This document shows, piece after piece, positions 1 through 64,000 of a DNA stretch of 64,000 bases. Location: positions 156,868-220,867 of the IMG/VR virus record IMGVR_UViG_3300032322_001765; one strand, written 5' to 3'. The translations under genes and the position numbers were made by a program. The first letter of the stretch is position 1. Each line of letters opens with the position of its first letter. The notes below the pieces were generated by a model that saw only the letters and a program-made list of their open reading frames with translations, did not search any database and was not told the origin of the DNA.

Positions 1-701
1 TAGGTTGTAACGCCATACATTTCATAATTTCTTTTTAATTCATCGGCTAAATTTTCTTCATACCTAATGTAATCGTTTTTCTTTTTACCCAATAAAGGAT
101 ATTGGCAATATTTACATTTAAAAATACATCCTCTGCTTATCTCAATAGGTAAAACACAAGCATCAACCAAATCAGATTTTTGCCATTCAATGGTTAAATC
201 TGTATCATCGTTCTTGTAAGATTTTTCAGCATCTATTGCAACAGTGCCTTTATATTCTACCCAATTTAGATTATCTAAACGTTTTTTGGTTAGATAATCT
301 AGGTAGTGTGATATAGCTTCTTCAGCGTATCCCCAAATTATTCTGTCAACATATTTGGTTTCTAAAAAATTATCATCACCCTGAGATAGGGTAGTTTCAG
401 TACCGCCAATCACAGTTTTGACATGAGGGTATTTTTCTTTTATAGTTTTAAATAAAAAATTAACTTTGTTAAACTTATTAAAAAAAGTAATACTTACACC
501 CACAAATAGTGTTTTGTCTCCGATGTATTTTTCGAGTAATTGCTCAATTTCATTTTCAGTAAACTTGCTAAAAAAATCTATAACTTCTACCTCATAGTTT
601 TTTTTCTTTAACCAAGTACGTATTCTGAATGCTCCGGCTGGTCTCAATATTAAATCGTCATCAGCCATACCAGTAAATATTAGTCCGTGATATAGGCTCA
701 T
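1..701 (-). CDS. Cobalamin-binding radical SAM protein (partial, runs off window start)
   Basis: Own translation from ATG at 701: MSLYHGLIFTGMADDDLILRPAGAFRIR...KTVIGG...EISRGCIFKCKYC; CxxxCxxC motif; paralog of 5002..6480; ATGA overlap with upstream gene. Confidence 0.85.
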   Translation of the reverse strand, partial: MSLYHGLIFTGMADDDLILRPAGAFRIRTWLKKKNYEVEVIDFFSKFTENEIEQLLEKYIGDKTLFVGVSITFFNKFNKVNFLFKTIKEKYPHVKTVIGGTETTLSQGDDNFLETKYVDRIIWGYAEEAISHYLDYLTKKRLDNLNWVEYKGTVAIDAEKSYKNDDTDLTIEWQKSDLVDACVLPIEISRGCIFKCKYCQYPLLGKKKNDYIRYEENLADELKRNYEMYGVTT

Positions 702-1792
702 CGTTTAAAAAATATTCCCTGATTGTCACTAACTAATTTTTGTCCTTGCCACCAACCTTTTTTCCAACCATCTCTTAATATTGCTTGTATTAAAAAAGTG
801 CCACGGGTGTTTGGAATAAAAGATGCCCAAGGACCCATGTACATGTAACTTGTATCAACCGAATTTACATCTGCCCAATGAATTACTTGTATAAGGCTTT
901 TTTCTAAAACAGTGCCGATATGATAAGGGTTACTACCATAATTAGGATGTCTGTGATAGCTTAAATTCTTTTCTTTAGCAATTTCTGAAATCCAATCATA
1001 AATTTCGCTTGCGAATATTTCTCTTTCTCTTTCAAATTCCACACCTATCATTGCCGGCGATCTAATACAGTAGTTAGTAGCTTGTATACCTTTTTCTTCT
1101 ATCCAAAGAATCTTGTCAATTGCATGTCTTACTTGTTCTCTACTTTCTACTGTGAATGATACTTGTGCTAATGCTATGCCTTCTTCAATTACATTCGTGA
1201 GTGCAGATGACACGTTTTTCCAAACCTTTTCTGAATGATACTCTGGATGATGAATACTCATGCATACGCTTGAAAGTTTGACTTTTGCTAATTCTTTTAC
1301 GTAATCTTTATTTTGTAATTTTACTCCATTGGTGTATACAGTAACAAGCTTGTGAGATTTACCGTAGGGAATACTTTGTATCTTTGCTATAAGTTCAGGT
1401 AAATCTTTTCTCATGGTTGGTTCTGCTCCTGCAAGACAAACAACCTGACCAGGTGCAGCCTTGGCAGTGGTTACTATCCACTCTAATGATTTATCTTGTA
1501 AAGTGTTATCAGGGTCGTGATAGCAATGTTTACACTGAACATTGCATTTATCGGTAACTTCTATAGTCGATACATTATTGTAAATATCCCAACATGGATT
1601 ATCAGGATCTTTTTGCGTTATACTATCCCAAAATTCATATGATTTTTCAACCATTGCCTCTTGATATCCATGCGAAGGGCAGGTTTTGGTAATATAGGCT
1701 GAACCGTCAGTTCTATATTCAATTTGAGCTGGTAGTTCTCTATAACATACTTTACACAATCCGGTAGTAAAGTAAGAATTTACTAATTCCAT
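698..1792 (-). CDS. Radical SAM protein, Tes/MJ0619-like N-terminus
   Basis: CKVC...TKTCPSHG N-terminal metal site, CNVQCKHC, LAGAEPT, TNG. Confidence 0.85.
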   Translation of the reverse strand: MELVNSYFTTGLCKVCYRELPAQIEYRTDGSAYITKTCPSHGYQEAMVEKSYEFWDSITQKDPDNPCWDIYNNVSTIEVTDKCNVQCKHCYHDPDNTLQDKSLEWIVTTAKAAPGQVVCLAGAEPTMRKDLPELIAKIQSIPYGKSHKLVTVYTNGVKLQNKDYVKELAKVKLSSVCMSIHHPEYHSEKVWKNVSSALTNVIEEGIALAQVSFTVESREQVRHAIDKILWIEEKGIQATNYCIRSPAMIGVEFEREREIFASEIYDWISEIAKEKNLSYHRHPNYGSNPYHIGTVLEKSLIQVIHWADVNSVDTSYMYMGPWASFIPNTRGTFLIQAILRDGWKKGWWQGQKLVSDNQGIFFKR

Positions 1793-1805
1793 AATTTTTC
1801 CTAAA

Positions 1806-2435
1806 CTATTTTGTTCCGTAAAACCACAAGAAAGTCAAATCTTTTCCAGTATTTTTGACTTCAAATGTGATGTTTTTAAATCCAATTTCTTCAAATATTA
1901 ATTTGTATTTTTCTACAGAAGTATGAAAAACTGGTAATGGATAACCAAGATATTCAAAATAATTTTCAAATTCTTCATGTCCTGTAAATTCCTTACATCC
2001 TAAAGTTACGTATACAGGCATGTTATGTTTTACCATTTTATAAAACAATTTAAATGATATAATTTGTTTTTCCATAGGCAAATGCATGATTGAGTAAAAA
2101 CAAGTTATTAAATCAAATGTGTTTTCAGGAAAGGATAATTCACAGGTATCACACAAAACAGTTTTGGCATTCGGAGCGTGTTTATTTACATATTGTAATG
2201 CTTCACCTGCAATATCAGATCCAGTGACTTCGTGCCCTAAATCATGAAAAAATTTAATTACAGGATATCCAGTCCCGCACCCCGCATCTAAGACTTTACT
2301 TGTTTTTGGTAATTTTGCAGCTAGCCCTTCTAATTGCTCTGTGTTATTAAAGTAAGTGTCTCTTTCAATGTCATGAAAAGATGAAAATTTATTATATACA
2401 CTTGATAGTTCATCGGTTATCTGAAGGTAATTCAT
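1806..2435 (-). CDS. Class I SAM-dependent methyltransferase
   Basis: VLDAGCGTG motif I, GSDI, FDLITCFYSIMH. Confidence 0.9.
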   Translation of the reverse strand: MNYLQITDELSSVYNKFSSFHDIERDTYFNNTEQLEGLAAKLPKTSKVLDAGCGTGYPVIKFFHDLGHEVTGSDIAGEALQYVNKHAPNAKTVLCDTCELSFPENTFDLITCFYSIMHLPMEKQIISFKLFYKMVKHNMPVYVTLGCKEFTGHEEFENYFEYLGYPLPVFHTSVEKYKLIFEEIGFKNITFEVKNTGKDLTFLWFYGTK

Positions 2436-2467
2436 CGTAATATTTATTTCTTAATTTTAATAGGTTT

Positions 2468-3358
2468 TTATTCTAATGTGTATTCAATTTTATAAAATTT
2501 TAATTCTTTCAAAAATCGAGTTGAATCTACATAATCTCCCATTAAATACGATCCGGTTTTGGTCAAGTTTAAGTCTTGAAGTATTGCTGAAACAACTAAA
2601 CAAGCAGAGTAATAATATCCTGAAAATGTTTTAATTGTTAATTTTTGATTTTCTGATTGTATTATTATTTTAGAATATTCATCTCCTAAATTTATCTCAT
2701 CCATTTGCATATAAAAACCTGCAGTGTTTATATTTGAAAAATTTTCTTTTGCTACTTTAAGTTCATAATTTGGAATAGGATTTACATATCCGATATCAAA
2801 TTTTTTTTGTTGGCTTGTACTAGTAGGAATCCAATTACCATCTACTAAGGTACAATCTAGAATTTGGTTGCTTTCATGTATTGTTAAGTATTCATCTATG
2901 TTTTGCTGAGATAGGTTTCTATTACTCCAACAAGTTTTAAAATGAGCTAGAATACTTAATTCATTTTCTACTTTTAACATTTGAAGAAATGGTAAAAATG
3001 AAGTTGCCCCGCAATCAAAGACATAGGTATTTTTTGAAAATTTATATTTTTCAAGAAGATTATAATTTATTTGAGCAGGAGAGTGACAATCAAAAAAACT
3101 AGTGTCAGCTTTTTCTATTTTTTTTAATAAATTTTCTTGATAGTTAATATTATTAGTGCAATTAATTACTAAATTAAAATTACTGTAACCGTCAAAATTT
3201 TCAATCGTGTCACACACATACTCTACATTTTCTTTTGACTGCTGTTTAAGTAAATTTTCGTTTTTTCCTAATATGGTTACATTTAATCCTTTGTCACATA
3301 GTAGTTTTAATATTTCTTTACCTAAATTTCCGTAACTACCTAGCAACAATATTTTCAT
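2468..3358 (-). CDS. NAD(P)-binding Rossmann protein, saccharopine dehydrogenase-like
   Basis: N-terminal ILLLGSYGNLG, LVINCT. Confidence 0.6.
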   Translation of the reverse strand: MKILLLGSYGNLGKEILKLLCDKGLNVTILGKNENLLKQQSKENVEYVCDTIENFDGYSNFNLVINCTNNINYQENLLKKIEKADTSFFDCHSPAQINYNLLEKYKFSKNTYVFDCGATSFLPFLQMLKVENELSILAHFKTCWSNRNLSQQNIDEYLTIHESNQILDCTLVDGNWIPTSTSQQKKFDIGYVNPIPNYELKVAKENFSNINTAGFYMQMDEINLGDEYSKIIIQSENQKLTIKTFSGYYYSACLVVSAILQDLNLTKTGSYLMGDYVDSTRFLKELKFYKIEYTLE

Positions 3359-4452
3359 ATGTTTTTTGAAAAACTTAAAGTGTTTACTTGTTTTGAGTCA
3401 GAAACAAGACGTTGCCCTTGCCACCAACCACGCTTCCAACCTTCTCTTAAAATAATTTGTAAATGCAAAGTAGCAAGTGTTACTGGAACAAAATCTGCCC
3501 AAGGACCCATATTCATCCAAGACAAATCAACATTTTTTACACTCGCCCAATGAATTACTTGTAAGAATAAACCATCTAACAAATATGCAATATGATAAGG
3601 ATTACTGCCACCATTTGGGTGTTTTTCAAAACTAAGATTTTTTTCTTTGGCAACTTGTTCTATCCATATTACAATGTCGCTAGCAAAAATTTCTTGATCG
3701 TCTATAGCAGTGCCTATCTCAGCAGGACTACGAATACAAAAATTACCTGGTATTCTATTTTGAGATTTAAACCAAAGCATTTTGTCAATTGCATATCTAA
3801 CTTCATCAATGTTTTCTACAGTAAATGATACTTGTCCTAATCCTATGTTAGTGTTATGTACTACTAATTCTACTCCGGTGGATATTTTTTCCCACAATTG
3901 CTCTTTATGGTATTCTGGATTATGAACGCTGAGATTTATTGTTCCTAATCCTGCCGCTTCTAATTTTTCAACATAACCGGGTTCTGCAAGTTTTATTCCG
4001 TTAGAATAGAGCCCAATCATTTTATTAGATTTTTCTTTAGCTTCTGTTATTATTTCGAACAAATCTTCTCTCATTGTGGGTTCAGCTCCCATTAAACATA
4101 CATTATTAAATGGAGCACTTATTATTTTGTTAACTATAAAATCTTTTGGTTTATCTTTAATTTTATTATCTGGGTTATGATAACAATGTTTACACATAAC
4201 ATTGCACCTATCAGTAATGTCAATACACACAAGTTGATTATAACCCATAGTTGTGGGATTATTAGGATTAAATTGAGGGGCTGATTCCCAAAATTCATAA
4301 GATTTTTCTACTACGAATTCTTCATATCCATGATTAGGGCATGTTTTAGTAATGTAGGCTGCGCCATCACTTCTATACTCAATCGTCGCAGGTAATTCTA
4401 AGTAACACGTACTACATAAGCCGCGAGTTGGATATGATTTTATTATTTCCAT
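3355..4452 (-). CDS. Radical SAM protein, Tes/MJ0619-like; paralog of 698..1792
   Basis: CSTC...TKTCPNHG, CNVMCKHC, LMGAEPT; near-collinear with 698..1792. Confidence 0.85.
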   Translation of the reverse strand: MEIIKSYPTRGLCSTCYLELPATIEYRSDGAAYITKTCPNHGYEEFVVEKSYEFWESAPQFNPNNPTTMGYNQLVCIDITDRCNVMCKHCYHNPDNKIKDKPKDFIVNKIISAPFNNVCLMGAEPTMREDLFEIITEAKEKSNKMIGLYSNGIKLAEPGYVEKLEAAGLGTINLSVHNPEYHKEQLWEKISTGVELVVHNTNIGLGQVSFTVENIDEVRYAIDKMLWFKSQNRIPGNFCIRSPAEIGTAIDDQEIFASDIVIWIEQVAKEKNLSFEKHPNGGSNPYHIAYLLDGLFLQVIHWASVKNVDLSWMNMGPWADFVPVTLATLHLQIILREGWKRGWWQGQRLVSDSKQVNTLSFSKNI

Positions 4453-5009
4453 TATTGTTCCTTAATAATTCCAAAAAAATTGAATAGATATTTAGGTTTA
4501 AATCCGCAGTTTATGCCGCCATGCCAATTAGTTCTTGATGGCCACTTGTAAACTGCACCTTGGTCTTGAAAATACATACAATGATCTTCTATCATTACTG
4601 CATGTCCTACAGTAGGTTTTGATATATGACATGTAAATCTAGCTGTATTTAGTGTTTCATAATAAGCTTCATTATCATTGCAATCCCAATGCCATGGTGT
4701 CATGTAACCAGGATTAATTCTACTAATCCAACAACTTAATGGATCTACATTTACGTAATCAGCAAATATAGTGACAATTTTTTCATCAAAGTGTACTTCG
4801 GGAAAAAACATATCCCAGCCTGCGTTACCGCCATCTTTTATAAGCTTGAAACCAGCTTCTTCCCAAAGTTTCGCCATTTCTTTTATGCCTATAATTTCAT
4901 CCGTACCTTTGTGTCTAGGTCCTATGTATCCTGGTTCTTTGTTATCTAAGACAGAAATTATAGAATCCCAGTCAATTAAGTGTGAAATATTTCCAATAAG
5001 TTCAGCCAT
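4452..5009 (-). CDS. Putative Fe(II)/2OG oxygenase-like (cupin) protein
   Basis: PWHWD (HxD) and distal WHGG; paralog of 6477..6995. Confidence 0.55.
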   Translation of the reverse strand: MAELIGNISHLIDWDSIISVLDNKEPGYIGPRHKGTDEIIGIKEMAKLWEEAGFKLIKDGGNAGWDMFFPEVHFDEKIVTIFADYVNVDPLSCWISRINPGYMTPWHWDCNDNEAYYETLNTARFTCHISKPTVGHAVMIEDHCMYFQDQGAVYKWPSRTNWHGGINCGFKPKYLFNFFGIIKEQ

Positions 5010-6480
5010 TTTTTAATTTATCTATCAAGGGGGTAAAATAATCAGTTATTGGATTATCAATTGTTCCTAACTTATAATCTACGTTATCTTTTCTAGGACC
5101 TCTTGCAGTCCAAACTTTATGATTTAATTCTGTCGCTAACTCATGCGCCCGTGCATATGTTAAAATATCTGTCCCATCATTTTTAATCCAGTGTGTAGGT
5201 TTGTTTTTGTCAGGAATGGTATATCCAAATTTTTCTGGGTCTTTATCTATTTCACTTGGATGAATCGTAGATCCTTCATAATAAGGATGAATTATTAATC
5301 CTAAAAATGATGCACCGTAATTAACAGGACAATCGTCTTTGGAAAACCAATCTGCTTGTTCTCTAACAAATGCTTCATCCTCTTCGGGAAGACCAACTAT
5401 ATAACCGCCATTGATTGATACTGTATCTCCCCAGTGTTCTTGCATTTCATATAAAGCCTGCTTTCTTCTAGATGGATTCATTCCTTTACCAGCAAATTTA
5501 CCAGCAGCTGGATGAAATGATTCTATTCCTATATAACAAGATGAAAGTCCTCCTTCTTTGAGTAAAGGTATTTGCTTTGGTTGTGTTGCGATAATGTCTG
5601 CACGAATGTAAGCTTTTGTTTGTAGATTAAAAGGCAATTTGTTTCTTACTCTCGCCATCATTTCTAATTTTTCAATTGAGTCGTTAAAGGTGTCATCTGC
5701 AATAAAATATTTCGTAGTTCCAAACTCATTATAATTTCTAATTAGTTCGTTATATATCGTATCTTCTGTTTTTGTATATCCAGCTACATCCTTTTGTCCA
5801 ATGAGAGGGAACGAACAAAAATTGCATTTAAATTTACATCCTCTTGCTATCTCTAAATTTAAAATTTCATTAGCGTTTATTTGGTCATATTTTGTATAGA
5901 TAGTTGAACAATAATTCCAACCCCAATCACGAGAATTTGAATTGATATCGTGTTGTATTATCTTAGGCCATAATCTTTTTTGGTCTTTTAATAAATCAAT
6001 TGTTTGATTTTCTCCTAAACCATTTATAAAATAATCAGCAGGAAAATCTCTGTAAAATTCAATTTTTGGTCCGCCTAAAATTATTTTAATTTTTTTATTT
6101 TTTTCTTTTACAACATTCGTCCAATCACTAACTTCTCCCATAACTGCACTATATGTTAAACTATCTTTGCTAATCGTAGGACTTTCACCTGATTCTGTAA
6201 ACCAGGCAATATTACAAGAACTAAATCTACTATTTTTTACGAAAGGGGTTCGATATGGCCACCAAGTTGTGGAAAAACCAACCATTTTAGTGTTATCGCC
6301 TATTGCCAAATTGCATATAGTTTTCCATGTGTCTAAAGTTAGAGCAGAAGAAAAATCAACTACTAAAGTTTTAAACCCGTTAGATCGTAAATGACTAGCA
6401 AGCCTGTGTGCTCCATATCCTCTAGACCAAGTAGGAAATGTCGCCGTATCAGTGACTAATATTACATCAAAGGTATTCAT
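5002..6480 (-). CDS. Cobalamin-binding radical SAM protein
   Basis: N-terminal GAHRLASHLR...VGFS...IILGGP B12-type domain; EIARGCKFKCNFC; GIES. Confidence 0.85.
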   Translation of the reverse strand: MNTFDVILVTDTATFPTWSRGYGAHRLASHLRSNGFKTLVVDFSSALTLDTWKTICNLAIGDNTKMVGFSTTWWPYRTPFVKNSRFSSCNIAWFTESGESPTISKDSLTYSAVMGEVSDWTNVVKEKNKKIKIILGGPKIEFYRDFPADYFINGLGENQTIDLLKDQKRLWPKIIQHDINSNSRDWGWNYCSTIYTKYDQINANEILNLEIARGCKFKCNFCSFPLIGQKDVAGYTKTEDTIYNELIRNYNEFGTTKYFIADDTFNDSIEKLEMMARVRNKLPFNLQTKAYIRADIIATQPKQIPLLKEGGLSSCYIGIESFHPAAGKFAGKGMNPSRRKQALYEMQEHWGDTVSINGGYIVGLPEEDEAFVREQADWFSKDDCPVNYGASFLGLIIHPYYEGSTIHPSEIDKDPEKFGYTIPDKNKPTHWIKNDGTDILTYARAHELATELNHKVWTARGPRKDNVDYKLGTIDNPITDYFTPLIDKLKNG

Positions 6481-6995
6481 ACGTAGCCTAAAAAATGATA
6501 CAAGTATTGTTTTTTAAAACCACAATTAGAAGCACCGTGCCAATCTAAAAAGTTATTCCATTTAATTATAGTATTTTTTGATTGCATGTAGTAGGATTTA
6601 TCTTCGATCATTAATAATTGACCATAAGCCGGATCATGTATAAAACAAGTATATCTAACAAGTTTTCCTAATTTATTATATTCACTTAAATTGTCATCAA
6701 CGTCTTGGTGCCATGGTGCATTTTTTCCCGGTCTTAGACAGCTTATCCAAGAACGGATAGGCTTACAATTTACAATTTGTGAAAATTTATTTTCAACCTC
6801 TTTATTGTAATGTAAATTTGGATAATAATTTATCCACTCAACTTGCACCGATGTATATTTTGCAGATTCCCATAAAGTAGATATTTCATTAAATTCTCCC
6901 TTTTCGTTTTTATAAAAATCTAAACCAATCGTTCTTACCTCTCCTTGCATTTGAGATATTTCCAAAACTACATCGTCCCAAAAACTGTCATTCAT
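6477..6995 (-). CDS. Putative Fe(II)/2OG oxygenase-like (cupin) protein
   Basis: PWHQD and distal WHGA; paralog of 4452..5009. Confidence 0.55.
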   Translation of the reverse strand: MNDSFWDDVVLEISQMQGEVRTIGLDFYKNEKGEFNEISTLWESAKYTSVQVEWINYYPNLHYNKEVENKFSQIVNCKPIRSWISCLRPGKNAPWHQDVDDNLSEYNKLGKLVRYTCFIHDPAYGQLLMIEDKSYYMQSKNTIIKWNNFLDWHGASNCGFKKQYLYHFLGYV

Positions 6996-8991
6996 CTTTT
7001 TTTCCTGCTCTCGACATTTGAAACAATTTCATTTTAATTCTCTCATTTGTGTCTTTTCTAAATGTTGCAAAATTTCTATACATACTGGATTTGTTTTTCC
7101 ATTCGACATCAATAGCTTTTGTAACTAAACTTACGGTTTCTAATTTAGGTAATATTTTTTTGTTACCTTCTTCTTCCCATATGTCCCAACGATATTTGTT
7201 ATCCCAAATGAGTTCTTCAGGCACTGCAAATGTACTATTTTTACAGTAAAGTAAGCAATCCTCAAGTAAATCATCTATTATTTCAACAAACTCACATCTT
7301 AAAGATTCATATATTTCATCACGATTAGTACACCACAGCCAAGCATAAGAAGCATAAACAGTCCAAGTTCCTTTAATCGGTCCTATTTCAAATTGCCTCC
7401 ATGACTTATTCCAAAACTTACCTTCAGCTATAGGGGTAAGGTATTCATCATAAATTGGCTTATAAAAATTATCAACCTTAGATAGTGCGGTGAAGATTTT
7501 TTTGAAAACAACGTCTAACGGAACTTCTTTAATATGAAATAGTATGTCAATAAATGGAGTAAGCATTGCCATATTCATTAATACTAAGTTCATGTCATTC
7601 ATAAAAAACATTTCTTTCCAATCTTCAACAGAGTAGGAATAACAACTGATTGGAATATGAAGTGTATTTTCTTTGGGAAAGTTTTTTGATCTATACAATT
7701 GTAAGGCGTTTGATTCATTGTCATTTAGTAAAGACATTGATTCATCTATTGCGATTGGTGCTAATTTCATATCAAATTTAGCTAAGTAATCGGGATTACC
7801 TATAGGTGCATCAGGTAAAACATATAATGGGACATGATGAGTATGAGGTTTAATACTATTCATGAGTGAATATTCTATGGCTGTTTCTTGATAGAATGTT
7901 TCTACTTTCATACCAGGCAAACCTAAAATAAGTTCAACAATCACATCAATGTCATATTTTTCAATTAAATATTTTGCTAGGCTTACATTTTCTTCAGGTG
8001 TAACATCTGTTCTTTCGATATTTTCTAATATCTTTTCATCAATTGTTTGTAGACTTATTTGATATAATGTTACAAGACCTGATTGAATCAAAGGTTCTAA
8101 TACTGCTTGCCTTTTGGCAGATTTAGTTTTCGCTAATCCGGTTATACCTACGAATTTCATATAATCATTTTGTTGAGCCAGTAAATTTGCAATATCGGGA
8201 TCTCTTTTTAAGATACCAAAGTTTGCATCAGTAAGCCAAACAGTATGAACATTTAACTCTCTAAAGAAAGAAATATCATCAACAAGACTTTCCATTTCTT
8301 TTACAATAACTTTAGTGTTTGTGCCTCCTCCCCATTCACAATAGGTACATTTATACATACAACCCCTATTTGTTTCGTACATAGCACCTAAAATTTTGTT
8401 TTTACTTTTAGCATATTCTGCAATTTTTCTAGCATGATCAATGTTTGCTCTTATAATATCTGGTGGATATTTAAACTCTCTTTTGTCTCCTTCCGGACCG
8501 TAGCCTTTTCTTGAATAACTACCTCTTACCTTAAGCCAATTGATTTCGTTTTCTACTAACATATCTAACATGTCAGTTATAAAAAATTCACCGTATTCAA
8601 CTGGTCTAGAAACAACATCAAAATAGGGATGATTTTTAAACCATAAAAAAGGTTGAGTGTAGGTTGTGTGTTGGTGAGGACCGCCTAGCGATAAAATTGC
8701 ATTTGGCTTACGTTCTTTAATTGCGTTAGCAACTACCTTTACTATTTCCCAATTCCACATGTAACTACTAAATAAGTAAACATCAGCATCTTTACTTACG
8801 GCATCATCAACAATGTCATCTACCGAATATTGTTCATAGTCTGTAACAGGTGGTATCCATTCCCATTGTTCAACGTGTTTTCCATTTAATTCATAATATC
8901 TTTTAAATTCATACCACATGAGTGGCAAATACACATGACTCATTTGCCATGTATTATAATGAAAAATAAATATTTTTTTCTTGTTATCCAT
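6988..8991 (-). CDS. Cobalamin-binding radical SAM protein (667 aa)
   Basis: FSSYMWN...LGGPH B12-type domain; ETNRGCMYKCTYC; DANFG. Confidence 0.85.
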   Translation of the reverse strand: MDNKKKIFIFHYNTWQMSHVYLPLMWYEFKRYYELNGKHVEQWEWIPPVTDYEQYSVDDIVDDAVSKDADVYLFSSYMWNWEIVKVVANAIKERKPNAILSLGGPHQHTTYTQPFLWFKNHPYFDVVSRPVEYGEFFITDMLDMLVENEINWLKVRGSYSRKGYGPEGDKREFKYPPDIIRANIDHARKIAEYAKSKNKILGAMYETNRGCMYKCTYCEWGGGTNTKVIVKEMESLVDDISFFRELNVHTVWLTDANFGILKRDPDIANLLAQQNDYMKFVGITGLAKTKSAKRQAVLEPLIQSGLVTLYQISLQTIDEKILENIERTDVTPEENVSLAKYLIEKYDIDVIVELILGLPGMKVETFYQETAIEYSLMNSIKPHTHHVPLYVLPDAPIGNPDYLAKFDMKLAPIAIDESMSLLNDNESNALQLYRSKNFPKENTLHIPISCYSYSVEDWKEMFFMNDMNLVLMNMAMLTPFIDILFHIKEVPLDVVFKKIFTALSKVDNFYKPIYDEYLTPIAEGKFWNKSWRQFEIGPIKGTWTVYASYAWLWCTNRDEIYESLRCEFVEIIDDLLEDCLLYCKNSTFAVPEELIWDNKYRWDIWEEEGNKKILPKLETVSLVTKAIDVEWKNKSSMYRNFATFRKDTNERIKMKLFQMSRAGKKDE

Positions 8992-9643
8992 ATATCTTTT
9001 TGTGTATGTCTGTTAAATTAATTGGCCATTTTCCAAAATGTGTCAATCCTGATTTAAACAATAACTCTACATTTACTTTACTTTCAATTGTCGCTTTGCT
9101 AAATCTGTCAGTATCAAATCCTATGATACTTTTTACATTTTCAAGTTCTACAAATGGGTTTTCTTTTTCAACGGTAGCATAAAAATCTATACAATGCATT
9201 TGACCATTAGTATCATAATAATGACTATGAGGATAAATCGTTGCTTTTAAATATCCTAAATTTACTTGATCGTAAATTATTGTACTTATATCTTCGTACC
9301 AATTTTCGTTTAAATTTTTATGTTTAAAAATTAAATCATTGCAGGTATTACCATACCATTTTATGAAAATTTTATTATCTTTAATATCTAATACTTCGGG
9401 TGCATATGGTTTTGATTCAAAAATTTTTAAATATTTACACTCACGTTCAAACATAAATTCAATATGATTTTTATCATAACACAATCTTACCTGTTTAGAT
9501 TGATATTCATTTGGGTAAGAAAAATTCATGCAAAAAACATTGCCCTCAGGATTAATTCTGGGTTCATAACACATTTGAGTTGTTGTTAGCTCACCAGTGG
9601 ACTCATGAGTTTTATAATATAAATTCCAGTTTTCTAAATCCAT
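8984..9643 (-). CDS. Protein-kinase-like fold protein
   Basis: ERECKYLKIF...APEV, CIDFY resembling DFG; catalytic loop atypical. Confidence 0.4.
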   Translation of the reverse strand: MDLENWNLYYKTHESTGELTTTQMCYEPRINPEGNVFCMNFSYPNEYQSKQVRLCYDKNHIEFMFERECKYLKIFESKPYAPEVLDIKDNKIFIKWYGNTCNDLIFKHKNLNENWYEDISTIIYDQVNLGYLKATIYPHSHYYDTNGQMHCIDFYATVEKENPFVELENVKSIIGFDTDRFSKATIESKVNVELLFKSGLTHFGKWPINLTDIHKKIYG

Positions 9644-9674
9644 CTGGTATTTATCGTGTAAATAGCTCTTAGAT

Positions 9675-11069
9675 ATGAAAGATAAAATTCAAAATTACAT
9701 TAAACTAGTAGAAGAAAAAACAGGAACACCCACATTTTGCGCACTACCTTGGATACACTTAGCAACTAGGCCTAACGGCGACGCAAGACTTTGCTGTGTA
9801 ACGAACGCAAGCGGAGCCACAACCGGTGACCACACGGTTGGGCTTGTGAAAAAAGAAAATGGCAAGCCGGCTAATTTTGGAAAAGATTCTTTATTAGACG
9901 CATTTAATAATGATTATATGCGTAGTGTTAGAACAACTATGCTAGCAGGTAATATTCCAGCCAGTTGCACAAAATGCTTTGAAGAAGAAGAAAACGGCGT
10001 AGTAAGTAAAAGGTTATGGGAACTGTATGAATGGAATAGGGACGGGTTAGATTTCAATCAATTAATTAGAGATACGATGGAAGATGGCACTGTACCTCCA
10101 ATTATAAGGTATATGGATTTACGTTTAGGGCACACATGCAATTTAAAATGTGTAATGTGTAGTCCACATGATTCTAGTCGTTGGCTTCAAGATTATGACA
10201 AAGTAATGAATCGTACTACAAGTCAAGTTGTTAAGTTTCAATTAAACTTTGATGCCGAATCATTTAACAATGTTTGGTACGAAAAGCCTACATTTTGGGA
10301 TGAAGTGTTTGAACAGATACCAAACATAACACAATTATATTTCGCAGGTGGCGAACCGCTGATGATTAAAGAACATCGTAAATTTTTAGATGAAATAGTT
10401 AAGCGTGGTTATGCAAAAAACATTAGTTTACGATATAACAGTAACGGAATATTTGTTAATGAAGATATTATAAACGTTTGGAAAGAGTTTAAACAAGTTA
10501 GATATGCTTTTAGTTTAGATGCTATTTTTGATAGAAATCATTATATTCGATATCCGGCTAATTGGGACGAAATTGAAAGTAGTTTGCGTCTAATGGATAA
10601 TACACCTGAACATATTCATTGTGCGATTGCATGTGCTGTACAAGCACTTAACATTAAACACATAGTAGAATTTGCTAAATGGAAAATAAGCCAAAATTTT
10701 AAAAAAATCAATAAATTTAAATTAGATGAATATGAAACTGGTGGTGGAATAATTAACTTGCACTTATTGTACATCCCTACATTTTTGAGTGCTAGAATTT
10801 TACCAAAAGAGGATAAGTTAGAAATTAGAAAACTTATTTTAGATTTTAAACAATGGCTATGGAAAAATTACACACAGGATGATAATTTTTGGCACATTAA
10901 TCCATATGGTTGGAAAAGATGGGAAGCTATTTTAAAATTCGTTGAAGCAGAAGATCATTCTCATTTATTAGATGACTTTAAAGAATATATTAAAAATTTA
11001 GACGCTGTAAGAAATTTAAATTCTAGTCAAATTTTTCCTGAGCTTTCGCATTTATTTGATCAAGTATAA
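9675..11069 (+). CDS. Radical SAM protein with N-terminal SPASM/twitch-like domain
   Basis: CALPW...NGDARLCC, CTKC, CNLKCVMC, FAGGEP. Confidence 0.9.
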   Translation: MKDKIQNYIKLVEEKTGTPTFCALPWIHLATRPNGDARLCCVTNASGATTGDHTVGLVKKENGKPANFGKDSLLDAFNNDYMRSVRTTMLAGNIPASCTKCFEEEENGVVSKRLWELYEWNRDGLDFNQLIRDTMEDGTVPPIIRYMDLRLGHTCNLKCVMCSPHDSSRWLQDYDKVMNRTTSQVVKFQLNFDAESFNNVWYEKPTFWDEVFEQIPNITQLYFAGGEPLMIKEHRKFLDEIVKRGYAKNISLRYNSNGIFVNEDIINVWKEFKQVRYAFSLDAIFDRNHYIRYPANWDEIESSLRLMDNTPEHIHCAIACAVQALNIKHIVEFAKWKISQNFKKINKFKLDEYETGGGIINLHLLYIPTFLSARILPKEDKLEIRKLILDFKQWLWKNYTQDDNFWHINPYGWKRWEAILKFVEAEDHSHLLDDFKEYIKNLDAVRNLNSSQIFPELSHLFDQV

Positions 11070-11799
11070 CCTTCGCAAATTTTCTATGCCAATTAGGACT
11101 AGGACTAGCACCGTCTCTAGCCGTGTCATTGCCAACAGTTTTCTCATCAGTTGAATCCATATACAAATTATACGGTACTGTATATAAGTCTACGTTATAC
11201 ACTTGACGGACTAACTCTACCATATGTGTATTTTTGTCTCTATTGTACTTGCAAGATGTTTTATCAATGCCAAAAAAATACCCATCATACGGTGGTTTTG
11301 AATATGCAGTAACTGCCTCATGATGGTGGTCTAAGAACACTTCTCTACGCACATCTTGTGGCCACATAATAATAACACTTAGTTTTTTACATTTTGGTAA
11401 AAAATATGGTACTGTGCAAGATACCATTCTAGCAATTGTATCTGGTGCAGCTTTAGCAATTGCTAAATTAAGTATTCTTATATTTGGCAAACTGCGTTCG
11501 ATGACTCTAAGAAATATATCACGATCGGCTATTCCTGTTCCAGCTGTGGAACTATTCCCAAACCCCAAAAATAATTCATCATATTGATGATATGATTCTT
11601 CAAATTCTTTTTCTCTATAACCTAAAGAGTTTACAGTGTAAACAATATCATCACTATCAAATCTTGCATTTTTAGGATTATCAGGGCTCTCAGGAAATAG
11701 ATTGCTTGCCCATTTAAATGTAGTGCCCGCTACTTTTTCCATAGGACTGGCTGCGATCCATGCGGGAGGAATATGAGGATAAAAATATTTATTAGCCAT
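11023..11799 (-). CDS. SGNH-hydrolase-like protein
   Basis: NSLGYR, FGNSSTAGTG, NLA block. Confidence 0.45.
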   Translation of the reverse strand: MANKYFYPHIPPAWIAASPMEKVAGTTFKWASNLFPESPDNPKNARFDSDDIVYTVNSLGYREKEFEESYHQYDELFLGFGNSSTAGTGIADRDIFLRVIERSLPNIRILNLAIAKAAPDTIARMVSCTVPYFLPKCKKLSVIIMWPQDVRREVFLDHHHEAVTAYSKPPYDGYFFGIDKTSCKYNRDKNTHMVELVRQVYNVDLYTVPYNLYMDSTDEKTVGNDTARDGASPSPNWHRKFAKVILDQINAKAQEKFD

Positions 11800-12700
11800 T
11801 TTTTACCTTTGTTAATGGAATGTCAGACGCACAAGTACAAAAATCCCTAGTGCAAATTATAGGGTCTATGGGTAATTTAAAATCATCTTTGTATATATTT
11901 CCTAAACTACCTCCAACTCTACACGTAGCACGATGCACTTCACCGTCCCAGTTAATCATCAAACTTTCTAAACCTGCGTTACAGCTCCAACCCTTATATT
12001 TATTAAAGTGTTTTTTAATAATATCATTGGCGTGCATTTTAATATTGTCATCAATAATACTATTGGGTTCAACAGTAGCATCTTTACTTAATATCCAATC
12101 TAAATCATTTTGATCGTAGCGCATATCATCAAATATATTATGATCATCATTTGTCCAACGAATTCTACGAATCGTGTACGGTACGTTGTAAACCTCTAAC
12201 CTTTGAGTTGCGATTCTAACTTCTTTCATTTTATCAGGATGAGCCATAATATTAATCATACAAGGTTTGCGCATGCCTGGCTCTACATCACTTGCTGCGT
12301 AACGTAATATTGTGTCTAATACTCTTTTCCAGTCTTTTTCAAAATGCAGACTAAACACAATATGATTTACTGGCAATCTAAAATAATAAATCGGACTTCT
12401 TGTTCCATTAGTTGTTACATTTATCCATTTAATGTCTTTGTGAACGCAATATTGAACCAATTCTTCAAAATCAGGATGTACTGTAGGTTCTCCGCCTGTA
12501 AAACTAAGTCGTATAGGCTTACCCAATATTACTAGTTTGTCTACCGTTGCCTTTAGTACCTCTATGTCAGTGTGCGGGCTATTATTGTCATGTATACTAC
12601 TAGGACAATAACTACAATCATAGTTACAACGTTTACCTAAGTTCCATTCAACCTTAATGCTGTCTTGATGATGCCAACGACTTGTTATTTTTTGCATCAT
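11792..12700 (-). CDS. Radical SAM protein with C-terminal twitch-like Cys cluster
   Basis: CNYDCSYC, FTGGEP, TTNG; C-terminal CNAG...CRV...CTRDFCTC. Confidence 0.9.
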   Translation of the reverse strand: MMQKITSRWHHQDSIKVEWNLGKRCNYDCSYCPSSIHDNNSPHTDIEVLKATVDKLVILGKPIRLSFTGGEPTVHPDFEELVQYCVHKDIKWINVTTNGTRSPIYYFRLPVNHIVFSLHFEKDWKRVLDTILRYAASDVEPGMRKPCMINIMAHPDKMKEVRIATQRLEVYNVPYTIRRIRWTNDDHNIFDDMRYDQNDLDWILSKDATVEPNSIIDDNIKMHANDIIKKHFNKYKGWSCNAGLESLMINWDGEVHRATCRVGGSLGNIYKDDFKLPIDPIICTRDFCTCASDIPLTKVKNG

Positions 12701-13617
12701 AATATTGATCTTATTTGAGCATGGTCAATCGACATTTCGTGATATTTATTGTCATTATAAAACTTTAAATTTTTGACAGTTACATTATCACCTAAGATAT
12801 CTTTATTCCACATCAATTTGCATAGATGATTTGGTATATACCAATCTCCAACATTATTGTGGTAATCTAAAAGAGTTTGATCAATTATTAATTTACCTAA
12901 TACATATCTACCTAATGATAGTTTGTTTAAGTCATGCAATGGGATATTAAATTTGCACTGTTTTGCCCACCGGTAAAAGAAAATTTCACTAGCCTTTGGA
13001 AAATTATATTCGGGTTTAAAAAATAACAAAGTTTCTGAACTAATTGTATTTTGGGCTGCTAACTCTGTATAATCATCATCGTCCGTAGACAAGTCTAACC
13101 AATCTTTGCCTAAAGTGCCGTAACCTAAAATTAAATCGCCCCACTTATTATTAGATTCTAGCCATATTTTATATTCTTCTTTTATGGGTATGTATTGTTC
13201 ACTATTTGCAGAATAGAATACTATATTCGAATTGTATTCAGAATATTTACTGTTAATCTTATTTTCTAAAACATGTATTAATTTATTCAATGTAGATAAT
13301 GTATCGTCATTGGATTCGTTAGTTAATTTGACTAGTAAACTATGCGTTTTATTTAAATCAGTTTTGGTAAAATTTTTAGGAATCTCTTTAATATTAATTG
13401 TTGTACAGATGTCATTTGCTAATCTTAATACCTTGTCAGTTGGCGTATTCATTTGAATACCTGTATTATATTCACTAGTTTCTAATTGTATCTGTTGCCA
13501 TATATGCTGTACAGGATTATCAATGAGTTGATAATTCAATTTTAGATCACCTACACGACAACTTATAGTTATTTCTAAGGTGTTGTAACCTTCTATATTT
13601 TGAAAAATCTCTTTCAT
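12697..13617 (-). CDS. Hypothetical protein
   Basis: 306-aa ORF with ATGA-type overlaps to both neighbours. Confidence 0.7.
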   Translation of the reverse strand: MKEIFQNIEGYNTLEITISCRVGDLKLNYQLIDNPVQHIWQQIQLETSEYNTGIQMNTPTDKVLRLANDICTTINIKEIPKNFTKTDLNKTHSLLVKLTNESNDDTLSTLNKLIHVLENKINSKYSEYNSNIVFYSANSEQYIPIKEEYKIWLESNNKWGDLILGYGTLGKDWLDLSTDDDDYTELAAQNTISSETLLFFKPEYNFPKASEIFFYRWAKQCKFNIPLHDLNKLSLGRYVLGKLIIDQTLLDYHNNVGDWYIPNHLCKLMWNKDILGDNVTVKNLKFYNDNKYHEMSIDHAQIRSIL

Positions 13618-14876
13618 ATGTAATCCTTAAATTCCGGAGTCACCTCTAAAAAACTCTGTTTTCTAGTATTATCCAATCGCATATTGAAATTAATTGTATC
13701 TACCCAAAGATGGCTCTCATCTTTTGCTGTTAGAAAGTTCAAAACGCCATTTATTTGATTTAATGTCAACTCATATAACATCGGGTGTTTTTTAACCATT
13801 TTAAAATCTTGCAGTCTTTCAGATACAAGTTTAAGTTTAGAACTAGCAATGTTTTTTAATTGCTCAGGTAATACTTGTATACTTAAACAATTTGGATATC
13901 TAACCATATTAGTATAGAAAACAATTTCTAACTCATCTAAGAAATACTCAATCATTTCGTCTAATATTAATATGTTAGATATTTGAACAGCTACAGCTCC
14001 TACTATTCGATTAATATTAGTAATACTTTGAACTTCTTTAATATTCTTAATTAATATATCCCACTCAGCATTACCTCGAATGTATTCATAAGAATCTTTC
14101 ATGCCATCTATACTGACATTTAATGCAACGCTTTTAAAATAAGGCCAATATTCATATATATTACGATTTCCCTTACCTAACATTGTTAAATTTGTGGCGT
14201 ATTTAATTTCAATTTGATGTCCATATGGTTTGAGCATATTTAATATGCGATAATGCTGCGGATCCATCAAAGGTTCACCTCCTGCAAACTCTACTCGCCT
14301 AAAGTATGGTAAATTTTTTTCTAAGCTAGACCACCAATTGGGATTGTCTTCAAATTTATCTAATAGCGGCTTGTTTTCTAAATTATGATCTTCCACTAAT
14401 TGATATATAACTTTACCGGATTCTTTATAAAAGTCTTTAATTTCTGCCCAGTCATTCCAGCTAGTGCTATCGCCGGGATGACACATCCTGCATTTTAAAT
14501 TACATAGATTATTCAGCTTTAATTCCATAGTAGGAATTTTAAAAGGCATGGTCATTGTCGGATGAAGATCATCAAATGCATTTGGGTAAAGTTTTATACG
14601 GGCTTCTGGTATCTCACCCTTAATATGTCGTTGACGTAAACTTTCTACACCTTGGTCTTCTAAGCTGAAGCAAGGTTCGCATTCTGGTGGACGTTCTCCG
14701 GACAAAACTTGAGAACGTATTCTTCTCATCGTATGGTTATTCCATATTTCTTCTAAAGTATTATCCTGTATATTACCAATTGGATGACTGCGGCAACACA
14801 CTTGTATGGCGCCATCTTCTCTTGTTGCTAATCCGGTAAAAGGATGCATACAAAATGTTTTACTATTACATTGCAT
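13614..14876 (-). CDS. Radical SAM protein with N-terminal SPASM/twitch-like domain; paralog of 9675..11069
   Basis: CMHPF...DGAIQVCC, CEPC, CNLKCRMC, FAGGEP. Confidence 0.9.
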   Translation of the reverse strand: MQCNSKTFCMHPFTGLATREDGAIQVCCRSHPIGNIQDNTLEEIWNNHTMRRIRSQVLSGERPPECEPCFSLEDQGVESLRQRHIKGEIPEARIKLYPNAFDDLHPTMTMPFKIPTMELKLNNLCNLKCRMCHPGDSTSWNDWAEIKDFYKESGKVIYQLVEDHNLENKPLLDKFEDNPNWWSSLEKNLPYFRRVEFAGGEPLMDPQHYRILNMLKPYGHQIEIKYATNLTMLGKGNRNIYEYWPYFKSVALNVSIDGMKDSYEYIRGNAEWDILIKNIKEVQSITNINRIVGAVAVQISNILILDEMIEYFLDELEIVFYTNMVRYPNCLSIQVLPEQLKNIASSKLKLVSERLQDFKMVKKHPMLYELTLNQINGVLNFLTAKDESHLWVDTINFNMRLDNTRKQSFLEVTPEFKDYI

Positions 14877-15600
14877 TACTTATAGCCCAATTTCTTTCTT
14901 TACACCAAAAACATATATCACATGTAGGTACATGTTGATTAGGTATGTATGTTTCATAAGTTATCCCTTCAAATTCACCCTCGCAACTTCTTGTTATAGA
15001 AAATAAGTCTAATAAGTTTCTTTTTCTATATTGTTGAATTACCCAATGTTTCTCAATAAATCTAAATGGGTGTATGGCATATACATTCATGTGCTTCATT
15101 AAACGCAGGTGTTGATTAAATTCAGTAGGATCAATATCTCTTTCTTTCATCCCATCAAAGTTTTTATTTTTTGGATTTCTCGTAACACCATTATAGTAAG
15201 CACTAATTTTATTGTGATAACAAACATATTCACTATACGCACGTATTTGAATATTATCTCCGCTTACTTTTTTACCATATTCGTCCATAAGCACAGGACC
15301 AGTTGCACCATATTCAATATCCGGTGCAATAAAATTTACGTGTCTAGTCCATTCGAACGTTGGAAACTTCTTTGTTAAGTATTCATATACATTTTTTGAA
15401 TCATATTCTTGCCATGGTCTAGTTTTCCACATACGAATATGACTTATGATATGAATTTTCAGATTAGGGTTTTCATTTACTGCAAGTGAACATAATAGAT
15501 ATGCTAATAGCGCCGAATCGGCACCACCACTTAAACTGACAGCGATACTAGGCCATTCTTTATCATAGGGTATGTTAACGCCGTCTATGTTATATTCCAT
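14866..15600 (-). CDS. PP-loop ATPase, QueC-like
   Basis: SLSGGADS PP-loop; TRSCEG...CDICFWC Zn site. Confidence 0.7.
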   Translation of the reverse strand: MEYNIDGVNIPYDKEWPSIAVSLSGGADSALLAYLLCSLAVNENPNLKIHIISHIRMWKTRPWQEYDSKNVYEYLTKKFPTFEWTRHVNFIAPDIEYGATGPVLMDEYGKKVSGDNIQIRAYSEYVCYHNKISAYYNGVTRNPKNKNFDGMKERDIDPTEFNQHLRLMKHMNVYAIHPFRFIEKHWVIQQYRKRNLLDLFSITRSCEGEFEGITYETYIPNQHVPTCDICFWCKERNWAISNAM

Positions 15601-16444
15601 TTTCTTCTAAATAACGAATTAAAGGTGAAACACCGACTGGCATGCCATTTTTTAATGCTAAATAAATGCTTTTTGTTTCAGTTAAATTAAAGTCCTTGCA
15701 AATTGTCTTATATCTATGTTCATGAGTATTCCAAAGGTAATCAGGTACTAGCTCATCTAAAAAATATGAACCAATCATTACTAATGCCTTATTATTCATA
15801 TGGAAATCGTTCATTATTGTAATACTATCGCTATCTTCATTTGACCATCGTAAACCTATTCTGTTCCAACCTAACCCTAATCCTTTACTTAAACTAATAC
15901 CCACCGATTTAATATTTGGGTGATTAAAATCAAATTCTATGTCAGTACATGTTGTAACCCATGCTCCGTCGATATGTACATCAATTTTTTTCTCTGCACA
16001 CTCACTGAGTATATCCTGCATATTATTATGTATAGATCCTATTTGTGGAAATGGCATAGCGATAATTAAAGGCACACCATGTATTAAATTTTTTGGGGTA
16101 ACAAGGTATGATAAGTTTAATCTACTGTGGTATCTGTAGTCATCAACTAGTGTTTGTACCCGATGGTGCATATAAATGTTATCGATAAATTGAGTGCATC
16201 CGTTAATAATATCTATACGGTTAAATTTTTTCAATCCATATAACGAATTACGTTTAGATTCTGATAACCAATTTACAAATCGAAACTTAAATCTATTATA
16301 AACCTCATTACTAATGTCTTTGTCCAAACATCCATGCAACACTTGTTGTATTAGAGTGTCAATTTTTTTATCTGTAAGTGGTTGTGGTCTTTCTATTTCT
16401 AAATACTTACTATCATAATCGGGTGCAATTTTAATTCTATCCAC
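15590..16444 (-). CDS. PLP-dependent fold-type-I-like protein (GTG start)
   Basis: HIDGAW and SLSKG resemble the PLP Asp and Schiff-base Lys motifs. Confidence 0.45.
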   Translation of the reverse strand: MDRIKIAPDYDSKYLEIERPQPLTDKKIDTLIQQVLHGCLDKDISNEVYNRFKFRFVNWLSESKRNSLYGLKKFNRIDIINGCTQFIDNIYMHHRVQTLVDDYRYHSRLNLSYLVTPKNLIHGVPLIIAMPFPQIGSIHNNMQDILSECAEKKIDVHIDGAWVTTCTDIEFDFNHPNIKSVGISLSKGLGLGWNRIGLRWSNEDSDSITIMNDFHMNNKALVMIGSYFLDELVPDYLWNTHEHRYKTICKDFNLTETKSIYLALKNGMPVGVSPLIRYLEENGI

Positions 16445-16467
16445 TGACTATTTACTATAAATATTTC

Positions 16468-17136
16468 ATGCTTTCAAAATTGACTCTTTCTGTAGACGTA
16501 GATAGTTTAGTAAAACAAGTTAGTGAACTTAATTTTGGTAAAAGTTTATCCATTAATTATACCACAGGAAAATTACTTAATGGTCCTTATCTAACGAAAC
16601 CCGAATTTCTAAATACTCCTTTAGGAAATATTTTACAATCTATTGAAAATGTAGGTGAAGCTAGATTATTAAAACTAGAAAGTGGAGAATCTTATACTGC
16701 ACATTCTGACCCAGATGATAGAATACATGTTCCTATCATAACCAATCTATATTCTTATATTATGGATTTGGACAACAATAAAATGTATCATTTGCCTGCT
16801 GATGGATCAGTGTGGTATATGGACACAAGTGTTACACATGTGGCAGCAAACTTTGGAGGTAGAACTAGAATACATTTAAACATTCGAGTGCTACTTCCTA
16901 AATTTAAATCCCCTGGCTACAAATTAACTGTTACAGGAGGCGATTATGATTGGAAACAGGAAGCATATTTTACCTTAATGACTTTTTTTAATAAATCTAT
17001 TAAAGAAAGAATTATTACAGGATTTGAAAAGGTAAACGAAAGAGAAGTTTTATTAAATTGTGATCCAATCGTGCTTAATCCTTACATAAAAAAATTAGAA
17101 GATAAAGGGTTTAGTATATCTTTAAGCGCCACATAA
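16468..17136 (+). CDS. AspH-like Fe(II)/2OG hydroxylase
   Basis: HSDPDDRIHVPI, distal THVAAN...RIHL. Confidence 0.7.
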   Translation: MLSKLTLSVDVDSLVKQVSELNFGKSLSINYTTGKLLNGPYLTKPEFLNTPLGNILQSIENVGEARLLKLESGESYTAHSDPDDRIHVPIITNLYSYIMDLDNNKMYHLPADGSVWYMDTSVTHVAANFGGRTRIHLNIRVLLPKFKSPGYKLTVTGGDYDWKQEAYFTLMTFFNKSIKERIITGFEKVNEREVLLNCDPIVLNPYIKKLEDKGFSISLSAT

Positions 17137-18186
17137 ATGACTTTCTACAATTCTGATTTAAAAATTTTAGATATTGAGCCATCTTCTTTTTGTAATGCAA
17201 AATGTCCTCAATGCATGAGAGAATCACAAAATGGTTCCTATGATTTTTTTAATCAAGTGAATTTAACTGATACTTTTTTTGAGATTTTTTTTCCTAAACA
17301 AGTAGTAATAAATTTAGAAATAGTTTCATTTAGTGGAAATGTGGGGGAACCTACAATGAATAAACATTTGATTGATATTATCAGGTGGTTTAGAAAACAA
17401 AACCCTAAAATTTATGTAGAAGTATACACGAACGGCAGCGTACAGAAACCAAAGTTTTGGAGCGAATTAGGAGAAGTTATTGGACATAATGGTAATGTGA
17501 TATTTGCCATCGATGGACTAGAGGATACTAATCATATATACCGTATTGGAGTTAAATGGAACCTGCTAATGCAAAATGCAAAAGCATATATAGAATCTGG
17601 AGCGAAGGCAACATGGCAGTTTATACCTTTTCTACACAACGAGCATCAAGTTGAGTTAGCTAAACAATTAAGTGCAGAAATGGGATTCGATAAATTTAAA
17701 ATTAAAATATCACATAGAGATTTATTAAATCAACAGCAAAATGAAAAAACTAGAGTCTATCCACCAAAAAATCCTATGTATACACATAGCGGAAATAAAC
17801 TAGATTTTACTAATCTTGATGTTACTGAAAACTATTTAAATAGTCTAGATATTAAATGTTATGCCATAGAAAATAGTAACTTATATATTTCTGCTGAAGG
17901 TTTAGTGTTCCCTTGTTGTCACACGGCTAGCATTATACTTTTAGATGATAATATGGTACCTGAACCGTATAGTTGGATTAGGAAAACAAAAAGTCAATTT
18001 AATCTTAATGAAATTAATTTACATAACAATACTCTAGAACAAATTTTAAAATCAGTTACCTTTAATGAAATTAAAGAGTCATGGAACAAAGACATTAGCG
18101 TAGGAAAAAATGCAATATGTGCAGCGATTTGCGGCAAATGTAAAAATAACAAAAGTCTTATAGAAAATCTATTGCACCATGAATAA
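17137..18186 (+). CDS. Radical SAM protein with SPASM/twitch-like C-terminus
   Basis: CNAKCPQC, GNVGEP, TNG; CYA...PCC...CAAIC. Confidence 0.9.
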   Translation: MTFYNSDLKILDIEPSSFCNAKCPQCMRESQNGSYDFFNQVNLTDTFFEIFFPKQVVINLEIVSFSGNVGEPTMNKHLIDIIRWFRKQNPKIYVEVYTNGSVQKPKFWSELGEVIGHNGNVIFAIDGLEDTNHIYRIGVKWNLLMQNAKAYIESGAKATWQFIPFLHNEHQVELAKQLSAEMGFDKFKIKISHRDLLNQQQNEKTRVYPPKNPMYTHSGNKLDFTNLDVTENYLNSLDIKCYAIENSNLYISAEGLVFPCCHTASIILLDDNMVPEPYSWIRKTKSQFNLNEINLHNNTLEQILKSVTFNEIKESWNKDISVGKNAICAAICGKCKNNKSLIENLLHHE

Positions 18187-19117
18187 ACTAATAAAAATAG
18201 AAATAGCTAATCCTAATGCATTGCGTATTAATTTTGTAATGACACGTAGTTGCACCTACGAATGTAGATATTGTCCGGATGATCTACATTACGGTACACA
18301 TAGAGATATAAACTTAAATGATTTAAAACTGTTTCTTAGTAGATTTACGGATAGAAATACGGCCGTTCAATTGACAGGTGGTGAATGCACTACTCATCCA
18401 CAATTTGAGGAAGTTATAAAATTAATTAAAGACTTTAATTATAATGTACTAGTGGATTCTAACAGTGTTAGGACATTGCGCTTCTACGATGAAGTAAAAC
18501 ATTTAGTAGATAATTGGTGCATAACATTACATCCTAGTCAACATAAATTAGATTTAGAAAAATTAAAATTATTATCACAACATTCTTTTCTAGTGATTTA
18601 TGTTATGATGGATCCTAATTATTGGGAGATATCATTAGACTGGTTTGATCAAATATCAAAATTAAAAGATTTAAAAGTAACACCAATCCGAGTTATGAAC
18701 AATTGGGGAGGTGCAAATTTTCACGCTAATTACAGTGACGAACAATTAGAGTATTTGTCAAAGGCAGAATCTAAATGGCTTTTTACTGTTGAACGAGAAA
18801 CAGAATTAAGAAAAACTCACATGTGGTTAGCGGATACAGAATCTATAGCAACAGACACTACTGGAAACAGGGTTACACTAGATCCATTTAAAATGATACG
18901 CACAGGCACAAACAATTTTTATGGTTGGCAGTGTAAAGCCGGTAATGAATCAATATGCATATTTGATGACGGCAAAGCCATATGGGCAAATTGTGGGATT
19001 AAAAAATTTAACCATTACTTAGAGTTGACTCCTGAAATAATGGCTGAACCACTGAAATGTAATTTTTTAGCTTGTTCATGTGCTACTGATATTCGAGCCT
19101 CTAAGTCAAAGAATTAG
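18179..19117 (+). CDS. Radical SAM protein with twitch-like C-terminus
   Basis: CTYECRYC, LTGGE; CKAG...NCG...CNFLACSC. Confidence 0.9.
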   Translation: MNKLIKIEIANPNALRINFVMTRSCTYECRYCPDDLHYGTHRDINLNDLKLFLSRFTDRNTAVQLTGGECTTHPQFEEVIKLIKDFNYNVLVDSNSVRTLRFYDEVKHLVDNWCITLHPSQHKLDLEKLKLLSQHSFLVIYVMMDPNYWEISLDWFDQISKLKDLKVTPIRVMNNWGGANFHANYSDEQLEYLSKAESKWLFTVERETELRKTHMWLADTESIATDTTGNRVTLDPFKMIRTGTNNFYGWQCKAGNESICIFDDGKAIWANCGIKKFNHYLELTPEIMAEPLKCNFLACSCATDIRASKSKN

Positions 19118-20186
19118 TTTCTATCCACTGATCATTGGGTTGACTTATATCTACATTTTTAAATTCACCGCATACTCTGGCACAGGTAATTAATTTTTCT
19201 TCATTCCATTTTTTGTGCCAAATATTTTGCCAAATTTCAGAATCAATCACATTTTTTATTCCGTTTAGTGCATTAAGTTTTTCTACACCACCAAAATCTT
19301 CAATTAGTTTAGTGTATTGATTTTTTATATCTTCGCTTACATTATGATTGATATATTCAGGATCATAGTATGTATAGGGTATGGAACTTACCCAACAACA
19401 AGGAAGTATGGTTTTGTATGCGTCAATGTAGATTTCTTTAAGATTTAAAACATGGCAGTTAATTTTTGCCTCAGCTATAAGTTGTTTATAAGAATTAATT
19501 ACCTCTTTTGGCATAAACTTAATAGTAGTTTCAGTTGGGGGTTCAATTGTATGTGTATAGTTTCCTTCTTTATCTACAACATCGTATTTTGGTTCTACTA
19601 AAAAGCGTGAACTATTTTTTACAACAAATTTTGAGAAACCTAAACTTTTGGCTACTACCCTACATTCTTCTGTTTGATGCTCATTGTGTTTAAATTTTAT
19701 AAATGTCCATTCGGCGATTCCCCCTGCATCAATAAAAGCTTTTGCATTTTTTATTACAGTATTGTAATTAGTGCCTATCCTATATAATGAATGCGTATCA
19801 ACTAATCCGTCAAGTGCGAAATGAACACAGTGATCTACAGGAAGTGCCTTAGCTAAATCTATCCACCATGACGGCTTTCTAGCTCCGCCATTGGTGTGTA
19901 TGGCAATTCGTACATTTGGATTCACATGTTTGATGTACACACACATTTCTATTAGGTCATCATGCAGCATAGGATCACCAAAATTGCCGCAAAAATATAT
20001 ACATCGGACTAAGTTTAAAATTTCAGGAGAGATGATCTTTTTAAACTCAATTAGTGTCCACTGAGTTAATTTTAAATATGGATTAGGCAACCCACCGTGA
20101 TGATTTCTGGCACACATGGGGCACCTTGCCTGACAATTATTAGTTAGCTCTATGTGAATAGATTTTAATTCATTAAATTTAAACAT
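19101..20186 (-). CDS. Radical SAM protein; paralog of 17137..18186
   Basis: CQARCPMC, GNFGDP, TNG; CHV...PCC...CARVC. Confidence 0.9.
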   Translation of the reverse strand: MFKFNELKSIHIELTNNCQARCPMCARNHHGGLPNPYLKLTQWTLIEFKKIISPEILNLVRCIYFCGNFGDPMLHDDLIEMCVYIKHVNPNVRIAIHTNGGARKPSWWIDLAKALPVDHCVHFALDGLVDTHSLYRIGTNYNTVIKNAKAFIDAGGIAEWTFIKFKHNEHQTEECRVVAKSLGFSKFVVKNSSRFLVEPKYDVVDKEGNYTHTIEPPTETTIKFMPKEVINSYKQLIAEAKINCHVLNLKEIYIDAYKTILPCCWVSSIPYTYYDPEYINHNVSEDIKNQYTKLIEDFGGVEKLNALNGIKNVIDSEIWQNIWHKKWNEEKLITCARVCGEFKNVDISQPNDQWIETNSLT

Positions 20187-20805
20187 TCGCCTTTCCTATA
20201 ATCATGTATCTGTCATACAATGGCAATTCAAGTTTTTTTGCATTATAAACATGTAGTTTGCATTGATCTATAAAATGAGTTAAACTATTGGCAATTCGTA
20301 TGTGTTCATCAATTTTGTAATTATTACTTTGTACTACAATCAAACTATTGTGCGGTAAACAAGTTAACCATGTATCATATTGTTCTTGTGTAATGTGTTC
20401 ACAACTAGTGTTGATAATAATATCTGCATTACTGTGAATTGCACACATATCCGATGTAATTGCTGTAAATCTTCCTTGCATTTCTTCTTTTTTATTCATA
20501 GTTCTAGCTATTTCTTCACAACTAGGATCTATATCGATGGTACGAATATACTTAATAGAAATTTTACTTTGAAAAAGAAAACTAGCAAGAGTGCCGACCC
20601 ACCCGCCGTGTATGTCAATACTGACAGGAAAATTTAAACTTTTATCTTGTTCTGAACTGATAAAACTTTCTAAAGTTTCAATTAACCACTCTTTGCTTTG
20701 TATCTGTCCTCGCCAAAAGGCGTCTAGTGTACGTTTGGGGTCTTTGCTCTCACGAATGGCACACATCCAATAATGCAAGTGTTCAGTGTCTATATTCATG
20801 TTCAA
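20179..20805 (-). CDS. Methyltransferase-like protein
   Basis: IHGGWVG motif-I-like, DIDP, INTSCEH. Confidence 0.55.
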   Translation of the reverse strand: MNMNIDTEHLHYWMCAIRESKDPKRTLDAFWRGQIQSKEWLIETLESFISSEQDKSLNFPVSIDIHGGWVGTLASFLFQSKISIKYIRTIDIDPSCEEIARTMNKKEEMQGRFTAITSDMCAIHSNADIIINTSCEHITQEQYDTWLTCLPHNSLIVVQSNNYKIDEHIRIANSLTHFIDQCKLHVYNAKKLELPLYDRYMIIGKANV

Positions 20806-21792
20806 CTATTCTGTTAACTTGCATTTTGGTATTTTGCTATCTGCCGAACTCACACAGCTAGGGGTTATACACTTTTTTGGCGAGCCAAATAATTTAAAAC
20901 CATCAGTTAATGTTCCTAATGGTTGGTCGTGGCAACTATAACTTCTTTTAATTTCATCTCCCCGTATTATAACACTTTGATACCCTGAATTGCAATACCA
21001 ACCTTTAAAATTATTAAAACCAAAAGAATTAAATCTTTCTGCTTGGTCAAACAAGTACTCATTGTTGTCTTGGTCATACAAGCTTATTTGATATATTTCT
21101 TGCTCCTTTGCCTTTTGGGGGAACCCATTTTGCATTATTGCAATCATTTCGTTTGTGTATCCATCTACAATTGCACTGGCGGTGTCGTTACTCTGTGGCT
21201 TTAGTGTGACATTGATTCCTTTATCATGAAATCTATTACACCTATCATACAACTCATAAAATTGATCTGGTACCATAACTTGATTAATGGTTACGTGAAC
21301 ATTTTCTCCCATTAAGAATAAACATTTTTCTGCAAATTCATTTTCATTCGCAAACTCACTATGATAACTTGCAGTAATTGATTTGCGTTGAAATAGTTCA
21401 GTAGACATGCACCAATTTCCCCACCATTTTTTGCTTGGACTTAAATTAGTAGTCATGTGTATACTTTGGTATGGGGTGATACCATCTTCAAGGTATTTTA
21501 ATAAAGATAATAAATGTTTATAAGCAGTTGGTTCTCCGCCACTAAAGGACCAATGAAATTTATTAAATCTATTTTGCCTTGCTTGAGTTTTTATTGAATC
21601 TATTGTTTGAATGTATTTTTGAAAATCCGAATAGTCAGGCGTTTGGCTATTAGCATAAGGCCAACAATAGCTGCACTTATAATTACAGAACCTACCAAGA
21701 ATCCAACTAATATTAAAGACATCATCTTTTATTAAAGTTTGTTGACCAAATTTTACTATTTTCTCAAATGGAATTTTTGTAAAATCGATCAT
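20806..21792 (-). CDS. Radical SAM protein with twitch-like C-terminus (alternative start 21819)
   Basis: CNYKCSYC, FSGGEP, TTN; CNSG...SCH...CITPSC. Confidence 0.9.
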   Translation of the reverse strand: MIDFTKIPFEKIVKFGQQTLIKDDVFNISWILGRFCNYKCSYCWPYANSQTPDYSDFQKYIQTIDSIKTQARQNRFNKFHWSFSGGEPTAYKHLLSLLKYLEDGITPYQSIHMTTNLSPSKKWWGNWCMSTELFQRKSITASYHSEFANENEFAEKCLFLMGENVHVTINQVMVPDQFYELYDRCNRFHDKGINVTLKPQSNDTASAIVDGYTNEMIAIMQNGFPQKAKEQEIYQISLYDQDNNEYLFDQAERFNSFGFNNFKGWYCNSGYQSVIIRGDEIKRSYSCHDQPLGTLTDGFKLFGSPKKCITPSCVSSADSKIPKCKLTE

Positions 21793-23365
21793 ACTGTTCT
21801 TTGAGCCAGTCGTAGTCATTTATCCTTTTTAATACTTCTGTATCATTCTTGTTAGCCATCGCAAATTCTTTGCCTGCAATAGCTCCGTCAATTGCAAATT
21901 CGCCGTACTTCTTATCTTTGCCTACTGTACACCAAACGTTTAATCTGTCGTTAGTTTCAATTGAGTTTTGTCTATCAATTATTTGACTTGCTAACTTTAC
22001 GCATTCTCTAAATGCACTTCGCCATGTATTGAATGGATCCGTATTAAAATTAGTATAATTACTTAGTTTAATTACAGGTTCGTATAAATTACTTATACTT
22101 GTAGTCATATCAGGTTTATTAGTTTGCATATGTAACGTGTAGAATCTGGGTAATAGCTTTACACCACCGTACCCATATATTAACCCATTAATTGGATTAA
22201 CGCTGCGCCAAACTCTAACTTTGGCTTGTTCATAAAAAGGTACACTAAAATCAAAAGAAAAATCATCAACTAATGATGCATCGGCATCTACTACCCAAAA
22301 ATAATCTGTTTTTGCAATCTTAGCAGCAGCAATGTGTGCTTGATGTATCCCTGCTATGCCGTCAATTCTTTTTGCTTTTGGATATTTTTTAAGTACTAGT
22401 TCAAAATTTTTTTCAGCGTTTGGTTCACCGTAGCTTATGAATATTACGTCAAATTCACCTGGGTATTTGTATTTTATAAATGTTTCAGGACTTCTTCTGC
22501 TTACAGGAATTTCTTCTTTGTATTCTTTGCTAGCATTTGGTTGAAATACATCTACAATTCTTCCATCATTTGTTATAGAACTTAACGATCTACCTAATCG
22601 ATTACATTCAAACAATATATCATCTTTATATAATTCATACTGAGCTTCAAATAGGTTATCTAAATGTTCAAAATCTTTGATATCCCCTATATTAAAATTT
22701 TGTTTTGACAATGCGATATATGCTGCCTGCCTGGCGCCCAATATAGCCCAAACTCCATTTTCAACGTCTGTGCCTAAATGCATCCATCTCCAAAGTCTTT
22801 CATAATTTCTCCAGTTGATTTCTGAAATTTCTTTTACGAATATATCATTTTCCATACATAGTTTGATGCCTTCCCTAAACCCACTTCTCCAAGCTTGCTT
22901 TGGACTTGAATTTATGTTTACATCACTTAAACTACGATTTAATTGTAGATAATTTTTAAAATCAAAATCAACACTATTAGGATTGGAGCTGTTTTCATGG
23001 GTACGCATAGTTTTCAGTTTTTCTACTGGCCAAACTTTGATACCACCGTTACCATACGTATTTCCATTAATGTTGTTTTTACCACTAAAGCTTATTACAC
23101 TGTCGGATACGTTTACGGTATCGACTAGATTCAGTTCAATTTGCAATAAATTATCGTGTACGTAGTTATCACCATCAACAATAATAACGTGACTATGATT
23201 TTCAACAAGATTTGCAACAGCTTTGTGTGCAGTGTCGCTTCCCTTTATATTGTCAACACGCAGTGCATTTGGACAAATTTCTAGTAAGCGTAAGTAATTG
23301 GCTTCTTTGTTTTCCTCTTGATAACTTAGAAAAACGACTGGATAATTTTGAATTTTGAATAGCAT
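21764..23365 (-). CDS. Protein with two tandem glycosyltransferase(GT-A)-like domains
   Basis: Internally duplicated: VVFLSYQE...IIVDGD...GGIKVWP...AWRSGFREGIKL and VIFISYGE...WVVDAD...GGVKLLP...TWRSAFRECVKL. Confidence 0.55.
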   Translation of the reverse strand: MLFKIQNYPVVFLSYQEENKEANYLRLLEICPNALRVDNIKGSDTAHKAVANLVENHSHVIIVDGDNYVHDNLLQIELNLVDTVNVSDSVISFSGKNNINGNTYGNGGIKVWPVEKLKTMRTHENSSNPNSVDFDFKNYLQLNRSLSDVNINSSPKQAWRSGFREGIKLCMENDIFVKEISEINWRNYERLWRWMHLGTDVENGVWAILGARQAAYIALSKQNFNIGDIKDFEHLDNLFEAQYELYKDDILFECNRLGRSLSSITNDGRIVDVFQPNASKEYKEEIPVSRRSPETFIKYKYPGEFDVIFISYGEPNAEKNFELVLKKYPKAKRIDGIAGIHQAHIAAAKIAKTDYFWVVDADASLVDDFSFDFSVPFYEQAKVRVWRSVNPINGLIYGYGGVKLLPRFYTLHMQTNKPDMTTSISNLYEPVIKLSNYTNFNTDPFNTWRSAFRECVKLASQIIDRQNSIETNDRLNVWCTVGKDKKYGEFAIDGAIAGKEFAMANKNDTEVLKRINDYDWLKEQYDRFYKNSI

Positions 23366-23401
23366 GACAATATTTATTAGAAAAAACGGGCAAATAAGTA
23401 T

Positions 23402-23430
23402 TTGACTATATAGATATCTTATTGTACAAT
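23402..23430 (+). promoter_or_regulatory. Sigma70-type promoter
   Basis: TTGACT-17nt-TACAAT. Confidence 0.7.
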
Positions 23431-23502
23431 GTGTACATTGAAAATGCGTAAAAAAGCTAGATAATTTAAGCTTTTATTATGCCAGGACTAAATAACTTTA
23501 CT

Positions 23503-23643
23503 ATGATGAACTTTACTTGTAAAAATACGATGCTGCATGAAGGGCTATGGTCAGTTTTAGCCATAGAGTCTTTTGCGCCTGTATATCCAACAAGTATCCG
23601 TGGCACAAATGATAATCAAAGCGGCTACCGGGGAACGGAATAA
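23503..23643 (+). CDS. Putative leader peptide (46 aa)
   Basis: MMNFTCKNTMLHEGLWSVLAIESFAPVYPTSIRGTNDNQSGYRGTE; TAAATA 8 nt upstream; terminator 27 nt after stop. Confidence 0.5.
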   Translation: MMNFTCKNTMLHEGLWSVLAIESFAPVYPTSIRGTNDNQSGYRGTE

Positions 23644-23670
23644 ACAAGTAACATTATAAAAGTTTATACG

Positions 23671-23703
23671 AACCCTGGAAATTTAAAATCTCCAGGGTTT
23701 TTT
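23671..23703 (+). terminator. Intrinsic terminator / attenuator hairpin
   Basis: AACCCTGGA-11nt-TCCAGGGTT followed by T tract. Confidence 0.8.
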
Positions 23704-23722
23704 GTTGCAGGAATACAACACT

Positions 23723-23881
23723 ATGATTGACAAAATAACAGAAAATGATATAAAATTCGGTTCGCTTGATAACAAAAAGTGGTATGAAGAACATGTGTTA
23801 TCAAAAGAACAACTAGATTTGTTAATAAAAAACAAATTTGATAGGTATAAAAATTATCAAATAGACAAGGTTGATTGCTAA
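23723..23881 (+). CDS. Hypothetical protein (52 aa)
   Basis: CAGGA SD-like site, MIDKITENDIK...KVDC; contains a TTGACA promoter-like site. Confidence 0.4.
   Translation: MIDKITENDIKFGSLDNKKWYEEHVLSKEQLDLLIKNKFDRYKNYQIDKVDC
23727..23756 (+). promoter_or_regulatory. Sigma70-type promoter ahead of the RNA cluster
   Basis: TTGACA-18nt-TAAAAT. Confidence 0.55.
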
Positions 23882-24034
23882 TTTTTATACAAGTGTTTAG
23901 AGAGAACGAGGCTCTTAGGTTCACTATAAAAAATCTTTAACGGGCGGACAGTATACATGAAGTATATGGCGAAAACATATATAGTAAGACTACTGGTTGG
24001 AACGTCGATTCTAACATAATGCGAGATAACTCGC

Positions 24035-24138
24035 ATTATTCTAAAGCATACTCAGTGATATAGGGTACAGTCGGGATGCCGTAATGGATCCTTTTAGATG
24101 AGCGGTTCAACTCCGTTAATAGTATGTTTCAGAATAAT
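24035..24138 (+). ncRNA. Stem-enclosed structured RNA with a T-arm-like hairpin
   Basis: ATTATTCTAAAGCATACT / AGTATGTTTCAGAATAAT 18-bp stem enclosing GCGG-TTCAACT-CCGT. Confidence 0.45.
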
Positions 24139-24147
24139 AATTACAAT

Positions 24148-24223
24148 TGGGGATTCGCCAAGTTGGTAAGGCACCGGATTTTGATTCCGGCATTCGGTGG
24201 TTCGAGTCCATCATCCCCAGCCA
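24148..24223 (+). tRNA. tRNA-Gln(TTG)
   Basis: Cloverleaf, CCGGA-TTTTGAT-TCCGG, encoded CCA. Confidence 0.95.
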
Positions 24224-24225
24224 TT

Positions 24226-24302
24226 GCCCCAATAACTCAGTGGACTAGAGTACTGTGCTACGAACGCAGGAGTCGGAGGTTCGAATCCTTCTTGGGGTAC
24301 CA
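24226..24302 (+). tRNA. tRNA-Arg(ACG)
   Basis: Loop CTACGAA, GGTTCGAATCC, CCA. Confidence 0.95.
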
Positions 24303-24308
24303 TTCTTG

Positions 24309-24337
24309 TTGACTAAATACGTTTGCTTGTTTAATAT
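24309..24337 (+). promoter_or_regulatory. Sigma70-type promoter for pqqA
   Basis: TTGACT-17nt-TAATAT. Confidence 0.6.
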
Positions 24338-24362
24338 GAGCGTTCTTATACAGGAGGTAAAC

Positions 24363-24434
24363 ATGTGGACTAAACCTACAGCACAGGATATGCGTTTTGG
24401 TTTTGAAATCACTATGTATATTGCAAATCGCTAA
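24363..24434 (+). CDS. pqqA: PQQ precursor peptide PqqA (23 aa)
   Basis: MWTKPTAQDMRFGFEITMYIANR with ExxxY core; GGAGGT SD; below the ORF-track length cutoff. Confidence 0.95.
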   Translation: MWTKPTAQDMRFGFEITMYIANR

Positions 24435-24452
24435 TATACAACATTGATGGGC

Positions 24453-24479
24453 AAAAAGGTAGCTATGCTACCTTTTTTT
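24453..24479 (+). terminator. Intrinsic terminator after pqqA
   Basis: AAAAAGGTAGC-TAT-GCTACCTTTTT(TT). Confidence 0.85.
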
Positions 24480-24481
24480 AC

Positions 24482-24557
24482 GGTAGAGTAGCATAGCGGC
24501 TAATGCGCCACCTTCATACGGTGTTTATCGTCAGTTCGAGTCTGACCTCTACTACCA
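24482..24557 (+). tRNA. tRNA with CAT anticodon (Met, possibly Ile2)
   Basis: Loop TTCATAC, T arm GTCAG-TTCGAGT-CTGAC, CCA. Confidence 0.85.
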
Positions 24558-24571
24558 ATAAAGGAAATATT

Positions 24572-24724
24572 ATGCCAATGTATGAAACTACTGTTAGAAC
24601 GCCGAGCGGCGAAGAAAAGAAAAGAATTTATGCGGATACACCGCAAGAGGCTAAAAAACTTTTTGAACAATTGTATGGTGGGCCTAGAGCAGTTCCATAT
24701 ATACCAAAAATAGTACCAAGTTAG
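24572..24724 (+). CDS. Hypothetical protein (50 aa)
   Basis: AAGGA SD, MPMYETTVRTPSGEEKKR; ORF-track start 24503 lies inside a tRNA. Confidence 0.7.
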   Translation: MPMYETTVRTPSGEEKKRIYADTPQEAKKLFEQLYGGPRAVPYIPKIVPS

Positions 24725-24797
24725 GGGGATTAGTTAAATGGGATAACAACGGCTTTGCAAGCCGTGATTAACAGTTCGATTCTGTTATCCTCCACCA
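24724..24797 (+). tRNA. tRNA-Ala(TGC)
   Basis: ACGGC-TTTGCAA-GCCGT; G3.U70 acceptor pair; CCA. Confidence 0.9.
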
Positions 24798-24808
24798 AAA
24801 CATTCAAT

Positions 24809-24885
24809 GGTGATGGTAGCTCAGTTGGTAGAGTCCCGGATTGTGATTCCGGTCGTCGTGGGTTCGAGCCCCATCCTTCACCCCA
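24809..24885 (+). tRNA. tRNA-His(GTG)
   Basis: G-1/C73, loop TTGTGAT, CCA. Confidence 0.95.
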
Positions 24886-24888
24886 AAT

Positions 24889-24966
24889 ACCCTGATGGCG
24901 AAATTGGTAGACGCACCAGTTTAAGGTACTGGATTGTTGAGAGTTCGAGTCTCTCTCAGGGCACCA
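24889..24966 (+). tRNA. Atypical tRNA-Leu(AAG)
   Basis: CCAGT-TTAAGGT-ACTGG; Leu-type D loop; A1.C72 mismatch; short variable region; CCA. Confidence 0.7.
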
Positions 24967-24968
24967 AT

Positions 24969-25044
24969 GCCGTTCAAGCTAACCAAGTGGAAGCGTCTGT
25001 CTGAAGAACAGAATGGCCTGGAGCGTTACCAGGGGTCGGCACCA
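24969..25044 (+). tRNA. tRNA-Phe(GAA) with non-canonical T loop
   Basis: TCTGT-CTGAAGA-ACAGA; T arm CCTGG-AGCGTTA-CCAGG; CCA. Confidence 0.75.
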
Positions 25045-25048
25045 ATTT

Positions 25049-25077
25049 TTGACAAATATTAAATTATTTGTTATACT
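25049..25077 (+). promoter_or_regulatory. Sigma70-type promoter
   Basis: TTGACA-17nt-TATACT. Confidence 0.8.
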
Positions 25078-25081
25078 TGAT

Positions 25082-25156
25082 GAGTCCTTAGTCTAATGGA
25101 TAAGATACTGCATTCCGATTGCATTGATGCAGGTTCGATTCCTGCAGGACTTACCA
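25082..25156 (+). tRNA. tRNA-Arg(CCG)
   Basis: TGCA-TTCCGAT-TGCA, GGTTCGATTCC, CCA. Confidence 0.85.
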
Positions 25157-25188
25157 AAAGTAAATACTATTTTATATAGGAGATTAAA

Positions 25189-25749
25189 ATGTCTGTCTTA
25201 GCTTTGGATATCACAGGAATCCCTAGACAATGGGTTTCAAACGATATTGCAATCACTTACCATGCAAAAGAGATGGTAGCATGGAGTATTGGTGAAATTG
25301 TTGCACGTTATCGTGGTGGCATTCAAAATAATGGCAAAATGAGTTATCTTGAAACTCCTAGTATTATTGCCATTAAAGGACATGGTTTTGATCCTAGCAA
25401 ACATGGCAAAGTTGCACTTACTAATAAAACATTGTTTGGGCGTGACCGTCATGTATGTGCATACTGCGGCGGACATTTTTCGAATTCAAACAACTTAAGT
25501 CGTGACCATATTTTACCTAAAAGCAGAGGTGGTGCAAACAATTGGATGAATGTGGTTACTGCATGTACTCCATGCAATAACAAGAAAGACAACAAAACAT
25601 TGAAAGAGGCACGAATGGAATTGCTTTATGTTCCCTATGAGCCAAATTTCTTTGAAGCAATGATTTTGCAAAATAGAAATATTCTCGCTGATCAAATGGA
25701 ATACTTAATGACAGGTGTACCAAAACATAGCAGAATTTTGTTATCATAA
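25189..25749 (+). CDS. HNH endonuclease
   Basis: RDRHVCAYCG, DHILPKSRGG, NVVTACTPCN. Confidence 0.9.
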   Translation: MSVLALDITGIPRQWVSNDIAITYHAKEMVAWSIGEIVARYRGGIQNNGKMSYLETPSIIAIKGHGFDPSKHGKVALTNKTLFGRDRHVCAYCGGHFSNSNNLSRDHILPKSRGGANNWMNVVTACTPCNNKKDNKTLKEARMELLYVPYEPNFFEAMILQNRNILADQMEYLMTGVPKHSRILLS

Positions 25750-25757
25750 TAAAAACA

Positions 25758-25786
25758 TTGACATAAAATGTTTTGTGTGATATGAT
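25758..25786 (+). promoter_or_regulatory. Sigma70-type promoter
   Basis: TTGACA-17nt-TATGAT. Confidence 0.8.
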
Positions 25787-25805
25787 TGCGTTTAAATAGT
25801 TTTAT

Positions 25806-25880
25806 GCTGGCGTGGCTCAACGGTAGAGCAACGGATTTGTAATCCGTAGGTTGAGGGTTCGATTCCTTTCGCCAGCACCA
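25806..25880 (+). tRNA. tRNA-Thr(TGT)
   Basis: ACGGA-TTTGTAA-TCCGT, CCA. Confidence 0.95.
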
Positions 25881-25886
25881 TTTTAT

Positions 25887-25962
25887 TGTCTAGTAGCTCA
25901 GTCGGTAGAGCAGGTGACTGTTAATCACCCTGTCGTAGGTTCGATCCCTACCTAGACAGCCA
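25887..25962 (+). tRNA. tRNA-Asn(GTT)
   Basis: GGTGA-CTGTTAA-TCACC, CCA. Confidence 0.95.
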
Positions 25963-25986
25963 AACTTCTTGTATTATAGGTATATT

Positions 25987-26181
25987 ATGTTAGTTACTGA
26001 AGCACAAGGTTACAAACTTTTCTGTGAAACACAAAAAATTGATTTCCCGCCGGACACCTATTATGTTCGTATTTTTACCAAATATGAATTTGCTAAGAAC
26101 TCTGATGCGGAGCAAACTAAGATTGAACTTTTTCTAACTAAAAGTGAATTAGACAATCTTAGACAAATGCTTACTGTCTAA
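25987..26181 (+). CDS. Hypothetical protein
   Basis: MLVTEAQGYKLFC; AGGT SD-like site. Confidence 0.6.
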   Translation: MLVTEAQGYKLFCETQKIDFPPDTYYVRIFTKYEFAKNSDAEQTKIELFLTKSELDNLRQMLTV

Positions 26182-26188
26182 TTAATTT

Positions 26189-26263
26189 CTGGCGTTCGTA
26201 TAAGGGATAATACTACAGACTTCTAATCTGTAAATCCAGGTTCGAGTCCTGGACGCCGGACCA
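26189..26263 (+). tRNA. tRNA-Arg(TCT)
   Basis: ACAGA-CTTCTAA-TCTGT, CCA. Confidence 0.9.
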
Positions 26264-26292
26264 AATTATCAAACTAGCAACAAAAATAATTG

Positions 26293-26321
26293 TTGACGAT
26301 AAATCCTATTTGATGTATAAT
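26293..26321 (+). promoter_or_regulatory. Sigma70-type promoter
   Basis: TTGACG-17nt-TATAAT. Confidence 0.8.
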
Positions 26322-26366
26322 TCTTTTTATCGTAGTTAATATCTTTAACAATTTAATAACATTTAG

Positions 26367-26442
26367 GCACCCATCGTCTAGAGGCCTAGGACATTGCCCT
26401 TTCAAGGCAGTAACACGGGTTCGAATCCCGTTGGGTGTACCA
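26367..26442 (+). tRNA. tRNA-Glu(TTC)
   Basis: Loop CTTTCAA, GGTTCGAATCC, CCA. Confidence 0.95.
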
Positions 26443-26502
26443 GTTAATGGTATAACTAACTGTGATACAAGCACAATATGCTTGGTAGATTATACCATAC
26501 TT

Positions 26503-26579
26503 GCCCACTTAGCTCATTCGGTTAGAGCATCGTCTTGATAAGGCGGGGGTGCTTGGTTCGATTCCAAGAGTGGGCACCA
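26503..26579 (+). tRNA. tRNA-Ile(GAT)
   Basis: Loop TTGATAA, CCA. Confidence 0.95.
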
Positions 26580-26660
26580 TATTGAAGCACATTATTAGTG
26601 ACGCTGGGAAGGACAAGATTCAGCGGTAAATAAATCCTTCATTAGTGTGTTTCAATATGG
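26577..26660 (+). ncRNA. Stem-enclosed RNA containing an H-type pseudoknot
   Basis: CCATATTGAAGCACATTA / TAGTGTGTTTCAATATGG stem; inner CGCTG/CAGCG plus GAAGGA/TCCTTC. Confidence 0.45.
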
Positions 26661-26689
26661 TTGACAATAAATCAGTTTGCTGTTAAACT
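26661..26689 (+). promoter_or_regulatory. Sigma70-type promoter for unknown ncRNA
   Basis: TTGACA-17nt-TAAACT. Confidence 0.75.
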
Positions 26690-26696
26690 AGCGGCA

Positions 26697-26895
26697 AATA
26701 AAGATTCCGGTTACTACTTTCCTGAAAGTAGCGTGTGGCGACGATAATTGACCCGGTGGCAGCAAACCGTTAGCGAGGTAACTCCTCAGGCACTGCTAGG
26801 CAGAATCCCAACTGCACACAGACACGAGAATAAACGGGATGGACAGGGTAACAACTCTGCTAAGGGGCGATGCCTGGAAAACACGTAGCCTTAGC
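26697..26895 (+). ncRNA. Unknown GC-richer structured RNA, copy 1
   Basis: No credible ORF; own promoter; shares GATGGACAGGGTAACAACTC and AAGGGGC...GTAGCCTT hairpin with copy 2; ends approximate. Confidence 0.5.
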
Positions 26896-27022
26896 AATAT
26901 TAGTTTTGCAGTTTGTAAGCACAGAAGCCGGCGCGAGGCATTATGTAACCAAAGCAATAAACAGTAATCACGTGTAAAGCTGTTGAGCGAGGCATATAGT
27001 ATAAACTGCAAAACTAATATTG
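26895..27022. repeat. Perfect 20-bp inverted repeat enclosing 88 nt
   Basis: CAATATTAGTTTTGCAGTTT (26895-26914) / AAACTGCAAAACTAATATTG (27003-27022). Confidence 0.9.
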
Positions 27023-27098
27023 GCTTCATAGTTCAGTTGGTTAGAACGCCGCCCTGTCACGGCGGAGGTCAGGGGTTCGAGTCCCCTTGAGGTCGCCA
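27022..27098 (+). tRNA. tRNA-Asp(GTC)
   Basis: CCGCC-CTGTCAC-GGCGG, CCA. Confidence 0.95.
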
Positions 27099-27180
27099 AA
27101 CATAGGGTAAACTTCTACTTGCACTTAATTTGAACTTAAAGTAAAATATAGGTTCTTTAGTTAAGTCATTGGAGAACAGA

Positions 27181-27384
27181 ATGAATTTGAAATTGAAAGC
27201 AGCATTGTATACCTTTCTATATGCATTAACAGGATTAGGTGTAGGATTTGTAGTATCACAACTGCCTACTTGGACAGTAGTAACACTTGTGTGTATTTTT
27301 GGAATTTGTCTAGCATATATTCTTATACATACAGGACTAAAATACGATGAAGCAGTAAAAGAAATAAGTAAGAAGTACGAATAA
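27181..27384 (+). CDS. Small membrane protein
   Basis: GGAGA SD; two hydrophobic segments. Confidence 0.65.
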   Translation: MNLKLKAALYTFLYALTGLGVGFVVSQLPTWTVVTLVCIFGICLAYILIHTGLKYDEAVKEISKKYE

Positions 27385-27392
27385 TGTAGTTA

Positions 27393-27483
27393 GGAGCGTT
27401 GGCCGAGTGGTCGAAGGCAGTGGTTTGCTAAACCATCGTACATCAAAAATGTACCATTAGTTCGAATCTAATACGCTCCGCCA
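27393..27483 (+). tRNA. tRNA-Ser(GCT)
   Basis: Loop TTGCTAA, long variable arm, CCA. Confidence 0.95.
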
Positions 27484-27510
27484 GTTTTCATATTTTATTT
27501 AGGAAAGAAA

Positions 27511-27690
27511 ATGAAATATCTTAATTTTGTATTACCCGTTATAATCACACTACTTTCAATAATTGGAATTATTGCTAGTTATGGTGCAGGTAACGATTCT
27601 GCACTTAGTGCATATGTTGTAGCATTATCAGGTTGGATGGTAATCGCAACGGATGAAGTTATTAAATTTATTGATAGTCGAAGAAAATAA
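27511..27690 (+). CDS. Small membrane protein (59 aa)
   Basis: AGGA SD; MKYLNFVLPVIITLLSIIGIIA...; two hydrophobic segments. Confidence 0.6.
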   Translation: MKYLNFVLPVIITLLSIIGIIASYGAGNDSALSAYVVALSGWMVIATDEVIKFIDSRRK

Positions 27691-27696
27691 ATTTAT

Positions 27697-27774
27697 GCAA
27701 CGGTGGCAGAGAGGCCCAATGCAAGAGTCTGCAAAACTCTAAAGCCGTCAGTTCGAATCTGACCCGTTGCTCCA
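27697..27774 (+). tRNA. tRNA-Cys(GCA)
   Basis: AGAGT-CTGCAAA-ACTCT, U73, CCA. Confidence 0.95.
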
Positions 27775-27977
27775 AGTATCCCGCAGGCCCTTCTGCGCTA
27801 TGAAAGGGGGTATATTGGCTTCACCATAACGCCAGGGCTCTTACGTTGATAGCCTCAAAGCCCGCTTGACATGGGTGATAGAAAAAACGTAGGTGGGTAT
27901 CACACCTTGCCAGAAGTAAATGTGATGGACAGGGTAACAACTCAGTAAGGGGCTTATGGGAATAAGTAGCCTTACAC
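27775..27977 (+). ncRNA. Unknown structured RNA, copy 2
   Basis: Identical 20-mer at 27924-27943 and covarying terminal hairpin; ends approximate. Confidence 0.5.
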
Positions 27978-28029
27978 TTTATACTATAGGAGATCCTGTT
28001 ATGGATAGTGACAAGAGTGACAAGATAAT

Positions 28030-28105
28030 GCGGGCATAGCTCAGTCGGTAGAGCAGTAGACTTTTAATCTATTGGTCGTGGGTTCGAATCCCCCTGCCCG
28101 TACCA
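28030..28105 (+). tRNA. tRNA-Lys(TTT)
   Basis: Loop CTTTTAA, CCA. Confidence 0.95.
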
Positions 28106-28183
28106 TATAAAAACACATTCGCTTATATTTTAACGGCTTGCAAGGCACGGGCGTATAAGAGTATTGAGTGTGTTTCTATATGG
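28103..28183 (+). ncRNA. Stem-enclosed RNA (third member of the AGTRTGTTTC stem family)
   Basis: CCATATAAAAACACATTC / GAGTGTGTTTCTATATGG. Confidence 0.45.
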
Positions 28184-28189
28184 TTTATT

Positions 28190-28274
28190 GGGGATGCGGC
28201 TAAGTTAGAGAGTGGCGGCGGACTGTAAATCCGTTCTTTCGGGTGAGTAGGTGCGAATCCTTCCATCCCCACCA
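28190..28274 (+). tRNA. tRNA-Tyr(GTA)
   Basis: Loop CTGTAAA, long variable arm, T loop TGCGAAT, CCA. Confidence 0.9.
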
Positions 28275-28280
28275 ATTAAT

Positions 28281-28354
28281 TCCGGTGTAGTATAATGGCA
28301 GTGCGACGGTCTCCAAAACCGTTAGTGGGAGTTCGATTCTCTCCACCGGAGCCA
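28281..28354 (+). tRNA. tRNA-Trp(CCA)
   Basis: ACGGT-CTCCAAA-ACCGT, CCA. Confidence 0.95.
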
Positions 28355-28355
28355 G

Positions 28356-28646
28356 TTATTTAGTGAATCGTCTAATATGTGTAGATATAGGAGTATTATA
28401 TTGTTCTGTACCGCGATCACCGCCTACTGTTAAACGTAAGTTTACATCAACGGTTTTTGCGTAATAGTTTACATAATTGGCAATTTTACTACTTGTTGTT
28501 CTAATTAGACAAATACCGGCATTATTACAAACTATGTAGGTAGTTATTCCGAATTCGTCTTTGTCTATGAATAGCATAACATATTTATTAATATTTGGGC
28601 AACTAATAGTTGCATTATTAATTTGTTTGATGTATAATCTATACAT
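28356..28646 (-). CDS. Hypothetical protein
   Basis: 96-aa ORF filling the gap between two tRNAs on the opposite strand. Confidence 0.45.
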   Translation of the reverse strand: MYRLYIKQINNATISCPNINKYVMLFIDKDEFGITTYIVCNNAGICLIRTTSSKIANYVNYYAKTVDVNLRLTVGGDRGTEQYNTPISTHIRRFTK

Positions 28647-28657
28647 AAGTTAGAAAT

Positions 28658-28734
28658 GCCTCTGTAGCTCAATCGGTCAGAGCAGCGGACTCATAATCCG
28701 TTGGTTAGGGGTTCGAGTCCCTTCGGAGGCACCA
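28658..28734 (+). tRNA. tRNA with CAT anticodon, probably Ile2 (lysidine)
   Basis: GCGGA-CTCATAA-TCCGT, paired 1:72, CCA. Confidence 0.85.
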
Positions 28735-28742
28735 GGTATTAT

Positions 28743-28816
28743 GCGGGATTAGTTTAATGGTAAAACGAAAGCCTTCCAAGCTCTAGTTATCAGTTCGATT
28801 CTGATATCCCGCTCCA
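28743..28816 (+). tRNA. tRNA-Gly(TCC)
   Basis: Loop CTTCCAA, U73, CCA. Confidence 0.95.
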
Positions 28817-28825
28817 AGTTAGAAT

Positions 28826-28909
28826 GCCCGGGTGGTGAAATGGTAGACACAAAGGACTTAAAATCCTTCGCCGCAAGGCGTGCCGGTTCGAGTCCGGCTT
28901 CGGGTACCA
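28826..28909 (+). tRNA. tRNA-Leu(TAA)
   Basis: AAGGA-CTTAAAA-TCCTT, long variable arm, CCA. Confidence 0.95.
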
Positions 28910-28917
28910 AGTAACAT

Positions 28918-29000
28918 GCGCATATGGCGAAATTGGTAGACGCGCCAGATTTAGGTTCTGGTCTCAACGGGTGGGGGTTCGAGTCCCTCTATGCGCACCA
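28918..29000 (+). tRNA. tRNA-Leu(TAG)
   Basis: CCAGA-TTTAGGT-TCTGG, CCA. Confidence 0.95.
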
Positions 29001-29033
29001 CTGTTCTCTTTTATAAAGATAAATAATTGTACT

Positions 29034-29207
29034 ATGGCACAATTAAAAATCTTCATTAACGACAAACTATACAAAACAGTACCATTAGATACTGAAAAAT
29101 ATGAGCCTTCTTGGTATTGGCCTCAAATTAAGGCTGATAAAGAAGCCGGTTTACTAAATTCTTTTAACATTGAAGAATCAATGAAAGTAGAATTTAGAAA
29201 AATATAA
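29034..29207 (+). CDS. Hypothetical protein
   Basis: MAQLKIFINDK; TAAATA 8 nt upstream; ORF-track start overlaps a tRNA. Confidence 0.6.
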   Translation: MAQLKIFINDKLYKTVPLDTEKYEPSWYWPQIKADKEAGLLNSFNIEESMKVEFRKI

Positions 29208-29285
29208 ACCATAATAGTTTGTATACTTTCAATATTGCAATGATATGCTCACGCATATCAAAAAAGCAAGCCTATTTTTTTAGCT

Positions 29286-29293
29286 TATAAATA
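29286..29293 (+). promoter_or_regulatory. T4-type late promoter
   Basis: Perfect TATAAATA upstream of the fMet-like tRNA. Confidence 0.7.
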
Positions 29294-29311
29294 AGTCGTA
29301 GGACATTAAGA

Positions 29312-29384
29312 CGCGGGTTAGGGAAGAGGTCATCCCGTTAGGCTCATAACCTGAAGATCGTTGGTTCAAATCCAGCACCCGCAT
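29312..29384 (+). tRNA. Initiator-like tRNA-fMet(CAT), atypical, no encoded CCA
   Basis: CGCGGGT/ACCCGCA with C1.A72; TTAGG-CTCATAA-CCTGA; flanked by 10-bp extension stem. Confidence 0.8.
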
Positions 29385-29402
29385 CTTAGTGTCTTACAAT
29401 AA

Positions 29403-29481
29403 CCGGGTGTAGCTTAGTCTGGCTTAAAGCGCCTGCTTTGGGAGCAGGAGATCGTGAGTTCGAATCCCACTTCCCGGACCA
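29403..29481 (+). tRNA. tRNA-Pro(TGG)
   Basis: CCTGC-TTTGGGA-GCAGG, CCA. Confidence 0.95.
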
Positions 29482-29500
29482 ATTCTTTTTAAGGTGATAT

Positions 29501-29638
29501 ATGGCTAAGCAAGTTGGAGTAAAAGAACGTAAGAAGGTAGTCAAATTAACTTGTCAGGGAGGAAGTAAACCCAAAACAAGTACTATGAATAAGGATTTAA
29601 AAAGAAGTTACAAGAAGTATAGAGGACAAGGTAAATAG
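29501..29638 (+). CDS. Small basic protein (45 aa)
   Basis: AAGGTG SD; MAKQVGVKERKK...TMNKDLKRSYKKYRGQGK; C-terminal YRGQG is a pattern I recall from T4-like phage small proteins. Confidence 0.7.
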   Translation: MAKQVGVKERKKVVKLTCQGGSKPKTSTMNKDLKRSYKKYRGQGK

Positions 29639-29712
29639 CATCGTTAGTTCAGCGGTAGAATCCCTGCCTTACAAGCAGGTTGTCGTTGGTTCGAATCCAG
29701 CACGATGCACCA
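29638..29712 (+). tRNA. tRNA-Val(TAC)
   Basis: CCTGC-CTTACAA-GCAGG, CCA. Confidence 0.95.
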
Positions 29713-29718
29713 AGTATT

Positions 29719-29793
29719 GCGGGTGTAATTCAGGGGTAGAATGTTTGCTTGCCAAGCAAAATGTCAGGAGTTCGAATCTCCTCACCCGCTCCA
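29719..29793 (+). tRNA. tRNA-Gly(GCC)
   Basis: TTTGC-TTGCCAA-GCAAA, CCA. Confidence 0.95.
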
Positions 29794-29809
29794 ATTTTAT
29801 ATAATTTTT

Positions 29810-31050
29810 ATGGCACATCAACAACAATTTGATTTTGTACAAAGAGTAAAGAATCGCTATCCAATAAATTTTTTTCAGAAAAAAGTTTTAGAAATTGGTA
29901 GCTTAAACATTAATGGCACAATAAGAGATTTTTTCAACTATTGTGATTATTTGGGAGTTGATGTAGGACAAGGTCCATGCGTCGATATAGTTTGTGAAGG
30001 TCAAAATGTAGATCATCCCGACAACACTTATGACACAGTTGCAAGTTGTGAATGTTTTGAACACAACCCTCATTGGGTAGAAACTTTTCAAAATATGTAT
30101 CGTATGACTAAGCCGGGTGGTTTAGTTTTTATGAGTTGTGCAACTACAGGTAGACCTGAACATGGTACAACACGTACTAGTCCTAGTGATAGTCCGTTAA
30201 CAATTGGTATAGGTTGGGATTACTATAAAAATTTAACTGAACAAGATTTTAGAGATAACTTTAACATTGATGAAATGTTCAGTGAATATAAATTTGAAGT
30301 TGGTACATCACATCCTGATTTATATTTTTATGGTGTTAAAAAAACAAGTGATGTAATTGATTTTAGAAAATACTTTACTGAAAAGTATTACGACAGTAAT
30401 TGGTTAAAAACTGCAAAAGAAACTTATGACAATAACGATCCTTACCCGCATCTTGTCATAGATGATTTTTTACCAGTTGACGTAATGGAAAAAGTTTTAA
30501 ATTCTTTCCCTCAACCCGGCGACTTAGATTGGTGGGAATTCAAGAATGATAACGAAATAAAATTAGGCAGTAGAAAAGAAATTCAATTACCGCAAGTAAC
30601 AAGAAATGTATGTGCAGAATTAAATTCTGGCTATGTGTTAGATTGGTTAGAGTATTTAACCAGTGTACCTGGGCTTATTGCTGATACAAGATTGTTTGGT
30701 GGTGGGTTGCATCAAATTGTGCGTGGTGGAAAATTAAACATCCATGTAGATTTTAATATTGAACCACATACAAAATTACGTAGGCGACTTAATGTTCTAA
30801 TCTATCTTAACAAAGATTGGAAAGAAGAATACGAAGGTTATTTAGAATTGTGGGACAAAACAAAAACACAATGTGTAAAAAAGATAGCGCCCGTTTTTAA
30901 TCGTTGTGTAATTTTTAATACTAATGATACTTCATGGCATGGGCATCCTACTCCATTAAATACGCCCGAACATATTACAAGAAAAAGTTTAGCCATGTAT
31001 TATTACTCTGTCGATACAGAGAACGTAAAAGTTCATTCAACCATTTATTA

Positions 31051-31051
<1 letters not shown>
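29810..31051 (+). CDS. Methyltransferase fused to Fe(II)/2OG oxygenase
   Basis: N: VLEIGSLNING...CECFEH; C: GGGLHQI...IHVDFN...WHGHP; start moved to MAHQQQ because the track start lies in tRNA-Gly. Confidence 0.8.
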
Positions 31052-31140
<89 letters not shown>

Positions 31141-31180
31141 ACTATAGCTCTATTTTGTAAAATAATCACAGGAGGTAATT

Positions 31181-31741
31181 ATGCCAGCAAGTTTTTTAGT
31201 AAGCGACACACATTTCGGCCATGCTGGCGTATGCCGTTTCCTACGTGATGACGGTACGAAACTACGTCCATGGGATAACCCAGATGAAATGGATGAAGAA
31301 ATGGTAAAGCGTTGGAATGAAACAGTTCGACCCAATGATAAAGTTTATCATTTAGGAGATGTTGTGATTAACCGTAAAGCACTTGCCACACTTAGTCGCC
31401 TTAATGGTGATAAGGTGCTTATCAAAGGTAATCATGATATTTTTAAATTAGAAGAATACACACAATACTTTCGTGATGTCCGAGGCTACCATGTTATGAA
31501 TGGTATGATACTAAGTCATATACCTGTGCATGAAGAAAGTTTAGCACGATTTGGGACAAACATTCATGGACATCTGCATTATAACCGTGTAAAGAAAGAT
31601 GGTGTCATTGATGTTAGATATCATTGTGTTTGTGTAGAACAAACAGATTACCGTCCAATACTGTTTGAACATGTTATCAAACGTATTCAAGAAGAAGGTG
31701 GCACAGTTGGCTTTAAAAACGGTAACGGCCCTATCATGTAA
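31181..31741 (+). CDS. Calcineurin-like metallophosphoesterase
   Basis: SDTHFGH, HLGD, GNHD, SH, HGHLH. Confidence 0.9.
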   Translation: MPASFLVSDTHFGHAGVCRFLRDDGTKLRPWDNPDEMDEEMVKRWNETVRPNDKVYHLGDVVINRKALATLSRLNGDKVLIKGNHDIFKLEEYTQYFRDVRGYHVMNGMILSHIPVHEESLARFGTNIHGHLHYNRVKKDGVIDVRYHCVCVEQTDYRPILFEHVIKRIQEEGGTVGFKNGNGPIM

Positions 31742-31797
31742 TTTATGATAGGACCTTTTTTAGCATAAGTATCTTACTACATTTTTAAGGAGGCATC

Positions 31798-32979
31798 ATG
31801 GCTGGCCGCAATTTTCTATTTGTTCCAGGACCAACAAATATTCCCGATAGAGTTTTAAGAGCAATGGTAGTATCTATGGAAGATCATAGGTCACCTGATT
31901 TCCCTTCACTAACTCTTGAAATACTGCCAAAGTTAAAAAAACTTTTTCGCACAACAACAGGTACACCGTTTATATTCCCGTCTAGCGGCACAGGCTGTTG
32001 GGAAGCAGCACTTACAAATACTTTATCACCTGGCGACAAAATATTAGCAGCACGATTTGGACAATTCAGTCATCTATGGATTGAGATGTGCCAAAGGTTG
32101 GGATTTGAAGTCGAAATAGTTGATTGTGAATGGGGCACTGGTGTACCACTTGACATTTACAGAGATAAATTAGAAGCAGATACCGAACACAAAATTAAAG
32201 CTGTGTTAGTTACTCACAATGAAACAGCAACTGGTGTCACTTCAGATGTTGCAGGCGTACGCCGTATAATGAATAATGCAAATCATCCTGCAATGATATT
32301 TGTCGATGCAGTCTCATCATTTGCTAGTATTGATTTAAGATTTGATGAGTGGGGTATTGATATGTGTGTAACGGGATCTCAAAAAGGTCTTATGTTACCT
32401 GCAGGACTAGGTATTCTATGTGCAAGTGAAAGGGCATTAGAAATGCGCCACCTTGCAAAATCTAAAAGAGCATATTTTGATTTAAACGATATGTTAAATT
32501 CAAATAGAAACGGATACTTCCCGTATACCCCTGCTCTTTCGTTGTTATATGGATTAAAAGAATCACTCTGTATACTTGAGGAAGAAGGTTTAGATAATGT
32601 TATCAACAGACATAACTATCTTGCTTCGGGGGTACGTGCAGCAGTAGAAGGATGGGGACTAAAACTTTGTGCTAAGGATCCTAAATGGAATAGTAACACT
32701 GTTTCAGCTATTATGGTTCCGGAAGGCATTGACGCTGCAAAAGTAATATCAGCAGCATATAATCATTATAACTTATCTTTAGGTGCAGGATTAAATAAAG
32801 TTGCAGGCAAATTATTTAGAATTGGGCATTTAGGTGACATGAATGAGGTGCATTTGTTAGCCGCGATAGCAGGTGCAGAAATGGCCATGTTGGACGTTGG
32901 TATAAAAATAGAATCAGGTAGTGGGGTTGCCGCTGCAATTAATTATTATCGAATGCACAAAGGAACAGTCAATGTATAA
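31798..32979 (+). CDS. sgaA: Serine-glyoxylate / alanine-glyoxylate aminotransferase (class V PLP)
   Basis: MAGRNFLFVPGPTNIPDRVLRAM, SSGTGCWEAA, HNETATG, DAVSS, GSQKG, RIGHLG. Confidence 0.85.
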   Translation: MAGRNFLFVPGPTNIPDRVLRAMVVSMEDHRSPDFPSLTLEILPKLKKLFRTTTGTPFIFPSSGTGCWEAALTNTLSPGDKILAARFGQFSHLWIEMCQRLGFEVEIVDCEWGTGVPLDIYRDKLEADTEHKIKAVLVTHNETATGVTSDVAGVRRIMNNANHPAMIFVDAVSSFASIDLRFDEWGIDMCVTGSQKGLMLPAGLGILCASERALEMRHLAKSKRAYFDLNDMLNSNRNGYFPYTPALSLLYGLKESLCILEEEGLDNVINRHNYLASGVRAAVEGWGLKLCAKDPKWNSNTVSAIMVPEGIDAAKVISAAYNHYNLSLGAGLNKVAGKLFRIGHLGDMNEVHLLAAIAGAEMAMLDVGIKIESGSGVAAAINYYRMHKGTVNV

Positions 32980-33046
32980 AGTAGGTGAAGCAATTTTTTA
33001 TAGTTTAGTAGCAGTTTTTATTGTGGCATTTTTACTTACTATTTAA
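32972..33046 (+). CDS. Small hydrophobic peptide (24 aa)
   Basis: MYKVGEAIFYSLVAVFIVAFLLTI; AAGGA SD-like site. Confidence 0.4.
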   Translation: MYKVGEAIFYSLVAVFIVAFLLTI

Positions 33047-33049
33047 TAT

Positions 33050-33358
33050 TGTTGTATGAAACAATCCGAAACAGGTTCTGGACGGCGGTTCGATTCCGCC
33101 CATCTCCACCAAATGCAATCTTGGGATGATTATTTTCCGCCTTTGAATTTGTGGAACTATAGTATCAGTTGGCAATGGAAGATTTCATTTGATGGGGATG
33201 ATCAGGTCTCGACAGGGTCAAGAGTACGAGAGTGGACAACACGGTAGGCGATGACCGTAAATCAAGCAAAACTATAACTGCAAACGCAGCTAATGATGAG
33301 GTATACGCTCTAGCAGCGTGATCTCCGGGGCAACTATGCCTTGTTACCAAAAATAGTT
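33050..33358 (+). ncRNA. ssrA: Circularly permuted (two-piece) tmRNA; tag ANAANDEVYALAA
   Basis: 3' end GGTTCGATTCC...CATCTCCACCA (ends 33111) precedes 5' end GGGGATG (33194); G3.U70; tag ORF 33280-33321; outer ends approximate. Confidence 0.9.
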
Positions 33359-33359
33359 T

Positions 33360-33384
33360 AAAAGGCTACTTCGGTAGCCTTTTT
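33360..33384 (+). terminator. Intrinsic terminator
   Basis: AAAAGGCTAC-TTCG-GTAGCCTTTTT. Confidence 0.9.
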
Positions 33385-33403
33385 CCATTATAAATATACT
33401 ATT

Positions 33404-33988
33404 ATGATAGTTTATATACACGGCGCCAGCGCAACTAAAGATAGCTTTTCTTACATTAGACAATTTGTTAGAGATAATATAGAGTTACCTGATATCGCAT
33501 TAGAGTATAACAGTAGTGATGGGTTTGATTATAATATAGGCACTATGTTTGGTAGATTGGATGATGCTGAAAAACTATTTTTCGTTTCGCATAGTTTAGG
33601 TGGCATATACGCATTGCATTTAGCAAATCATTATAAAGATAGAACAATCGGTGGCGTTTCACTAAGTACTCCATACGGTGGATGTAGACAAGCAGATTTT
33701 GCTAGATATTTTTTACCTTTTAATAAGTTAATGAAAGATATTGGAACAATGTCAGATCCAATGATAGAGGCAAAGCGTTTACCTGCTCCTAAAAATTGGA
33801 CTAATGTTGTCACAACAAGAGGAGATAGTCCTTGGATACAAGAACCAAATGATGGAGTGGTTACTATTGAAAGCATGAAGTATCGTGCAGATTTTGAATT
33901 GGTTGAGGCAAATATTAACCATTATGAAGTTGTATTAAATCCAAACATTGTTGAACTTATTTTAGATAGAATTAAAAAAGCAATTTAA
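33404..33988 (+). CDS. Alpha/beta hydrolase
   Basis: YIHG, SHSLGG nucleophile elbow, NDGVV, distal H. Confidence 0.8.
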   Translation: MIVYIHGASATKDSFSYIRQFVRDNIELPDIALEYNSSDGFDYNIGTMFGRLDDAEKLFFVSHSLGGIYALHLANHYKDRTIGGVSLSTPYGGCRQADFARYFLPFNKLMKDIGTMSDPMIEAKRLPAPKNWTNVVTTRGDSPWIQEPNDGVVTIESMKYRADFELVEANINHYEVVLNPNIVELILDRIKKAI

Positions 33989-34012
33989 CCAAAACTCCAT
34001 TTATTTCTAATT

Positions 34013-34030
34013 TTGTAACATATCTGTAAT
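34013..34030 (+). promoter_or_regulatory. Pho box upstream of pstS
   Basis: TTGTAAC-ATAT-CTGTAAT, 11-nt period direct repeat matching the PhoB consensus. Confidence 0.7.
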
Positions 34031-34083
34031 ATTCTAACTTCTAAATATTTTTGTACACATGTACATTTTATCGGAGACAGAGT

Positions 34084-35106
34084 ATGAAAAAAATATTTGC
34101 ATTATTGGCGTTTGTGTCAACATTTGCATCAGCAGCAGAATTCACCGGAGCAGGAGCAACATTCCCGTTCCCAATCTATGCTAAGTGGGCTGAAGCATAC
34201 AAAGCACAAACTGGCATTGGTCTAAATTATCAATCAATTGGTAGTGGCGGTGGTATTCGTCAAATCAAAGCAAAGACGGTTGACTTTGGCGCAAGTGATA
34301 TGCCATTGAAAAAAGAAGAACTTGACAAAGAAGGTCTTGTACAATTTCCAGCAATCATCGGTGGTGTTGTACCAGTATTCAACCTAGACGGTATTGATGC
34401 TGGTAAATTAAAACTTACTCCAGATGTGATTGCTAATATTCATTTAGGTAAAATTAACAAATGGAATGACAAAGCAATTGCTGAATTAAATCCAGGAGTT
34501 GCTCTTCCTGCTATGAACATTACTGTAGTTCATCGTGCAGACGGTTCAGGTACTACATTTATCTGGACAAACTTTTTAGGCAAAGCAAATGCTGAATTTC
34601 AAAAAACAGTAGGCGAAGGCACAGCAGTTAAATGGCCAGTTGGTGTAGGCGGTAAAGGCAACGAAGGTGTAGCAGCACAAGTGCAAAGAATCAAAGGTGC
34701 ATTTGGTTATGTTGAGTATGCTTATGCTAAAAGAAACAAGATTCCTTATGCAGCGTTGAAAAATCGTGATGGTAACTTTGTACTACCAGATGATACTACA
34801 TTCAAAGCAGCCGCAGCTAATGCTGATTGGAACAATGCGCCAGGGATGTATTTGTTACTCACATGGCAGACAGGTAAAGATGCATGGCCAGCAACAGGTG
34901 CAAGTTTCATTCTAATGCACAAGCAACAGGCAGATACATTAACGGGTCGTGCAGTTCTCAAGTTCTTTGACTGGTCATACAAGAATGGTGGCCAAATGTC
35001 AACTGAGTTAGAGTATGTTCACATGCCAGCTGATGTAATTAAATTAGTTCAGGAAAATTGGAAGAAGGATTTCCGTGGTCCTGATGGTAACCCAATTTGG
35101 AAATAA
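34084..35106 (+). CDS. pstS: Phosphate ABC transporter substrate-binding protein PstS
   Basis: Signal peptide; GAGATFP, YQSIGSGGG, FGASD, RADGSGTT, GKGNEGV; GGAGA SD. Confidence 0.95.
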   Translation: MKKIFALLAFVSTFASAAEFTGAGATFPFPIYAKWAEAYKAQTGIGLNYQSIGSGGGIRQIKAKTVDFGASDMPLKKEELDKEGLVQFPAIIGGVVPVFNLDGIDAGKLKLTPDVIANIHLGKINKWNDKAIAELNPGVALPAMNITVVHRADGSGTTFIWTNFLGKANAEFQKTVGEGTAVKWPVGVGGKGNEGVAAQVQRIKGAFGYVEYAYAKRNKIPYAALKNRDGNFVLPDDTTFKAAAANADWNNAPGMYLLLTWQTGKDAWPATGASFILMHKQQADTLTGRAVLKFFDWSYKNGGQMSTELEYVHMPADVIKLVQENWKKDFRGPDGNPIWK

Positions 35107-35110
35107 ACAC

Positions 35111-35139
35111 TTGACAACCGTTAACACTGATGATACAAT
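35111..35139 (+). promoter_or_regulatory. Sigma70-type promoter overlapping an 11-bp inverted repeat
   Basis: TTGACA-17nt-TACAAT; AACCGTTAACA/TGTTAACGGTT plus T tract. Confidence 0.7.
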
Positions 35140-35166
35140 GTTAACGGTTTTTTATAAGGACACACA

Positions 35167-36573
35167 ATGAAAACATTAGGTAAATTAACTTTGGCTATTT
35201 CTTTAGCCTTCTCAGTTCCAGCATATGCTGATGAATATTTGAGTACATTAAATATTTTGCGAGACAAAGGTATCATTACAAAACAAGAGTATGATACTAA
35301 AGTACGTGATTATGAAGAAAAAGCAGAAAACAAAAAATTTGCAGAGCAACGAATCGACAAAGATGTTAGCGATTCAGTCAAATTTAGACAAGCAAGAGCA
35401 AACGACGGATCAGTTACAGAAAACGGATTTGGACTTAAATCCAAAGATGGAAACACGACTGCCCAATTTACAGGTCGATTACATATGGACTATCGTCAGT
35501 ACGACCCCAATTATGGTACAGGTCAAACCACGGATTCGTATCAGAACCTAGCAGAAGTTCGTCGTGCTAGATTTGGCGTACGTGGTCAATTTCAAAAAGA
35601 TTTCAAGTATCAACTACTTGCAAACTTTGGTAATGACGTAGGTGCTTCTGCTACTTCCAGTACCGCAGATGAGATGTGGGTTAACTATGCAGCCAATCCT
35701 GAAATGCAATTTCAGTTTGGTTTATTCAAAATGCCATTCAGCTTAGAGCAATTAACAAGTTCTAATAATATTGATTTTATGGAGCGTAGTTTAATTGGTA
35801 ACACTGATGGTGAGTTCATTCCTGCAAAAGAAACTGGATTCATGGTTCATGGTATACCTAAACCAGGTCTATTGTATCAAGTAGCATTAAGCCGTGGTCG
35901 TGCAAACAAAGATGCAACTAACGATGGTTTTGACTATATTGGTCGTGTAGTAACAAACGTTGCTGAACTACAAGGTAGCAAAGCATATGTATTACATTTA
36001 GGCGCTGCATACAGTATGGGTGATATCAAAGGTGGTGTTACACCAGCTAGTGGTAGAACAGAGGCTCGCACACAGTCAGCATGGTTTACAGGTCCTGCAT
36101 TATCTGGTACCACGACAAGAACTCGCCAAGGATTAGAAGCAGCATTTGCTTACAATGGTTTAAAGTTACAAGGCGAACAGTTTAATTTCAAGTATGATCC
36201 TACAACAGGTTCCGATCAAGAAATTAAAGGTTACTACGTACAAGCATTGTATAACTTAACAGGCGAAAGTCACAATTATAAAGACGGTATCTTTAACTGG
36301 ATTAAACCAAACAATCCAACAGATAAAGGTGGTCGCGGTGCATGGCAAGTTGGTGTGCGTATGAGTGAGTTTGATGCAAGTGGTATCACTGTTGTAACAG
36401 GCAAATCTAATCGTGCTACTGCCATGACATACGGAATTACTTGGTTTGCAACTGACAATTTACGCTTCATGCTCAACTATGTTGACACAAAGTTTGATTC
36501 GTTAGTAGGAAGTTCAGGTAGCCGTGTAAATGGTGACAGAGCAGTTATGTTTAGAAGCCAATTAAGTTTCTAA
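35167..36573 (+). CDS. Phosphate-selective porin, OprO/OprP family
   Basis: Signal peptide; GRLHMD, RRARFGVRG, GLFKMPFSLEQLTSS...FMERS, RYSE-like RMSEFD, C-terminal F. Confidence 0.85.
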   Translation: MKTLGKLTLAISLAFSVPAYADEYLSTLNILRDKGIITKQEYDTKVRDYEEKAENKKFAEQRIDKDVSDSVKFRQARANDGSVTENGFGLKSKDGNTTAQFTGRLHMDYRQYDPNYGTGQTTDSYQNLAEVRRARFGVRGQFQKDFKYQLLANFGNDVGASATSSTADEMWVNYAANPEMQFQFGLFKMPFSLEQLTSSNNIDFMERSLIGNTDGEFIPAKETGFMVHGIPKPGLLYQVALSRGRANKDATNDGFDYIGRVVTNVAELQGSKAYVLHLGAAYSMGDIKGGVTPASGRTEARTQSAWFTGPALSGTTTRTRQGLEAAFAYNGLKLQGEQFNFKYDPTTGSDQEIKGYYVQALYNLTGESHNYKDGIFNWIKPNNPTDKGGRGAWQVGVRMSEFDASGITVVTGKSNRATAMTYGITWFATDNLRFMLNYVDTKFDSLVGSSGSRVNGDRAVMFRSQLSF

Positions 36574-36591
36574 AATTATTTACTGTAAAAC

Positions 36592-36618
36592 AAAAAAGGC
36601 ATTTATATGCCTTTTTTT
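36592..36618 (+). terminator. Intrinsic terminator
   Basis: AAAAAAGGCAT-TTAT-ATGCCTTTTTTT. Confidence 0.85.
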
Positions 36619-36624
36619 GTGGCT

Positions 36625-36642
36625 TTGTAATCGTCTTGTAAC
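36625..36642 (+). promoter_or_regulatory. Second Pho box
   Basis: TTGTAAT-CGTC-TTGTAAC; same 11-nt distance to TAAATA as the pstS box. Confidence 0.6.
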
Positions 36643-36664
36643 ATAAGATATTCTAAATAGTTTT

Positions 36665-37474
36665 ATGAAATCACAATATCGCTCAATTTTTATATCAGAT
36701 ATACATTTAGGTACTAAAGATTGTAAGGCGGAGGCGCTAAACAATTTTTTAAAAAATAATACCTGTGAAATGTTGTATTTGGTTGGCGATATTATTGATG
36801 CATGGAAAATAAAACAAAATAAATGGCGTTGGAAACAAAGTCATACAAATGTTGTACGTAGAATATTAGGTCATGCTAAAAGAAATACTAGAGTAATCTA
36901 CGTGTTAGGAAATCATGATGAGTTTCTAAGACCATTTTTACAATATAATTTAAATTTTGGTATGGTAGAATTACATAACCAAATTGAACATATTGGTGTT
37001 GACGGAAAACATTATCTTGTTGTACATGGGGATTTATTTGATGGTATAACTAGACTTGCACCATGGTTATCTTTTTTAGGAGACAAAGCATATGATTTTA
37101 TCTTATCAGTTAATAGCAAATTTAATTGGTTCTTACATAGAATTGGTTTTGGCTATTTTAGCCTTAGCCGTTTTCTTAAGCACAAAGTAAAAAAAGCAGT
37201 AGATTTTATATTCCAGTTCGAGAAAAACTTAGCAGGTTATTGCAAAAAACGCGGGTTTGATGGTGTGATATGTGGTCACATACATCATGCAGAAATAAAA
37301 GAAATAGACGGTGTTACATACATGAACGATGGTGATTGGGTAGAAAGTTGCACTGCTCTGGTAGAGCATCTAGATGGTAGATGGGAAATTGTAACGTGGG
37401 TGCAGGAGAAAGACGATGTGGTTGATGATATTGATAGCAGTACACATAAGCGATCCAAAGGACATTCCGGGTAA
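36665..37474 (+). CDS. Metallophosphoesterase, PlcP-like phospholipase C (usually annotated UDP-2,3-diacylglucosamine hydrolase)
   Basis: SDIHLGT, LVGDIID, GNHDEFLR, HGDLFD, LGDKAY, SLS..LK.KVKKAV, GVICGHIH, NDGDWVESCTALVE. Confidence 0.75.
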   Translation: MKSQYRSIFISDIHLGTKDCKAEALNNFLKNNTCEMLYLVGDIIDAWKIKQNKWRWKQSHTNVVRRILGHAKRNTRVIYVLGNHDEFLRPFLQYNLNFGMVELHNQIEHIGVDGKHYLVVHGDLFDGITRLAPWLSFLGDKAYDFILSVNSKFNWFLHRIGFGYFSLSRFLKHKVKKAVDFIFQFEKNLAGYCKKRGFDGVICGHIHHAEIKEIDGVTYMNDGDWVESCTALVEHLDGRWEIVTWVQEKDDVVDDIDSSTHKRSKGHSG

Positions 37475-37586
37475 AATAACATTAGAATTTCAAGACGTAA
37501 GTGTGTGCGAACAAACATTAAAATCAATGACTTACTGGTTAAAGTTTGATAATTTCAAAGTAGAAGGAAAATGTATTAAAAAATGA
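37416..37586 (+). CDS. Hypothetical protein (56 aa)
   Basis: AGGAG SD; MWLMILIAVH...GKCIKK; ATGA overlap with next gene. Confidence 0.55.
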   Translation: MWLMILIAVHISDPKDIPGKITLEFQDVSVCEQTLKSMTYWLKFDNFKVEGKCIKK

Positions 37587-38296
37587 TGAGATTAAGTGAT
37601 AAAATTACTATAGTAATTCCTTGTAAAAACGAAGAAAACTACATAATTCATTTATTGACGGCTTTACGGTCTCAAAAATTGGGAGATACTAGAATTATAA
37701 TTGCTGATAGTTCTACAGACAATACAAGAGATATTATTCAAAAAAATAGTGCATTTTTAAATTTAGAAATTATCGACGGTGGTACTGTATCTCAAGCTAG
37801 GAATGCGGGAGCTAAACTTGCAACTACCCCTTATATTTTATTCATTGACGCAGATGTTAGATTCTTTGATGGTTATGTGATTCGTGACGCGGTTGAAGAA
37901 GTTGTGTTTTATGACCTCGACTTAATTGGTGCAAAAGTGTACTGTTATGAAAATGATTGGCGAGCAAATTTAAGCTTTACGATTTTTAATTTTGTAAACG
38001 ACATTTTAAAACATTTTAATCCATTCGCAGTGGGTGCATTTATGTTGACACGTAAAGACAAATTTGAAGAATACGGCGGCTTCAGTGAACGTTACATTAC
38101 GTCAGAAGATTTTTTTCTTTCTAGAAAATATGACCCGAAAAAATTCAAAATTTTAAATCATTATTTTGGACAAGATTCACGTAGATTTAAGAAAATGGGT
38201 TATTTTGGTATGGCGACATATCTACTTAAAAATTTTATAAATCGCAATAATAAAAAATATTGGGATAAATTAGAACACAATAAGTATTGGAGTTAA
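37583..38296 (+). CDS. GT2 glycosyltransferase
   Basis: IVIPCKNE, IADS.STD, ARNAGA, FIDAD, GGF, ED. Confidence 0.9.
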   Translation: MMRLSDKITIVIPCKNEENYIIHLLTALRSQKLGDTRIIIADSSTDNTRDIIQKNSAFLNLEIIDGGTVSQARNAGAKLATTPYILFIDADVRFFDGYVIRDAVEEVVFYDLDLIGAKVYCYENDWRANLSFTIFNFVNDILKHFNPFAVGAFMLTRKDKFEEYGGFSERYITSEDFFLSRKYDPKKFKILNHYFGQDSRRFKKMGYFGMATYLLKNFINRNNKKYWDKLEHNKYWS

Positions 38297-38385
38297 TTTT
38301 AAATCGGATGCAAACATAGAGCATCTCTGGAACTCGTAACCAGATGCCCGGTTGGGCTATTTTTTTGGTAATAAATACATATATT

Positions 38386-39030
38386 ATGCTTCCAGTAATA
38401 GCACTGTTTATCCATCAACCAAAATGTTCAGTACAAAGTGGCAATGGAATAATTAAAGCCCTCAGCCCATACTACCGATTTAAACTTTTTACCAAACATG
38501 AACTTGAGGATGACTTCTTTGACGACGTTGACTTAATCGCTATCCCAGGGGGAATTGGTGAAGATGTTTCATATCACAACTTAATGAAAATCCATGGACA
38601 AAGAATACGAAAATTCATAGCAGGTGGAGGAAAGTACTTAGGTATCTGTATGGGTGGATACTGGGCAGATAAAGATTTTTTTAATATAATTGATGACGTA
38701 AGAGCTGTACAATACATCAGAAGACCAAATACGGATACTCGCAGACCACACGCTAAAAACATTGAAATCAACTGGTTAGGTCAAGATATAAAGATGTATT
38801 TTTACGATGGATGTGCCTTCGTCGGAGATGAAACTAAATTCACTACAATTGCTAGATATAAAAATAATGACCCAATGGCTATTATTAAAGGTAACGTGGG
38901 ATTAATTGGTTGTCACCCAGAAAGTGAACGTCACTGGTATAATGATCATAGTTGGATGCGTAAACACTATCATAACGGGACGCACTATCCTTTATTATTA
39001 GATTTTGTAAATTGTCTGATGAGGAAATAA
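38386..39030 (+). CDS. Class I glutamine-amidotransferase-like (BPL-N-type) protein
   Basis: IPGG, YLGICMGGY, GCHPE triad motifs; start moved to MLPVIALF after TAAATA. Confidence 0.75.
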   Translation: MLPVIALFIHQPKCSVQSGNGIIKALSPYYRFKLFTKHELEDDFFDDVDLIAIPGGIGEDVSYHNLMKIHGQRIRKFIAGGGKYLGICMGGYWADKDFFNIIDDVRAVQYIRRPNTDTRRPHAKNIEINWLGQDIKMYFYDGCAFVGDETKFTTIARYKNNDPMAIIKGNVGLIGCHPESERHWYNDHSWMRKHYHNGTHYPLLLDFVNCLMRK

Positions 39031-39090
39031 ATACTAATGTAGGTTTCCAGAGATGTTTTAAAAATAGTCTTAATATATTATCATACTAAT

Positions 39091-39414
39091 ATGAGCCACG
39101 AACAAGACAAATTTAAGAAAAGCAAGCGTCTACATACAGAAGAAACATCTATTCAAAAACAAGTTCAATTAGCCAAAAATTATGGCTATCATAAATTAAG
39201 TAGTACGATGAACAAATGGCGAAACTTAACACAGCCACATAGAAATCATAAAACACATATTTTTAACTGCGGTGATCCTAAATGTCATATGTGCGGTAAT
39301 CCAAGAAAATTCTTTAATCAGAAAACCATGCAAGAAAAACGTTTTGAACAAGATATGGACAACGCTAGAGATAGACATAGTAATGGTTTACCTCCTAAAG
39401 ATTCAGAAACTTAA
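39091..39414 (+). CDS. Hypothetical protein with Cys cluster
   Basis: CGDPKCHMCGNPRK. Confidence 0.7.
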   Translation: MSHEQDKFKKSKRLHTEETSIQKQVQLAKNYGYHKLSSTMNKWRNLTQPHRNHKTHIFNCGDPKCHMCGNPRKFFNQKTMQEKRFEQDMDNARDRHSNGLPPKDSET

Positions 39415-39509
39415 TTTTCCCAAATAATTCAATAAACGCAATATAGTAGTATATAATGTGTTGTATAGAGCAGTAAATACTATAAAGTGCTTTACAACAT
39501 GGTCTATAA

Positions 39510-39854
39510 ATGAATTCTTGTTTTACATGTCTAAACTGTGGTAGAAACAATCCTGTTAAGGGTCACAGTTTTACTAACAAATACTGTAATAATAAATGTC
39601 AAGCAGAACATCGTAGTCGCCTTCTGATTAAAGAATGGAAAGACCACGAAAAAACTACTGCATGGCGTCAAGTTCCTGATTATGTTAAGAAGTACTTAAT
39701 AGAGAAACGTGGTAAACATTGTGAGATATGTTATAATGATTTACATGCAGGGAAATCAATTCCACTCGTAGTAGACCATAAAGATAATAATACTCACAAT
39801 AACGAAGAGGATAACTTAATTGTTATATGCCCTAATTGTAGGGCGCAAAGATAA
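39510..39854 (+). CDS. HNH endonuclease-like protein with N-terminal Zn finger
   Basis: CLNCG...YCNNKC; CEIC, VDHKD, N, CPNC. Confidence 0.75.
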   Translation: MNSCFTCLNCGRNNPVKGHSFTNKYCNNKCQAEHRSRLLIKEWKDHEKTTAWRQVPDYVKKYLIEKRGKHCEICYNDLHAGKSIPLVVDHKDNNTHNNEEDNLIVICPNCRAQR

Positions 39855-39875
39855 TTTTTTACAAAGGAGACACAC

Positions 39876-40421
39876 ATGAAAACTATCGGAGATAAAGTAG
39901 AAGCATTTGCAGTAACAGGTGTAAAGCCAGGTGCATTGACAGTTGATGGTGCATTTGAAACAATTACAGAAAAAAGTTTTGAAGGTAAGTGGAAAGTAAT
40001 CGTTTACTATCCAAAAGATTTCACATTCGTGTGCCCAACTGAAATCGTAGCATACGACAAATTAAACAGTGACTTTGCAGACCGTGATGCAGTATTGCTT
40101 ATTGGTAGCACAGACAATGAGTTCTGTAAATTAGCATGGCGTAATGCTCATGAAGATTTGAAGAAAACTAATAGCTGGAGTTTTGCTGACGTAGCACGTG
40201 GCGAACTTTCACTAGCAGATCAACTTGGTATTTTCTATGAGCCAGCAGGCGCAGCACTACGTGCAACATTTATTGTTGATCCAGATAATACTATTCAGCA
40301 TGTTACCGTGAACAACCTAGATGTTGGTCGCAACCCAGATGAAACATTACGTATTCTTGACGCACTACAAACAGGTGAACTATGTCCATGTAGTCGTCCA
40401 ATTGGCGGCGAAACACTATAA
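39876..40421 (+). CDS. ahpC: Peroxiredoxin AhpC
   Basis: YYPKDFTFVCPTE, RATFIVDP, GRNPDE. Confidence 0.95.
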   Translation: MKTIGDKVEAFAVTGVKPGALTVDGAFETITEKSFEGKWKVIVYYPKDFTFVCPTEIVAYDKLNSDFADRDAVLLIGSTDNEFCKLAWRNAHEDLKKTNSWSFADVARGELSLADQLGIFYEPAGAALRATFIVDPDNTIQHVTVNNLDVGRNPDETLRILDALQTGELCPCSRPIGGETL

Positions 40422-40431
40422 AAGGAAAATT

Positions 40432-40827
40432 ATGTTAGAGTGCCTTATCTTAGGTGATAGTATAGCAAAAGGTGTTAGTCAAGTTAGACCTGAGTGCGTA
40501 GCTTATGTACAGAGCGGTATCAACAGTTCAGACTATAATAACATTTATAGAAAGAATATAAAATCAGCTAAAACTACAATTATTAGTTTAGGAAGTAATG
40601 ATTTCGATAAACTAAACACTGAAGTAGAATTAATTGCACTACGTTCAAGTGTACGTGAAGGTCGTGTATTTTGGATATTACCTGCTATTAAGCCAGCTAA
40701 ACAAAAAATAGTAACTAGTGTTGCTAGAAGTTACGGAGATACGGTTATTATTATTCCTGAACTATCCAAAGATAAGGTACATCCTACATATCGTGGTTAT
40801 AGACAATTAGGAGAATTGACTAAATGA
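40432..40827 (+). CDS. SGNH/GDSL-like hydrolase
   Basis: LILGDSIA, SLGSND, DKVHP; start at MLECL after AAGGA. Confidence 0.75.
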   Translation: MLECLILGDSIAKGVSQVRPECVAYVQSGINSSDYNNIYRKNIKSAKTTIISLGSNDFDKLNTEVELIALRSSVREGRVFWILPAIKPAKQKIVTSVARSYGDTVIIIPELSKDKVHPTYRGYRQLGELTK

Positions 40828-40895
40828 GTTACAAAGAGTTATTTGACTACTTAAAAAATTATCATTGTCCTAAATGTAAAGGTGAGTCTAAATGA
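40824..40895 (+). CDS. Micro-ORF with CxxC (23 aa)
   Basis: MSYKELFDYLKNYHCPKCKGESK; ATGA overlaps at both ends. Confidence 0.45.
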   Translation: MSYKELFDYLKNYHCPKCKGESK

Positions 40896-41155
40896 GCAAG
40901 GGATCAACTCCTCGACCATATAGTATAAATCAAAATCAATTCGCAGAAAATTGGGACAAAATTTTTAAAAAGGACAAAGATATGCAAGTTCGTGTTAACG
41001 AAGAAATAGGTAGATGTGGATGTGGTCGTAGCCCTACAGGAAGATGTATTGGTTGGCATGGACTAACAGAAGATGAATATCGAATCAAACTAAAAGAATA
41101 TCATGAGTTTGATAAGAAAGTTATTATGAAAAACGAATTTTATGGAGATAATTAA
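40892..41155 (+). CDS. Small protein with CDGSH-like Fe-S/Zn finger
   Basis: CGCGRSPTGRCIGWH. Confidence 0.6.
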   Translation: MSKGSTPRPYSINQNQFAENWDKIFKKDKDMQVRVNEEIGRCGCGRSPTGRCIGWHGLTEDEYRIKLKEYHEFDKKVIMKNEFYGDN

Positions 41156-41157
41156 TA

Positions 41158-41670
41158 ATGAGTTGGATTGAACAAATAAAAGAAGGTCTACCAGAATATG
41201 CTAAAGACACGAAACTTAATCTTGATAACGTTATCAATAGGTCTACACTTGATATTGTTGAAGCTAATGCTATTGCTCTAGCAGCAGCAATGGCTACTGG
41301 TAATGGTAAATTAGTTACATTCATACAGAGTAACATATTAGATGCTACTGAACGTGATGCTGCATTAGCAGCAGGTGCGGTTATGGCACAAAATAATGTT
41401 TGGTATCCATACATTGAAATGGCTGACGATGACAATTTAAAAGGTCTGCCAGCACAATTACGTATGAATACTATTGCAAGCCATGGTGGCACAACTAAAG
41501 CAAGATTTGAAGCATATAGTCTTGCTGCTAGTATAGTTGGTAAATGTCATTTCTGTGTTAAGGCACATTACGAAACTCTTAAAAAAGAGGGCTATACAAT
41601 TGAACAATTGCGTGATATTGGTCGTATTGCAGCAGTAATTAATTCAGTAGCAAAAGTACTAAACAGCTAA
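41158..41670 (+). CDS. ahpD: Alkylhydroperoxidase AhpD
   Basis: MAQNNVWY, YSLAASIVGKCHFCVKAH. Confidence 0.85.
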   Translation: MSWIEQIKEGLPEYAKDTKLNLDNVINRSTLDIVEANAIALAAAMATGNGKLVTFIQSNILDATERDAALAAGAVMAQNNVWYPYIEMADDDNLKGLPAQLRMNTIASHGGTTKARFEAYSLAASIVGKCHFCVKAHYETLKKEGYTIEQLRDIGRIAAVINSVAKVLNS

Positions 41671-41712
41671 ATACAATGGGACATTGTTCCCATTGTAATT
41701 TAGGAGAATATA

Positions 41713-41889
41713 ATGAAATATTTTATTTTATTATCAATTTTTTTAGTCGCATGTTCTAATCAATATGATCAATGTATTGAAACTGAAAAAGTCAACTACA
41801 GAAAGCGCAACCCAAATGCAAGTTATGGTCAATTGATGAGCAAACAAAGTGAATTTGAAATGATGTGTTCATCATATAAAGGCAAATAA
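41713..41889 (+). CDS. Putative lipoprotein (58 aa)
   Basis: AGGAG SD; MKYFILLSIFLVAC lipobox. Confidence 0.65.
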   Translation: MKYFILLSIFLVACSNQYDQCIETEKVNYRKRNPNASYGQLMSKQSEFEMMCSSYKGK

Positions 41890-42119
41890 TGAAGAAACCT
41901 ATTAAAATAGATATGTCTGCTACTGTTTCATTAGAACAAGCAACAGACATTCTATCAGACGCAATTGAAGAAATTTCAGGTAAAGCTGTAAAAGAAATAG
42001 TTTTTAAATATGCAGAAGATGGAAAATTTGATGGTTTTCACGTTATCTTTGATGATAGTAATTCTATTAATATAGAGCATAATGTAGATAACGTTTTTAG
42101 ACCTATGACATTTTGTTAA
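41889..42119 (+). CDS. Hypothetical protein
   Basis: 76-aa ORF, TAATG coupling. Confidence 0.6.
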   Translation: MKKPIKIDMSATVSLEQATDILSDAIEEISGKAVKEIVFKYAEDGKFDGFHVIFDDSNSINIEHNVDNVFRPMTFC

Positions 42120-42131
42120 ACTACCTAAAAA

Positions 42132-42443
42132 TTATTCTATAAGTTTACTAATTGGATTTATTTTATCGGTATTCATACCGAGCATATTTGTAAATATTTG
42201 TTGAGTTGCCTCATTTGATTTAACCATCTCATTCCTAAAACTTTCAACTGCTGCTCCGGTTTGTCTAGACATTCCGGAATTTTCAATTAATAACATTGGT
42301 ATAAAGGTCATAGCACAATTCCATTCTTCTATTTGTTTACCTGTGTTAATATTGTAACCTTCTACTTTGGTGAACCATGCACATTTTAATTGAATGCATT
42401 CTTCTTTCATAATGGGGCAAAAAGTACCCGGTTTTAATTGCAT
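42132..42443 (-). CDS. Hypothetical protein (fibre-gene neighbourhood)
   Basis: FCPIMKEECIQLKCAW; GGAGA SD. Confidence 0.7.
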   Translation of the reverse strand: MQLKPGTFCPIMKEECIQLKCAWFTKVEGYNINTGKQIEEWNCAMTFIPMLLIENSGMSRQTGAAVESFRNEMVKSNEATQQIFTNMLGMNTDKINPISKLIE

Positions 42444-42462
42444 TTTTTCTCCTTAAATTTAT

Positions 42463-43665
42463 TTAAATAAACCATGTAACTATAGAATATCTAGTTCCCT
42501 TAGTTACAGTTAACACCTCATGAGGATACATATAAGTTGATGGGAACATTAAAACTGATCCTTTTTTAAGTTTATACGTTAGTTCTTTACCAAAAAAAGA
42601 AAAATCGCCTCCCTCATAATCATCATTTAAAGCTATCGAACAAGAAACGGATCTTGGTTGTTCTGTAAAACTATCACAATGAATGCTGTAAAAATTTCCT
42701 TCACTGTATTTTAAAAAGTTGTAACCTGTATCACTGTTAATGTGAACTGTGGGATGTTTTTTCCTATATTTTTGCATTGCATTTATCATACATTCATGTA
42801 GTTGCGTATCTAGACTTTGTGCATTTTTGTTCAGTTCAAAAACTACCGGATCACTAATTAATAGAGTAAAAACATTTCGTACTTCAGGATTTTGTATTGC
42901 GGCAGCACCAACTGCTGCCAATTGTAATTTTTCGTCATTTCCAAATTCTTTAATAATTCTATCACATAATGAATGTGGGATAATGTTTTCATATACTTCA
43001 ATAAAATCTGTTATTTTACTTTGAGAAGTTATGACATAGGAACTTTCTTCTTGAACGGAATTTTCTTCTTGATTAGAAATTTGATTCGTTATATTATAAG
43101 TTGTTATTGATTCTTGTTTTTTTGATTTATCACTACTTTTATCAAAATATGCGTAAGCTCTTTCGCCTCTACTTCTTACATAATGTAAAAAAACTTGTAC
43201 ATATCTTTCACCGTCATACATTTCTCTCCAATGTTCAGCTTCGCATCCAAGGTAAATCATAGCGTCACCTGATTTTAAGTTGAGTTTAATGGTCTCACCT
43301 TTTGGATTTTTAATAAAAATGGGCCATTCTTTATCACCATCTAAGTGAACTGTTAAACTTATTTCACATGCATCTCTATCTTTGTGTATATGAAGTTCTG
43401 CTCCTTTTTTGTAAACTCTAGAATATGTGTATGTTGGCAAAACGTTTTCACCAATAAATTCACCTACTTCTGGTGTAGAATTACATAATAATTCTAAAAA
43501 ATCTATGTAATTATAAGAGGAACTGGAAGAAGGTATTTGAGGATCGCCTCCTATATTATTTTCTTCACAAAAATGTTCAAAATTATTTGCTAGTATTTTA
43601 GCCCTTTCTTTAGAAATAAAATTAGGTATATACACATAATTATTTTCAGTTAATAATGGGTTCAT
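42463..43665 (-). CDS. Protein with two Fe(II)/2OG oxygenase domains
   Basis: N: LHIHKDRDACEIS...EHWR; C: IHCD...YEGGD...PHEV...GTRYS. Confidence 0.85.
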   Translation of the reverse strand: MNPLLTENNYVYIPNFISKERAKILANNFEHFCEENNIGGDPQIPSSSSSYNYIDFLELLCNSTPEVGEFIGENVLPTYTYSRVYKKGAELHIHKDRDACEISLTVHLDGDKEWPIFIKNPKGETIKLNLKSGDAMIYLGCEAEHWREMYDGERYVQVFLHYVRSRGERAYAYFDKSSDKSKKQESITTYNITNQISNQEENSVQEESSYVITSQSKITDFIEVYENIIPHSLCDRIIKEFGNDEKLQLAAVGAAAIQNPEVRNVFTLLISDPVVFELNKNAQSLDTQLHECMINAMQKYRKKHPTVHINSDTGYNFLKYSEGNFYSIHCDSFTEQPRSVSCSIALNDDYEGGDFSFFGKELTYKLKKGSVLMFPSTYMYPHEVLTVTKGTRYSIVTWFI

Positions 43666-43679
43666 AAAAATCCTATAAT

Positions 43680-43997
43680 TTAAACTTCACCATTTAATAT
43701 TTTATTCTCATGTACTTGTTTAGCTAATTCGTAAACATTAATAGCCCATTGGGGTAATTCTGTTATATCAATGTTAGGGTCAGTTGATCTAATTTCTATC
43801 CAACCTTGTCCCTGACCATATGATAATCCGTTTAAATGACTATTATTTTTATCAGGCCACAATGGATTATTCCATTGCAATGCATGTACGTTATTTGGTA
43901 TATTACAAGAAGATAGATCAAGTCCTGTTTCATTCCAATTATCGGTATTTACTGTTCCGTCGACGGGAATAATTGTAAGTTTATGTGTGTCAAACAT
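43680..43997 (-). CDS. Hypothetical protein, possibly tail-fibre assembly
   Basis: VHALQW...GWIE; adjacent to fibre genes. Confidence 0.55.
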   Translation of the reverse strand: MFDTHKLTIIPVDGTVNTDNWNETGLDLSSCNIPNNVHALQWNNPLWPDKNNSHLNGLSYGQGQGWIEIRSTDPNIDITELPQWAINVYELAKQVHENKILNGEV

Positions 43998-44068
43998 TAT
44001 TTTCTCCTAAGATAAAATTATTTTACTATTTAATATATATGTCAGTATATTAAATATTTAAATTTTTA

Positions 44069-44566
44069 TTAGTTTTTAGAAGCAATTATAAAATCAGTAT
44101 ATCTAACACTCATATCAGTTAGATTTCCTGAGGCTGTAAAAACTATAGGATGATCATGAGCAGTTGTTCCGGTACCGGTTGACGTACCTAATGTGCTACC
44201 AGCAACGTTACCAATTCCCGGGTTTAATCTAGTAACATTTGGTGTAGGTGCCGGAACCGTTCCAGGAGTTGATGCTGTTGATGTTGCTGCCCTTCTAGTC
44301 GCGGTAGGTCCTGCATGTACGTGTCCGTGTGGCGCGATTTGGGGCCAAGCTAATGTAGTTGCACCAAGTGCTGCTGATCCAAATGGCACACTACTAAAAG
44401 TGTGTTGAGTAAAAACACTAGTAAAATCTTCTGAACCCCCACTCGAAGCAGCGCCACTGACCACTCTGAGTGCGGCATTATTAAATGAAACATCTTTAGT
44501 CCACCCAGTTGGGGCACTTGTTTGATTAAATATAGTTTTTGTACCTGCTGGAAAAATAGTAGACAT
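44069..44566 (-). CDS. Short tail-fibre/collar-like protein (paralog 3)
   Basis: FPAGT..F.QTSAPTGWTK; HxH motifs; YTDFIIASKN. Confidence 0.65.
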   Translation of the reverse strand: MSTIFPAGTKTIFNQTSAPTGWTKDVSFNNAALRVVSGAASSGGSEDFTSVFTQHTFSSVPFGSAALGATTLAWPQIAPHGHVHAGPTATRRAATSTASTPGTVPAPTPNVTRLNPGIGNVAGSTLGTSTGTGTTAHDHPIVFTASGNLTDMSVRYTDFIIASKN

Positions 44567-45030
44567 TATGACCTCTGAACTAAAATAGCATCAACATACC
44601 TAATTGCCATATCTAATGTTCCTGATATACTTGATACGGGAGCAGCAACTGGATGTGAATGTCCTGTAGTGCCTTCTGTTGGAGACCCGCCGGATATTTG
44701 ACCGCTAGCGGAGGGGACTAATAAGCCACTACTATTGGGAGGTACAACGGTAGACTGTGATATAGTGGCTGAACCAATTTGATATACATGAACATGCGGT
44801 GGTATCATATTTAAACTCATACTTGTCTGACCAGAAGTTATAGTACTTGTAGTAACTGTTGATGAAAGTGTAGTAAAAGCTGAAGTATAATTAACTGTAC
44901 CTCCACTTGATACCGCACCATTCACAACTCTTAACGCATTTAAATTTGCCGTATTAGTTTTGGTCCATCCTGGTGGAGGAGTGTTCATTCTCATAACTGT
45001 AATTGAACCTGCAGGGATAACTAATGACAT
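44566..45030 (-). CDS. Short tail-fibre/collar-like protein (paralog 2)
   Basis: IPAGS...PPGWTK; PPHVH, GHSH; YVDAILVQRS. Confidence 0.65.
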   Translation of the reverse strand: MSLVIPAGSITVMRMNTPPPGWTKTNTANLNALRVVNGAVSSGGTVNYTSAFTTLSSTVTTSTITSGQTSMSLNMIPPHVHVYQIGSATISQSTVVPPNSSGLLVPSASGQISGGSPTEGTTGHSHPVAAPVSSISGTLDMAIRYVDAILVQRS

Positions 45031-45032
45031 AA

Positions 45033-45596
45033 TTAATTTTTCGTAGCTACTATAACATCAACGTATTTTAAATTAAAACTCCTAGAAAAATATGTTGTTG
45101 GATTTGTGGCCAATGACGGCGGATTAGGATGTACATGTGCTGTTGGACCAGTATAAGCCGGCGGATAAGAAGTTGAACCAGATATGGGAGCAGTAGCAGG
45201 TACAGACATTGTGGGATTAACCGTCGGTGTTGTCGGCCCTCTAAAAGGTCCAACTGCATAAGTAGTGGGTATAGGGTGCGTATGCGAAGGAATCATAGGA
45301 GCTGTCATAGTTGTTCCCCCTACCGTAAAAGAACCGTATGTTACTGTACCAGTTATAGAACGAGTAGTATTTACCGCAGAAGTTAATCCCAATGTTCCAC
45401 CATTAGATATTGTACTTGTAGTAGCAGTCAAAATAGCATCATCGAATGTTGTAGATTTAGTCCAACCGGTTGGTGCAGCAGTTTGTTGAAATACCATAAC
45501 TGCGCCTGCGTAGTTGGGACCTTCGTTAACTGTAACGGTGCCCATAATACTATACACACCATCAAAAGAACCAATTGTACCAAGTAAAGGAGCCAT
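45033..45596 (-). CDS. Short tail-fibre/collar-like protein (paralog 1)
   Basis: AGAVMVFQQTAAPTGWTK; PSHTH, AHVH; YVDVIVATKN. Confidence 0.65.
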   Translation of the reverse strand: MAPLLGTIGSFDGVYSIMGTVTVNEGPNYAGAVMVFQQTAAPTGWTKSTTFDDAILTATTSTISNGGTLGLTSAVNTTRSITGTVTYGSFTVGGTTMTAPMIPSHTHPIPTTYAVGPFRGPTTPTVNPTMSVPATAPISGSTSYPPAYTGPTAHVHPNPPSLATNPTTYFSRSFNLKYVDVIVATKN

Positions 45597-45601
45597 ATAT
45601 T

Positions 45602-48600
45602 TTATCCAAAAGTTCCATTATTTCCTAACACTGTCCAAGCGCCCGATACTCTCAATAATGCAAAAGTAAATACGTCCCTCTTATTTGCATTACCGGTTGG
45701 TGTCACGCCACCCGGCCAGTTAATTGTTTGCGCCACACTATTTATCTGCACTGCATTTGGTATAAATCCTGTTGCGCCTTGGGTAATAACTATTGTTACA
45801 ACTATTGATCTATTATCAGTTGTTGGAACATTCGTAAAGTTTGCAGTAAAACTAGCCGCTACACTTGTGTGTACAAATATTAGTCCACCTGCTACATTAT
45901 GTGTTACTGTTCCCGTAGCCCCTGTTAGTGACTGCGTGACCTCAGTAAATTCTTGCGAAGTTATCCAACCAGTTACGCTCGCATCTCCGCTTACAGTTAA
46001 GCTTGCTAACGTACCAACACTGGTTATATTTGTTTGTGCTGCTGTAGTTAATGTACCAGTTAAGAAGTTACCACTAATTAGATTAGCACCTGAAATATTA
46101 CCAGCAGTAAAATTACCGGTATATGTTGGTAGATATGCAGCAACATTCGTATTAGAATATGAACTTCCGAAATTCCATGCAACTCCGTTAGCATATAATA
46201 AGTTATTTGTTAAGACATTACCCGCACTAACATTTGCGGTGACGCTTAAGCTTGATAACGTTCCGACAGTAGTAATATTTGGCTGTGCTGCTGTTGTTAA
46301 TGTGCCAGTCAATAAAGAAGCACTTACTAAGTTAGCACCGGTAATTTGTGATAAACTACCACTGAGTGTAACGTTCGAATTAGCTGCTATCGTAGTACTC
46401 TGTAATGTACCAACTGAGGTAATGTTGGGTTGCGCTGCTGTTGTCAATGCACCAGTCAATAAAGAAGCACTTACTAGATTAGCACCAGTTATTTGAGCTA
46501 AACTACCACTAAGCGTAATATTCGAATTAGCTGCTATCGTAGTACTTTGCAACGCACCTATCGAAGTAATATTTGGTTGGGCCCCTGTTATTAAGGTGCC
46601 TTGTAAGAAATTACCAATTACCAAATTACCTAAATTAGCATTATATGATGTAATATTACCAGTACCACTAGTACCAACGGTCAGATTTCCATAAATACCT
46701 GCGTCGCCTGCTCTGTTACCATATCTTGTTTCAATTGTTACAGTGCCTGTACTATCAAATATATTTGCGGTTCTAATGCCATTACTTGTTGCAATGATTA
46801 GCCCAGTAACAGTAAGTGAAGATAAAGTACCAACACTTGTTATATTAGGTTGTGCACCAGTAGTTAGTGTTCCTGTAAATAGGTTAGCTGAAATTACATT
46901 AGCACCTGTTAAATTACCTCCGCTACCACTACCCATTGTTAGTGTTCCTGCTACAGTGGCGTTTCCTGCACTGAAGTTTGCTGAAACATTAGCGTAACCC
47001 GTAACGTTAGCACCCGTACTTGTTAAAATTAAAACATTTGATGTGCCACCTACGCCTGCGGTAATATTACCACCAGAAGAGCCAATGTTAATATTACTAG
47101 TTCCATTTGAAATTGAAGAAACGCTAGCTGAAATGCCTGTCAGTAAAGATCCATTTCCAACGAAGAAATTAGCTGTTGCTGCATTTCCTAAGTTAGCATT
47201 TCCTGAACTAATATTACCTGTTACATTTAAACTTGTTAATGTACCAACACTAGTGATGTTTGGTTGTGCATTTGTATATACAGTACCGGCAACCAGTGCA
47301 TTACCCACCTGGCCACTTACATTGCTGCCGGTGATTGATGTTAACGTGCTTCCATTGCCAATAAAATAATTTGCTGCGACATTGCCTGTATAAGTTGGTA
47401 GATATGCTGCGACATTTGTATTAGAGTATGAACTACCAAAACTCCATGCAACTCCATTTGAATATAAGAGATTGTTTGTTAAAAGATTTCCGGCTGTAAC
47501 ATTACCTGTATAAGTTGGTAGATATGCTGCGACATTTGTATTAGAGTATGAACTACCAAAACTCCACGAAACTCCGTTTGCATACAACAAATTATCAGAT
47601 AATATGTTTCCTGCACTTACATTAGCGGTAACACTTAAACTTGACAATGTACCGAGTGAAGTAATATTGGGTTGTGCATTAGTATAGACCGTACCAGCAA
47701 CCAGTGCATTACCTACTTGACCTGTAACATTAGCACCAGTAATTGAAGTTAATGCACTTCCGTTGCCAATAAAATAATTTGCCGCAACATTGCCTGTATA
47801 AGTGGGTAAGTAAGCAGCAACGTTTGTATTTGAATACGAACTACCAAAACTCCATGCAATTCCATTAGCATAAAGTAAACTGTCCGTTAATATGTTACCT
47901 GCACTTATATTCGCAGTAACACTTAAGATAGATAATGTTCCTACTGAAGTAATATTTGGTTGTGCATTGGTGTAGACCGTACTAGCAACTAGTGCGTTTG
48001 CCACTTGACCATTTACATTACCGCCTGTAATAGAACTTAACAATGAACCATTTCCACTGAAGAAATTAGCTATTGCTAAATTACCTAAATTACTATTACC
48101 TGAACTAACATTACCAGTTACATTTAAGCTACTTAATGTTCCTAAACTAGTGATGTTCGGTTGTGCTGCTGTGTATACTGTGCCAGCTACTAATGCATTA
48201 GCCACCTGTCCTGTTACATTACCACCTGTGATACTTGTTAATAAACTTCCGTTACCTGAAAAGAAATTAGCTATTGCTAAATTACCTAAATTAGCATTAC
48301 CCGCAATTACGTTACCGGTAACAGTCAAACTTGATAAGGTGCCAACGCTGGTGATATTAGGTTGTGCATTTGTATACACTGTTCCTGCAACTAATGCATT
48401 ACCTACTTGGCCCGCTATGTTACTACCTGTGATACTTGTTAGTAAACTTCCATCTCCGCTAAAGAAGTTTGCTCTAGCTAAATTACCTAAGTTAGCATTA
48501 CCTGAACTAACATTACCAGTGACGGTTAAACTACTCAAAGTACCTAAACTTGTAATATTTGGTTGTGCATTTGTGTAAACAGTACCGGCTACTAATGCAT

Positions 48601-51094
48601 TTGCTACTTGACCAGTAACGTTAGCACCAGTAATTGATGTTAATGTACTCCCATTACCAATAAAATAATTTGCGGCAACATTACCCGTGTACGTTGGAAG
48701 ATATGCTGCGACATTTGTATTAGAGTATGAACTACCAAAACTCCATGCAACTCCATTAGCATAAAGTAAACTGTCCGTTAATATGTTACCTGCACTAACA
48801 TTAGCGGTAACACTTAAGCTTGATAACATCCCTACACTTGTTATGTTTGGTTGTGCTGATGTTGTTAATGTTCCCTGCAAGAAATTACCAATAACTAAAT
48901 TACCTAAATTAGCATTGTATGCAGTAATATTTCCTGTACCACTGGTACCAACGGTTAAATTTCCGTATATGCCGGCATCACCGGCTTTGTTACCATACTG
49001 TGTTTCAATTGTAAGTGTACCTGTACTATCGTAGATGTTTGCAGTTTTAACACCATTTGCTGTTGTTGTAATTAAACCTGTAACTGTTAACGATGATAAT
49101 GTTCCTAAACTTGTTATATTTGGTTGTGCAGCAGTATAAACAGTACCTGCAACTAATGCATTAGATACTTGACCTGTGACATTACCGCCTGTTATTGAAG
49201 TTAATGCGCTTCCGTTGCCGATAAAATAGCTTGCTGCAACATTACCTGTATAAGTCGGAAGATACGCAGCAACATTCGTATTTGAATATGTTGCTCCAAA
49301 ACTCCATGCAACTCCATTTGCATATAATAAATTATTTGTTAAAACATTACCGGCTGCAACATTGCCTGTATAAGTGGGTAAGTAAGCAGCAACGTTTGTA
49401 TTTGAATACGAACTACCAAAGCTGTAGGGTGAGCCATTTGCATATAATAAATTATCTGTTAACACATTACCGGCTGCAACATTACCTGTATAAGTCGGAA
49501 GATACGCAGCAACATTCGTATTTGAATATGTTGCTCCAAAACTCCATGCAACTCCATTTGCATAAAGTAAGTTGTTCGTTAAAACATTTCCTGCACTTAC
49601 ATTTGAAGTGACTGCTAGGTTTGCTAATGTACCTAGGCTTGTAATATTTGGCTGTGCATTTGTATAAACAGTACCAGCTACTAATGCATTACCTACTTGA
49701 CCAGTAACGTTAGCTCCTGTAATTGAAGATAATGCACTACCGTTTCCTATAAAATATCCTGCGCGGATATTACCAAAACTATTAAATGTTACTACTTCAC
49801 TAGCAACTGATACGTTGCTACCAAACGCAAATTCACCATTACTGTTGTCCCACCCCATAAATGCATCAATTGGGGCAGTAGTGTAGTAATGTAAGATTTC
49901 TCCTCTGTCTTTACCGTCATTAGTAGTTAATGCATTTCCATTAGGCCCACCTCCCATCTCAATGATAGGATCTTCTATTACTAACGACTCTACATTTATA
50001 TAAGTTACATTTCCGTTGACTGTTAAATTACCGGCAACAGTTGCATTTCCTGATACATTTAGATCAGTTGTATTGGCATTGATAGACACATTTAAACTTG
50101 TTAATGTACCTACACTTGTAATATTAGGTTGTGCTGCTGAATATACTGTACCCGAAACTAATGCGTTTCCTACTTGACCTACAACATTGCCACCTGTGAT
50201 GCTTGATAATAAAGAGCCATTCCCGCTGAAATAATTGGCTACTGCTAAGTTTCCTAAGTTTGCATTACCTGACTCTATGTTACCTGTTAATGCAATATCA
50301 GCTCCGGATGCTTGTATTTGGGCGCCACCGATAATAATAGAATTACCTGCAAGATACAAATCATTCCAACGATAATCATTATTACCTAAATTGTAGGTTA
50401 TATTAGAACTAGGTATTAAATTGCCAATAACATAGTTGGCAACTGATAAATTACCAACGTTGGCGTTTCCGGATACAGCAACATTTACTAGTGTACCTGT
50501 GCTTGTGATGTTAGGTTGCGCACTAAATTGAACCGTTCCAGCTACAATTGCCGCTTGAGCATATGTAGCGTTAGCAACTTCATTAATTACATTACTTCCG
50601 TTAATTACTGTTAATCCTATTCCGTTTCCAAAAATGTAATTTGCACTTATATTTCCATTATAGGTAGTAAGATAAGCACCTACATTAGTGTTAGAATAAA
50701 CAGTTCCTAAATTCCATGCGACCCCATTAGCGTATAATAAATTGTTTGTTAGAACATTTCCAGCTGAAACATTACCTGTATAAGTTGGAAGATAGTTTGC
50801 AACATCAGTGTTACTGTAAGTTCCTGAGATTCCGGTTAATAAAGCACCGTTTCCTATGAAATAATTTGCACTAACATTTCCAGCGTAAGTGGGTAGATAG
50901 TTTGCAACATCAGCATTACTATAAGTTCCTGCAATTCCGGTTAGTAAACTACCATTTCCTATGAAATAGTTTGCCGTAGCAGCGTTACCTAAATTTGCGT
51001 TACCCGAAGTAACGTTTCCGTTAACAGTTACATTTGCAAACGTGAAATTAGCAGAGGTGTTTACACCAGATGGTTCTAACCTTGTAAAAGACAT
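45602..51094 (-). CDS. 1830-aa repeat-rich fibre/adhesin-like protein
   Basis: Many AQPNITS(V/L)GTL.SL and YSNTNVAAYLPTY.GNV repeats; N/G/T/V/A-rich; TAAATA upstream. Confidence 0.8.
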   Translation of the reverse strand: MSFTRLEPSGVNTSANFTFANVTVNGNVTSGNANLGNAATANYFIGNGSLLTGIAGTYSNADVANYLPTYAGNVSANYFIGNGALLTGISGTYSNTDVANYLPTYTGNVSAGNVLTNNLLYANGVAWNLGTVYSNTNVGAYLTTYNGNISANYIFGNGIGLTVINGSNVINEVANATYAQAAIVAGTVQFSAQPNITSTGTLVNVAVSGNANVGNLSVANYVIGNLIPSSNITYNLGNNDYRWNDLYLAGNSIIIGGAQIQASGADIALTGNIESGNANLGNLAVANYFSGNGSLLSSITGGNVVGQVGNALVSGTVYSAAQPNITSVGTLTSLNVSINANTTDLNVSGNATVAGNLTVNGNVTYINVESLVIEDPIIEMGGGPNGNALTTNDGKDRGEILHYYTTAPIDAFMGWDNSNGEFAFGSNVSVASEVVTFNSFGNIRAGYFIGNGSALSSITGANVTGQVGNALVAGTVYTNAQPNITSLGTLANLAVTSNVSAGNVLTNNLLYANGVAWSFGATYSNTNVAAYLPTYTGNVAAGNVLTDNLLYANGSPYSFGSSYSNTNVAAYLPTYTGNVAAGNVLTNNLLYANGVAWSFGATYSNTNVAAYLPTYTGNVAASYFIGNGSALTSITGGNVTGQVSNALVAGTVYTAAQPNITSLGTLSSLTVTGLITTTANGVKTANIYDSTGTLTIETQYGNKAGDAGIYGNLTVGTSGTGNITAYNANLGNLVIGNFLQGTLTTSAQPNITSVGMLSSLSVTANVSAGNILTDSLLYANGVAWSFGSSYSNTNVAAYLPTYTGNVAANYFIGNGSTLTSITGANVTGQVANALVAGTVYTNAQPNITSLGTLSSLTVTGNVSSGNANLGNLARANFFSGDGSLLTSITGSNIAGQVGNALVAGTVYTNAQPNITSVGTLSSLTVTGNVIAGNANLGNLAIANFFSGNGSLLTSITGGNVTGQVANALVAGTVYTAAQPNITSLGTLSSLNVTGNVSSGNSNLGNLAIANFFSGNGSLLSSITGGNVNGQVANALVASTVYTNAQPNITSVGTLSILSVTANISAGNILTDSLLYANGIAWSFGSSYSNTNVAAYLPTYTGNVAANYFIGNGSALTSITGANVTGQVGNALVAGTVYTNAQPNITSLGTLSSLSVTANVSAGNILSDNLLYANGVSWSFGSSYSNTNVAAYLPTYTGNVTAGNLLTNNLLYSNGVAWSFGSSYSNTNVAAYLPTYTGNVAANYFIGNGSTLTSITGSNVSGQVGNALVAGTVYTNAQPNITSVGTLTSLNVTGNISSGNANLGNAATANFFVGNGSLLTGISASVSSISNGTSNINIGSSGGNITAGVGGTSNVLILTSTGANVTGYANVSANFSAGNATVAGTLTMGSGSGGNLTGANVISANLFTGTLTTGAQPNITSVGTLSSLTVTGLIIATSNGIRTANIFDSTGTVTIETRYGNRAGDAGIYGNLTVGTSGTGNITSYNANLGNLVIGNFLQGTLITGAQPNITSIGALQSTTIAANSNITLSGSLAQITGANLVSASLLTGALTTAAQPNITSVGTLQSTTIAANSNVTLSGSLSQITGANLVSASLLTGTLTTAAQPNITTVGTLSSLSVTANVSAGNVLTNNLLYANGVAWNFGSSYSNTNVAAYLPTYTGNFTAGNISGANLISGNFLTGTLTTAAQTNITSVGTLASLTVSGDASVTGWITSQEFTEVTQSLTGATGTVTHNVAGGLIFVHTSVAASFTANFTNVPTTDNRSIVVTIVITQGATGFIPNAVQINSVAQTINWPGGVTPTGNANKRDVFTFALLRVSGAWTVLGNNGTFG

Positions 51095-51254
51095 TTTTTA
51101 TCCTTGAATACAGTGTATTTATGCGTTTTGGACTACCGTATGGGTTAGCAAAAAAGCAACATTTGACTTAAAATCACAAAGGAAGTATAATAGCGAATTA
51201 GTGAATTGTAGTAATATAGGTTGTTGTAAATTTGACAAGTTTTTGGGCAAAATT

Positions 51255-51704
51255 ATGAACGTATATATTCGGAGTTCAAGTAAAGACCGTGCTAAATTTT
51301 TGGAAATCAGCGTCAATTTTTTCAAAAAATATCTCAATCTAGACAAAAGTAAGTACAATCTTTATGTTTTTTCCAAACAAGGCCTCAGAAAAAATGACGG
51401 CAATTTGGGTCAAGTATGCAAATATGAGAATAATCTGATTATGTTGTTGGATAATCAACTTTCTTACCCAAAATTGTTACAGACCATTAGTCATGAAATG
51501 GTTCATATTAAACAATATGCTAAGGGGCAGATTAAAACAAAGCACACCAAATTTGGTAATTTTAGTCATTTTTGGTTGGGTAAAAAAGTCAATAGAATGT
51601 ACCACAAAAGACCATGGGAGATTGAAGCTTATTCTAGAGAACTAGAATTAATAGAAGCATTTATGAAGTATTTTTCCAAAAATAAATCTAAATTATTGAC
51701 ATAA
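51255..51704 (+). CDS. Zn metallopeptidase-like protein
   Basis: HEMVHIKQY and RPWEIEAY; start at MNVYIR inferred. Confidence 0.7.
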   Translation: MNVYIRSSSKDRAKFLEISVNFFKKYLNLDKSKYNLYVFSKQGLRKNDGNLGQVCKYENNLIMLLDNQLSYPKLLQTISHEMVHIKQYAKGQIKTKHTKFGNFSHFWLGKKVNRMYHKRPWEIEAYSRELELIEAFMKYFSKNKSKLLT

Positions 51705-51724
51705 AAATTGTTTTGTAGTACAAT
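51696..51724 (+). promoter_or_regulatory. Sigma70-type promoter
   Basis: TTGACA-17nt-TACAAT. Confidence 0.8.
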
Positions 51725-51764
51725 CTGTTTCGCTGTAAAAAAATCAATTAACGAAGGAGCTAAT

Positions 51765-52871
51765 ATGGCAGTTGTATCTGATAATCACACTATTACTAGT
51801 GTTCAAACACGTAAATCTATTTTGCAGGCTTTCAAAACGAAACGTCCTGTATTTCTTTGGGGACCGCCCGGCATTGGTAAGAGTGAAGTAGTTGCTGAAA
51901 TTACTCAGGAGCTAGGTGGTCATGTAATCGATTTGCGTATGGCTCAGATGGAGCCTACTGATATTCGCGGTATTCCGTTTTTTAACAAAGAACTCAATAA
52001 GATGGATTGGGCGCCCCCTGTTGATTTGCCTGATGAGGAATTCGCAAGTCAATATCCCATCGTAGTATTATTTTTAGATGAAATGAATTCTGCGCCTCCT
52101 GCAGTTCAAGCAGCAGGTTACCAGCTTGTATTGAATCGTCGAGTAGGTAAGTATAAACTTCCTGACAATGTTGTGATTGTTGCAGCAGGTAATCGTGATA
52201 GTGATAAAGGTGTTACTTATCGTATGCCGATGCCCCTCGCTAATCGTTTCATTCACCTTGAAATGCGAGCCGATTTTTCTTCATGGCAAACATGGGCAGT
52301 TAATAACGGCATTCACAAAGATGTTGTAGGTTATCTAAGTTTTGCAAAACAAGATTTGTATGATTTTGATAACAAATCTAGTAGCCGAGCATTTGCTACT
52401 CCACGTACTTGGTGCTTCGTTAGCGATTTGCTTAATGAAGAAGATAACATGGACTCCGATACACAGTTTAATCTTGTGGCGGGTGCAGTTGGCGAGGGAC
52501 TTGCAGTTAAATTTGCAGCACACAGAAAAATTGCAGGTAAGATGCCTGAACCAAGTGACATTCTTTCAGGTAAAGTAAAAGAACTTGCTGTAAAAGAAAT
52601 TTCTGCTATGTACGCATTGACTATTGCTATGTGCTACGAATTGAAAGATTCTGTACAAAACAAAAAAGTAGATAATAAAAAGTTTCATGAAATGGCACAG
52701 AATTTCTTTGATTATATGATGCAAAACTTTGAAACTGAATTAGTTGTTATGGGTGCAAAAATTGCTCTCAAAACATACGAACTACCTATCGAACCTAGTC
52801 AATTGAATAATTTTGATGAGTTCCACAAAAAATACGGTAAGTATATTGTAGAGGCAGGTAGTTCAAACTAA
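51765..52871 (+). CDS. MoxR-like AAA+ ATPase
   Basis: GPPGIGKS Walker A, LFLDE Walker B, AAGNR, NRF; AAGGAG SD. Confidence 0.9.
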   Translation: MAVVSDNHTITSVQTRKSILQAFKTKRPVFLWGPPGIGKSEVVAEITQELGGHVIDLRMAQMEPTDIRGIPFFNKELNKMDWAPPVDLPDEEFASQYPIVVLFLDEMNSAPPAVQAAGYQLVLNRRVGKYKLPDNVVIVAAGNRDSDKGVTYRMPMPLANRFIHLEMRADFSSWQTWAVNNGIHKDVVGYLSFAKQDLYDFDNKSSSRAFATPRTWCFVSDLLNEEDNMDSDTQFNLVAGAVGEGLAVKFAAHRKIAGKMPEPSDILSGKVKELAVKEISAMYALTIAMCYELKDSVQNKKVDNKKFHEMAQNFFDYMMQNFETELVVMGAKIALKTYELPIEPSQLNNFDEFHKKYGKYIVEAGSSN

Positions 52872-52902
52872 GTTAGCTCCTAAGTACGTAAGTACTATGG
52901 TT

Positions 52903-52935
52903 GGGTGGGAGCCAAAAAACTCTCACCCTTTTTTT
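52903..52935 (+). terminator. Intrinsic terminator
   Basis: GGGTGGGAG-8nt-CTCTCACCC then T7. Confidence 0.8.
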
Positions 52936-52946
52936 AAGGATATATA

Positions 52947-53171
52947 ATGACCGAAAATAAAATGAAAGTTATTTTTACCCCAGGTTGTTTTGATGACTTT
53001 GAGGGTACTCAGGAAGAACTAGATGAATTGGTCGCAGAGATACGTAGAATGGCAGAATCAGGTGAATTAGAAAAAAATTCTACCCCAATCGATATAGATG
53101 ACATTTTGGATGATGACGATTTTGATGATGACGATTTCGATGAGGATTACCAAAATAACAGCAGACATTAA
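52947..53171 (+). CDS. Acidic hypothetical protein
   Basis: AAGGA SD; D/E-rich. Confidence 0.7.
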   Translation: MTENKMKVIFTPGCFDDFEGTQEELDELVAEIRRMAESGELEKNSTPIDIDDILDDDDFDDDDFDEDYQNNSRH

Positions 53172-53172
53172 T

Positions 53173-53201
53173 TTGACAAATATTCATAATTTTGATATAA
53201 T
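53173..53201 (+). promoter_or_regulatory. Sigma70-type promoter
   Basis: TTGACA-17nt-TATAAT perfect consensus. Confidence 0.9.
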
Positions 53202-53227
53202 TACAATTATTAATCAAGGAGCCTTTT

Positions 53228-54508
53228 ATGAGTGATGTATTACCCGGACAAAAGAAAAGTAAGAAAAGTAAAAAATTCGAGAATCTAATTGGTCCTACTG
53301 ATAAAAATGTTGATAATCTAGCTAGAGAACGGTTAGTTACTGCACGTATTGGTCTATTACTACGGCATAGCTTTTTTGGTAATCTCGCAACAAGACTACA
53401 ATTAATTAATGCAGATGAGTGGTGCGGTACGGCTGCAACTGATGGATTGCGTTTTTACTATAATAGTAGATTTATTATGATGCTCAAGCCTAAAGAGGTT
53501 GAGTTTCTAGTTGGTCATGAAGTGTTGCACGTGGTATATGATCATATGGGCAGACGCGGTGATAGAAACCCGCAGATATGGAATGTGGCAGATGACTATG
53601 CTGTTAACGCCGATTTGAAACGTCACAAAGTTGGTCAGTTTATTTCAACTGTTCCCTGCTTGTATGAATCAAAATATGATGGCAAGCCTGCTGAGGAAAT
53701 TTATGATGACCTAATGAAAAACATTCAAAAAATTTCCATTGACGATCTAGTTGATCAAATGCTCGATGACCATATGGATGGTGAAGATGATGGTGCCGGC
53801 GATGGTGATGGGGAAGAAGGTGAGGGTAAAGGTAAACGCCCTAAGATGAGTCCTGAGGAACGTGAACGTGTTAGACAAGAAGTAAAACAAGCAATTATCA
53901 ATGCGGCACAAGGCGCCGAAGCAGGCACTCTGCCTAAAGGTGTAGAACGTTTGATTAAACAGTCAACGAATCCTGTCATGCCCTGGCGTGAATTAATTCA
54001 AACGAATCTAACAAGTGCTATTCGCTCTGATTACAGCTGGATGCGCCCATCACGTAAAGGCTGGCATGTTGATGCTGTAATGCCTGGTATGACTCCTGGT
54101 CAAGAAATTGATGTAGTTGTTGCACTAGATATGTCAGGGTCTATCAGCGATAAACAAGCACAAAATTTCTTAGCAGAGATTGGTGCTATGATGGAAGCAT
54201 TCGACGGTTATAAAGTTCACGTATTCAGTTTTGATACTGAAGTATACAACATACAAGATTTTACAAGTGAAAATCTTGATACAATTGATTCATATATTCC
54301 ACAAGGCGGTGGTGGTACTGATTTTGATGCAATCTTTGATTATCTCAAAGAGATCGGTAATGTACCGAAACGTTTGATTGTATTCACTGATGGCTATCCT
54401 TGTGGTAGTTGGGGTGATCCTGATTACTGTGATACTACATGGATTATTCATGGTGATCGTGATCCGAATCCCCCGTTCGGTACTTTTGCAATTTATGACG
54501 AAAAATAA
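53228..54508 (+). CDS. DUF2201-type metallopeptidase plus VWA-like domain protein
   Basis: TAATDG, HEVLH; DMSGS MIDAS, GGGGTDF, VFTDG. Confidence 0.85.
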   Translation: MSDVLPGQKKSKKSKKFENLIGPTDKNVDNLARERLVTARIGLLLRHSFFGNLATRLQLINADEWCGTAATDGLRFYYNSRFIMMLKPKEVEFLVGHEVLHVVYDHMGRRGDRNPQIWNVADDYAVNADLKRHKVGQFISTVPCLYESKYDGKPAEEIYDDLMKNIQKISIDDLVDQMLDDHMDGEDDGAGDGDGEEGEGKGKRPKMSPEERERVRQEVKQAIINAAQGAEAGTLPKGVERLIKQSTNPVMPWRELIQTNLTSAIRSDYSWMRPSRKGWHVDAVMPGMTPGQEIDVVVALDMSGSISDKQAQNFLAEIGAMMEAFDGYKVHVFSFDTEVYNIQDFTSENLDTIDSYIPQGGGGTDFDAIFDYLKEIGNVPKRLIVFTDGYPCGSWGDPDYCDTTWIIHGDRDPNPPFGTFAIYDEK

Positions 54509-54710
54509 AATTTACGAAAGTCCAGATGGTGGTAAAACAATACGTGAACGTGAGTTTGGCGAAGTGTCCATCCACTCAAAATTATTTAGGAGAAGAGGTA
54601 ATTGGGACACAATTATATATAAGTGCGAAACTGACGAATTACTAAATGAAATGGTAGAAAAGGTAGAAGTATATTTTGAATTAAAATATAAAGGAGATTA
54701 CCGTGGATGA
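54495..54710 (+). CDS. Hypothetical protein
   Basis: MTKNKIYESPDGGKTIRER; start moved from track. Confidence 0.65.
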   Translation: MTKNKIYESPDGGKTIREREFGEVSIHSKLFRRRGNWDTIIYKCETDELLNEMVEKVEVYFELKYKGDYRG

Positions 54711-54813
54711 AGTCTATGCTGTATTAACTGTAGGTTTACTTATGCTTGTATGTGTGGGATTGTTCGGCTATGCTATTGTTAAAATGGTAGGCAATGATGA
54801 CGAACAAGACTAA
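54703..54813 (+). CDS. Small membrane peptide (36 aa, GTG start)
   Basis: AAGGAG SD; MDEVYAVLTVGLLMLVCVGLFGYAIVKMVGNDDEQD. Confidence 0.5.
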   Translation: MDEVYAVLTVGLLMLVCVGLFGYAIVKMVGNDDEQD

Positions 54814-55132
54814 TACATACCTTGCAGTTTGGGATTGTTATGGCTTAGAAAGTCTTTTTAATGTTACTGAATGGTCATTTAAAACAACATATAATACATT
54901 AATGGAATTGCCTCCGCCGTACATTCCATTTAATGAGTTAATGTTGCGGGCTAGATATAACCCACAGCGTAATTACGAAATATACACGTTCAATGCTGAT
55001 AATGATGTAACTGAACTTTCACTAAGAGAAGCATTTGATGCCGATCCGCAATACATGGTCGATTGGGTTCGTAAGCATGGAAATAAACTATATAGTGATA
55101 GAATCTCTGATAAGGAAAAACGAATTACATAA
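54794..55132 (+). CDS. Hypothetical protein
   Basis: 112-aa ORF. Confidence 0.7.
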   Translation: MMTNKTNTYLAVWDCYGLESLFNVTEWSFKTTYNTLMELPPPYIPFNELMLRARYNPQRNYEIYTFNADNDVTELSLREAFDADPQYMVDWVRKHGNKLYSDRISDKEKRIT

Positions 55133-55380
55133 TGATTGTATATCCCATTGTTTGGTACGGTACTAGAAAATTAGACAACGTACCACCACACTTTGTAAAA
55201 TCATCAACACCTTTGACCAATGAAGCTTTTATTTGGGTAAAAGCAAAATTGGTAGGCAGATATGCAGTCCACACAAGTCCTCAAATAAATGAATTAGTTT
55301 TTGATTTAAGACCTTATATCTATTTTGAGGATCCAAAAGAAGTGTCCCTTTACGAATTGCGTTGGTCAGGCAGCAAATAA
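55132..55380 (+). CDS. Hypothetical protein
   Basis: 82-aa ORF, TAATG coupling. Confidence 0.65.
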   Translation: MIVYPIVWYGTRKLDNVPPHFVKSSTPLTNEAFIWVKAKLVGRYAVHTSPQINELVFDLRPYIYFEDPKEVSLYELRWSGSK

Positions 55381-55433
55381 ATTTTTCATCTTAATACTCA
55401 TATTAAATAGTTGTATCCTTAAGGAGATATAAT

Positions 55434-56108
55434 ATGGGTTTTTTAAGACATGTAGGAAAAATAGGTGATCGCAAGGTAGCAGTTATTTTTAGAGAAGTAC
55501 CTGGCGAAACTCACATGTGTTTGGTAGCATATACCGAAACATTAAATCAACATATACATGATCCAATGATGCGTTGTATTGAAAGTGACATTGGACAAAA
55601 CAGCGAAAATCTTGCTGATGCACTGAATAGATCATACACAAATGATGGTAAAGTAATTTTACAAGTTTTACATGCTGAGGGTATGTTGAAAAAAGTTCAA
55701 ACATCACAAGTCATTATGACACCCACACCAGCAACAAGAATAAAATTAGATGAATTGAACAAAATTTTAGATGAGATGCAACAGGGTGAGGCTGCTGTAA
55801 AACGACTTGCTGAACTTGATGCAAGTAGAGGACTACAAGATCCAGCAGACGTAGCACGTAGAATGCGAGGAGAATCAACAATACCACCAAGTCCTACTAC
55901 AGGTATTTTAGGTGATAATCAATTAGCAAATAATCTACGTGATCAAGCACAGAGAATGAATCGTGAGGCAAAAGGATTGATGGCTGAAGCAGATAGATTG
56001 ATGAAAGAAGCCTCACAACTAGATGGGGCAACACCTGAAGTCAACGTATCAGTACCATTAACTGAAAAGAAGAAAGGCCGAGTAAGTAAGGCAAAAGTAA
56101 CTACATAA
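55434..56108 (+). CDS. Hypothetical protein
   Basis: AAGGAG SD; 224 aa; helical C-terminus. Confidence 0.8.
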   Translation: MGFLRHVGKIGDRKVAVIFREVPGETHMCLVAYTETLNQHIHDPMMRCIESDIGQNSENLADALNRSYTNDGKVILQVLHAEGMLKKVQTSQVIMTPTPATRIKLDELNKILDEMQQGEAAVKRLAELDASRGLQDPADVARRMRGESTIPPSPTTGILGDNQLANNLRDQAQRMNREAKGLMAEADRLMKEASQLDGATPEVNVSVPLTEKKKGRVSKAKVTT

Positions 56109-56114
56109 TAAAAA

Positions 56115-56411
56115 ATGACACCTGAATACATCCGAAAGTGGGAACACATCCTTGAAGATGTTGAAAAAAGTAAGGTCCCTGTACAATTTATTAAAAAAAT
56201 TGTAGTAAAGATGGTAGGCAAAAAACAGCATACTATTAATATACAACACTTACTTAAACAAGGATTGAGTCCTGATGAGGTTGAAGAAGTTGTTAGCAGA
56301 AAACTTAATGAATTAGATCCACTAATTACAAGTTTTGAGTTTTTATTAAATGTAGAAACTATTGCTGAAACGGTTCAACCAGAAACTGATAGAATTCTTG
56401 GGAACTTATGA
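56115..56411 (+). CDS. Hypothetical protein
   Basis: 98-aa ORF. Confidence 0.7.
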   Translation: MTPEYIRKWEHILEDVEKSKVPVQFIKKIVVKMVGKKQHTINIQHLLKQGLSPDEVEEVVSRKLNELDPLITSFEFLLNVETIAETVQPETDRILGNL

Positions 56412-56872
56412 AATTAATTATCGCCTGTGATAAAAATGGTGGTATAGGATATCAAAATAAATTGCCTTGGAATAAAATTCAGGGCGATTTACCAAGATTT
56501 AAAAAATTGACTGAAGGTCAAGTAGTTGTTATGGGCAAACATACTTGGGAAAGCCTGCCGGTCAAACCACTTCCTAATAGACTTAATATCGTCATTACAA
56601 CAACAGAATCGATGAAATCTATTACTGTTCCTAAAAAAGTTATCGTAACCGATGATATTGAAAGAGTTAAAGATTATGATATTTGGTTAATAGGAGGGGC
56701 AAAATTAGTTGAAAGTTGTTGGAGTAGAATTAATGAGATACACCTTACAAAAACTTTTGCCGAATATACTTGTGATAGATTTATTGATTTGTTATACTTA
56801 GAACAAAATTTTATCTGTGAGCATACCGAAACATACGCAGACCATACGTACACAATTTGGAAAAGACGATGA
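56408..56872 (+). CDS. folA: Dihydrofolate reductase
   Basis: GGIG...LPW...DLPRFKKLT...VVMGKHTWES...LPNRLNIV, LIGGA. Confidence 0.95.
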   Translation: MKLIIACDKNGGIGYQNKLPWNKIQGDLPRFKKLTEGQVVVMGKHTWESLPVKPLPNRLNIVITTTESMKSITVPKKVIVTDDIERVKDYDIWLIGGAKLVESCWSRINEIHLTKTFAEYTCDRFIDLLYLEQNFICEHTETYADHTYTIWKRR

Positions 56873-57786
56873 AGCAATATCACGACCTACTGGAATACAT
56901 TTTAAAAAACGGAGAAGAGAAAGATGATAGAACTGGCGTTGGTACTATTAGTACTTTTGGACATCAGCTTCGCTTTGATTTGCGTTTGGGATTTCCTGCC
57001 ATTACAACTAAAAAGTTGGCTTGGAAATCTTGCGTAGGTGAGTTGCTATGGTTCATTGAAGGATCAAGCGACGAACGTAGATTAGCACAAATTACACATG
57101 GTACAAAAGATGGGACTGTAACTATTTGGACTCCTAATGCACTCGCACCATATTGGAAACCTAAAGCAAATTTTGAAGGTGATTTAGGGCGAGTGTATGG
57201 AGTGCAATGGCGACATTGGAGAAGCGTTAAGAAAAGAGAAGTAGATGGAGCCTTCAAGGATAGTTTCGGTGTGTCATATCGTCGTATTGGCAACGATGTT
57301 GAAATTAAAGAAATTGACCAACTTAAGCTATTGATAGAAGGAATTAAAACTGATCCAAACGGTCGCAGACACATTTTGAATGCATGGAACGTGGGTGAAC
57401 TGGATCAAATGGCACTACCACCATGTCACGTAATGAGTCAATTTTATGTAAACAAGAATAAAGAACTTAGTTGCCATATGTATCAACGTAGTGTAGATGT
57501 TTTCTTAGGTCTTCCCTTTAACATTGCAAGCTACGCATTGTTAACTCATATGATAGCACAGGTGTGTAATTTAAAAGTTGGTGAATTAATCATTAGTACA
57601 GGTGACACACATATCTATAAAGATCATATAGAGCAAGTAAAAGAACAGTTGAGTAGACAAGAATATCCCTTACCAACATTAATGCTCACACACGACATAG
57701 AGGATATATCGCAATTTACCATGAACGATATTTACTTAGATAATTATCAGAGTCATGGTCCATTAAAGGCTACAATGGCAGTATGA
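56869..57786 (+). CDS. thyA: Thymidylate synthase
   Basis: DRTGVGT, TTKK, GDLGRVYG.QW, RRHI..AWN, PPCH, YQRSVD...PFNIASY, HIY. Confidence 0.97.
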   Translation: MKQYHDLLEYILKNGEEKDDRTGVGTISTFGHQLRFDLRLGFPAITTKKLAWKSCVGELLWFIEGSSDERRLAQITHGTKDGTVTIWTPNALAPYWKPKANFEGDLGRVYGVQWRHWRSVKKREVDGAFKDSFGVSYRRIGNDVEIKEIDQLKLLIEGIKTDPNGRRHILNAWNVGELDQMALPPCHVMSQFYVNKNKELSCHMYQRSVDVFLGLPFNIASYALLTHMIAQVCNLKVGELIISTGDTHIYKDHIEQVKEQLSRQEYPLPTLMLTHDIEDISQFTMNDIYLDNYQSHGPLKATMAV

Positions 57787-58013
57787 TAAAGGTAGTTGTC
57801 CATAAATTTAATATGAGTGATGTTGAAGATCCTGATTTATGGGCAGCGCAAACATTTCTTGAATGGGAAAAATCTGACAAGGGCACTTGGATAATGGAAA
57901 ACGCTAAAGAGCCTACTTGGCATAGAAACCCACATCAATATGGTTGGCAATATACTATTACTGCTGATCTGTCTGAAGAACAACTTACTTACTACAAATT
58001 AAGATACGAATGA
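57783..58013 (+). CDS. Hypothetical protein
   Basis: 76-aa ORF, coupled. Confidence 0.7.
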   Translation: MIKVVVHKFNMSDVEDPDLWAAQTFLEWEKSDKGTWIMENAKEPTWHRNPHQYGWQYTITADLSEEQLTYYKLRYE

Positions 58014-58975
58014 ACATTATAGTTACAGGTGGAATGGGCCTCATAGGGCATAATATTGTTTCTAAATTAGAAAATGATCATAGAATTACTATTATTGATA
58101 ATCATACTAATTATGGTTTTATACCTAATAAGCAAATAGATAGTCTCATTAATTTAAGAAGGAAAAAAATCAGCAAATACAAAAATCATATTGCTGATAT
58201 AGTCAACGAACACGCATTAGATATTATCTTTAGTGCTAATTCACCTGAATTAGTAATTCATTGTGCAAGTTATCCTAGACAAAAAGCAGTTGAAGCTAAT
58301 CCAATAATGGCTGCTAAATCTATGTGTGTAGGACTCACTACTCTTTTAGAAGCCTGTATAAAATTTAACGTAAAAAGATTCGTCTACATCAGTTCTAGTA
58401 TGGTATATGGTGATTTTGAAAATGATGTGACCGAAGAAAGTGTATGTAGCCCAATTGGTCAATATGGAATCTTTAAACTAATGGGTGAAAAGCTAGTACA
58501 AGATTACAGTAGAAGAACAGGAATGGAACATGTAATTATTCGTCCTAGTGCTGTATATGGAGAATTGGATGTTGAAGATAGAGTGGTTAGTAAATTTGTA
58601 CTAGGTGCTATTCGAGGTGATACTTTAAAGGTAAACGGACCGGATGAAGTTTTAGATTTTACATATGTCGATGATGCAGCAGAGGGAATAGTCCAAGCAG
58701 CATTAAGTCCCAACACTACGAATCAAATTTATAATATTACACGTAGCGCAGACCGTCTTTGGACTCTGAAAGATGCAGCAGAACTTGCTATACAACTAGC
58801 AGGTAAAGGAGAACTCATTGTAGGTCCCAGAGATTTGAGCTTCCCTAAACGCGGTAGATTATCTATTGACAAAGCCATACAAGACTTTAATTACAGTCCT
58901 AAAACAAATGTAGAAGAAGGATTTAAAAAATATTACGAATGGTTAAGGAATTCTGATATCTTCCATGCTAAATAG
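58010..58975 (+). CDS. NAD-dependent epimerase/dehydratase
   Basis: VTGGMGLIG, ISSSMVYG, YGIFK, RPSAVYG, DFTYVDD. Confidence 0.92.
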   Translation: MNIIVTGGMGLIGHNIVSKLENDHRITIIDNHTNYGFIPNKQIDSLINLRRKKISKYKNHIADIVNEHALDIIFSANSPELVIHCASYPRQKAVEANPIMAAKSMCVGLTTLLEACIKFNVKRFVYISSSMVYGDFENDVTEESVCSPIGQYGIFKLMGEKLVQDYSRRTGMEHVIIRPSAVYGELDVEDRVVSKFVLGAIRGDTLKVNGPDEVLDFTYVDDAAEGIVQAALSPNTTNQIYNITRSADRLWTLKDAAELAIQLAGKGELIVGPRDLSFPKRGRLSIDKAIQDFNYSPKTNVEEGFKKYYEWLRNSDIFHAK

Positions 58976-58981
58976 TAGACT

Positions 58982-59431
58982 ATGTGGATACTATCAATTA
59001 CACCCGTTTGGGTCTTTCATGCAATTACTTTAGCAGGAATCATTGGAATCATATCAGGTTTCTTGCTAGCCTTCATTCCTTTTATAAGACAATATAAACT
59101 TCCAATCCAAGTTATCAGTATTGTATTATTAGTCTCTGGAATTTTTATGGAAGGGGCTATGCTTAACGAGCAAGTTTGGTTGCTAAAAGTAGCTGAAATG
59201 GAACAGAAAATGGCTGAGGCAGAAGCCAAATCAGCACAAGAAAATGTTAAATTAGTTGAAAAAATTGTAGTTAAGAAAGAGTACATTAAATCTCGCGGTC
59301 GTGATATTGTAAAATATATTGACAAAGAAATCGTAAAATATGATTCAAAGTTTGCAGCCGGCGGGCAATGCGAAATTCCTAAAGAATTCTATAAAGCAAT
59401 AAATGATGCTGCGCAGGAGCCAAACAAATGA
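58982..59431 (+). CDS. Putative inner-membrane spanin (Rz-like)
   Basis: N-terminal TM segments then coiled coil; followed by lipoprotein. Confidence 0.55.
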   Translation: MWILSITPVWVFHAITLAGIIGIISGFLLAFIPFIRQYKLPIQVISIVLLVSGIFMEGAMLNEQVWLLKVAEMEQKMAEAEAKSAQENVKLVEKIVVKKEYIKSRGRDIVKYIDKEIVKYDSKFAAGGQCEIPKEFYKAINDAAQEPNK

Positions 59432-59694
59432 AAAAAATAGTAATTATTTCTATGCTATTATTAACAGGATGCTCAACAGTAGTGCCTGTAAAAGCTAAAT
59501 TCCCTGAGGCACCTGACATGCTAATGACTAAGTGCCCAGCACTGACGCAGGTTAAAGAAGATGCTAAGTTAAGTGAAATTGCAACTTCAGTAGCGAATAA
59601 CTACACAACTTATTATGAGTGTGCAGTTATTGCTAGGGGTTGGCAAGACTGGTATCAGATACAGAAGAATATTTACGAAAACGCTGGTAAGTAA
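59428..59694 (+). CDS. Putative outer-membrane lipoprotein spanin (Rz1-like)
   Basis: MKKIVIISMLLLTGC lipobox; Pro-rich FPEAP...CP.L. Confidence 0.6.
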   Translation: MKKIVIISMLLLTGCSTVVPVKAKFPEAPDMLMTKCPALTQVKEDAKLSEIATSVANNYTTYYECAVIARGWQDWYQIQKNIYENAGK

Positions 59695-60132
59695 TTAATT
59701 ACACCAGCTTTGTTTCGCTTCACCAAAGTATTCTCTAGCAAATCCATTTTGAATAAGCATACTGCGCAAGCTTTGTCCATCTAGGATCAAATCACCTAGA
59801 ACACGTCCTCCAAACTTGTCCCAGCTGTACAAAATAACTTGACGTTTGGTCGACTTTGCAACTGCATTATTTGTAAATTTTGATGCAAGCATGCCTCTTT
59901 CGTTTTCTTGTGGGCATTGGGCACGATGACCTTTTTCAGGGGTATCAACTCCATAAACACGAACAGCAAGCTCAGGCTTTAACGGTGCAGGCAAAAATGG
60001 GGCAGAAATAACGACAGTATCTCCGTCGCTCACTCTAATAATTTGAGCATCGTAAGTAACCCCTTGAGGAGCTTTAGCTGCAAGCGCACTTGCAGAAACC
60101 AGTAATAGTAGTGTAGTGATATATTTTTTCAT
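59695..60132 (-). CDS. Thermonuclease (SNase) family nuclease with signal peptide
   Basis: VSDGDT, RVYGVDTPE, DKFGGR.LG, GFAREY. Confidence 0.9.
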   Translation of the reverse strand: MKKYITTLLLLVSASALAAKAPQGVTYDAQIIRVSDGDTVVISAPFLPAPLKPELAVRVYGVDTPEKGHRAQCPQENERGMLASKFTNNAVAKSTKRQVILYSWDKFGGRVLGDLILDGQSLRSMLIQNGFAREYFGEAKQSWCN

Positions 60133-60180
60133 AGTATATTATTTATCTTGACGATAAATATAGAATAATGGGATACAAAA

Positions 60181-60957
60181 ATGACTATAACCGTAGCAAA
60201 CATTGATATTGGTGACTTACCCAATGACGGAACGGGTGATCCGTTACGAATTGCATTTGAAAAAATCAATCAAAACTTTATTGATTTAGCAAATGGTTTA
60301 CCTGCAGGACCAGAAGGATCGTTCCAATATAATGCAAACGGTGAAAGCAACGGTACCGCAAACTTTACATATGTTGAGGCTAACAACACCATACGATTAG
60401 GTGCAAACATATTACCAATTAGTAACACACTAACTATAGGTACAGTTGCAAACACAGTTGCCAATCTTTATGTAGGTAATTCAGGATTCTACGTTGGTAA
60501 TATCAATGTCGTAGAGTCAGGAAACATACTTAGTTTCCCTATTCGTGTATTACCAAGTGCAAAAGCAAGTTTTGCCATTAACAATCTTAATGCAGATGGC
60601 AATATAACAGCGAACGGGTCACTATCTGTTAGTAATCTAAAGTTCGGTGGATTCACAGCGAATACATCAAATAATGCAGCCGATCAAATAATTTTTGAAT
60701 ATCCAGCTACAGCGTTTAAAACAGGTAAAGTTGTTTTGAAAACGACACAAAATGACGATGTGCAAACTGCTACCATTGACATAACTAAAGCAGGAACTAA
60801 CGCAACAGCTAATTTTAGTGTATATGGTACAATATTCATTGGAGCACCATTAACAAACTATGAAGTTGACATTGGATATGGAAATATAAGATTGAAGGTA
60901 AGTCCATTGTTAAATACACTGATGGTGCATGAAGGCACATATCAAATTACAGGTTAA
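60181..60957 (+). CDS. Virion structural protein with T4 gp9/gp10-like N-terminus
   Basis: IDIGDLPNDGTGDPLRIAFEKINQNF. Confidence 0.7.
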   Translation: MTITVANIDIGDLPNDGTGDPLRIAFEKINQNFIDLANGLPAGPEGSFQYNANGESNGTANFTYVEANNTIRLGANILPISNTLTIGTVANTVANLYVGNSGFYVGNINVVESGNILSFPIRVLPSAKASFAINNLNADGNITANGSLSVSNLKFGGFTANTSNNAADQIIFEYPATAFKTGKVVLKTTQNDDVQTATIDITKAGTNATANFSVYGTIFIGAPLTNYEVDIGYGNIRLKVSPLLNTLMVHEGTYQITG

Positions 60958-60958
60958 A

Positions 60959-61348
60959 ATGAGAGCATACGAATTTTTAAGCGAATCACAGAAGGGCAAG
61001 CTTACCAATAGACAGGGCCGCGCCGCAGTTGGAATCGACCTATTCCGTGACAAAGAATTCGCAGATAGAATATATGAATTAAACAGAGTAATGATGGCTG
61101 TTGCTGCGGCAGACGGAACTAATCCAATCAATATTGATCACGAAAGCTGGTCGGGAAGAGAAAATCTTGCTGTACCTTATAGTTCTATAGAACAAAAAAT
61201 GTTATCTCAAGCATTCGCTGCTGTAGGGTCGCATCACGAGGATCTAACAAAAGGTGATTTGAGAAGCATGGAATTACAAGATACTTACACACAAAGCCCT
61301 GTCATAGGGTTTAAAGGGTTTTCAGGCGAGAAAAAGTCAAAAAAATAA
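60959..61348 (+). CDS. Hypothetical protein
   Basis: MRAYEFLSES; start moved from track. Confidence 0.7.
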   Translation: MRAYEFLSESQKGKLTNRQGRAAVGIDLFRDKEFADRIYELNRVMMAVAAADGTNPINIDHESWSGRENLAVPYSSIEQKMLSQAFAAVGSHHEDLTKGDLRSMELQDTYTQSPVIGFKGFSGEKKSKK

Positions 61349-61395
61349 TAACGGTATAATTTTCTGCTAAGTATAGATTACTTAACAGGAAACCT

Positions 61396-62088
61396 ATGTT
61401 AGATATAAACAAAACACTTGATCTAGTCAAACTTAAATTTTTCAATGAATGGTTGTATAGCTCTCATTTATATGATGAGGGTGAAACCGAACTCCACAAA
61501 AAACTCAATGATGAGATGGTTTCATCATATTTTGATACACTAGGATTGCCCAAAGATGCATCAATATTAGATGTATATTGTGGTACTGGTTATTTCTTAG
61601 ATTCTATGAAGGAACGTGGTTATACAAATGTAACAGGTATAACTCTTAGTGAAAATAATGCCAAGCAGTGCAAAGATAAAGGTCATAACGTAAAACTTTA
61701 TGATCCGACCTTTCTTCCGCAAAGTGATGGATTCGTAGATGAGTCTGTTGATTTTATATATTGCCGTCATTATCTACATCACAGTCCATATCCTATCTTT
61801 ACATTAATAGAATATAATAGATTATTAAAACTTAAGGGTAGAATCTTTATTGAAGTTCCTAGTCCTGAATGTGAAAGACCTCATGAATACAATCCTAACC
61901 ATTACAGTATTATGGGTCATAGACAATTAGACGCTTTATTAACAAGAACCGGATTTAAAGTAGAAAGATTCAATGACATTGAATTCGACTTAACTTCTAC
62001 AGCCGACAAAGATAAAGAACCCAAAACAGTCAAAGAAAAATACTTTGCTATTTTAGCCACTAAGAAAAATCCGTTAGATATTAAATAA
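61396..62088 (+). CDS. Class I SAM-dependent methyltransferase
   Basis: ILDVYCGTG, VDFIYCRHYLHH, LLKLKGRIFIEVP. Confidence 0.85.
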   Translation: MLDINKTLDLVKLKFFNEWLYSSHLYDEGETELHKKLNDEMVSSYFDTLGLPKDASILDVYCGTGYFLDSMKERGYTNVTGITLSENNAKQCKDKGHNVKLYDPTFLPQSDGFVDESVDFIYCRHYLHHSPYPIFTLIEYNRLLKLKGRIFIEVPSPECERPHEYNPNHYSIMGHRQLDALLTRTGFKVERFNDIEFDLTSTADKDKEPKTVKEKYFAILATKKNPLDIK

Positions 62089-62095
62089 ATACGTC

Positions 62096-62377
62096 ATGAC
62101 CTTTGACGTATGGAAACAATCTAAATTACAGAACGGTCTTGATAAACTCAAGACCGTTTCCTTGCCCGACCACCAATCTGATAACCTAGAGGATATTAAG
62201 CGTCTAGCTGGTATAAACAATGTTGAAAAATTAGCAAACGAAATGAACATGAGTTATACAGGAACTGAAAAAGCAAGACTAATGAAAAAACATAATATCC
62301 AACCGGGTACCCCTGAGTGGTTTCAACTTTGGTTCAGTTTACCCAAGCTCACTGGTGAGAAACCTGTAGATAAATAA
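62096..62377 (+). CDS. Hypothetical protein
   Basis: IKRLAGI, IQPGTPEWFQLWF; TAAATA 4 nt upstream. Confidence 0.75.
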   Translation: MTFDVWKQSKLQNGLDKLKTVSLPDHQSDNLEDIKRLAGINNVEKLANEMNMSYTGTEKARLMKKHNIQPGTPEWFQLWFSLPKLTGEKPVDK

Positions 62378-62381
62378 TAAT

Positions 62382-62654
62382 ATGAGAGCAACTGAATTCA
62401 TAAGGCAACTACTTGATCTAATAGACAATGTAAGTGATACAGCCGACGATAAAAAAGATTACGAATTAGAAACCACAGAAGATTGTGGGTGTAACGACGG
62501 ACAGGCTGAATACAGCAACAGCCCCAAAGAACAATATACAAGTAATGATACTATTATGAGTATGGGTAATGACATTAATATGCCAAAACATCCAGCTGAT
62601 ATTAGAGTCTCATCGGTTGCTTTATATCCAGAAGCTGCCTACAAAGGTAAATAA
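62382..62654 (+). CDS. Acidic hypothetical protein
   Basis: MRATEFIRQLLDLID; TAAATA 5 nt upstream. Confidence 0.75.
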   Translation: MRATEFIRQLLDLIDNVSDTADDKKDYELETTEDCGCNDGQAEYSNSPKEQYTSNDTIMSMGNDINMPKHPADIRVSSVALYPEAAYKGK

Positions 62655-62657
62655 TAT

Positions 62658-63095
62658 ATGGCTTCCATTAATATTACTGTGCAAAGCTTATTAAATGCAG
62701 CACAATATGATCCTTACACAGTGGATGATACGACTACTGTAGGTACATTTAAATCGACTATTGAATCAGCGACCGGATGCAATGTATCATGGTTTAGTTT
62801 AGTCTTTAATAATCAAGAACTGAATACCGCAAACACACTAGCATCTTATTCAATCGTAAATAATTCAATGTTAAGAACAGCAAATAAAATAGCTAGATTA
62901 ACTACACTAGAGGATCGACAAAAAGGTAAATTAAATTTGTCTCAATTAGAAAGATTAGATTTATCGAATCCAAGGCCGTATTATGATATAGAAGAATTAC
63001 CTACTCAGTACAGTGGAAATACAATTGTTGACAATCCAAACCCAGGTGGGCTAATAGAAGGCAGACCTTGGGTAGACACACCACCAGGACCATAA
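62658..63095 (+). CDS. Ubiquitin-like domain protein with C-terminal extension
   Basis: Residues 22-72 align without gaps to ubiquitin 17-67 (14 identities); no terminal GG. Confidence 0.75.
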   Translation: MASINITVQSLLNAAQYDPYTVDDTTTVGTFKSTIESATGCNVSWFSLVFNNQELNTANTLASYSIVNNSMLRTANKIARLTTLEDRQKGKLNLSQLERLDLSNPRPYYDIEELPTQYSGNTIVDNPNPGGLIEGRPWVDTPPGP

Positions 63096-63096
63096 T

Positions 63097-64000
63097 ATGC
63101 CATCAGTACCAGATCCAGCCAATGTAAAGCCTTGGTATCTTAGAAACATAACAGAAGCACTAGCACTTGATGAGGCTAGTGGTAATGTTTATGTTCGCAC
63201 TGGCTTTACTGGAAACATTATTATTGAAGGTAATGTAAGTATTCCAGGCACAATAACAGTAAACAGTTCTCCTGAAGATCCAGTGCATGTTCATTTAGAT
63301 GAAATAGGCACAAGTGGAATACTTGATGTGCCTTATCTTCCTGTTAGTGTTGTCGGCAACATTGCAAACATAACAGGCAATGTTAATGTAACGCAAGGAA
63401 CTGTTCCTTGGTCAGTGTCAGGCAATGTCAATGCTAACATTACTGGTGGAAATGTTAGCATTACCGGTAATATTGCAGGTATAACAAGTAATGTAACAAT
63501 AGTTGACGGCGGCGGAAGTATTACAGTAGATGGCAATGTGGGTATTACTGGAAATGTTAACATTGGCACCATGCCTAATGTTAATGCTAATATTACTGGT
63601 GGTAATGTTACAGTCAGTCAAGGTACAACACCTTGGTCTGTGTCAGGTAATGTAAATGCGAATGTAACTGGCGGTAATGTATCTGTTACTGGAAGTGTAA
63701 ATGCAAATGTTACGGGAGGCAATGTCAGCATTACAGGCAACATTGCAGGCATTACTTCATTACCTAATATACAAGCAAACATAACAGGTGGTAATGTAAG
63801 TGTCACTGGTAATGTAAATGCGAATGTAACTGGCGGTAATGTAACAGTCACTCAAGGCACAACACCTTGGTCAATTAGTGGTAATGTTAATGCTACTCTC
63901 AACAGCAATGCTAATGTAGTTATTTCGGGATTCAGTGGAGCAACTTCTGATGCATTTGGTCGTTTAAGGGTAAGTGAACCATATACATTATTTGATACTA
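63097..64000 (+). CDS. Asn/Gly/Val/Thr-rich repeat virion protein (partial, runs off window end)
   Basis: Own translation MPSVPDPANVKPWYLRNITEAL...; GNVNANITGGNV and QGTTPWSVSGNV repeats; DAFGRLRVSEPYTLFD. Confidence 0.8.
   Translation, partial: MPSVPDPANVKPWYLRNITEALALDEASGNVYVRTGFTGNIIIEGNVSIPGTITVNSSPEDPVHVHLDEIGTSGILDVPYLPVSVVGNIANITGNVNVTQGTVPWSVSGNVNANITGGNVSITGNIAGITSNVTIVDGGGSITVDGNVGITGNVNIGTMPNVNANITGGNVTVSQGTTPWSVSGNVNANVTGGNVSVTGSVNANVTGGNVSITGNIAGITSLPNIQANITGGNVSVTGNVNANVTGGNVTVTQGTTPWSISGNVNATLNSNANVVISGFSGATSDAFGRLRVSEPYTLFDT

Follow-up and report, generated by a model that had tools for sequence, protein, structure and literature searches.

The serine-glyoxylate aminotransferase SgaA (EC 2.6.1.45), an enzyme of the serine cycle, is known from Methylobacterium extorquens and, through orthologs, from the Burkholderiales. 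The photorespiratory enzyme of Arabidopsis, AGT1 (also SGAT), has solved structures (6PK1 and 6PK3), and 18 of its PLP and substrate residues have been described (PMC6797613). A sister family, BhcA, comprises the L-aspartate-glyoxylate aminotransferases of the beta-hydroxyaspartate cycle. On the viral side, Lake Baikal viruses carry methanol dehydrogenase together with pqqA; the report mentions neither an aminotransferase nor glyoxylate (PMC7678222). No description of a phage SgaA was found in the part of the literature that was searched.

Here we describe such a gene, sgaA, in a 64,000-nt window (bases 156868-220867) of the IMG/VR virus record IMGVR_UViG_3300032322_001765, which spans 220,867 bp and is about 61% complete. 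It probably encodes a functional SgaA-type enzyme, derived from the Burkholderiales and kept under selection, that adds glyoxylate-to-glycine capacity during infection. The phage resembles the T4-like and jumbo phages with auxiliary metabolic genes from Lake Baikal (PMC7678222): a low-GC (35%) freshwater myovirus with pqqA and host-derived carbon-metabolism genes. The Baikal viruses differ in their methanol dehydrogenase; xoxF/mxaF, encoding the PQQ-dependent enzyme, was found neither in the available phage sequence nor in six relatives. Phage sgaA joins the host-derived metabolic genes already known from phages and does not amount to a system of a new kind.

The phage and its sgaA locus

The record is a genuine jumbo myovirus. 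Among its products are virion structural proteins, a portal protein (phrog_213, 3e-109), and a major head protein (phrog_138, 2e-99) that shares 64-68% identity with its counterparts in PA5oct/121Q-type jumbo myoviruses. A DNA search of a known-phage collection returned tRNA matches only, and tblastn of the SgaA protein against known phages returned only distant class V aminotransferases, at no more than 32% identity. The features that concern us all lie on the plus strand of the window:

24148-31140, +: tRNA array (27 genes), upstream of sgaA (ARAGORN)
24363-24434, +: pqqA-like 23-aa open reading frame inside the tRNA array, 7.4 kb upstream of sgaA (PF08042, 37.4 bits against a cutoff of 21.1; motif scan)
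31730-31752, +: terminator-like hairpin with a T-run at the end of the upstream 186-aa gene (consensus scan and sequence; a pattern match only)
31787-31793, +: Shine-Dalgarno sequence AAGGAGG, 4 nt ahead of the ATG (read from the sequence)
31798-32979, +: intact sgaA-type class V (PLP) aminotransferase gene, 393 aa (reading frame, PF00266, 6pk1, tree, residues, dN/dS)
33007-33386, +: permuted (two-piece) betaproteobacterial-type tmRNA gene directly 3' of sgaA (Rfam RF01850, 137.2 bits; gathering score 84)
34051-37474, +: phosphate-acquisition island downstream of sgaA (Pfam)
34051-35106, +: PstS-like binding protein, in the island
35167-36573, +: OprO/P porin, in the island
36665-37474, +: metallophosphoesterase, in the island
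56408-56872, +: folA (dihydrofolate reductase), 23.4 kb downstream of sgaA (PF00186, E 4.3e-31)
56857-57786, +: thyA (thymidylate synthase), overlapping the end of folA (PF00303, E 3.5e-105)

The gene is a single open frame of 393 codons plus stop, and its product begins MAGRNFLFVPGPTNIPDRVLRAM. The protein matches Pfam PF00266 (Aminotran_5) over residues 6-317, with 89.3 bits against a gathering score of 21.5 (E 3.3e-25); its best solved relative is the Arabidopsis serine-glyoxylate aminotransferase (6pk1/6pk3), which aligns end to end over residues 3-387 (E 5.6e-144). By these scores, both matches lie far beyond chance. A sequence-only reading of the window had described an intact, full-length class V aminotransferase in a phage, with an SgaA-type start motif quoted exactly as found; on each of these points it was right.

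The predicted ribosome-binding site is strong. Simple cotranscription of sgaA with the 186-aa gene upstream is improbable, as the terminator-like hairpin closes that gene. ARAGORN also calls the tmRNA as permuted, with the tag ANAANDEVYALAA. In relatives, the phosphate-acquisition island is syntenic with sgaA, and it adjoins the gene on the 132-kb contig of P0004; in a 352-kb relative, about 10 kb separate it from the GGACT gene, which elsewhere precedes sgaA. The island around sgaA includes stress as well as nutrient genes: AhpC, CMD, PstS, and the porin.

Family placement and active site

The sequence-only reading had proposed a phylogeny for host assignment. In the IQ-TREE analysis, all sampled phage copies form one clade (100/99 support), which sits within SgaA on a short branch and nests with proteins of Polynucleobacter, Oxalobacteraceae, and Comamonadaceae (100/100). 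The protein groups with SgaA of freshwater Burkholderiales, and not with phosphoserine, phosphonate, or BhcA aminotransferases. Identity is 76-78% to the Polynucleobacter- and Oxalobacteraceae-type proteins and 59-66% to the Methylobacterium type; fold, catalytic residues, and PLP residues are all shared. The phage protein differs in its carboxyl terminus, about 30 aa shorter than in the 420-aa Burkholderiales proteins, and its gene in an AT-rich, phage-like codon composition. The genetic setting differs too. The cellular sister genes, from freshwater Burkholderiales, sit in glyA-sgaA-hprA-fhs clusters, and the Methylobacterium orthologs in the same clade sit in sgaA-hprA-mtdA-fch-mtkAB clusters, whereas phage sgaA has no such flanking genes.

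The model scores raise the question of BhcA, since the BhcA model NF045640 is the top NCBIfam match of the phage protein (595.6 bits). An aspartate-glyoxylate aminotransferase of the beta-hydroxyaspartate cycle is nonetheless improbable. NF045640 is an equivalog model with a curated cutoff of 650 bits, and the phage score falls below it, within the range of genuine SgaA (547-637 bits) and short of true BhcA (689-760 bits). BhcA moreover forms a separate clade (100/100) on a long branch, its identity to the phage protein is 50.5-54%, and no neighbour in the window has a domain matching bhcB, bhcC, or bhcD.

The adjoining genes for PstS, the OprO/P porin, and the metallophosphoesterase invite yet another assignment: a PhnW- or SerC-like enzyme, acting on phosphonate or phosphoserine in partnership with the phosphate-uptake island. 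Both PhnW and SerC belong to class V as well. Even so, this assignment is very improbable: the phage protein reaches 82-136 bits with PhnW models (cutoffs 296-401) and 25-36 bits with SerC models (cutoffs 253-444), and the tree places the protein firmly within SgaA. Judged by tree and model scores together, the phage gene is of the SgaA type rather than the phosphoserine, phosphonate, or BhcA type.

The active site is that of the cellular enzymes. All 18 PLP and substrate positions of AGT1 are in the state seen in cellular serine-cycle SgaA (about 94 short-type sequences compared), and at 15 of them the residue is that of Arabidopsis AGT1 too. Conserved residues, tested across about 94 short-type homologs and given with their AGT1 equivalents, include Lys196 (Lys201), Asp170 (Asp175), Thr143 (Thr148), Gln195 (Gln200), Ser63-Gly64-Thr65 (Thr68-Gly69-Thr70), Thr244' (Thr250'), Arg31' (Arg36'), and Arg341 (Arg347); Pro251 of AGT1 is conserved as well. 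Tyr35' of AGT1, which contacts the serine hydroxyl, is replaced by His30, as in all bacterial SgaA and BhcA examined, and the plant-specific C-terminal helix is missing.

SgaA and BhcA are identical at every active-site residue examined, and the sequence therefore does not reveal whether Ser, Asp, Ala, or Asn is the amino donor. The phage enzyme could accordingly keep glyoxylate as acceptor while drawing mainly on alanine, asparagine, aspartate, or glutamate, and serve as a general glycine-making or glyoxylate-detoxifying activity rather than a serine-cycle step. The family is promiscuous, with Arabidopsis AGT1 accepting Ser, Ala, and Asn (PMC6797613); phage sgaA, furthermore, lies apart from hprA and glyA and within the stress and nutrient island. 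We nevertheless consider a switch of main donor unlikely, though the least unlikely of the alternatives. No active-site residue departs from cellular serine-cycle SgaA, and the short phage branch within the SgaA clade gives no sign of changed specificity.

Ancestry and retention in lake phages

About 90 short copies of the gene (387-393 aa) exist. A phage contig was confirmed for every short copy with readable surroundings and for every clade member examined; related phage contigs, as long as 352 kb, carry the same gene. Near-identical pieces were recovered from lake and freshwater metagenomes of at least eight studies. Among pairs of phage copies with dS below 1.5, dN/dS is 0.035-0.11; a cellular pair gives 0.039. 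A group of related lake phages shares sgaA, which is therefore probably a functional "borrowed" gene of metabolism.

The record is an incomplete metagenome assembly, and the gene might in principle be host contamination, a product of chimeric assembly, or a passenger captured recently and now decaying. This has hardly any likelihood. Phage genes and the tRNA array, HNH endonucleases, folA, and thyA flank sgaA on both sides of one contig, whose GC content (35%) is even along its length. An identical gene lies on a contig (L002) filed under a different IMG sample number, and the near-identical pieces in four other lake runs show no indels within sgaA. The GC3 of 24% fits the phage and no donor (donor-type loci have 47-70% GC). 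Finally, the phage copies form a clade of their own under strong purifying selection. By clade, composition, and dN/dS, sgaA is an old, selected auxiliary gene of the phage lineage rather than contamination; its identity, intactness, conservation, phage location, and ancestry are thereby established. It is accessory rather than core, as one 86%-complete relative lacks it.

These observations suggest the following history. An ancestor of this freshwater jumbo myovirus family (genomes of about 350 kb) would have taken sgaA from a member of the Burkholderiales, a freshwater betaproteobacterium, and selection would have maintained it in the phages thereafter.

Partner genes, host enzymes, and the fate of glyoxylate

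The sequence-only reading had grouped sgaA with pqqA, folA, and thyA in a scheme for one-carbon supply. All three genes are present, as their Pfam matches indicate, but the grouping does not hold. "Near" is a generous word for the 7.4 kb that separate sgaA from the genuine pqqA, and folA lies 23.4 kb away; between the members of the supposed unit stand the tRNA array, the phosphate-uptake island, and structural genes. A 303-kb relative (86% complete) has pqqA without sgaA, and a 223-kb relative has sgaA without pqqA: across related phages the two genes do not go together. Large myoviruses carry folA and thyA as standard genes, so no link to sgaA is needed to account for them.

Partner enzymes are likewise missing from the phage. 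Of the genes that the sequence-only reading had proposed to look for (xoxF/mxaF, glyA, and hprA), none turned up in the available 220 kb, about 61% of the genome; there, tblastn with cluster representatives also detected no fhs, mtdA, fch, mtkAB, or mcl. Nor were purD, gcvT, and glcD found in the phage sequence, from which 39% of the genome is missing, or 2-Hacid_dh in the six relatives. sgaA stands alone, outside any phage-encoded pathway. That glyoxylate carbon is routed to glycine and one-carbon units is a reasonable inference, and such routing would depend wholly on host enzymes.

The likeliest role, in our reading of the gene and its relatives, is a boost to glyoxylate-to-glycine flux through host partner enzymes. 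The protein would be a PLP-dependent, dimeric class V enzyme of the SgaA family, and during infection it would provide extra capacity for a single host step: conversion of glyoxylate and L-serine (or another amino donor) to glycine and hydroxypyruvate. The remaining steps would fall to the host: GlyA, HprA, and Fhs, whose genes neighbour sgaA in donor-lineage genomes; glycine cleavage; and the purine enzymes. Overall, glyoxylate would be drawn into glycine and then, by host enzymes, into one-carbon units and C3 carbon for phage nucleotides and protein. What we infer is the amino donor, the flux (its size and direction), the timing of expression, and the benefit to the phage; none of the RNA runs searched for the sgaA locus contains it.

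As to the host, the tmRNA hints at a freshwater betaproteobacterium. No RF01850 match above cutoff was found in Polynucleobacter-like, Comamonadaceae, or Methylibium genomes. The permuted beta-type tmRNA is not found in these candidate donor genera, so the present host may lack the serine-cycle module of the donor lineage. The neighbouring porin was also considered as a guide to the host. Among the matches listed, its best 120 homologs are 80-88% identical, and the two long contigs inspected proved to be related jumbo phages rather than cells; this route indicated no cellular host and was set aside.

Glycolate and glyoxylate are major carbon currencies of lakes, linking algae, sunlight-degraded organic matter, and heterotrophic bacteria; glyoxylate derives from algae-released glycolate and from photolysis of dissolved organic matter. 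A conserved phage enzyme that would commit glyoxylate to glycine suggests that the supply of glycine, one-carbon units, or C2 carbon limits replication of these very large phages. A phage SgaA would also add C2 metabolism to the processes that phages may reprogram. More speculatively, and with considerable doubt, an entire family of abundant lake jumbo phages might use its SgaA to channel the glycolate and glyoxylate pool of the betaproteobacteria it infects into glycine. Infection would then change, to a measurable extent, what becomes of algal glycolate and photochemical glyoxylate in the freshwater carbon cycle; sgaA might then represent a new class of C2 auxiliary gene, independent of methylotrophy.

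The system offers a good test case: the enzyme is well understood, and about 90 natural phage variants are at hand. The classical host for complementation is a Methylobacterium sgaA mutant.

The sgaA gene and its phage genome

The sgaA gene (window 31798-32979, + strand) is one uninterrupted frame of 393 codons and a stop. Its product begins MAGRNFLFVPGPTNIPDRVLRAM, matches Pfam PF00266 (class V aminotransferase; E 3.3e-25), and aligns end to end with Arabidopsis AGT1 (PDB 6pk1/6pk3; E 5.6e-144, residues 3-387 on 8-393), which bears out the sequence-only reading of an intact enzyme with that start motif.

Features of the window, by window coordinates; the last three lines are giant open reading frames (ORFs) in coordinates of G000, the whole virus record
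24148-31140, +, array of 27 tRNA genes for all 20 amino acids, upstream of sgaA
24363-24434, +, pqqA-like 23-aa ORF between tRNA genes of the array, 7.4 kb upstream of sgaA (PF08042, 37.4 bits against a cutoff of 21.1)
25189-25749, HNH endonuclease gene interrupting the tRNA array
29741-31051, +, SAM methyltransferase fused to a C-terminal 2OG-Fe(II) oxygenase domain, also interrupting the array
31730-31752, terminator-like hairpin and T-run (pattern match) at the end of the gene upstream of sgaA
31787-31793, ribosome-binding site AAGGAGG, 4 nt ahead of the sgaA ATG
33007-33386, +, permuted (two-piece) betaproteobacterial-type tmRNA directly 3' of sgaA (Rfam RF01850, 137 bits; tag ANAANDEVYALAA)
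34051-37474, +, PstS-like protein, OprO/P phosphate-selective outer-membrane porin, and metallophosphoesterase
39876-40421, +, AhpC/TSA peroxiredoxin, in the phosphate island
41158-41670, +, carboxymuconolactone-decarboxylase-family (CMD, AhpD-like) protein, in the phosphate island
42463-43665, -, large protein with a C-terminal 2OG-Fe(II) oxygenase domain
45602-51094, -, giant ORF of 1,830 aa (no significant domain in a Pfam scan)
51708-52871, +, MoxR-like AAA ATPase
53228-54508, +, DUF2201 metallopeptidase/VWA protein, after the MoxR-like ATPase
56408-56872, folA, 23.4 kb downstream of sgaA
56857-57786, thyA, downstream of sgaA
G000 26929-44013, -, giant ORF of 5,694 aa
G000 74568-82496, +, giant ORF of 2,642 aa
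G000 118327-131904, +, giant ORF of 4,525 aa

The window covers positions 156868-220867 of an IMG/VR virus record of 220,867 bp, 61% complete by CheckV estimate. Residence of the aminotransferase gene in a phage is confirmed by other genes on that contig, those for a portal protein (phrog_213, 3e-109), a major head protein (phrog_138, 2e-99), virion structural proteins, and an SbcC-like nuclease. In its head protein the phage shares 64-68% identity with jumbo myoviruses of the PA5oct, 121Q/Rak2, and Vibrio 2.275.O types, whose genomes span 285-470 kb; this kinship is consistent with the complete genome of about 360 kb expected for this phage. GC content is uniform over the window (30-41%; genome mean, 35.2%).

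An identical sgaA is present on L002, a contig under another IMG sample number, and at least eight further studies have lake and freshwater metagenomes with near-identical pieces. Read placement from four metagenome runs (X2-X5; four studies, one probably the source's own) reveals no indels within the gene. That sgaA is an artefact or a decaying passenger is barely credible.

Assignment among class V aminotransferases

The top NCBIfam model for the phage protein is that of BhcA, the L-aspartate-glyoxylate aminotransferase of the beta-hydroxyaspartate cycle (NF045640), although its 595.6 bits fall under the 650-bit cutoff. This score was calibrated in two ways. Proteins encoded in serine-cycle clusters (Methylobacterium, Hansschlegelia, Polynucleobacter, Oxalobacteraceae, Methylibium, Paraburkholderia, Gemmobacter, and Granulosicoccus) score 547-637 bits, every one under the cutoff; true BhcA proteins, from a sample of 61 Paracoccaceae genomes, form a distinct set at 689-760 bits. 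The phage protein scores within the SgaA range.

Phylogenetic analysis with IQ-TREE (52 proteins; LG+C20+F+G4; UFBoot/SH-aLRT supports) splits off BhcA on a long branch (100/100), unites the phage sequences in a single clade (100/99), and nests that clade with freshwater Burkholderiales proteins from Polynucleobacter, Oxalobacteraceae, and Comamonadaceae (100/100). The phage protein is 76-78% identical to these freshwater proteins, 59-66% to Methylobacterium-type SgaA, and 50.5-54% to BhcA. Given the separate BhcA clade and the sub-cutoff score, a BhcA-like function is very unlikely, even though that model ranks first. A function like that of the phosphonate (PhnW) or phosphoserine (SerC) enzymes, linked to the phosphate island downstream, is highly improbable: both models score far below their cutoffs. 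Tree and scores together show no grouping with phosphoserine or other aminotransferases, and the original assignment to SgaA holds.

Gene context among the cellular relatives, determined by clustering of flanking ORFs and Pfam, supports the same assignment, because their sgaA genes lie in serine-cycle clusters: glyA (SHMT), sgaA, hprA (2-hydroxyacid dehydrogenase), and fhs (formate-THF ligase) in Oxalobacteraceae MsE-6; sgaA, hprA, mtdA, fch, mtkA, and mtkB in Methylobacterium; and malyl-CoA lyase, sgaA, and mtkAB in Granulosicoccus.

The catalytic site described for Arabidopsis AGT1 (PMC6797613) was transferred to the phage protein through a HMMER alignment. Conserved residues are Pro10, Gly11, Arg31', Ser63-Gly64-Thr65, Trp68, Phe90, Thr143, Asp170, Val172, Gln195, Lys196 (the PLP lysine), Thr244', Pro245', and Arg341, and these are invariant across about 94 short-type homologs (387-393 aa). 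The plant Tyr35' is replaced by His30; since His occupies this position in all bacterial SgaA and BhcA proteins examined, it represents the bacterial state rather than a phage change. The mapped residues do not differ between SgaA and BhcA, so the predicted amino donor follows from phylogeny, synteny in the cellular sisters, and HMM score, and not from specificity residues.

The phage gene is an intact, conserved, phage-adapted SgaA ortholog. Its product probably converts glyoxylate, with serine or another donor, to glycine and hydroxypyruvate. A shifted amino donor, or a role in glyoxylate detoxification, is unlikely.

Residence in phages, donor, and host

A word-index protein search recovers many homologs, 387-393 aa long and 75-99% identical, whereas cellular Burkholderiales SgaA has 420 aa. 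The IMG/VR loci (16 of 16) fall within the short-type clade, and every unlabelled short-type member inspected has phage-like surroundings: P0004 lies on a 132,546-bp contig (JGI sample 3300059473) syntenic with the window (BPL_N, sgaA, PstS, porin, metallophosphoesterase, GT2, AhpC, CMD); P0043 adjoins a UvsW-type helicase gene; P0034 sits within a sugar-modification block, followed by GGACT; and P0036 neighbours small ORFans and a DNA ligase. GGACT is directly 5' of sgaA in related IMG/VR loci as well as on the P0034 contig, and a 352-kb relative has the order PstS, porin, further genes, GGACT, and a 394-aa gene.

Phage pairs whose dS is unsaturated have a dN/dS of 0.035-0.11 (cellular pair, 0.039). 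GC3 is 24% in the window copy, against 44-47% in the closest cellular genes; donor-type loci have a GC content of 47-70%. By these sequence measures, sgaA has long resided in phage genomes and is strongly constrained there by purifying selection. It is nonetheless accessory in this group: of 10 larger relatives whose head proteins are 85-100% identical, only one carries it. That relative, a 223-kb record (63% complete), encodes an intact 388-aa SgaA at 72% identity; a search of a 303-kb relative (86% complete) found none.

The phylogeny places the donor lineage in freshwater Burkholderiales, at order level. The tmRNA is of the beta type, yet no RF01850 match above cutoff was found in five candidate genomes from the donor group (Polynucleobacter-like bacteria, Comamonadaceae, and Methylibium), so the host is best stated as a lake betaproteobacterium. 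Aquatic phages often carry two-piece tmRNAs, which may mismatch the host (PMC9004378).

The limited literature collection searched contained no relevant description of a phage or viral glyoxylate aminotransferase or transaminase (K00830), and nothing on glyoxylate aminotransferase with Polynucleobacter. Within those limits phage SgaA appears undescribed; SgaA itself is a well-known enzyme, and host-derived auxiliary metabolic genes are a well-known category.

Pathway partners, proposed role, and neighbouring islands

The sequence-only reading put sgaA near pqqA and suggested that, with pqqA, folA, and thyA, the phage may route C1/glyoxylate carbon to glycine, serine, and folate one-carbon units. 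All three genes are real but at some distance: pqqA lies 7.4 kb upstream, folA and thyA 23.4 kb downstream. The pathway is only partly supported: identification of sgaA stands, and no partner gene was found in the available 220 kb of a 61%-complete genome, including the xoxF/mxaF, glyA, and hprA proposed as a check. Searches by tblastn (with at most six representatives of each gene cluster) found no hprA, glyA, fhs, mtdA, fch, mtkAB, or mcl in the 220 kb; purD, gcvT, and glcD were likewise not found there. A PQQ-dependent methanol/ethanol dehydrogenase was found neither there nor in six relatives, among which no 2-hydroxyacid dehydrogenase was found either. Moreover, pqqA occurs apart from sgaA in the 303-kb relative, and sgaA apart from pqqA in the 223-kb relative; the two do not co-travel in these incomplete genomes, an observation short of proving absence.

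Glycine enters every purine ring whole and also feeds protein synthesis. Phage SgaA would add capacity in the infected cell for forming glycine and hydroxypyruvate from glyoxylate and serine (or another donor), and the remaining steps would fall to the host, through its HprA, GlyA, and Fhs, its glycine cleavage, and its purine enzymes. Glycine supply would rise; so, through host enzymes, would one-carbon units, to be consumed by phage folA and thyA; and C2 carbon would be salvaged. This benefit to the phage is less certain than the enzyme's identity and direction.

On the P0004 contig, the island syntenic with the window includes, some 8 kb 3' of sgaA, a gene for a D-isomer-specific 2-hydroxyacid dehydrogenase of 422 aa, which may serve that relative as an HprA- or SerA-like partner of SgaA.

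A radical-SAM block of at least eight genes (window 698-20186, both strands) stops just short of the tRNA array bearing the pqqA-like ORF. Eight of nine ORFs tested there match Radical_SAM; two of the genes have an HMPTM-type zinc ribbon, two have B12-binding domains, and three have SPASM domains. Given this adjacency, the pqqA-like ORF may be a RiPP-type substrate of the neighbouring radical-SAM/SPASM enzymes rather than an aid to methanol oxidation. Methanol dehydrogenase together with pqqA has been described in T4-like viruses from Lake Baikal (PMC7678222), in an account that mentions neither aminotransferase nor glyoxylate.

The + strand island past the tmRNA encodes a PstS-like phosphate-binding protein, an OprO/P phosphate porin, a metallophosphoesterase, a GT2 glycosyltransferase, a BPL_N/GATase-like protein, AhpC, and a CMD-family protein. 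To our knowledge, a phosphate porin is unusual cargo for a phage. The PstS-like protein and the porin (80-88% identity) are kept on contigs of 346-372 kb, evidently related jumbo phages, and the AhpC-CMD pair recurs on the P0004 contig. The 372-kb relative has four consecutive radical-SAM genes and shares the pair of MoxR-like ATPase and DUF2201/VWA protein.

What the first reader, a model, noticed from the sequence alone, without database searches (positions are those of the whole stretch)
33050..33384. Phage-encoded circularly permuted tmRNA with a lengthened tag
Seen: the T arm and CCA end (to 33111) come before the 5' GGGGATG (33194). They are joined by an 82-nt intervening segment closed by CAAATG/CATTTG and AATCTT/AAGATT. 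G3.U70 is intact, the tag is ANAANDEVYALAA, and a terminator follows. Established: two-piece tmRNAs occur in Alphaproteobacteria, some Betaproteobacteria and marine cyanobacteria, and one-piece gene finders can miss them. Inference: the phage supplies its own ribosome rescue; the extra ANA in the tag could alter SspB/ClpX handling.
Basis: partly seen in the sequence, partly recalled or inferred. Interest (0 to 1): 0.65.

Follow-up and report, generated by a model that had tools for sequence, protein, structure and literature searches.

The report
Jumbo phage two-piece tmRNA gene
An uncultivated jumbo phage carries an intact, circularly permuted (two-piece) tmRNA gene for rescuing stalled ribosomes; the call is sound, but such phage genes are already documented, so this is a well-supported new member rather than a new kind of thing.

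Summary
ARAGORN calls a permuted tmRNA with tag ANAANDEVYALAA. Rfam RF04321 scores 137 bits (cut-off 47) and RF01850 beta_tmRNA scores 137.2 bits (cut-off 84).

The record is a 220.9-kb viral contig, about 61% complete. It has a T4-type capsid gene and 27 tRNAs, so it is a jumbo myovirus. An identical 5.3-kb stretch occurs on a second IMG/VR contig (different sample prefix).

In 31 viral relatives, compensatory changes support the P2 helix, the tRNA-like domain, the T arm, the acceptor stem and its extension into the 82-nt intervening segment. The tag frame shows synonymous turnover with a conserved peptide, so it is translated.

No SmpB was found in this record, nor in four cultured phage genomes that carry a permuted tmRNA. 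The phage supplies only the RNA half of the system.

The extra residues sit N-terminal to an intact AANDEVYALAA. Altered SspB/ClpX handling is therefore not supported. The extension recurs in two further contigs.

Phage two-piece tmRNAs were already reported (53 of 133 unique phage tmRNAs, Buchholz 2022). This one is a new member of a known kind.

The parts
33050..33111 (+). Acceptor piece. It holds the P2 3'-side strand UGUUGU (33050-33055), the tRNA-like-domain strand GGUUCUG (33074-33080), the T arm (33084-33100), the acceptor 3' strand (33101-33107), discriminator A33108 and an encoded CCA (33109-33111).
   Evidence: RF04321 alignment; sequence; RNAalifold pair counts with compensatory changes; T stem paired in 133 of 133 related loci.
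33112..33193 (+). 82-nt intervening segment, presumably excised. Its two ends (33110-33122 and 33179-33191) pair and extend the acceptor stem coaxially.
   Evidence: Folds. In 31 relatives the extension helix is kept through compensatory changes, for example alignment column pair 74/144 reads UA 11, CG 9, UG 8. The internal part is not conserved.
33194..33358 (+). Coding piece. It holds the acceptor 5' strand GGGGAUG (33194-33200), the D-loop analogue, the tRNA-like-domain strand CAGGGUC (33213-33219), the P2 strand ACAACA (33236-33241), the PK1-region hairpin (33242-33257), the tag frame and the post-tag pseudoknot.
   Evidence: RF01850 and RF04321 alignments; covariation.
33280..33321 (+). 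Tag reading frame: resume codon GCA 33280, peptide ANAANDEVYALAA, stop TGA 33319-33321. The upstream context UAACU places U at -5 and A at -4.
   Evidence: ARAGORN. The same UAACU|GCA context is present in relatives L062 and L071. U85/A86 are conserved and A86 is the dominant frame determinant (PMC2481249). Synonymous turnover across 88 unique tag frames.
33327..33358 (+). Post-tag H-type pseudoknot. S1 is GGGGC 33327-33331 with GCCUU 33338-33342. S2 is AACUAU 33332-33337 with AUAGUU 33353-33358. The loop is GUUACCAAAA.
   Evidence: S2 is modelled by RF01850, and S1 appears in the minimum-energy fold. A perfect 6-bp S2 flanking NCCUY occurs in 67 of 104 unique viral sequences with 34 different strands; shuffles give a mean of 6.5.
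33360..33386 (+). Intrinsic terminator: AAAAGGCUAC, UUCG loop, GUAGCCUUUU, then UCC.
24148..31140 (+). Array of 27 tRNA genes on the same strand, 1.9 kb upstream. It covers 19 amino acids and includes tRNA-Ala(UGC). These are the only tRNAs in the 220-kb record.

Best explanation
This is a functional, circularly permuted ssrA gene of the beta-type lineage, carried by an uncultivated jumbo myovirus next to its tRNA array.

Proposed mechanism (all steps inferred):
1. One precursor is transcribed, running at least from 33050 to the terminator at about 33386.
2. The precursor folds so that the acceptor stem is extended by a helix that closes the 82-nt intervening segment.
3. Host tRNA-processing enzymes cut 5' of G33194 (RNase P type) and trim back to the encoded CCA at 33111.
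4. This leaves an acceptor piece of about 62 nt and a coding piece of about 165-190 nt. They are held together by the acceptor stem, the 7-bp tRNA-like-domain helix and the 6-bp P2 helix.
5. Host AlaRS charges the RNA through G3.U70.
6. Host SmpB and EF-Tu deliver it to ribosomes stalled on broken mRNAs.
7. Translation resumes at GCA 33280, and the nascent chain receives (A)ANAANDEVYALAA, a ClpXP-type degron.

The likely benefit is keeping ribosomes free during a long infection in which host mRNA and DNA are being destroyed.

What is shown here is gene integrity, structure conservation, peptide-level selection on the tag, and carriage by a phage.
For: - Three independent detectors agree on the call.
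- All identity elements are intact: G3.U70, A73, an encoded CCA, the T loop, and U-5/A-4 before the resume codon (PMC2481249).
- In 133 related loci found with a pattern that left these positions free, acceptor pairs 5-7 are all complementary in 122 loci, using several pair types. The T stem is paired in all 133.
- RNAalifold on 31 viral relatives predicts 40 pairs, 26 of them with compensatory changes. These cover P2, the tRNA-like-domain helix, the T arm, the acceptor stem and the precursor extension.
- The S2 stem of the post-tag pseudoknot covaries.
- The tag is under peptide-level selection. In 88 unique frames the last residue is Ala in 85, using all four Ala codons, and residue -3 is Leu in 72, using six codons.
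- Against its sister L062, the window's tag frame has 4 synonymous and 2 non-synonymous codon differences.
- The element is phage-borne and not an assembly chimera. The record has a gp23 capsid gene, and an identical 5.3 kb with the same flanking genes occurs on a second IMG/VR contig (different sample prefix).
- Related cultured phages carry the same kind of gene: XacN1 (123 bits), Menderavirus phages (119 bits) and Phosso (113 bits).
- None of these cultured phages has SmpB.
Against:
- No sigma-70-like promoter was found just upstream on the + strand. The transcription start and the 5' end of the acceptor piece are therefore unknown.
- The host is unknown, so compatibility with its SmpB and proteases is assumed.
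- The record is only about 61% complete, so absence of SmpB from the whole phage is not proven.
- The second helix of the RF04321 model has two non-canonical pairs in the window.
Confidence: 0.8

Rival explanations
1. The RNA works in trans-translation, but its selected role is proteome remodelling. It would tag and destroy host nascent proteins early in infection to recycle amino acids, rather than chiefly rescuing ribosomes.
For: This alternative was proposed for phage Melnitz (PMC9004378). The tag carries a complete ClpX/SspB-type degron (PMC8512704).
Against: Nothing in the sequence separates this role from plain rescue. tmRNA enters only stalled ribosomes, so tagging follows stalling in either case.
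Confidence: 0.1
2. It is a decoy that titrates host SmpB or AlaRS and so inhibits host trans-translation, as suggested for the tRNA-like-domain-only RNA of mycobacteriophage DS6A.
For: The DS6A precedent and the inhibition caused by tRNA-like-domain-only molecules (PMC4131195, PMC11915505). No SmpB gene is carried by the phage.
Against: A decoy does not need a reading frame. Here the resume context, the frame, the LAA end and the stop codon are all intact, and they are conserved at the peptide level with synonymous turnover across the family.
Confidence: 0.06
3. It is passenger DNA: a host tmRNA gene recently captured, an assembly chimera, or an attachment-site remnant with no function in the phage.
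For: tmRNA genes are common integration sites, and prophages can carry fragments of them (PMC9004378, PMC12595487). The local G+C is higher (0.42-0.45) than in most of the window (0.31-0.40 in 4-kb bins).
Against: - The gene is complete, not a fragment.
- It recurs identically with the same neighbours on a second contig with a different sample prefix.
- Its nearest relatives are all on viral contigs.
- The same architecture was found in only 12 places among 185,579 bacterial species genomes.
- No integrase was seen among the flanking genes.
- Higher G+C is normal for structured RNA genes and also holds for the tRNA array.
Confidence: 0.04

Closest known systems
Betaproteobacterial two-piece tmRNA (Rfam RF01850; Sharkady and Williams 2004 lineage)
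   Same: - The gene order is the same: acceptor piece, intervening segment, coding piece, terminator.
- The P2 and tRNA-like-domain helices match.
- The AGGCGA-containing loop of the PK1-region hairpin is shared.
- The ANDE..ALAA tag core is shared.
- The post-tag pseudoknot loop GCCUUGUUACCAAA is the same in the window and in locus L144; L145 has a close variant.
   Different: - The window scores 137 bits, against 214-331 bits for 14 of the 15 genomes over the cut-off in the best-scoring bacterial family (the 15th, on a contig end, scores 160).
- The intervening segment is 82 nt, against 24-42 nt in the five bacterial loci measured.
- The CCA is fully encoded here, whereas two canonical bacterial genes examined read ACCU or ACCC.
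- The tag is three codons longer.
- In the tree the window sits in a group made up only of viral sequences, while the canonical bacterial genes form their own clade with 98% support.
Two-piece tmRNAs of cultured phages: OM43 phage Melnitz and pelagimyophages (PMC9004378), Stenotrophomonas Menderavirus phages (Marzo, Yut2, IME-SM1), Xanthomonas jumbo phage XacN1
   Same: - All are phage-borne permuted ssrA genes lying beside tRNA genes.
- No SmpB was found in the cultured phages tested (XacN1, Phosso, Marzo, Yut2).
- XacN1 belongs to the same capsid-related jumbo group as the window's phage.
- Menderavirus tmRNAs are also beta-type, at 93-95 bits.
- XacN1's tag also begins ANAN.
   Different: - Melnitz's tmRNA is alpha-type and is linked to a glutamine riboswitch. 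No riboswitch was found in this window.
- Sequence identity to Menderavirus is only 76%, and only over the acceptor piece.
- XacN1 has an intervening segment of about 114 nt and the acceptor stem GGGCGUG.
One-piece phage tmRNAs (mycobacteriophage Bxz1 group, Bacillus phage G) and the tRNA-like-domain-only RNA of DS6A (PMC4131195)
   Same: All are phage-encoded ssrA genes in large phages that carry many tRNAs.
   Different: Those genes are in standard gene order, or lack a tag frame. This one is permuted and has a full tag.

Membership tests
tmRNA (SsrA), permuted / two-piece form (RF04321) | Covariance-model score above the curated cut-off | tested here: met
   137 bits against a cut-off of 47, covering the full model 1-213.
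tmRNA (SsrA), permuted / two-piece form (RF04321) | tRNA-Ala-like domain: a 7-bp acceptor stem with G3.U70, discriminator A, a CCA end, a T arm with a GUUCGAUUC-type loop, and no anticodon arm | tested here: met
   Read directly from the sequence and from the model alignment. The stems covary in relatives.
tmRNA (SsrA), permuted / two-piece form (RF04321) | Circular permutation: the 3' acceptor half and CCA lie upstream of the 5' half, separated by an intervening segment | tested here: met
   The CCA ends at 33111, GGGGAUG starts at 33194, and the gap is 82 nt.
tmRNA (SsrA), permuted / two-piece form (RF04321) | Tag reading frame with a resume codon set by upstream U-5/A-4, a hydrophobic C-terminus and a stop codon | tested here: met
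   UAACU|GCA, then ...YALAA, then TGA. Peptide-level conservation with synonymous change across the family. The upstream determinants are described in PMC2481249.
tmRNA (SsrA), permuted / two-piece form (RF04321) | Maturation of the precursor into two base-paired RNAs | not testable with these tools
Only the conserved precursor helix around the cut sites could be shown.
tmRNA (SsrA), permuted / two-piece form (RF04321) | Dedicated partner SmpB encoded in the same genome | tested here: not met
   No PF01668 match in the 220-kb record, which is about 61% complete. None in XacN1, Phosso, Marzo, Yut2 or the 192-kb viral contig behind L047. This is expected for a phage gene that uses host SmpB and does not argue against the identity of the RNA.
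tmRNA (SsrA), permuted / two-piece form (RF04321) | Alanylation and trans-translation activity | not testable with these tools
   This needs biochemistry or genetics.
Beta-type permuted tmRNA (RF01850) | Score above the cut-off across the whole model, including the lineage-specific 3' hairpins | tested here: met
   137.2 bits against a cut-off of 84, model positions 1-331. The post-tag hairpin and the terminator both align.
Beta-type permuted tmRNA (RF01850) | Descent within the bacterial betaproteobacterial clade | tested here: inconclusive
   In an unrooted quick tree the window falls in a group of 52 sequences, all viral, with support of 88. The canonical bacterial genes form a separate clade with 98% support. 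The alignment is short, the sampling is biased and there is no outgroup.

The most novel reading that the evidence does not exclude
The beta-like permuted tmRNA may be primarily a phage gene family rather than a bacterial one.

Observations consistent with this:
- In at least two of the bacterial genomes (a Massilia isolate and a Spiribacter MAG) it is an extra copy beside a standard tmRNA. In Massilia it lies next to phage-type replication genes.
- It occurs in phages whose recorded hosts are Xanthomonas and Stenotrophomonas, bacteria outside the groups reported to have two-piece tmRNA (PMC11915505).
- The canonical bacterial beta clade nests among viral sequences in the tree.

If the root lies among the phage sequences, the betaproteobacterial two-piece tmRNA would have been acquired from phages and would have replaced the native one-piece gene.
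Probability: 0.15. Interest if true: 0.65.

Novelty: new member of a known kind. Interest (0 to 1): 0.3.

Why it matters
- It adds a clean, fully dissected example of a two-piece tmRNA in a jumbo phage with an almost complete tRNA set. This fits the view that large phages carry parts of the translation apparatus to stay independent of a failing host.
- Annotation gaps: the homologous genes in the deposited genomes of XacN1 and Phosso carry no annotation.
- Permuted tmRNA genes are common in viromes.
- The conserved helix that extends the acceptor stem into the intervening segment gives a concrete substrate model for how the precursor is cut.
- None of this changes current understanding of trans-translation.

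Tried and rejected
They were sampled through the genome search instead.
- Near and distant DNA searches of the phage collection found no close relative of this genome.
- No sigma-70-like promoter was found directly upstream. The promoter segment of the RF01850 model aligns poorly.
- The intervening segment alone shows no energy signal (z = -0.39).
- Alternative resume codons were considered: GCA 33286, giving AANDEVYALAA, and GCU 33289, giving ANDEVYALAA. MAFFT aligned the window's second GCA with the resume codon of relatives. I rejected both alternatives because only the first GCA has U-5/A-4, and the same UAACU context is shared with L062 and L071. All three options are in the same frame, so the C-terminal degron is unchanged.
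- SspB and ClpP genes were searched for in the phage record and not found.
- I did not build my own covariance model, because a model of this length would exceed the calibration limit. I did not use the count of structure pairs, to avoid typing a 414-character structure string. RNAalifold counts and my own scripts were used instead.
- Host identity was not resolved.

Full report
**1. The observation**

- T arm: 33084-33100.
- Acceptor 3' strand CAUCUCC: 33101-33107, followed by A33108 and CCA at 33109-33111.
- 82 nt later, GGGGAUG at 33194-33200, so G3 pairs with U70.
- Reading frame: GCA 33280 to GCG 33318 (ANAANDEVYALAA), then TGA.
- A 10-bp hairpin with a UUCG loop and a U tail at 33360-33386.

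ARAGORN reports a permuted tmRNA at 33019-33412 with that tag. Rfam gives RF01850 beta_tmRNA 137.2 bits (cut-off 84) and RF04321 tmRNA_permuted 137 bits (cut-off 47), both over their full models. The minimum-energy fold of 33050-33386 reproduces the T arm and the acceptor stem. It also reproduces the CAAAUG/CAUUUG and AAUCUU/AAGAUU pairings that close the intervening segment.

**2. The genome**

The window is the last 64 kb of a 220,867-bp IMG/VR virus record that CheckV puts at about 61% complete.
- The record encodes a T4-type major capsid protein (PF07068, 330 bits).
- The closest cultured relatives of that protein are jumbo myoviruses: Vibrio phage 2.275.O and Sinorhizobium phage Phosso at 72% identity, the PA5oct group at 69%, and the 121Q/Rak2-like phages at 67%.
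- The window also holds a 1,830-aa tail-fibre gene and many auxiliary genes: ferrochelatase, 2OG-Fe(II) oxygenases, radical-SAM proteins, a CobS-like ATPase, PstS and a phosphate porin.
- All 27 tRNA genes of the record lie in one same-strand array at 24148-31140, 1.9 kb upstream of the tmRNA.
- A second IMG/VR contig with a different sample prefix (L012) is identical over 5.3 kb, including the flanking proteins. The locus is therefore not an assembly artefact.

**3. Evidence that the gene is under selection as a tmRNA**

I scanned IMG/VR with a pattern that fixes only the T loop, CUCCACCA, GGGG and the D-loop analogue, and allows 55-85 nt between the two halves. ARAGORN calls nearly all of these permuted tmRNAs, with ANDE..ALAA-like tags.

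*Stems*
- At positions the pattern left free, acceptor pairs 5-7 are all complementary in 122 of 133 loci, with A-U, G-C and C-G alternatives. The T stem is paired in all 133.
- RNAalifold on 31 viral relatives of the window predicts 40 pairs, 26 of them with compensatory double changes. The helices are:
  - the 6-bp P2 helix, 33050-33055 with 33236-33241; alignment column pair 4/204 reads C-G 17 and U-A 14;
  - the 7-bp tRNA-like-domain helix, 33074-33080 with 33213-33219;
  - the T arm;
  - the acceptor stem;
  - a helix that continues the acceptor stem into the intervening segment, 33110-33122 with 33179-33191.
The interior of the segment is not conserved, and the segment alone has no energy signal (z = -0.39).

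*Post-tag pseudoknot*
- Downstream of the tag there is an H-type pseudoknot: S1 33327-33331 with 33338-33342, and S2 33332-33337 with 33353-33358.
- The family shares it. A perfect 6-bp S2 occurs in 67 of 104 unique sequences, with 34 different strand sequences. Shuffled controls give a mean of 6.5.

*Tag frame*
- Among 88 unique tag frames, the final residue is Ala in 85, using all four Ala codons.
- The penultimate residue is Ala in 84.
- Residue -3 is Leu in 72, using six codons.
- Peptide conservation with synonymous turnover means the frame is translated.

**4. The lengthened tag**

- The nearest relative, L062 (82% identity), encodes ANAANDEVFSLAA, and L029 encodes ANASNDEVYALAA. The next relative, L071, has the ordinary ANDELFAIAA behind the same upstream UAACU.
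- The window, L062 and L029 thus share a three-codon insertion after Ala-Asn.
- Differences between them are mostly synonymous:
  - against L062, 4 synonymous and 2 non-synonymous codon differences;
  - against L029, 6 synonymous and 1 non-synonymous.
- The extension is therefore translated and maintained.
- Counting the alanine carried by the RNA itself, the added peptide reads AAN-AAN-DEVYALAA, a repeat of the first three residues.
- Its last eleven residues, AANDEVYALAA, match the mature E. coli tag AANDENYALAA at ten of eleven positions.
- In E. coli the AANDENY part binds SspB and the ALAA part binds ClpX. Reporter fusions show that these motifs work whatever precedes them (PMC8512704).
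- The extension is therefore best read as a short spacer. The idea that it alters SspB/ClpX handling has no support, though it was not tested.
- The resume codon is most likely the first GCA. Only that codon has U at -5 and A at -4, the highly conserved U85/A86 positions; A86 is the dominant frame determinant (PMC2481249). The two alternative starts are in the same frame.

**5. What the phage does not supply**

- No SmpB domain was found in the 220 kb held.
- None was found in four cultured phage records that carry a permuted tmRNA (XacN1, Phosso, Marzo, Yut2; XacN1 384,670 bp was searched in full), nor in a related 192-kb viral contig.
- No SspB or ClpP gene was found in the window's record either.
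- The phage thus contributes only the RNA. Charging, delivery, processing and proteolysis must come from the host.

**6. Relation to known tmRNAs**

- RF04321 was built by merging the alpha, beta and cyanobacterial permuted models. The tmRNA database lists 79 bacteriophage sequences (PMC11915505).
- Buchholz et al. found ssrA in 402 of 18,146 phage genomes, giving 133 unique genes. ARAGORN called 53 of these two-piece, mostly from aquatic phages. The authors also discussed possible functions (PMC9004378).
- Earlier lists held only one-piece mycobacteriophage and Bacillus phage G genes (PMC4131195).
- Among cultured phages, Stenotrophomonas Menderavirus genomes carry a beta-type permuted gene, which some records annotate.
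- The jumbo phage XacN1 (two copies at opposite ends of its record, one scanned: tag ANANTFDYALAA) and Phosso also carry one, without annotation.
- The kind is therefore known, and this is a new member.

**7. A wider pattern, offered as a hypothesis**

- The long-intervening pattern matched only 12 places in one genome for each of 185,579 bacterial species.
- Five of those 12 place with three further bacterial genomes of one family in a single clade, four of them Advenella genomes. In the one Advenella tested, the permuted gene seems to be the only tmRNA.
- In Massilia eurypsychrophila and in a Spiribacter MAG it is an extra copy beside a standard tmRNA scoring 211 and 218 bits. In Massilia it lies beside phage-type primase, helicase and ParB genes.
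- In a sample of 151 genomes from the order that includes Massilia, only 4 reach the RF01850 cut-off.
- Canonical bacterial beta genes mostly score 214-331 bits. The five measured have intervening segments of 24-42 nt, and the two examined do not encode the final A of the CCA.
- In a quick maximum-likelihood tree of 144 sequences, the window falls in a group of 52 sequences that are all viral, with support of 88. The canonical bacterial genes form one clade with 98% support, nested among viral and mobile-element copies.
- This is compatible with a largely phage-borne gene family that has exchanged with bacteria.
- However, the tree is unrooted, the alignment is short, and the sampling was set by my patterns. 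I give the phage-origin reading a low probability.

**8. Verdict**

The gene call and its anatomy are right. The functional reading is right in kind, but the phage depends on host SmpB. The suggestion about the tag is not supported. Phage two-piece tmRNAs are already described, so interest is modest.

Noticed in passing
window 24148-31140: All 27 tRNA genes of the 220-kb record sit in one + strand array. They cover 19 amino acids, and no tRNA-Phe was found.
   Followed up: partly
window 34051-36573: A pstS-like phosphate-binding gene (34051-35106) is followed by a phosphate-selective porin O/P gene (35167-36573; Pfam 179 bits, no PHROG match). An outer-membrane porin carried by a phage looks like an unusual auxiliary gene, and it points to a Gram-negative host.
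   Followed up: no
window 29741-31051: A single ORF fuses a SAM-dependent methyltransferase to a 2OG-Fe(II) oxygenase. Its start overlaps tRNA-Gly (29719-29793), and its last base coincides with the first base of tRNA-Ser (31051).
   Followed up: no
window 33389-33396 (also 16456, 29286): TATAAATA, the T4 late-promoter consensus, occurs only 3 times against about 14 expected, always on the + strand. One copy lies between the tmRNA terminator and the ATG at 33404, and one lies inside the tRNA array before tRNA-Met.
   Followed up: partly
window 9675-20186 and 42463-43665: The first region is a cluster that includes at least three radical-SAM-domain ORFs. The second is a ferrochelatase fused to a 2OG-Fe(II) oxygenase. 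A CobS-like ATPase and a large phrog_1314 protein lie at 51708-54508.
   Followed up: no
L186/L188 (AP018399.1 37231-37530 and 356026-356325); L187 (PV764938.1 349596-350198): Xanthomonas jumbo phage XacN1 (two copies at opposite ends of its record; the one scanned has tag ANANTFDYALAA) and Sinorhizobium phage Phosso (intervening segment of about 400 nt) carry permuted tmRNA genes. Neither is annotated in the deposited record.
   Followed up: partly
L186 317-475: ARAGORN calls two adjacent tRNAs with a CUA anticodon (amber-suppressor type, labelled Pyl) about 1 kb upstream of XacN1's tmRNA.
   Followed up: no
L124 (NZ_PDOC01000028.1, Massilia eurypsychrophila): This bacterium has a standard tmRNA and also a second, permuted tmRNA with a 78-nt intervening segment. 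The second copy lies next to phage-like primase, helicase and ParB genes, so it is probably on a mobile element.
   Followed up: partly
L047 (IMGVR_UViG_3300047548_000772, 192 kb): This is a related large viral contig with six tRNAs, a permuted tmRNA (tag ANDEVYALAA) and a homologue (69% identity) of the window's phosphoesterase gene near the tmRNA. That suggests partial synteny of this region among jumbo phages.
   Followed up: partly

Follow-up and report, generated by a model that had tools for sequence, protein, structure and literature searches.

Results

The analysed window, i.e. the whole 64 kb stretch of DNA, carries on its + strand two adjacent groups of genes, each preceded by a Pho-box-like direct repeat. 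The first repeat (34013-34030, TTGTAAC-ATAT-CTGTAAT) consists of two 7-bp units 11 bp apart and lies 10 bp upstream of a CTAAAT -10-like hexamer (34041-34046). It is followed by pstS (34084-35106), encoding a periplasmic phosphate-binding protein with a signal peptide. The likely start of pstS is the ATG at 34084, which is preceded by a GGAGA Shine-Dalgarno sequence (34073-34077), and not the upstream TTG at 34051. The protein scored 423 bits on the NCBIfam PstS equivalog PRK10918 (cut-off 339) and 377 bits on TIGR00975, and the nearest cellular PstS proteins, from Oxalobacteraceae and other betaproteobacteria, are 65-70% identical. Downstream lies a gene for an OprO/OprP-type phosphate-selective porin with a signal peptide (35167-36573; Pfam Porin_O_P, PF07396, 179 bits against a cut-off of 20.9), which is syntenic with pstS in most relatives. 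Between both genes we found a hairpin with a T-run (35116-35153, -14.6 kcal/mol, z -3.7), inferred to be a partial terminator or attenuator and overlapped by a sigma-70-like promoter match TTGACA-17-TACAAT (35111-35139, 11 of 12 positions matched). The porin gene is followed by an intrinsic terminator hairpin with a T-run (36592-36618, -12.9 kcal/mol, z -3.0), and a terminator in the same position is conserved in relatives that carry the type A promoter.

The second Pho-box-like repeat (36625-36642, TTGTAAT-CGTC-TTGTAAC) is also located 10 bp upstream of a CTAAAT hexamer (36653-36658). It precedes a plcP-family metallophosphoesterase gene (36665-37474), a small open reading frame (ORF) of 56 amino acids (37416-37586) and a GT2 glycosyltransferase gene (37583-38296). 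Because the ATG of plcP lies only 7 nt after the hexamer, the mRNA is probably leaderless. The small ORF, beginning with MWLMILIAVH and containing two conserved Cys, overlaps the variable 3' tail of plcP in the +1 frame and the first codon of the GT gene. It was also called by independent gene callers but has no Pfam match. Downstream of the GT gene follow a conserved two-hairpin RNA-like element of unknown function (38301-38343), in which seven of 10 base pairs show compensatory changes and for which no Rfam family was found, and a gene for a BPL_N/class-I glutamine-amidotransferase-like protein (38386-39030; Pfam BPL_N, 53.6 bits). The start of the latter at 38386 is supported by alignment to relatives. 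It often neighbours the module, although its position varies. PDB sequence searches with this protein and with a neighbouring alpha/beta-hydrolase found nothing. All genes and sites listed in an earlier note based on the sequence alone are present.

The window is phage DNA. The region occurs 100% identical in IMG/VR, the GT2 gene lies on contigs of up to 300 kb, and the window contains a tail-fibre gene, 27 tRNAs and a tmRNA. Hits with 85-94% identity on contigs of 350 kb likewise have phage-like contexts, whereas the nearest 50%-identity cluster outside the phage group is only 53% identical. Megablast of 22 kb of the window against GenBank phages found nothing.

The metallophosphoesterase belongs to the PlcP family and not to LpxH. 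Reference sequences were taken from chromosomes mislabelled as plasmids in PLSDB and were identified by their neighbours, not by locus tag. In BLASTP, the phage protein is 46% identical over 250 residues (E 4e-82) to the orthologue of Sinorhizobium meliloti SMc00171, identified by the adjacent sinR/sinI, and it is 54.7% identical to the orthologue of Pseudomonas aeruginosa PA3219, identified by the downstream GT and cyaB. Characterised PlcPs are themselves only 46-47% identical to each other (PMC8528852). In contrast, the match to Escherichia coli LpxH extends over only 120 residues at 23% identity, and the LpxH equivalog models PRK05340 and TIGR01854 gave 44.7 and 35.7 bits, far below their cut-offs of 134 and 190 bits. 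In the phylogenetic tree, the LpxH proteins of E. coli, Neisseria, Ralstonia, Acinetobacter, Legionella and Bacteroides are separated from the clade holding PlcP and the phage protein with an SH-aLRT support of 99. Ralstonia encodes both paralogues, and the phage protein groups with the non-LpxH one. The protein matches Pfam Metallophos, and the metal-binding residues D12, H14, G41-D42, G82-N83-H84-D85, H121-G122-D123 and G204-H205-x-H207 (motifs DxH, GD, GNHD, HGD and GHxH) are conserved with the S. meliloti and P. aeruginosa PlcP proteins. The blocks HGDLFDG, LGDKAYD, SLSRFLKHKVKKAV and NDGDWVESCTALVE, which the earlier note had named as PlcP-type, are present and align with the same two proteins.

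The exact pattern TGTAAY-N5-TGTAAY occurs only at the two described places in 64 kb on both strands, where 0.14 matches are expected and 1 of 100 shuffles reached 2. With one mismatch allowed, the pattern is no longer above chance, and the statistical weight therefore comes from the exact matches, their position and their conservation in relatives. In 746 kb of related phage DNA, 38 of 41 distinct sites lie within 160 nt upstream of pstS, plcP or an outer-membrane protein gene. The same architecture is found upstream of pstS in 15 of 27 distinct related phage loci, and in 21 of 64 distinct related loci an exact box starts 38-51 nt before the plcP ATG, mostly at 38-39 nt. Both sites have the geometry of a Pho box, i.e. 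two 7-bp direct repeats related to CTGTCAT (consensus as quoted in PMC8528852), 11 bp apart and replacing the -35 element. The half-sites read TGTAAY instead of the consensus TGTCAY, but 35 of 80 betaproteobacterial pstS genes carry TGTMAY-N5-TGTMAY 72-139 nt upstream, including TGTAAY forms. Regulation is not uniform across the family, because about a third of relatives lack a box before plcP and have the RNA-like element there instead, 6-8 nt upstream of the gene, and another subgroup has a different, near-palindromic site before pstS.

IMG/VR holds 282 relatives, and more than 8000 protein clusters matched at E 1e-5 or better. In the about 90 loci examined, the small ORF follows plcP in all but a few (48-96% amino-acid identity), and the order plcP, small ORF, GT is constant in about 85 loci while the flanks shuffle. 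The third position is occupied either by GT2 or by a true Agt orthologue, a GT4 that is 38% identical to Agt1 (PA3218; E 5e-77). The two were never found together in the loci examined, and the label changes at least 11 times on the plcP tree, including between sister lineages. No GT4 is present in the window. The GT2 protein (237 amino acids, DAD motif) scored 77 bits on Pfam Glycos_transf_2, which overshadowed a match to Glyco_transf_21 (25.5 bits, gathering score 21.7). A single-sequence AlphaFold model reached a pLDDT of only 43, whereas a model with an alignment reached 88, but the fold search with the latter gave only generic GT-A matches, led by the teichoic-acid and oligosaccharide enzymes TarS, TarP, WrtF and AvpGT.

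Discussion

Our findings suggest that this locus is a phosphate-stress module of a very large (at least 300 kb) freshwater phage whose host is probably a betaproteobacterium, although the nearest cellular PlcP is only about 50-53% identical. We propose, with moderate confidence and from sequence evidence only, that two transcription units are each driven by a promoter in which a Pho box takes the place of the -35 element, so that host PhoB~P would switch them on when the infected cell is phosphate-starved. The pstS-oprP unit would raise phosphate capture at the outer membrane and in the periplasm. The second unit encodes a predicted Mn-dependent phospholipase C, which would cleave the phosphorylated head group from host glycerophospholipids and leave diacylglycerol. 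The released phosphate might then be available for phage nucleotide synthesis, while the glycosyltransferase might turn diacylglycerol into a phosphorus-free glycolipid, so that the membrane stays intact until lysis. As far as sequence evidence can go, each step of the earlier note's reading held up. However, its statement that a non-GT4 partner is unusual needs softening, since bacterial plcP types next to other glycosyltransferases have already been listed (Sebastian et al., PMC4796936).

The interchange of GT2 with a bona fide Agt at the identical position supports a diacylglycerol-glycosylating role for GT2 but does not prove it. It remains possible, though unlikely, that GT2 is functionally unrelated to PlcP, glycosylates LPS or polysaccharide, a protein or phage DNA, and merely shares the transcript, with diacylglycerol being handled by host enzymes. 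In line with this, GT2 has no detectable relationship to any characterised lipid glycosyltransferase, albeit without a reference Pgt or MgdA sequence in the comparison, its sequence matches to solved structures are weak and confined to the N-terminal part, it has no hydrophobic segment, and the nearest NCBIfam model is an arsenosugar-type GT, far below its cut-off. Against this stand the repeated alternation with Agt, the absence of a GT4 elsewhere in the window and the location of the closest plasmid-borne bacterial homologue next to a PAP2 lipid phosphatase. The same chemistry could also serve surface remodelling rather than phosphorus supply, for example to exclude superinfecting phages, alter grazing or stabilise the envelope of a cell that must support a long jumbo-phage infection. 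Lipid remodelling changes predator and phage interactions in bacteria (PMC9457565, PMC9804370, PMC9938194), and the swapping between GT2 and GT4 could reflect selection on which head group is displayed. We consider this less probable, because the location next to pstS and oprP behind the same Pho-box promoter type would tie expression to phosphate stress and not to infection in general, but the two benefits are not mutually exclusive.

It is also doubtful that the repeats are a phage-specific promoter or operator read by a phage factor on a fixed infection schedule. The TAAATA -10-like motif resembles T4-type late promoters and recurs elsewhere (TTCTAAATA 7 times in the window), the half-sites deviate from TGTCAY, and other relatives use different upstream elements. 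However, the paired repeat is almost confined to phosphate-related genes, has the 7+4+7 geometry and the 10-bp distance to the -10 that are typical of Pho promoters, and occurs before cellular pstS genes. Least likely is an LpxH-type UDP-2,3-diacylglucosamine hydrolase acting in lipid A synthesis. Relatives are named "LpxH" or "UDP-2,3-diacylglucosamine hydrolase" by JGI and GenBank, and only LpxH structures were found in the PDB by sequence, but these matches have an E value of about 5e-4 and cover the N-terminal half only, the scores on the LpxH models are below the cut-offs, and the tree and pairwise comparisons place the protein with PlcP.

We speculate, as a tentative possibility, that large freshwater phages carry a self-contained three-gene lipid-conversion cassette in which the 56-amino-acid protein is a necessary adaptor or regulator that bacteria lack, and in which GT2 represents a previously unrecognised class of diacylglycerol glycosyltransferase making a different glycolipid from Agt. 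Expression would then be set either by a Pho box driving a leaderless mRNA or, in other lineages, by a new structured 5' RNA element.

Known viral phosphate genes (pstS, phoA, phoH) act on uptake or signalling. A viral PlcP-GT module would add the conversion of the host's own membrane phospholipid into nucleotide phosphorus while the membrane is rebuilt with glycolipid. By a rough estimate, a phage genome of 300-350 kb needs about 0.7 million phosphorus atoms per copy, and with a phospholipid pool of the order of millions of molecules in a small bacterium this would be a meaningful reserve. We found no report on viral plcP in the literature searched, which did not cover subscription journals, and viral gene catalogues file such genes as "lpxH, LPS biosynthesis" (for example PMC9611531); their ecological meaning is probably being misread.

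LpxH belongs to the same calcineurin-like superfamily and shares the N-terminal metal motifs, but it is a different family whose C-terminal half does not align. Homologues (47% and 38% identity) of the phage protein are encoded by Pelagibacter phage Mosig EXVC030M (Mosig_00120, "putative UDP-2,3-diacylglucosamine hydrolase") and Synechococcus phage S-SRM01, and they fall on the PlcP side of the split. In Mosig the gene is divergently adjacent to pstS, with 11-bp-spaced TTAACA repeats between them. However, no glycosyltransferase follows the gene, the small downstream ORF is not homologous to the 56-amino-acid ORF, the gene is annotated as LpxH, and lipids are not mentioned in the related Melnitz paper. 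Freshwater amoC-phages are large phages of betaproteobacteria that also carry a host-like phosphate-selective porin (bioRxiv 10.64898/2026.06.18.733297), but they have 1-6 tRNAs, and the words lipid, phospholipase, LpxH, glycosyltransferase and pstS do not occur in that text. In cyanomyophages, pstS and phoA appear to be induced through host PhoBR under phosphate stress, with pstS behind a host-type Pho box (Zeng and Chisholm 2012; see also PMC10976474). In the phage studied here, the box is of the proteobacterial TGTCAY type and not of the cyanobacterial type, and the regulon is extended by a porin and a lipid-remodelling operon.

The module most resembles the bacterial PlcP-Agt lipid-remodelling pathway known from S. 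meliloti (SMc00171), SAR11 HTCC7211, Phaeobacter MED193, P. aeruginosa (PA3219/PA3218) and Burkholderia cenocepacia (BCAL2364-2366). The enzyme family is the same, with an identity as high as that among characterised members, a Pho box, here a motif match only, lies upstream and a glycosyltransferase gene immediately downstream, and sister phages carry a true Agt orthologue. Some betaproteobacteria even have plcP-agt directly upstream of pstSCAB. In contrast to this pathway, the module is encoded by a virus, a conserved overlapping ORF that the bacterial operons examined lack is inserted between plcP and the GT gene, the glycosyltransferase of this phage is a GT2 rather than a GT4, the plcP mRNA is probably leaderless, and no dagK is present.

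Gene organization and phage origin of the region

ORF listing and profile searches confirmed a row of co-directional genes on the + strand. An alpha/beta-hydrolase (33404-33988) is followed by pstS (34084-35106), which scores 423 bits on the PstS equivalog model against a cut-off of 339, by an OprO/P porin gene (35167-36573; Pfam, 179 bits), a calcineurin-like phosphoesterase (36665-37474), a 56-aa ORF (37416-37586), a GT2 glycosyltransferase (37583-38296), a BPL_N/GATase-like protein (38386-39030) and, further on, an AhpC peroxiredoxin. The translations of PstS and the porin begin with typical signal peptides. One hairpin with a T-run follows the porin gene (36592-36618) and another lies between pstS and the porin gene (35116-35153). 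The 194-aa alpha/beta-hydrolase directly upstream of the pstS promoter has a lipase-like SHSLGG nucleophile elbow and is also located near plcP in two of the other loci. It could be a lipase or esterase linked to lipid metabolism, although it has no PDB or NCBIfam match.

The window is phage DNA. It contains a permuted (two-piece) tmRNA of the betaproteobacterial type (33007-33386; Rfam RF01850, 137 bits; tag ANAANDEVYALAA) and an array of 27 tRNA genes (24148-31140), both of which hint at a betaproteobacterial host. It also encodes a 1830-aa tail-fibre-like protein, HNH endonuclease, thymidylate synthase and many radical-SAM genes with PHROG matches. The radical-SAM/SPASM genes form a very large cluster (700-23400) with at least eight members by PHROG matches, and this cluster is also present in relatives. 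The region was found with 100% identity in IMG/VR, and the GT2 lies on contigs of up to 300 kb. A search with part of the window found no close isolate among GenBank phages. A class-V aminotransferase (31798-32979), unusual for a phage, scores 596 bits on the BhcA (L-aspartate-glyoxylate aminotransferase) equivalog model, just under its cut-off of 650. A protein encoded on the - strand (42463-43665) matches the PHROG "ferrochelatase" family in its N-terminal half and a 2OG-Fe(II) oxygenase in its C-terminal half, and a CobS-like ATPase is located at 51708-52871.

The phosphoesterase belongs to the PlcP family

The phosphoesterase (36665-37474) is of the PlcP type and not LpxH. It scores only 45 and 36 bits on the NCBIfam LpxH equivalog models, the cut-offs of which are 134 and 190, and LpxH chains in the PDB match only the N-terminal 120 residues at E about 5e-4. 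Named reference sequences were obtained from PLSDB, in which several "plasmid" records (CP090106.1, NZ_CP115947.1, NZ_CP137508.1 and others) are erroneously labelled and represent whole chromosomes or chromosome fragments, for example a 3.72-Mb S. meliloti record labelled pSymB. The references were identified by their gene neighbourhood. The S. meliloti gene lies next to a LuxR-type regulator and the AHL synthase, which are probably sinR (SMc00170) and sinI (SMc00168), so that the gene would be SMc00171, the founding PlcP. The P. aeruginosa gene is followed by a glycosyltransferase gene and an adenylate cyclase gene that appears to be cyaB (PA3217), which would make the pair PA3219 and PA3218, characterised by Jones et al. 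as PlcP and Agt1.

The phage protein is 46% identical to the S. meliloti protein over 250 residues (E 4e-82) and 54.7% identical to the P. aeruginosa protein. Characterised PlcP proteins are 46-47% identical to one another (PMC8528852). In contrast, E. coli LpxH aligns at 23% identity over 120 residues. In a maximum-likelihood tree of 64 sequences, six LpxH proteins form one side of a branch with an SH-aLRT support of 99, while the phage protein, its phage relatives, both PlcP references and the representatives of the 50% clusters form the other side. Ralstonia solanacearum has one gene on each side of this split. All metal-binding motifs are intact, and the PlcP-specific sequence blocks listed in the earlier note are present.

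Pho-box-like repeats upstream of pstS and plcP

The exact pattern TGTAAY-N5-TGTAAY occurs twice in 64 kb, at 34013-34030 and at 36625-36642, against 0.14 expected occurrences, and each site is followed after exactly 10 bp by CTAAAT. This arrangement, with the box in place of the -35 element, appears to be the classical layout of PhoB-dependent promoters, for which the consensus CTGTCAT-N4-CTGTCAT has been quoted (PMC8528852). For pstS, a 31-nt leader with a GGAGA Shine-Dalgarno sequence follows. For plcP, the ATG begins 7 nt after the hexamer and we therefore infer that the transcript is leaderless.

The comparative evidence is stronger than the statistics within the window. Across 746 kb of 89 related phage loci there are 41 distinct exact sites, of which 22 lie upstream of plcP, 15 upstream of pstS, 1 upstream of an outer-membrane beta-barrel gene and 3 elsewhere. 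Before plcP, the box in most cases starts 38-39 nt from the ATG, after a terminator. Among the 80 bacterial genomes with the most similar PstS (65-70% identity; Undibacterium, Duganella and other Burkholderiales, Gallionellales, Nitrosomonadales), 35 have the same motif 72-139 nt upstream of pstS, and several of these use TGTAAY half-sites.

However, regulation is not uniform across the family. About a third of the relatives carry, instead of a box, a conserved two-hairpin element 6-8 nt before the plcP ATG, where no Shine-Dalgarno sequence is visible. The element of about 43 nt has the order AAATCGG, hairpin 1, CT and hairpin 2 (CTGG..CGTAA..CCAG). Seven of 10 pairs show compensatory changes in 18 copies, and no Rfam family matches. 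In the lineage of the window the element is located at 38301-38343, where it precedes the BPL_N-like gene. In the phage subgroup that has the two-hairpin element before plcP, a different, near-palindromic conserved site, TTGTGAC-GGTTCC-GTTAC, replaces the TGTAAY repeat upstream of pstS in eight loci and upstream of plcP in one. This site may be a degenerate Pho box or a site for another regulator.

The module and its glycosyltransferase

IMG/VR holds 282 relatives of the phage plcP, of which 80 were retrieved, and 9 more loci were obtained from assemblies. The flanks of the module vary: pstS-porin may lie upstream or downstream, and BPL_N, AhpC or an OMP gene may be the neighbour. The conserved 56-aa ORF follows plcP in all but a few loci, and next comes either the GT2 (50 loci) or a GT4 (34 loci), the two never being found together. 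The GT4 is 38% identical over its full length to P. aeruginosa Agt1 (E 5e-77) and about 39% identical to GT4 genes that follow plcP in betaproteobacterial plcP-agt-pstSCAB clusters. It is therefore an Agt orthologue. In some uncultured betaproteobacteria and some Undibacterium, plcP-agt lies directly upstream of pstSCAB-phoU, or plcP lies within 4 kb of pstS, which is a plausible source arrangement for the phage module.

On the plcP tree the GT2/GT4 label requires at least 11 changes, including changes between close sisters such as loci L138 and L146. Repeated replacement at one fixed position is the main argument that GT2 does the same job as Agt. Independent support for this role is thin. 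The structural model (pLDDT 88) is a plain GT-A fold with TarS, TarP, WrtF and AvpGT as best matches, a DAD motif is present in the translation, and no membrane segment is predicted. The nearest plasmid-borne bacterial homologue (31% identity) lies between a PAP2 lipid phosphatase and an LssY_C protein. Sebastian et al. already described bacterial plcP types with non-Agt glycosyltransferase neighbours (PMC4796936), and a GT-A partner is therefore not without precedent.

The start of the small ORF (MWLMILIAVH; 37416-37586) and its whole length are conserved at 48-96% identity. In the +1 frame it overprints the part of plcP that forms the variable, length-polymorphic tail beyond the catalytic core. 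Independent gene callers also call it, but it has no Pfam match. The bacterial plcP-agt operons examined, that of P. aeruginosa and that of an uncultured betaproteobacterium (L096), have no room for such a gene, and the ORF is the most phage-specific part of the module.

Proposed mechanism and comparison with known systems

We propose that under phosphate limitation host PhoB~P activates both promoters and that PstS and the porin increase phosphate capture. PlcP would cleave phospholipids to diacylglycerol and a phosphorylated head group, the phosphate of which enters phage nucleotide synthesis, while the glycosyltransferase would convert diacylglycerol to a glycolipid. This chemistry is established for bacterial PlcP and Agt (PMC4796936, PMC8528852, PMC13691135). 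For the phage, everything beyond family membership, promoter architecture and synteny is inference. Alternatively, the benefit might be surface remodelling, GT2 might have an unrelated role, as its generic fold matches leave possible despite its repeated exchange with Agt, or the promoters might be phage-specific rather than PhoB-dependent, although the same motif precedes some bacterial pstS genes. LpxH function was also considered, but the phage protein scores far below the cut-offs of the LpxH models and is separated from LpxH in the tree.

Among the full texts searched, we found no report of viral plcP or of viral lipid remodelling under phosphate stress. Homologues in Pelagibacter phage Mosig and cyanophage S-SRM01 are annotated as LpxH, and a virome table from Lake Baikal lists "lpxH" under LPS biosynthesis. 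In Mosig, pstS and the plcP homologue are divergent neighbours, and the 150-bp spacer between them (7850-7997 of the Mosig sequence examined) holds TTAACA repeats 11 bp apart, which may form a shared Pho box of the SAR11 or cyanobacterial type. Phage-borne oprP was reported in 2026 for amoC-phages, and Pho-regulated phage pstS has long been known. The pathway itself is known from bacteria and probably occurs here in a viral version, the own peculiarities of which are the 56-aa ORF, the GT2 alternative and the probable leaderless mRNA.
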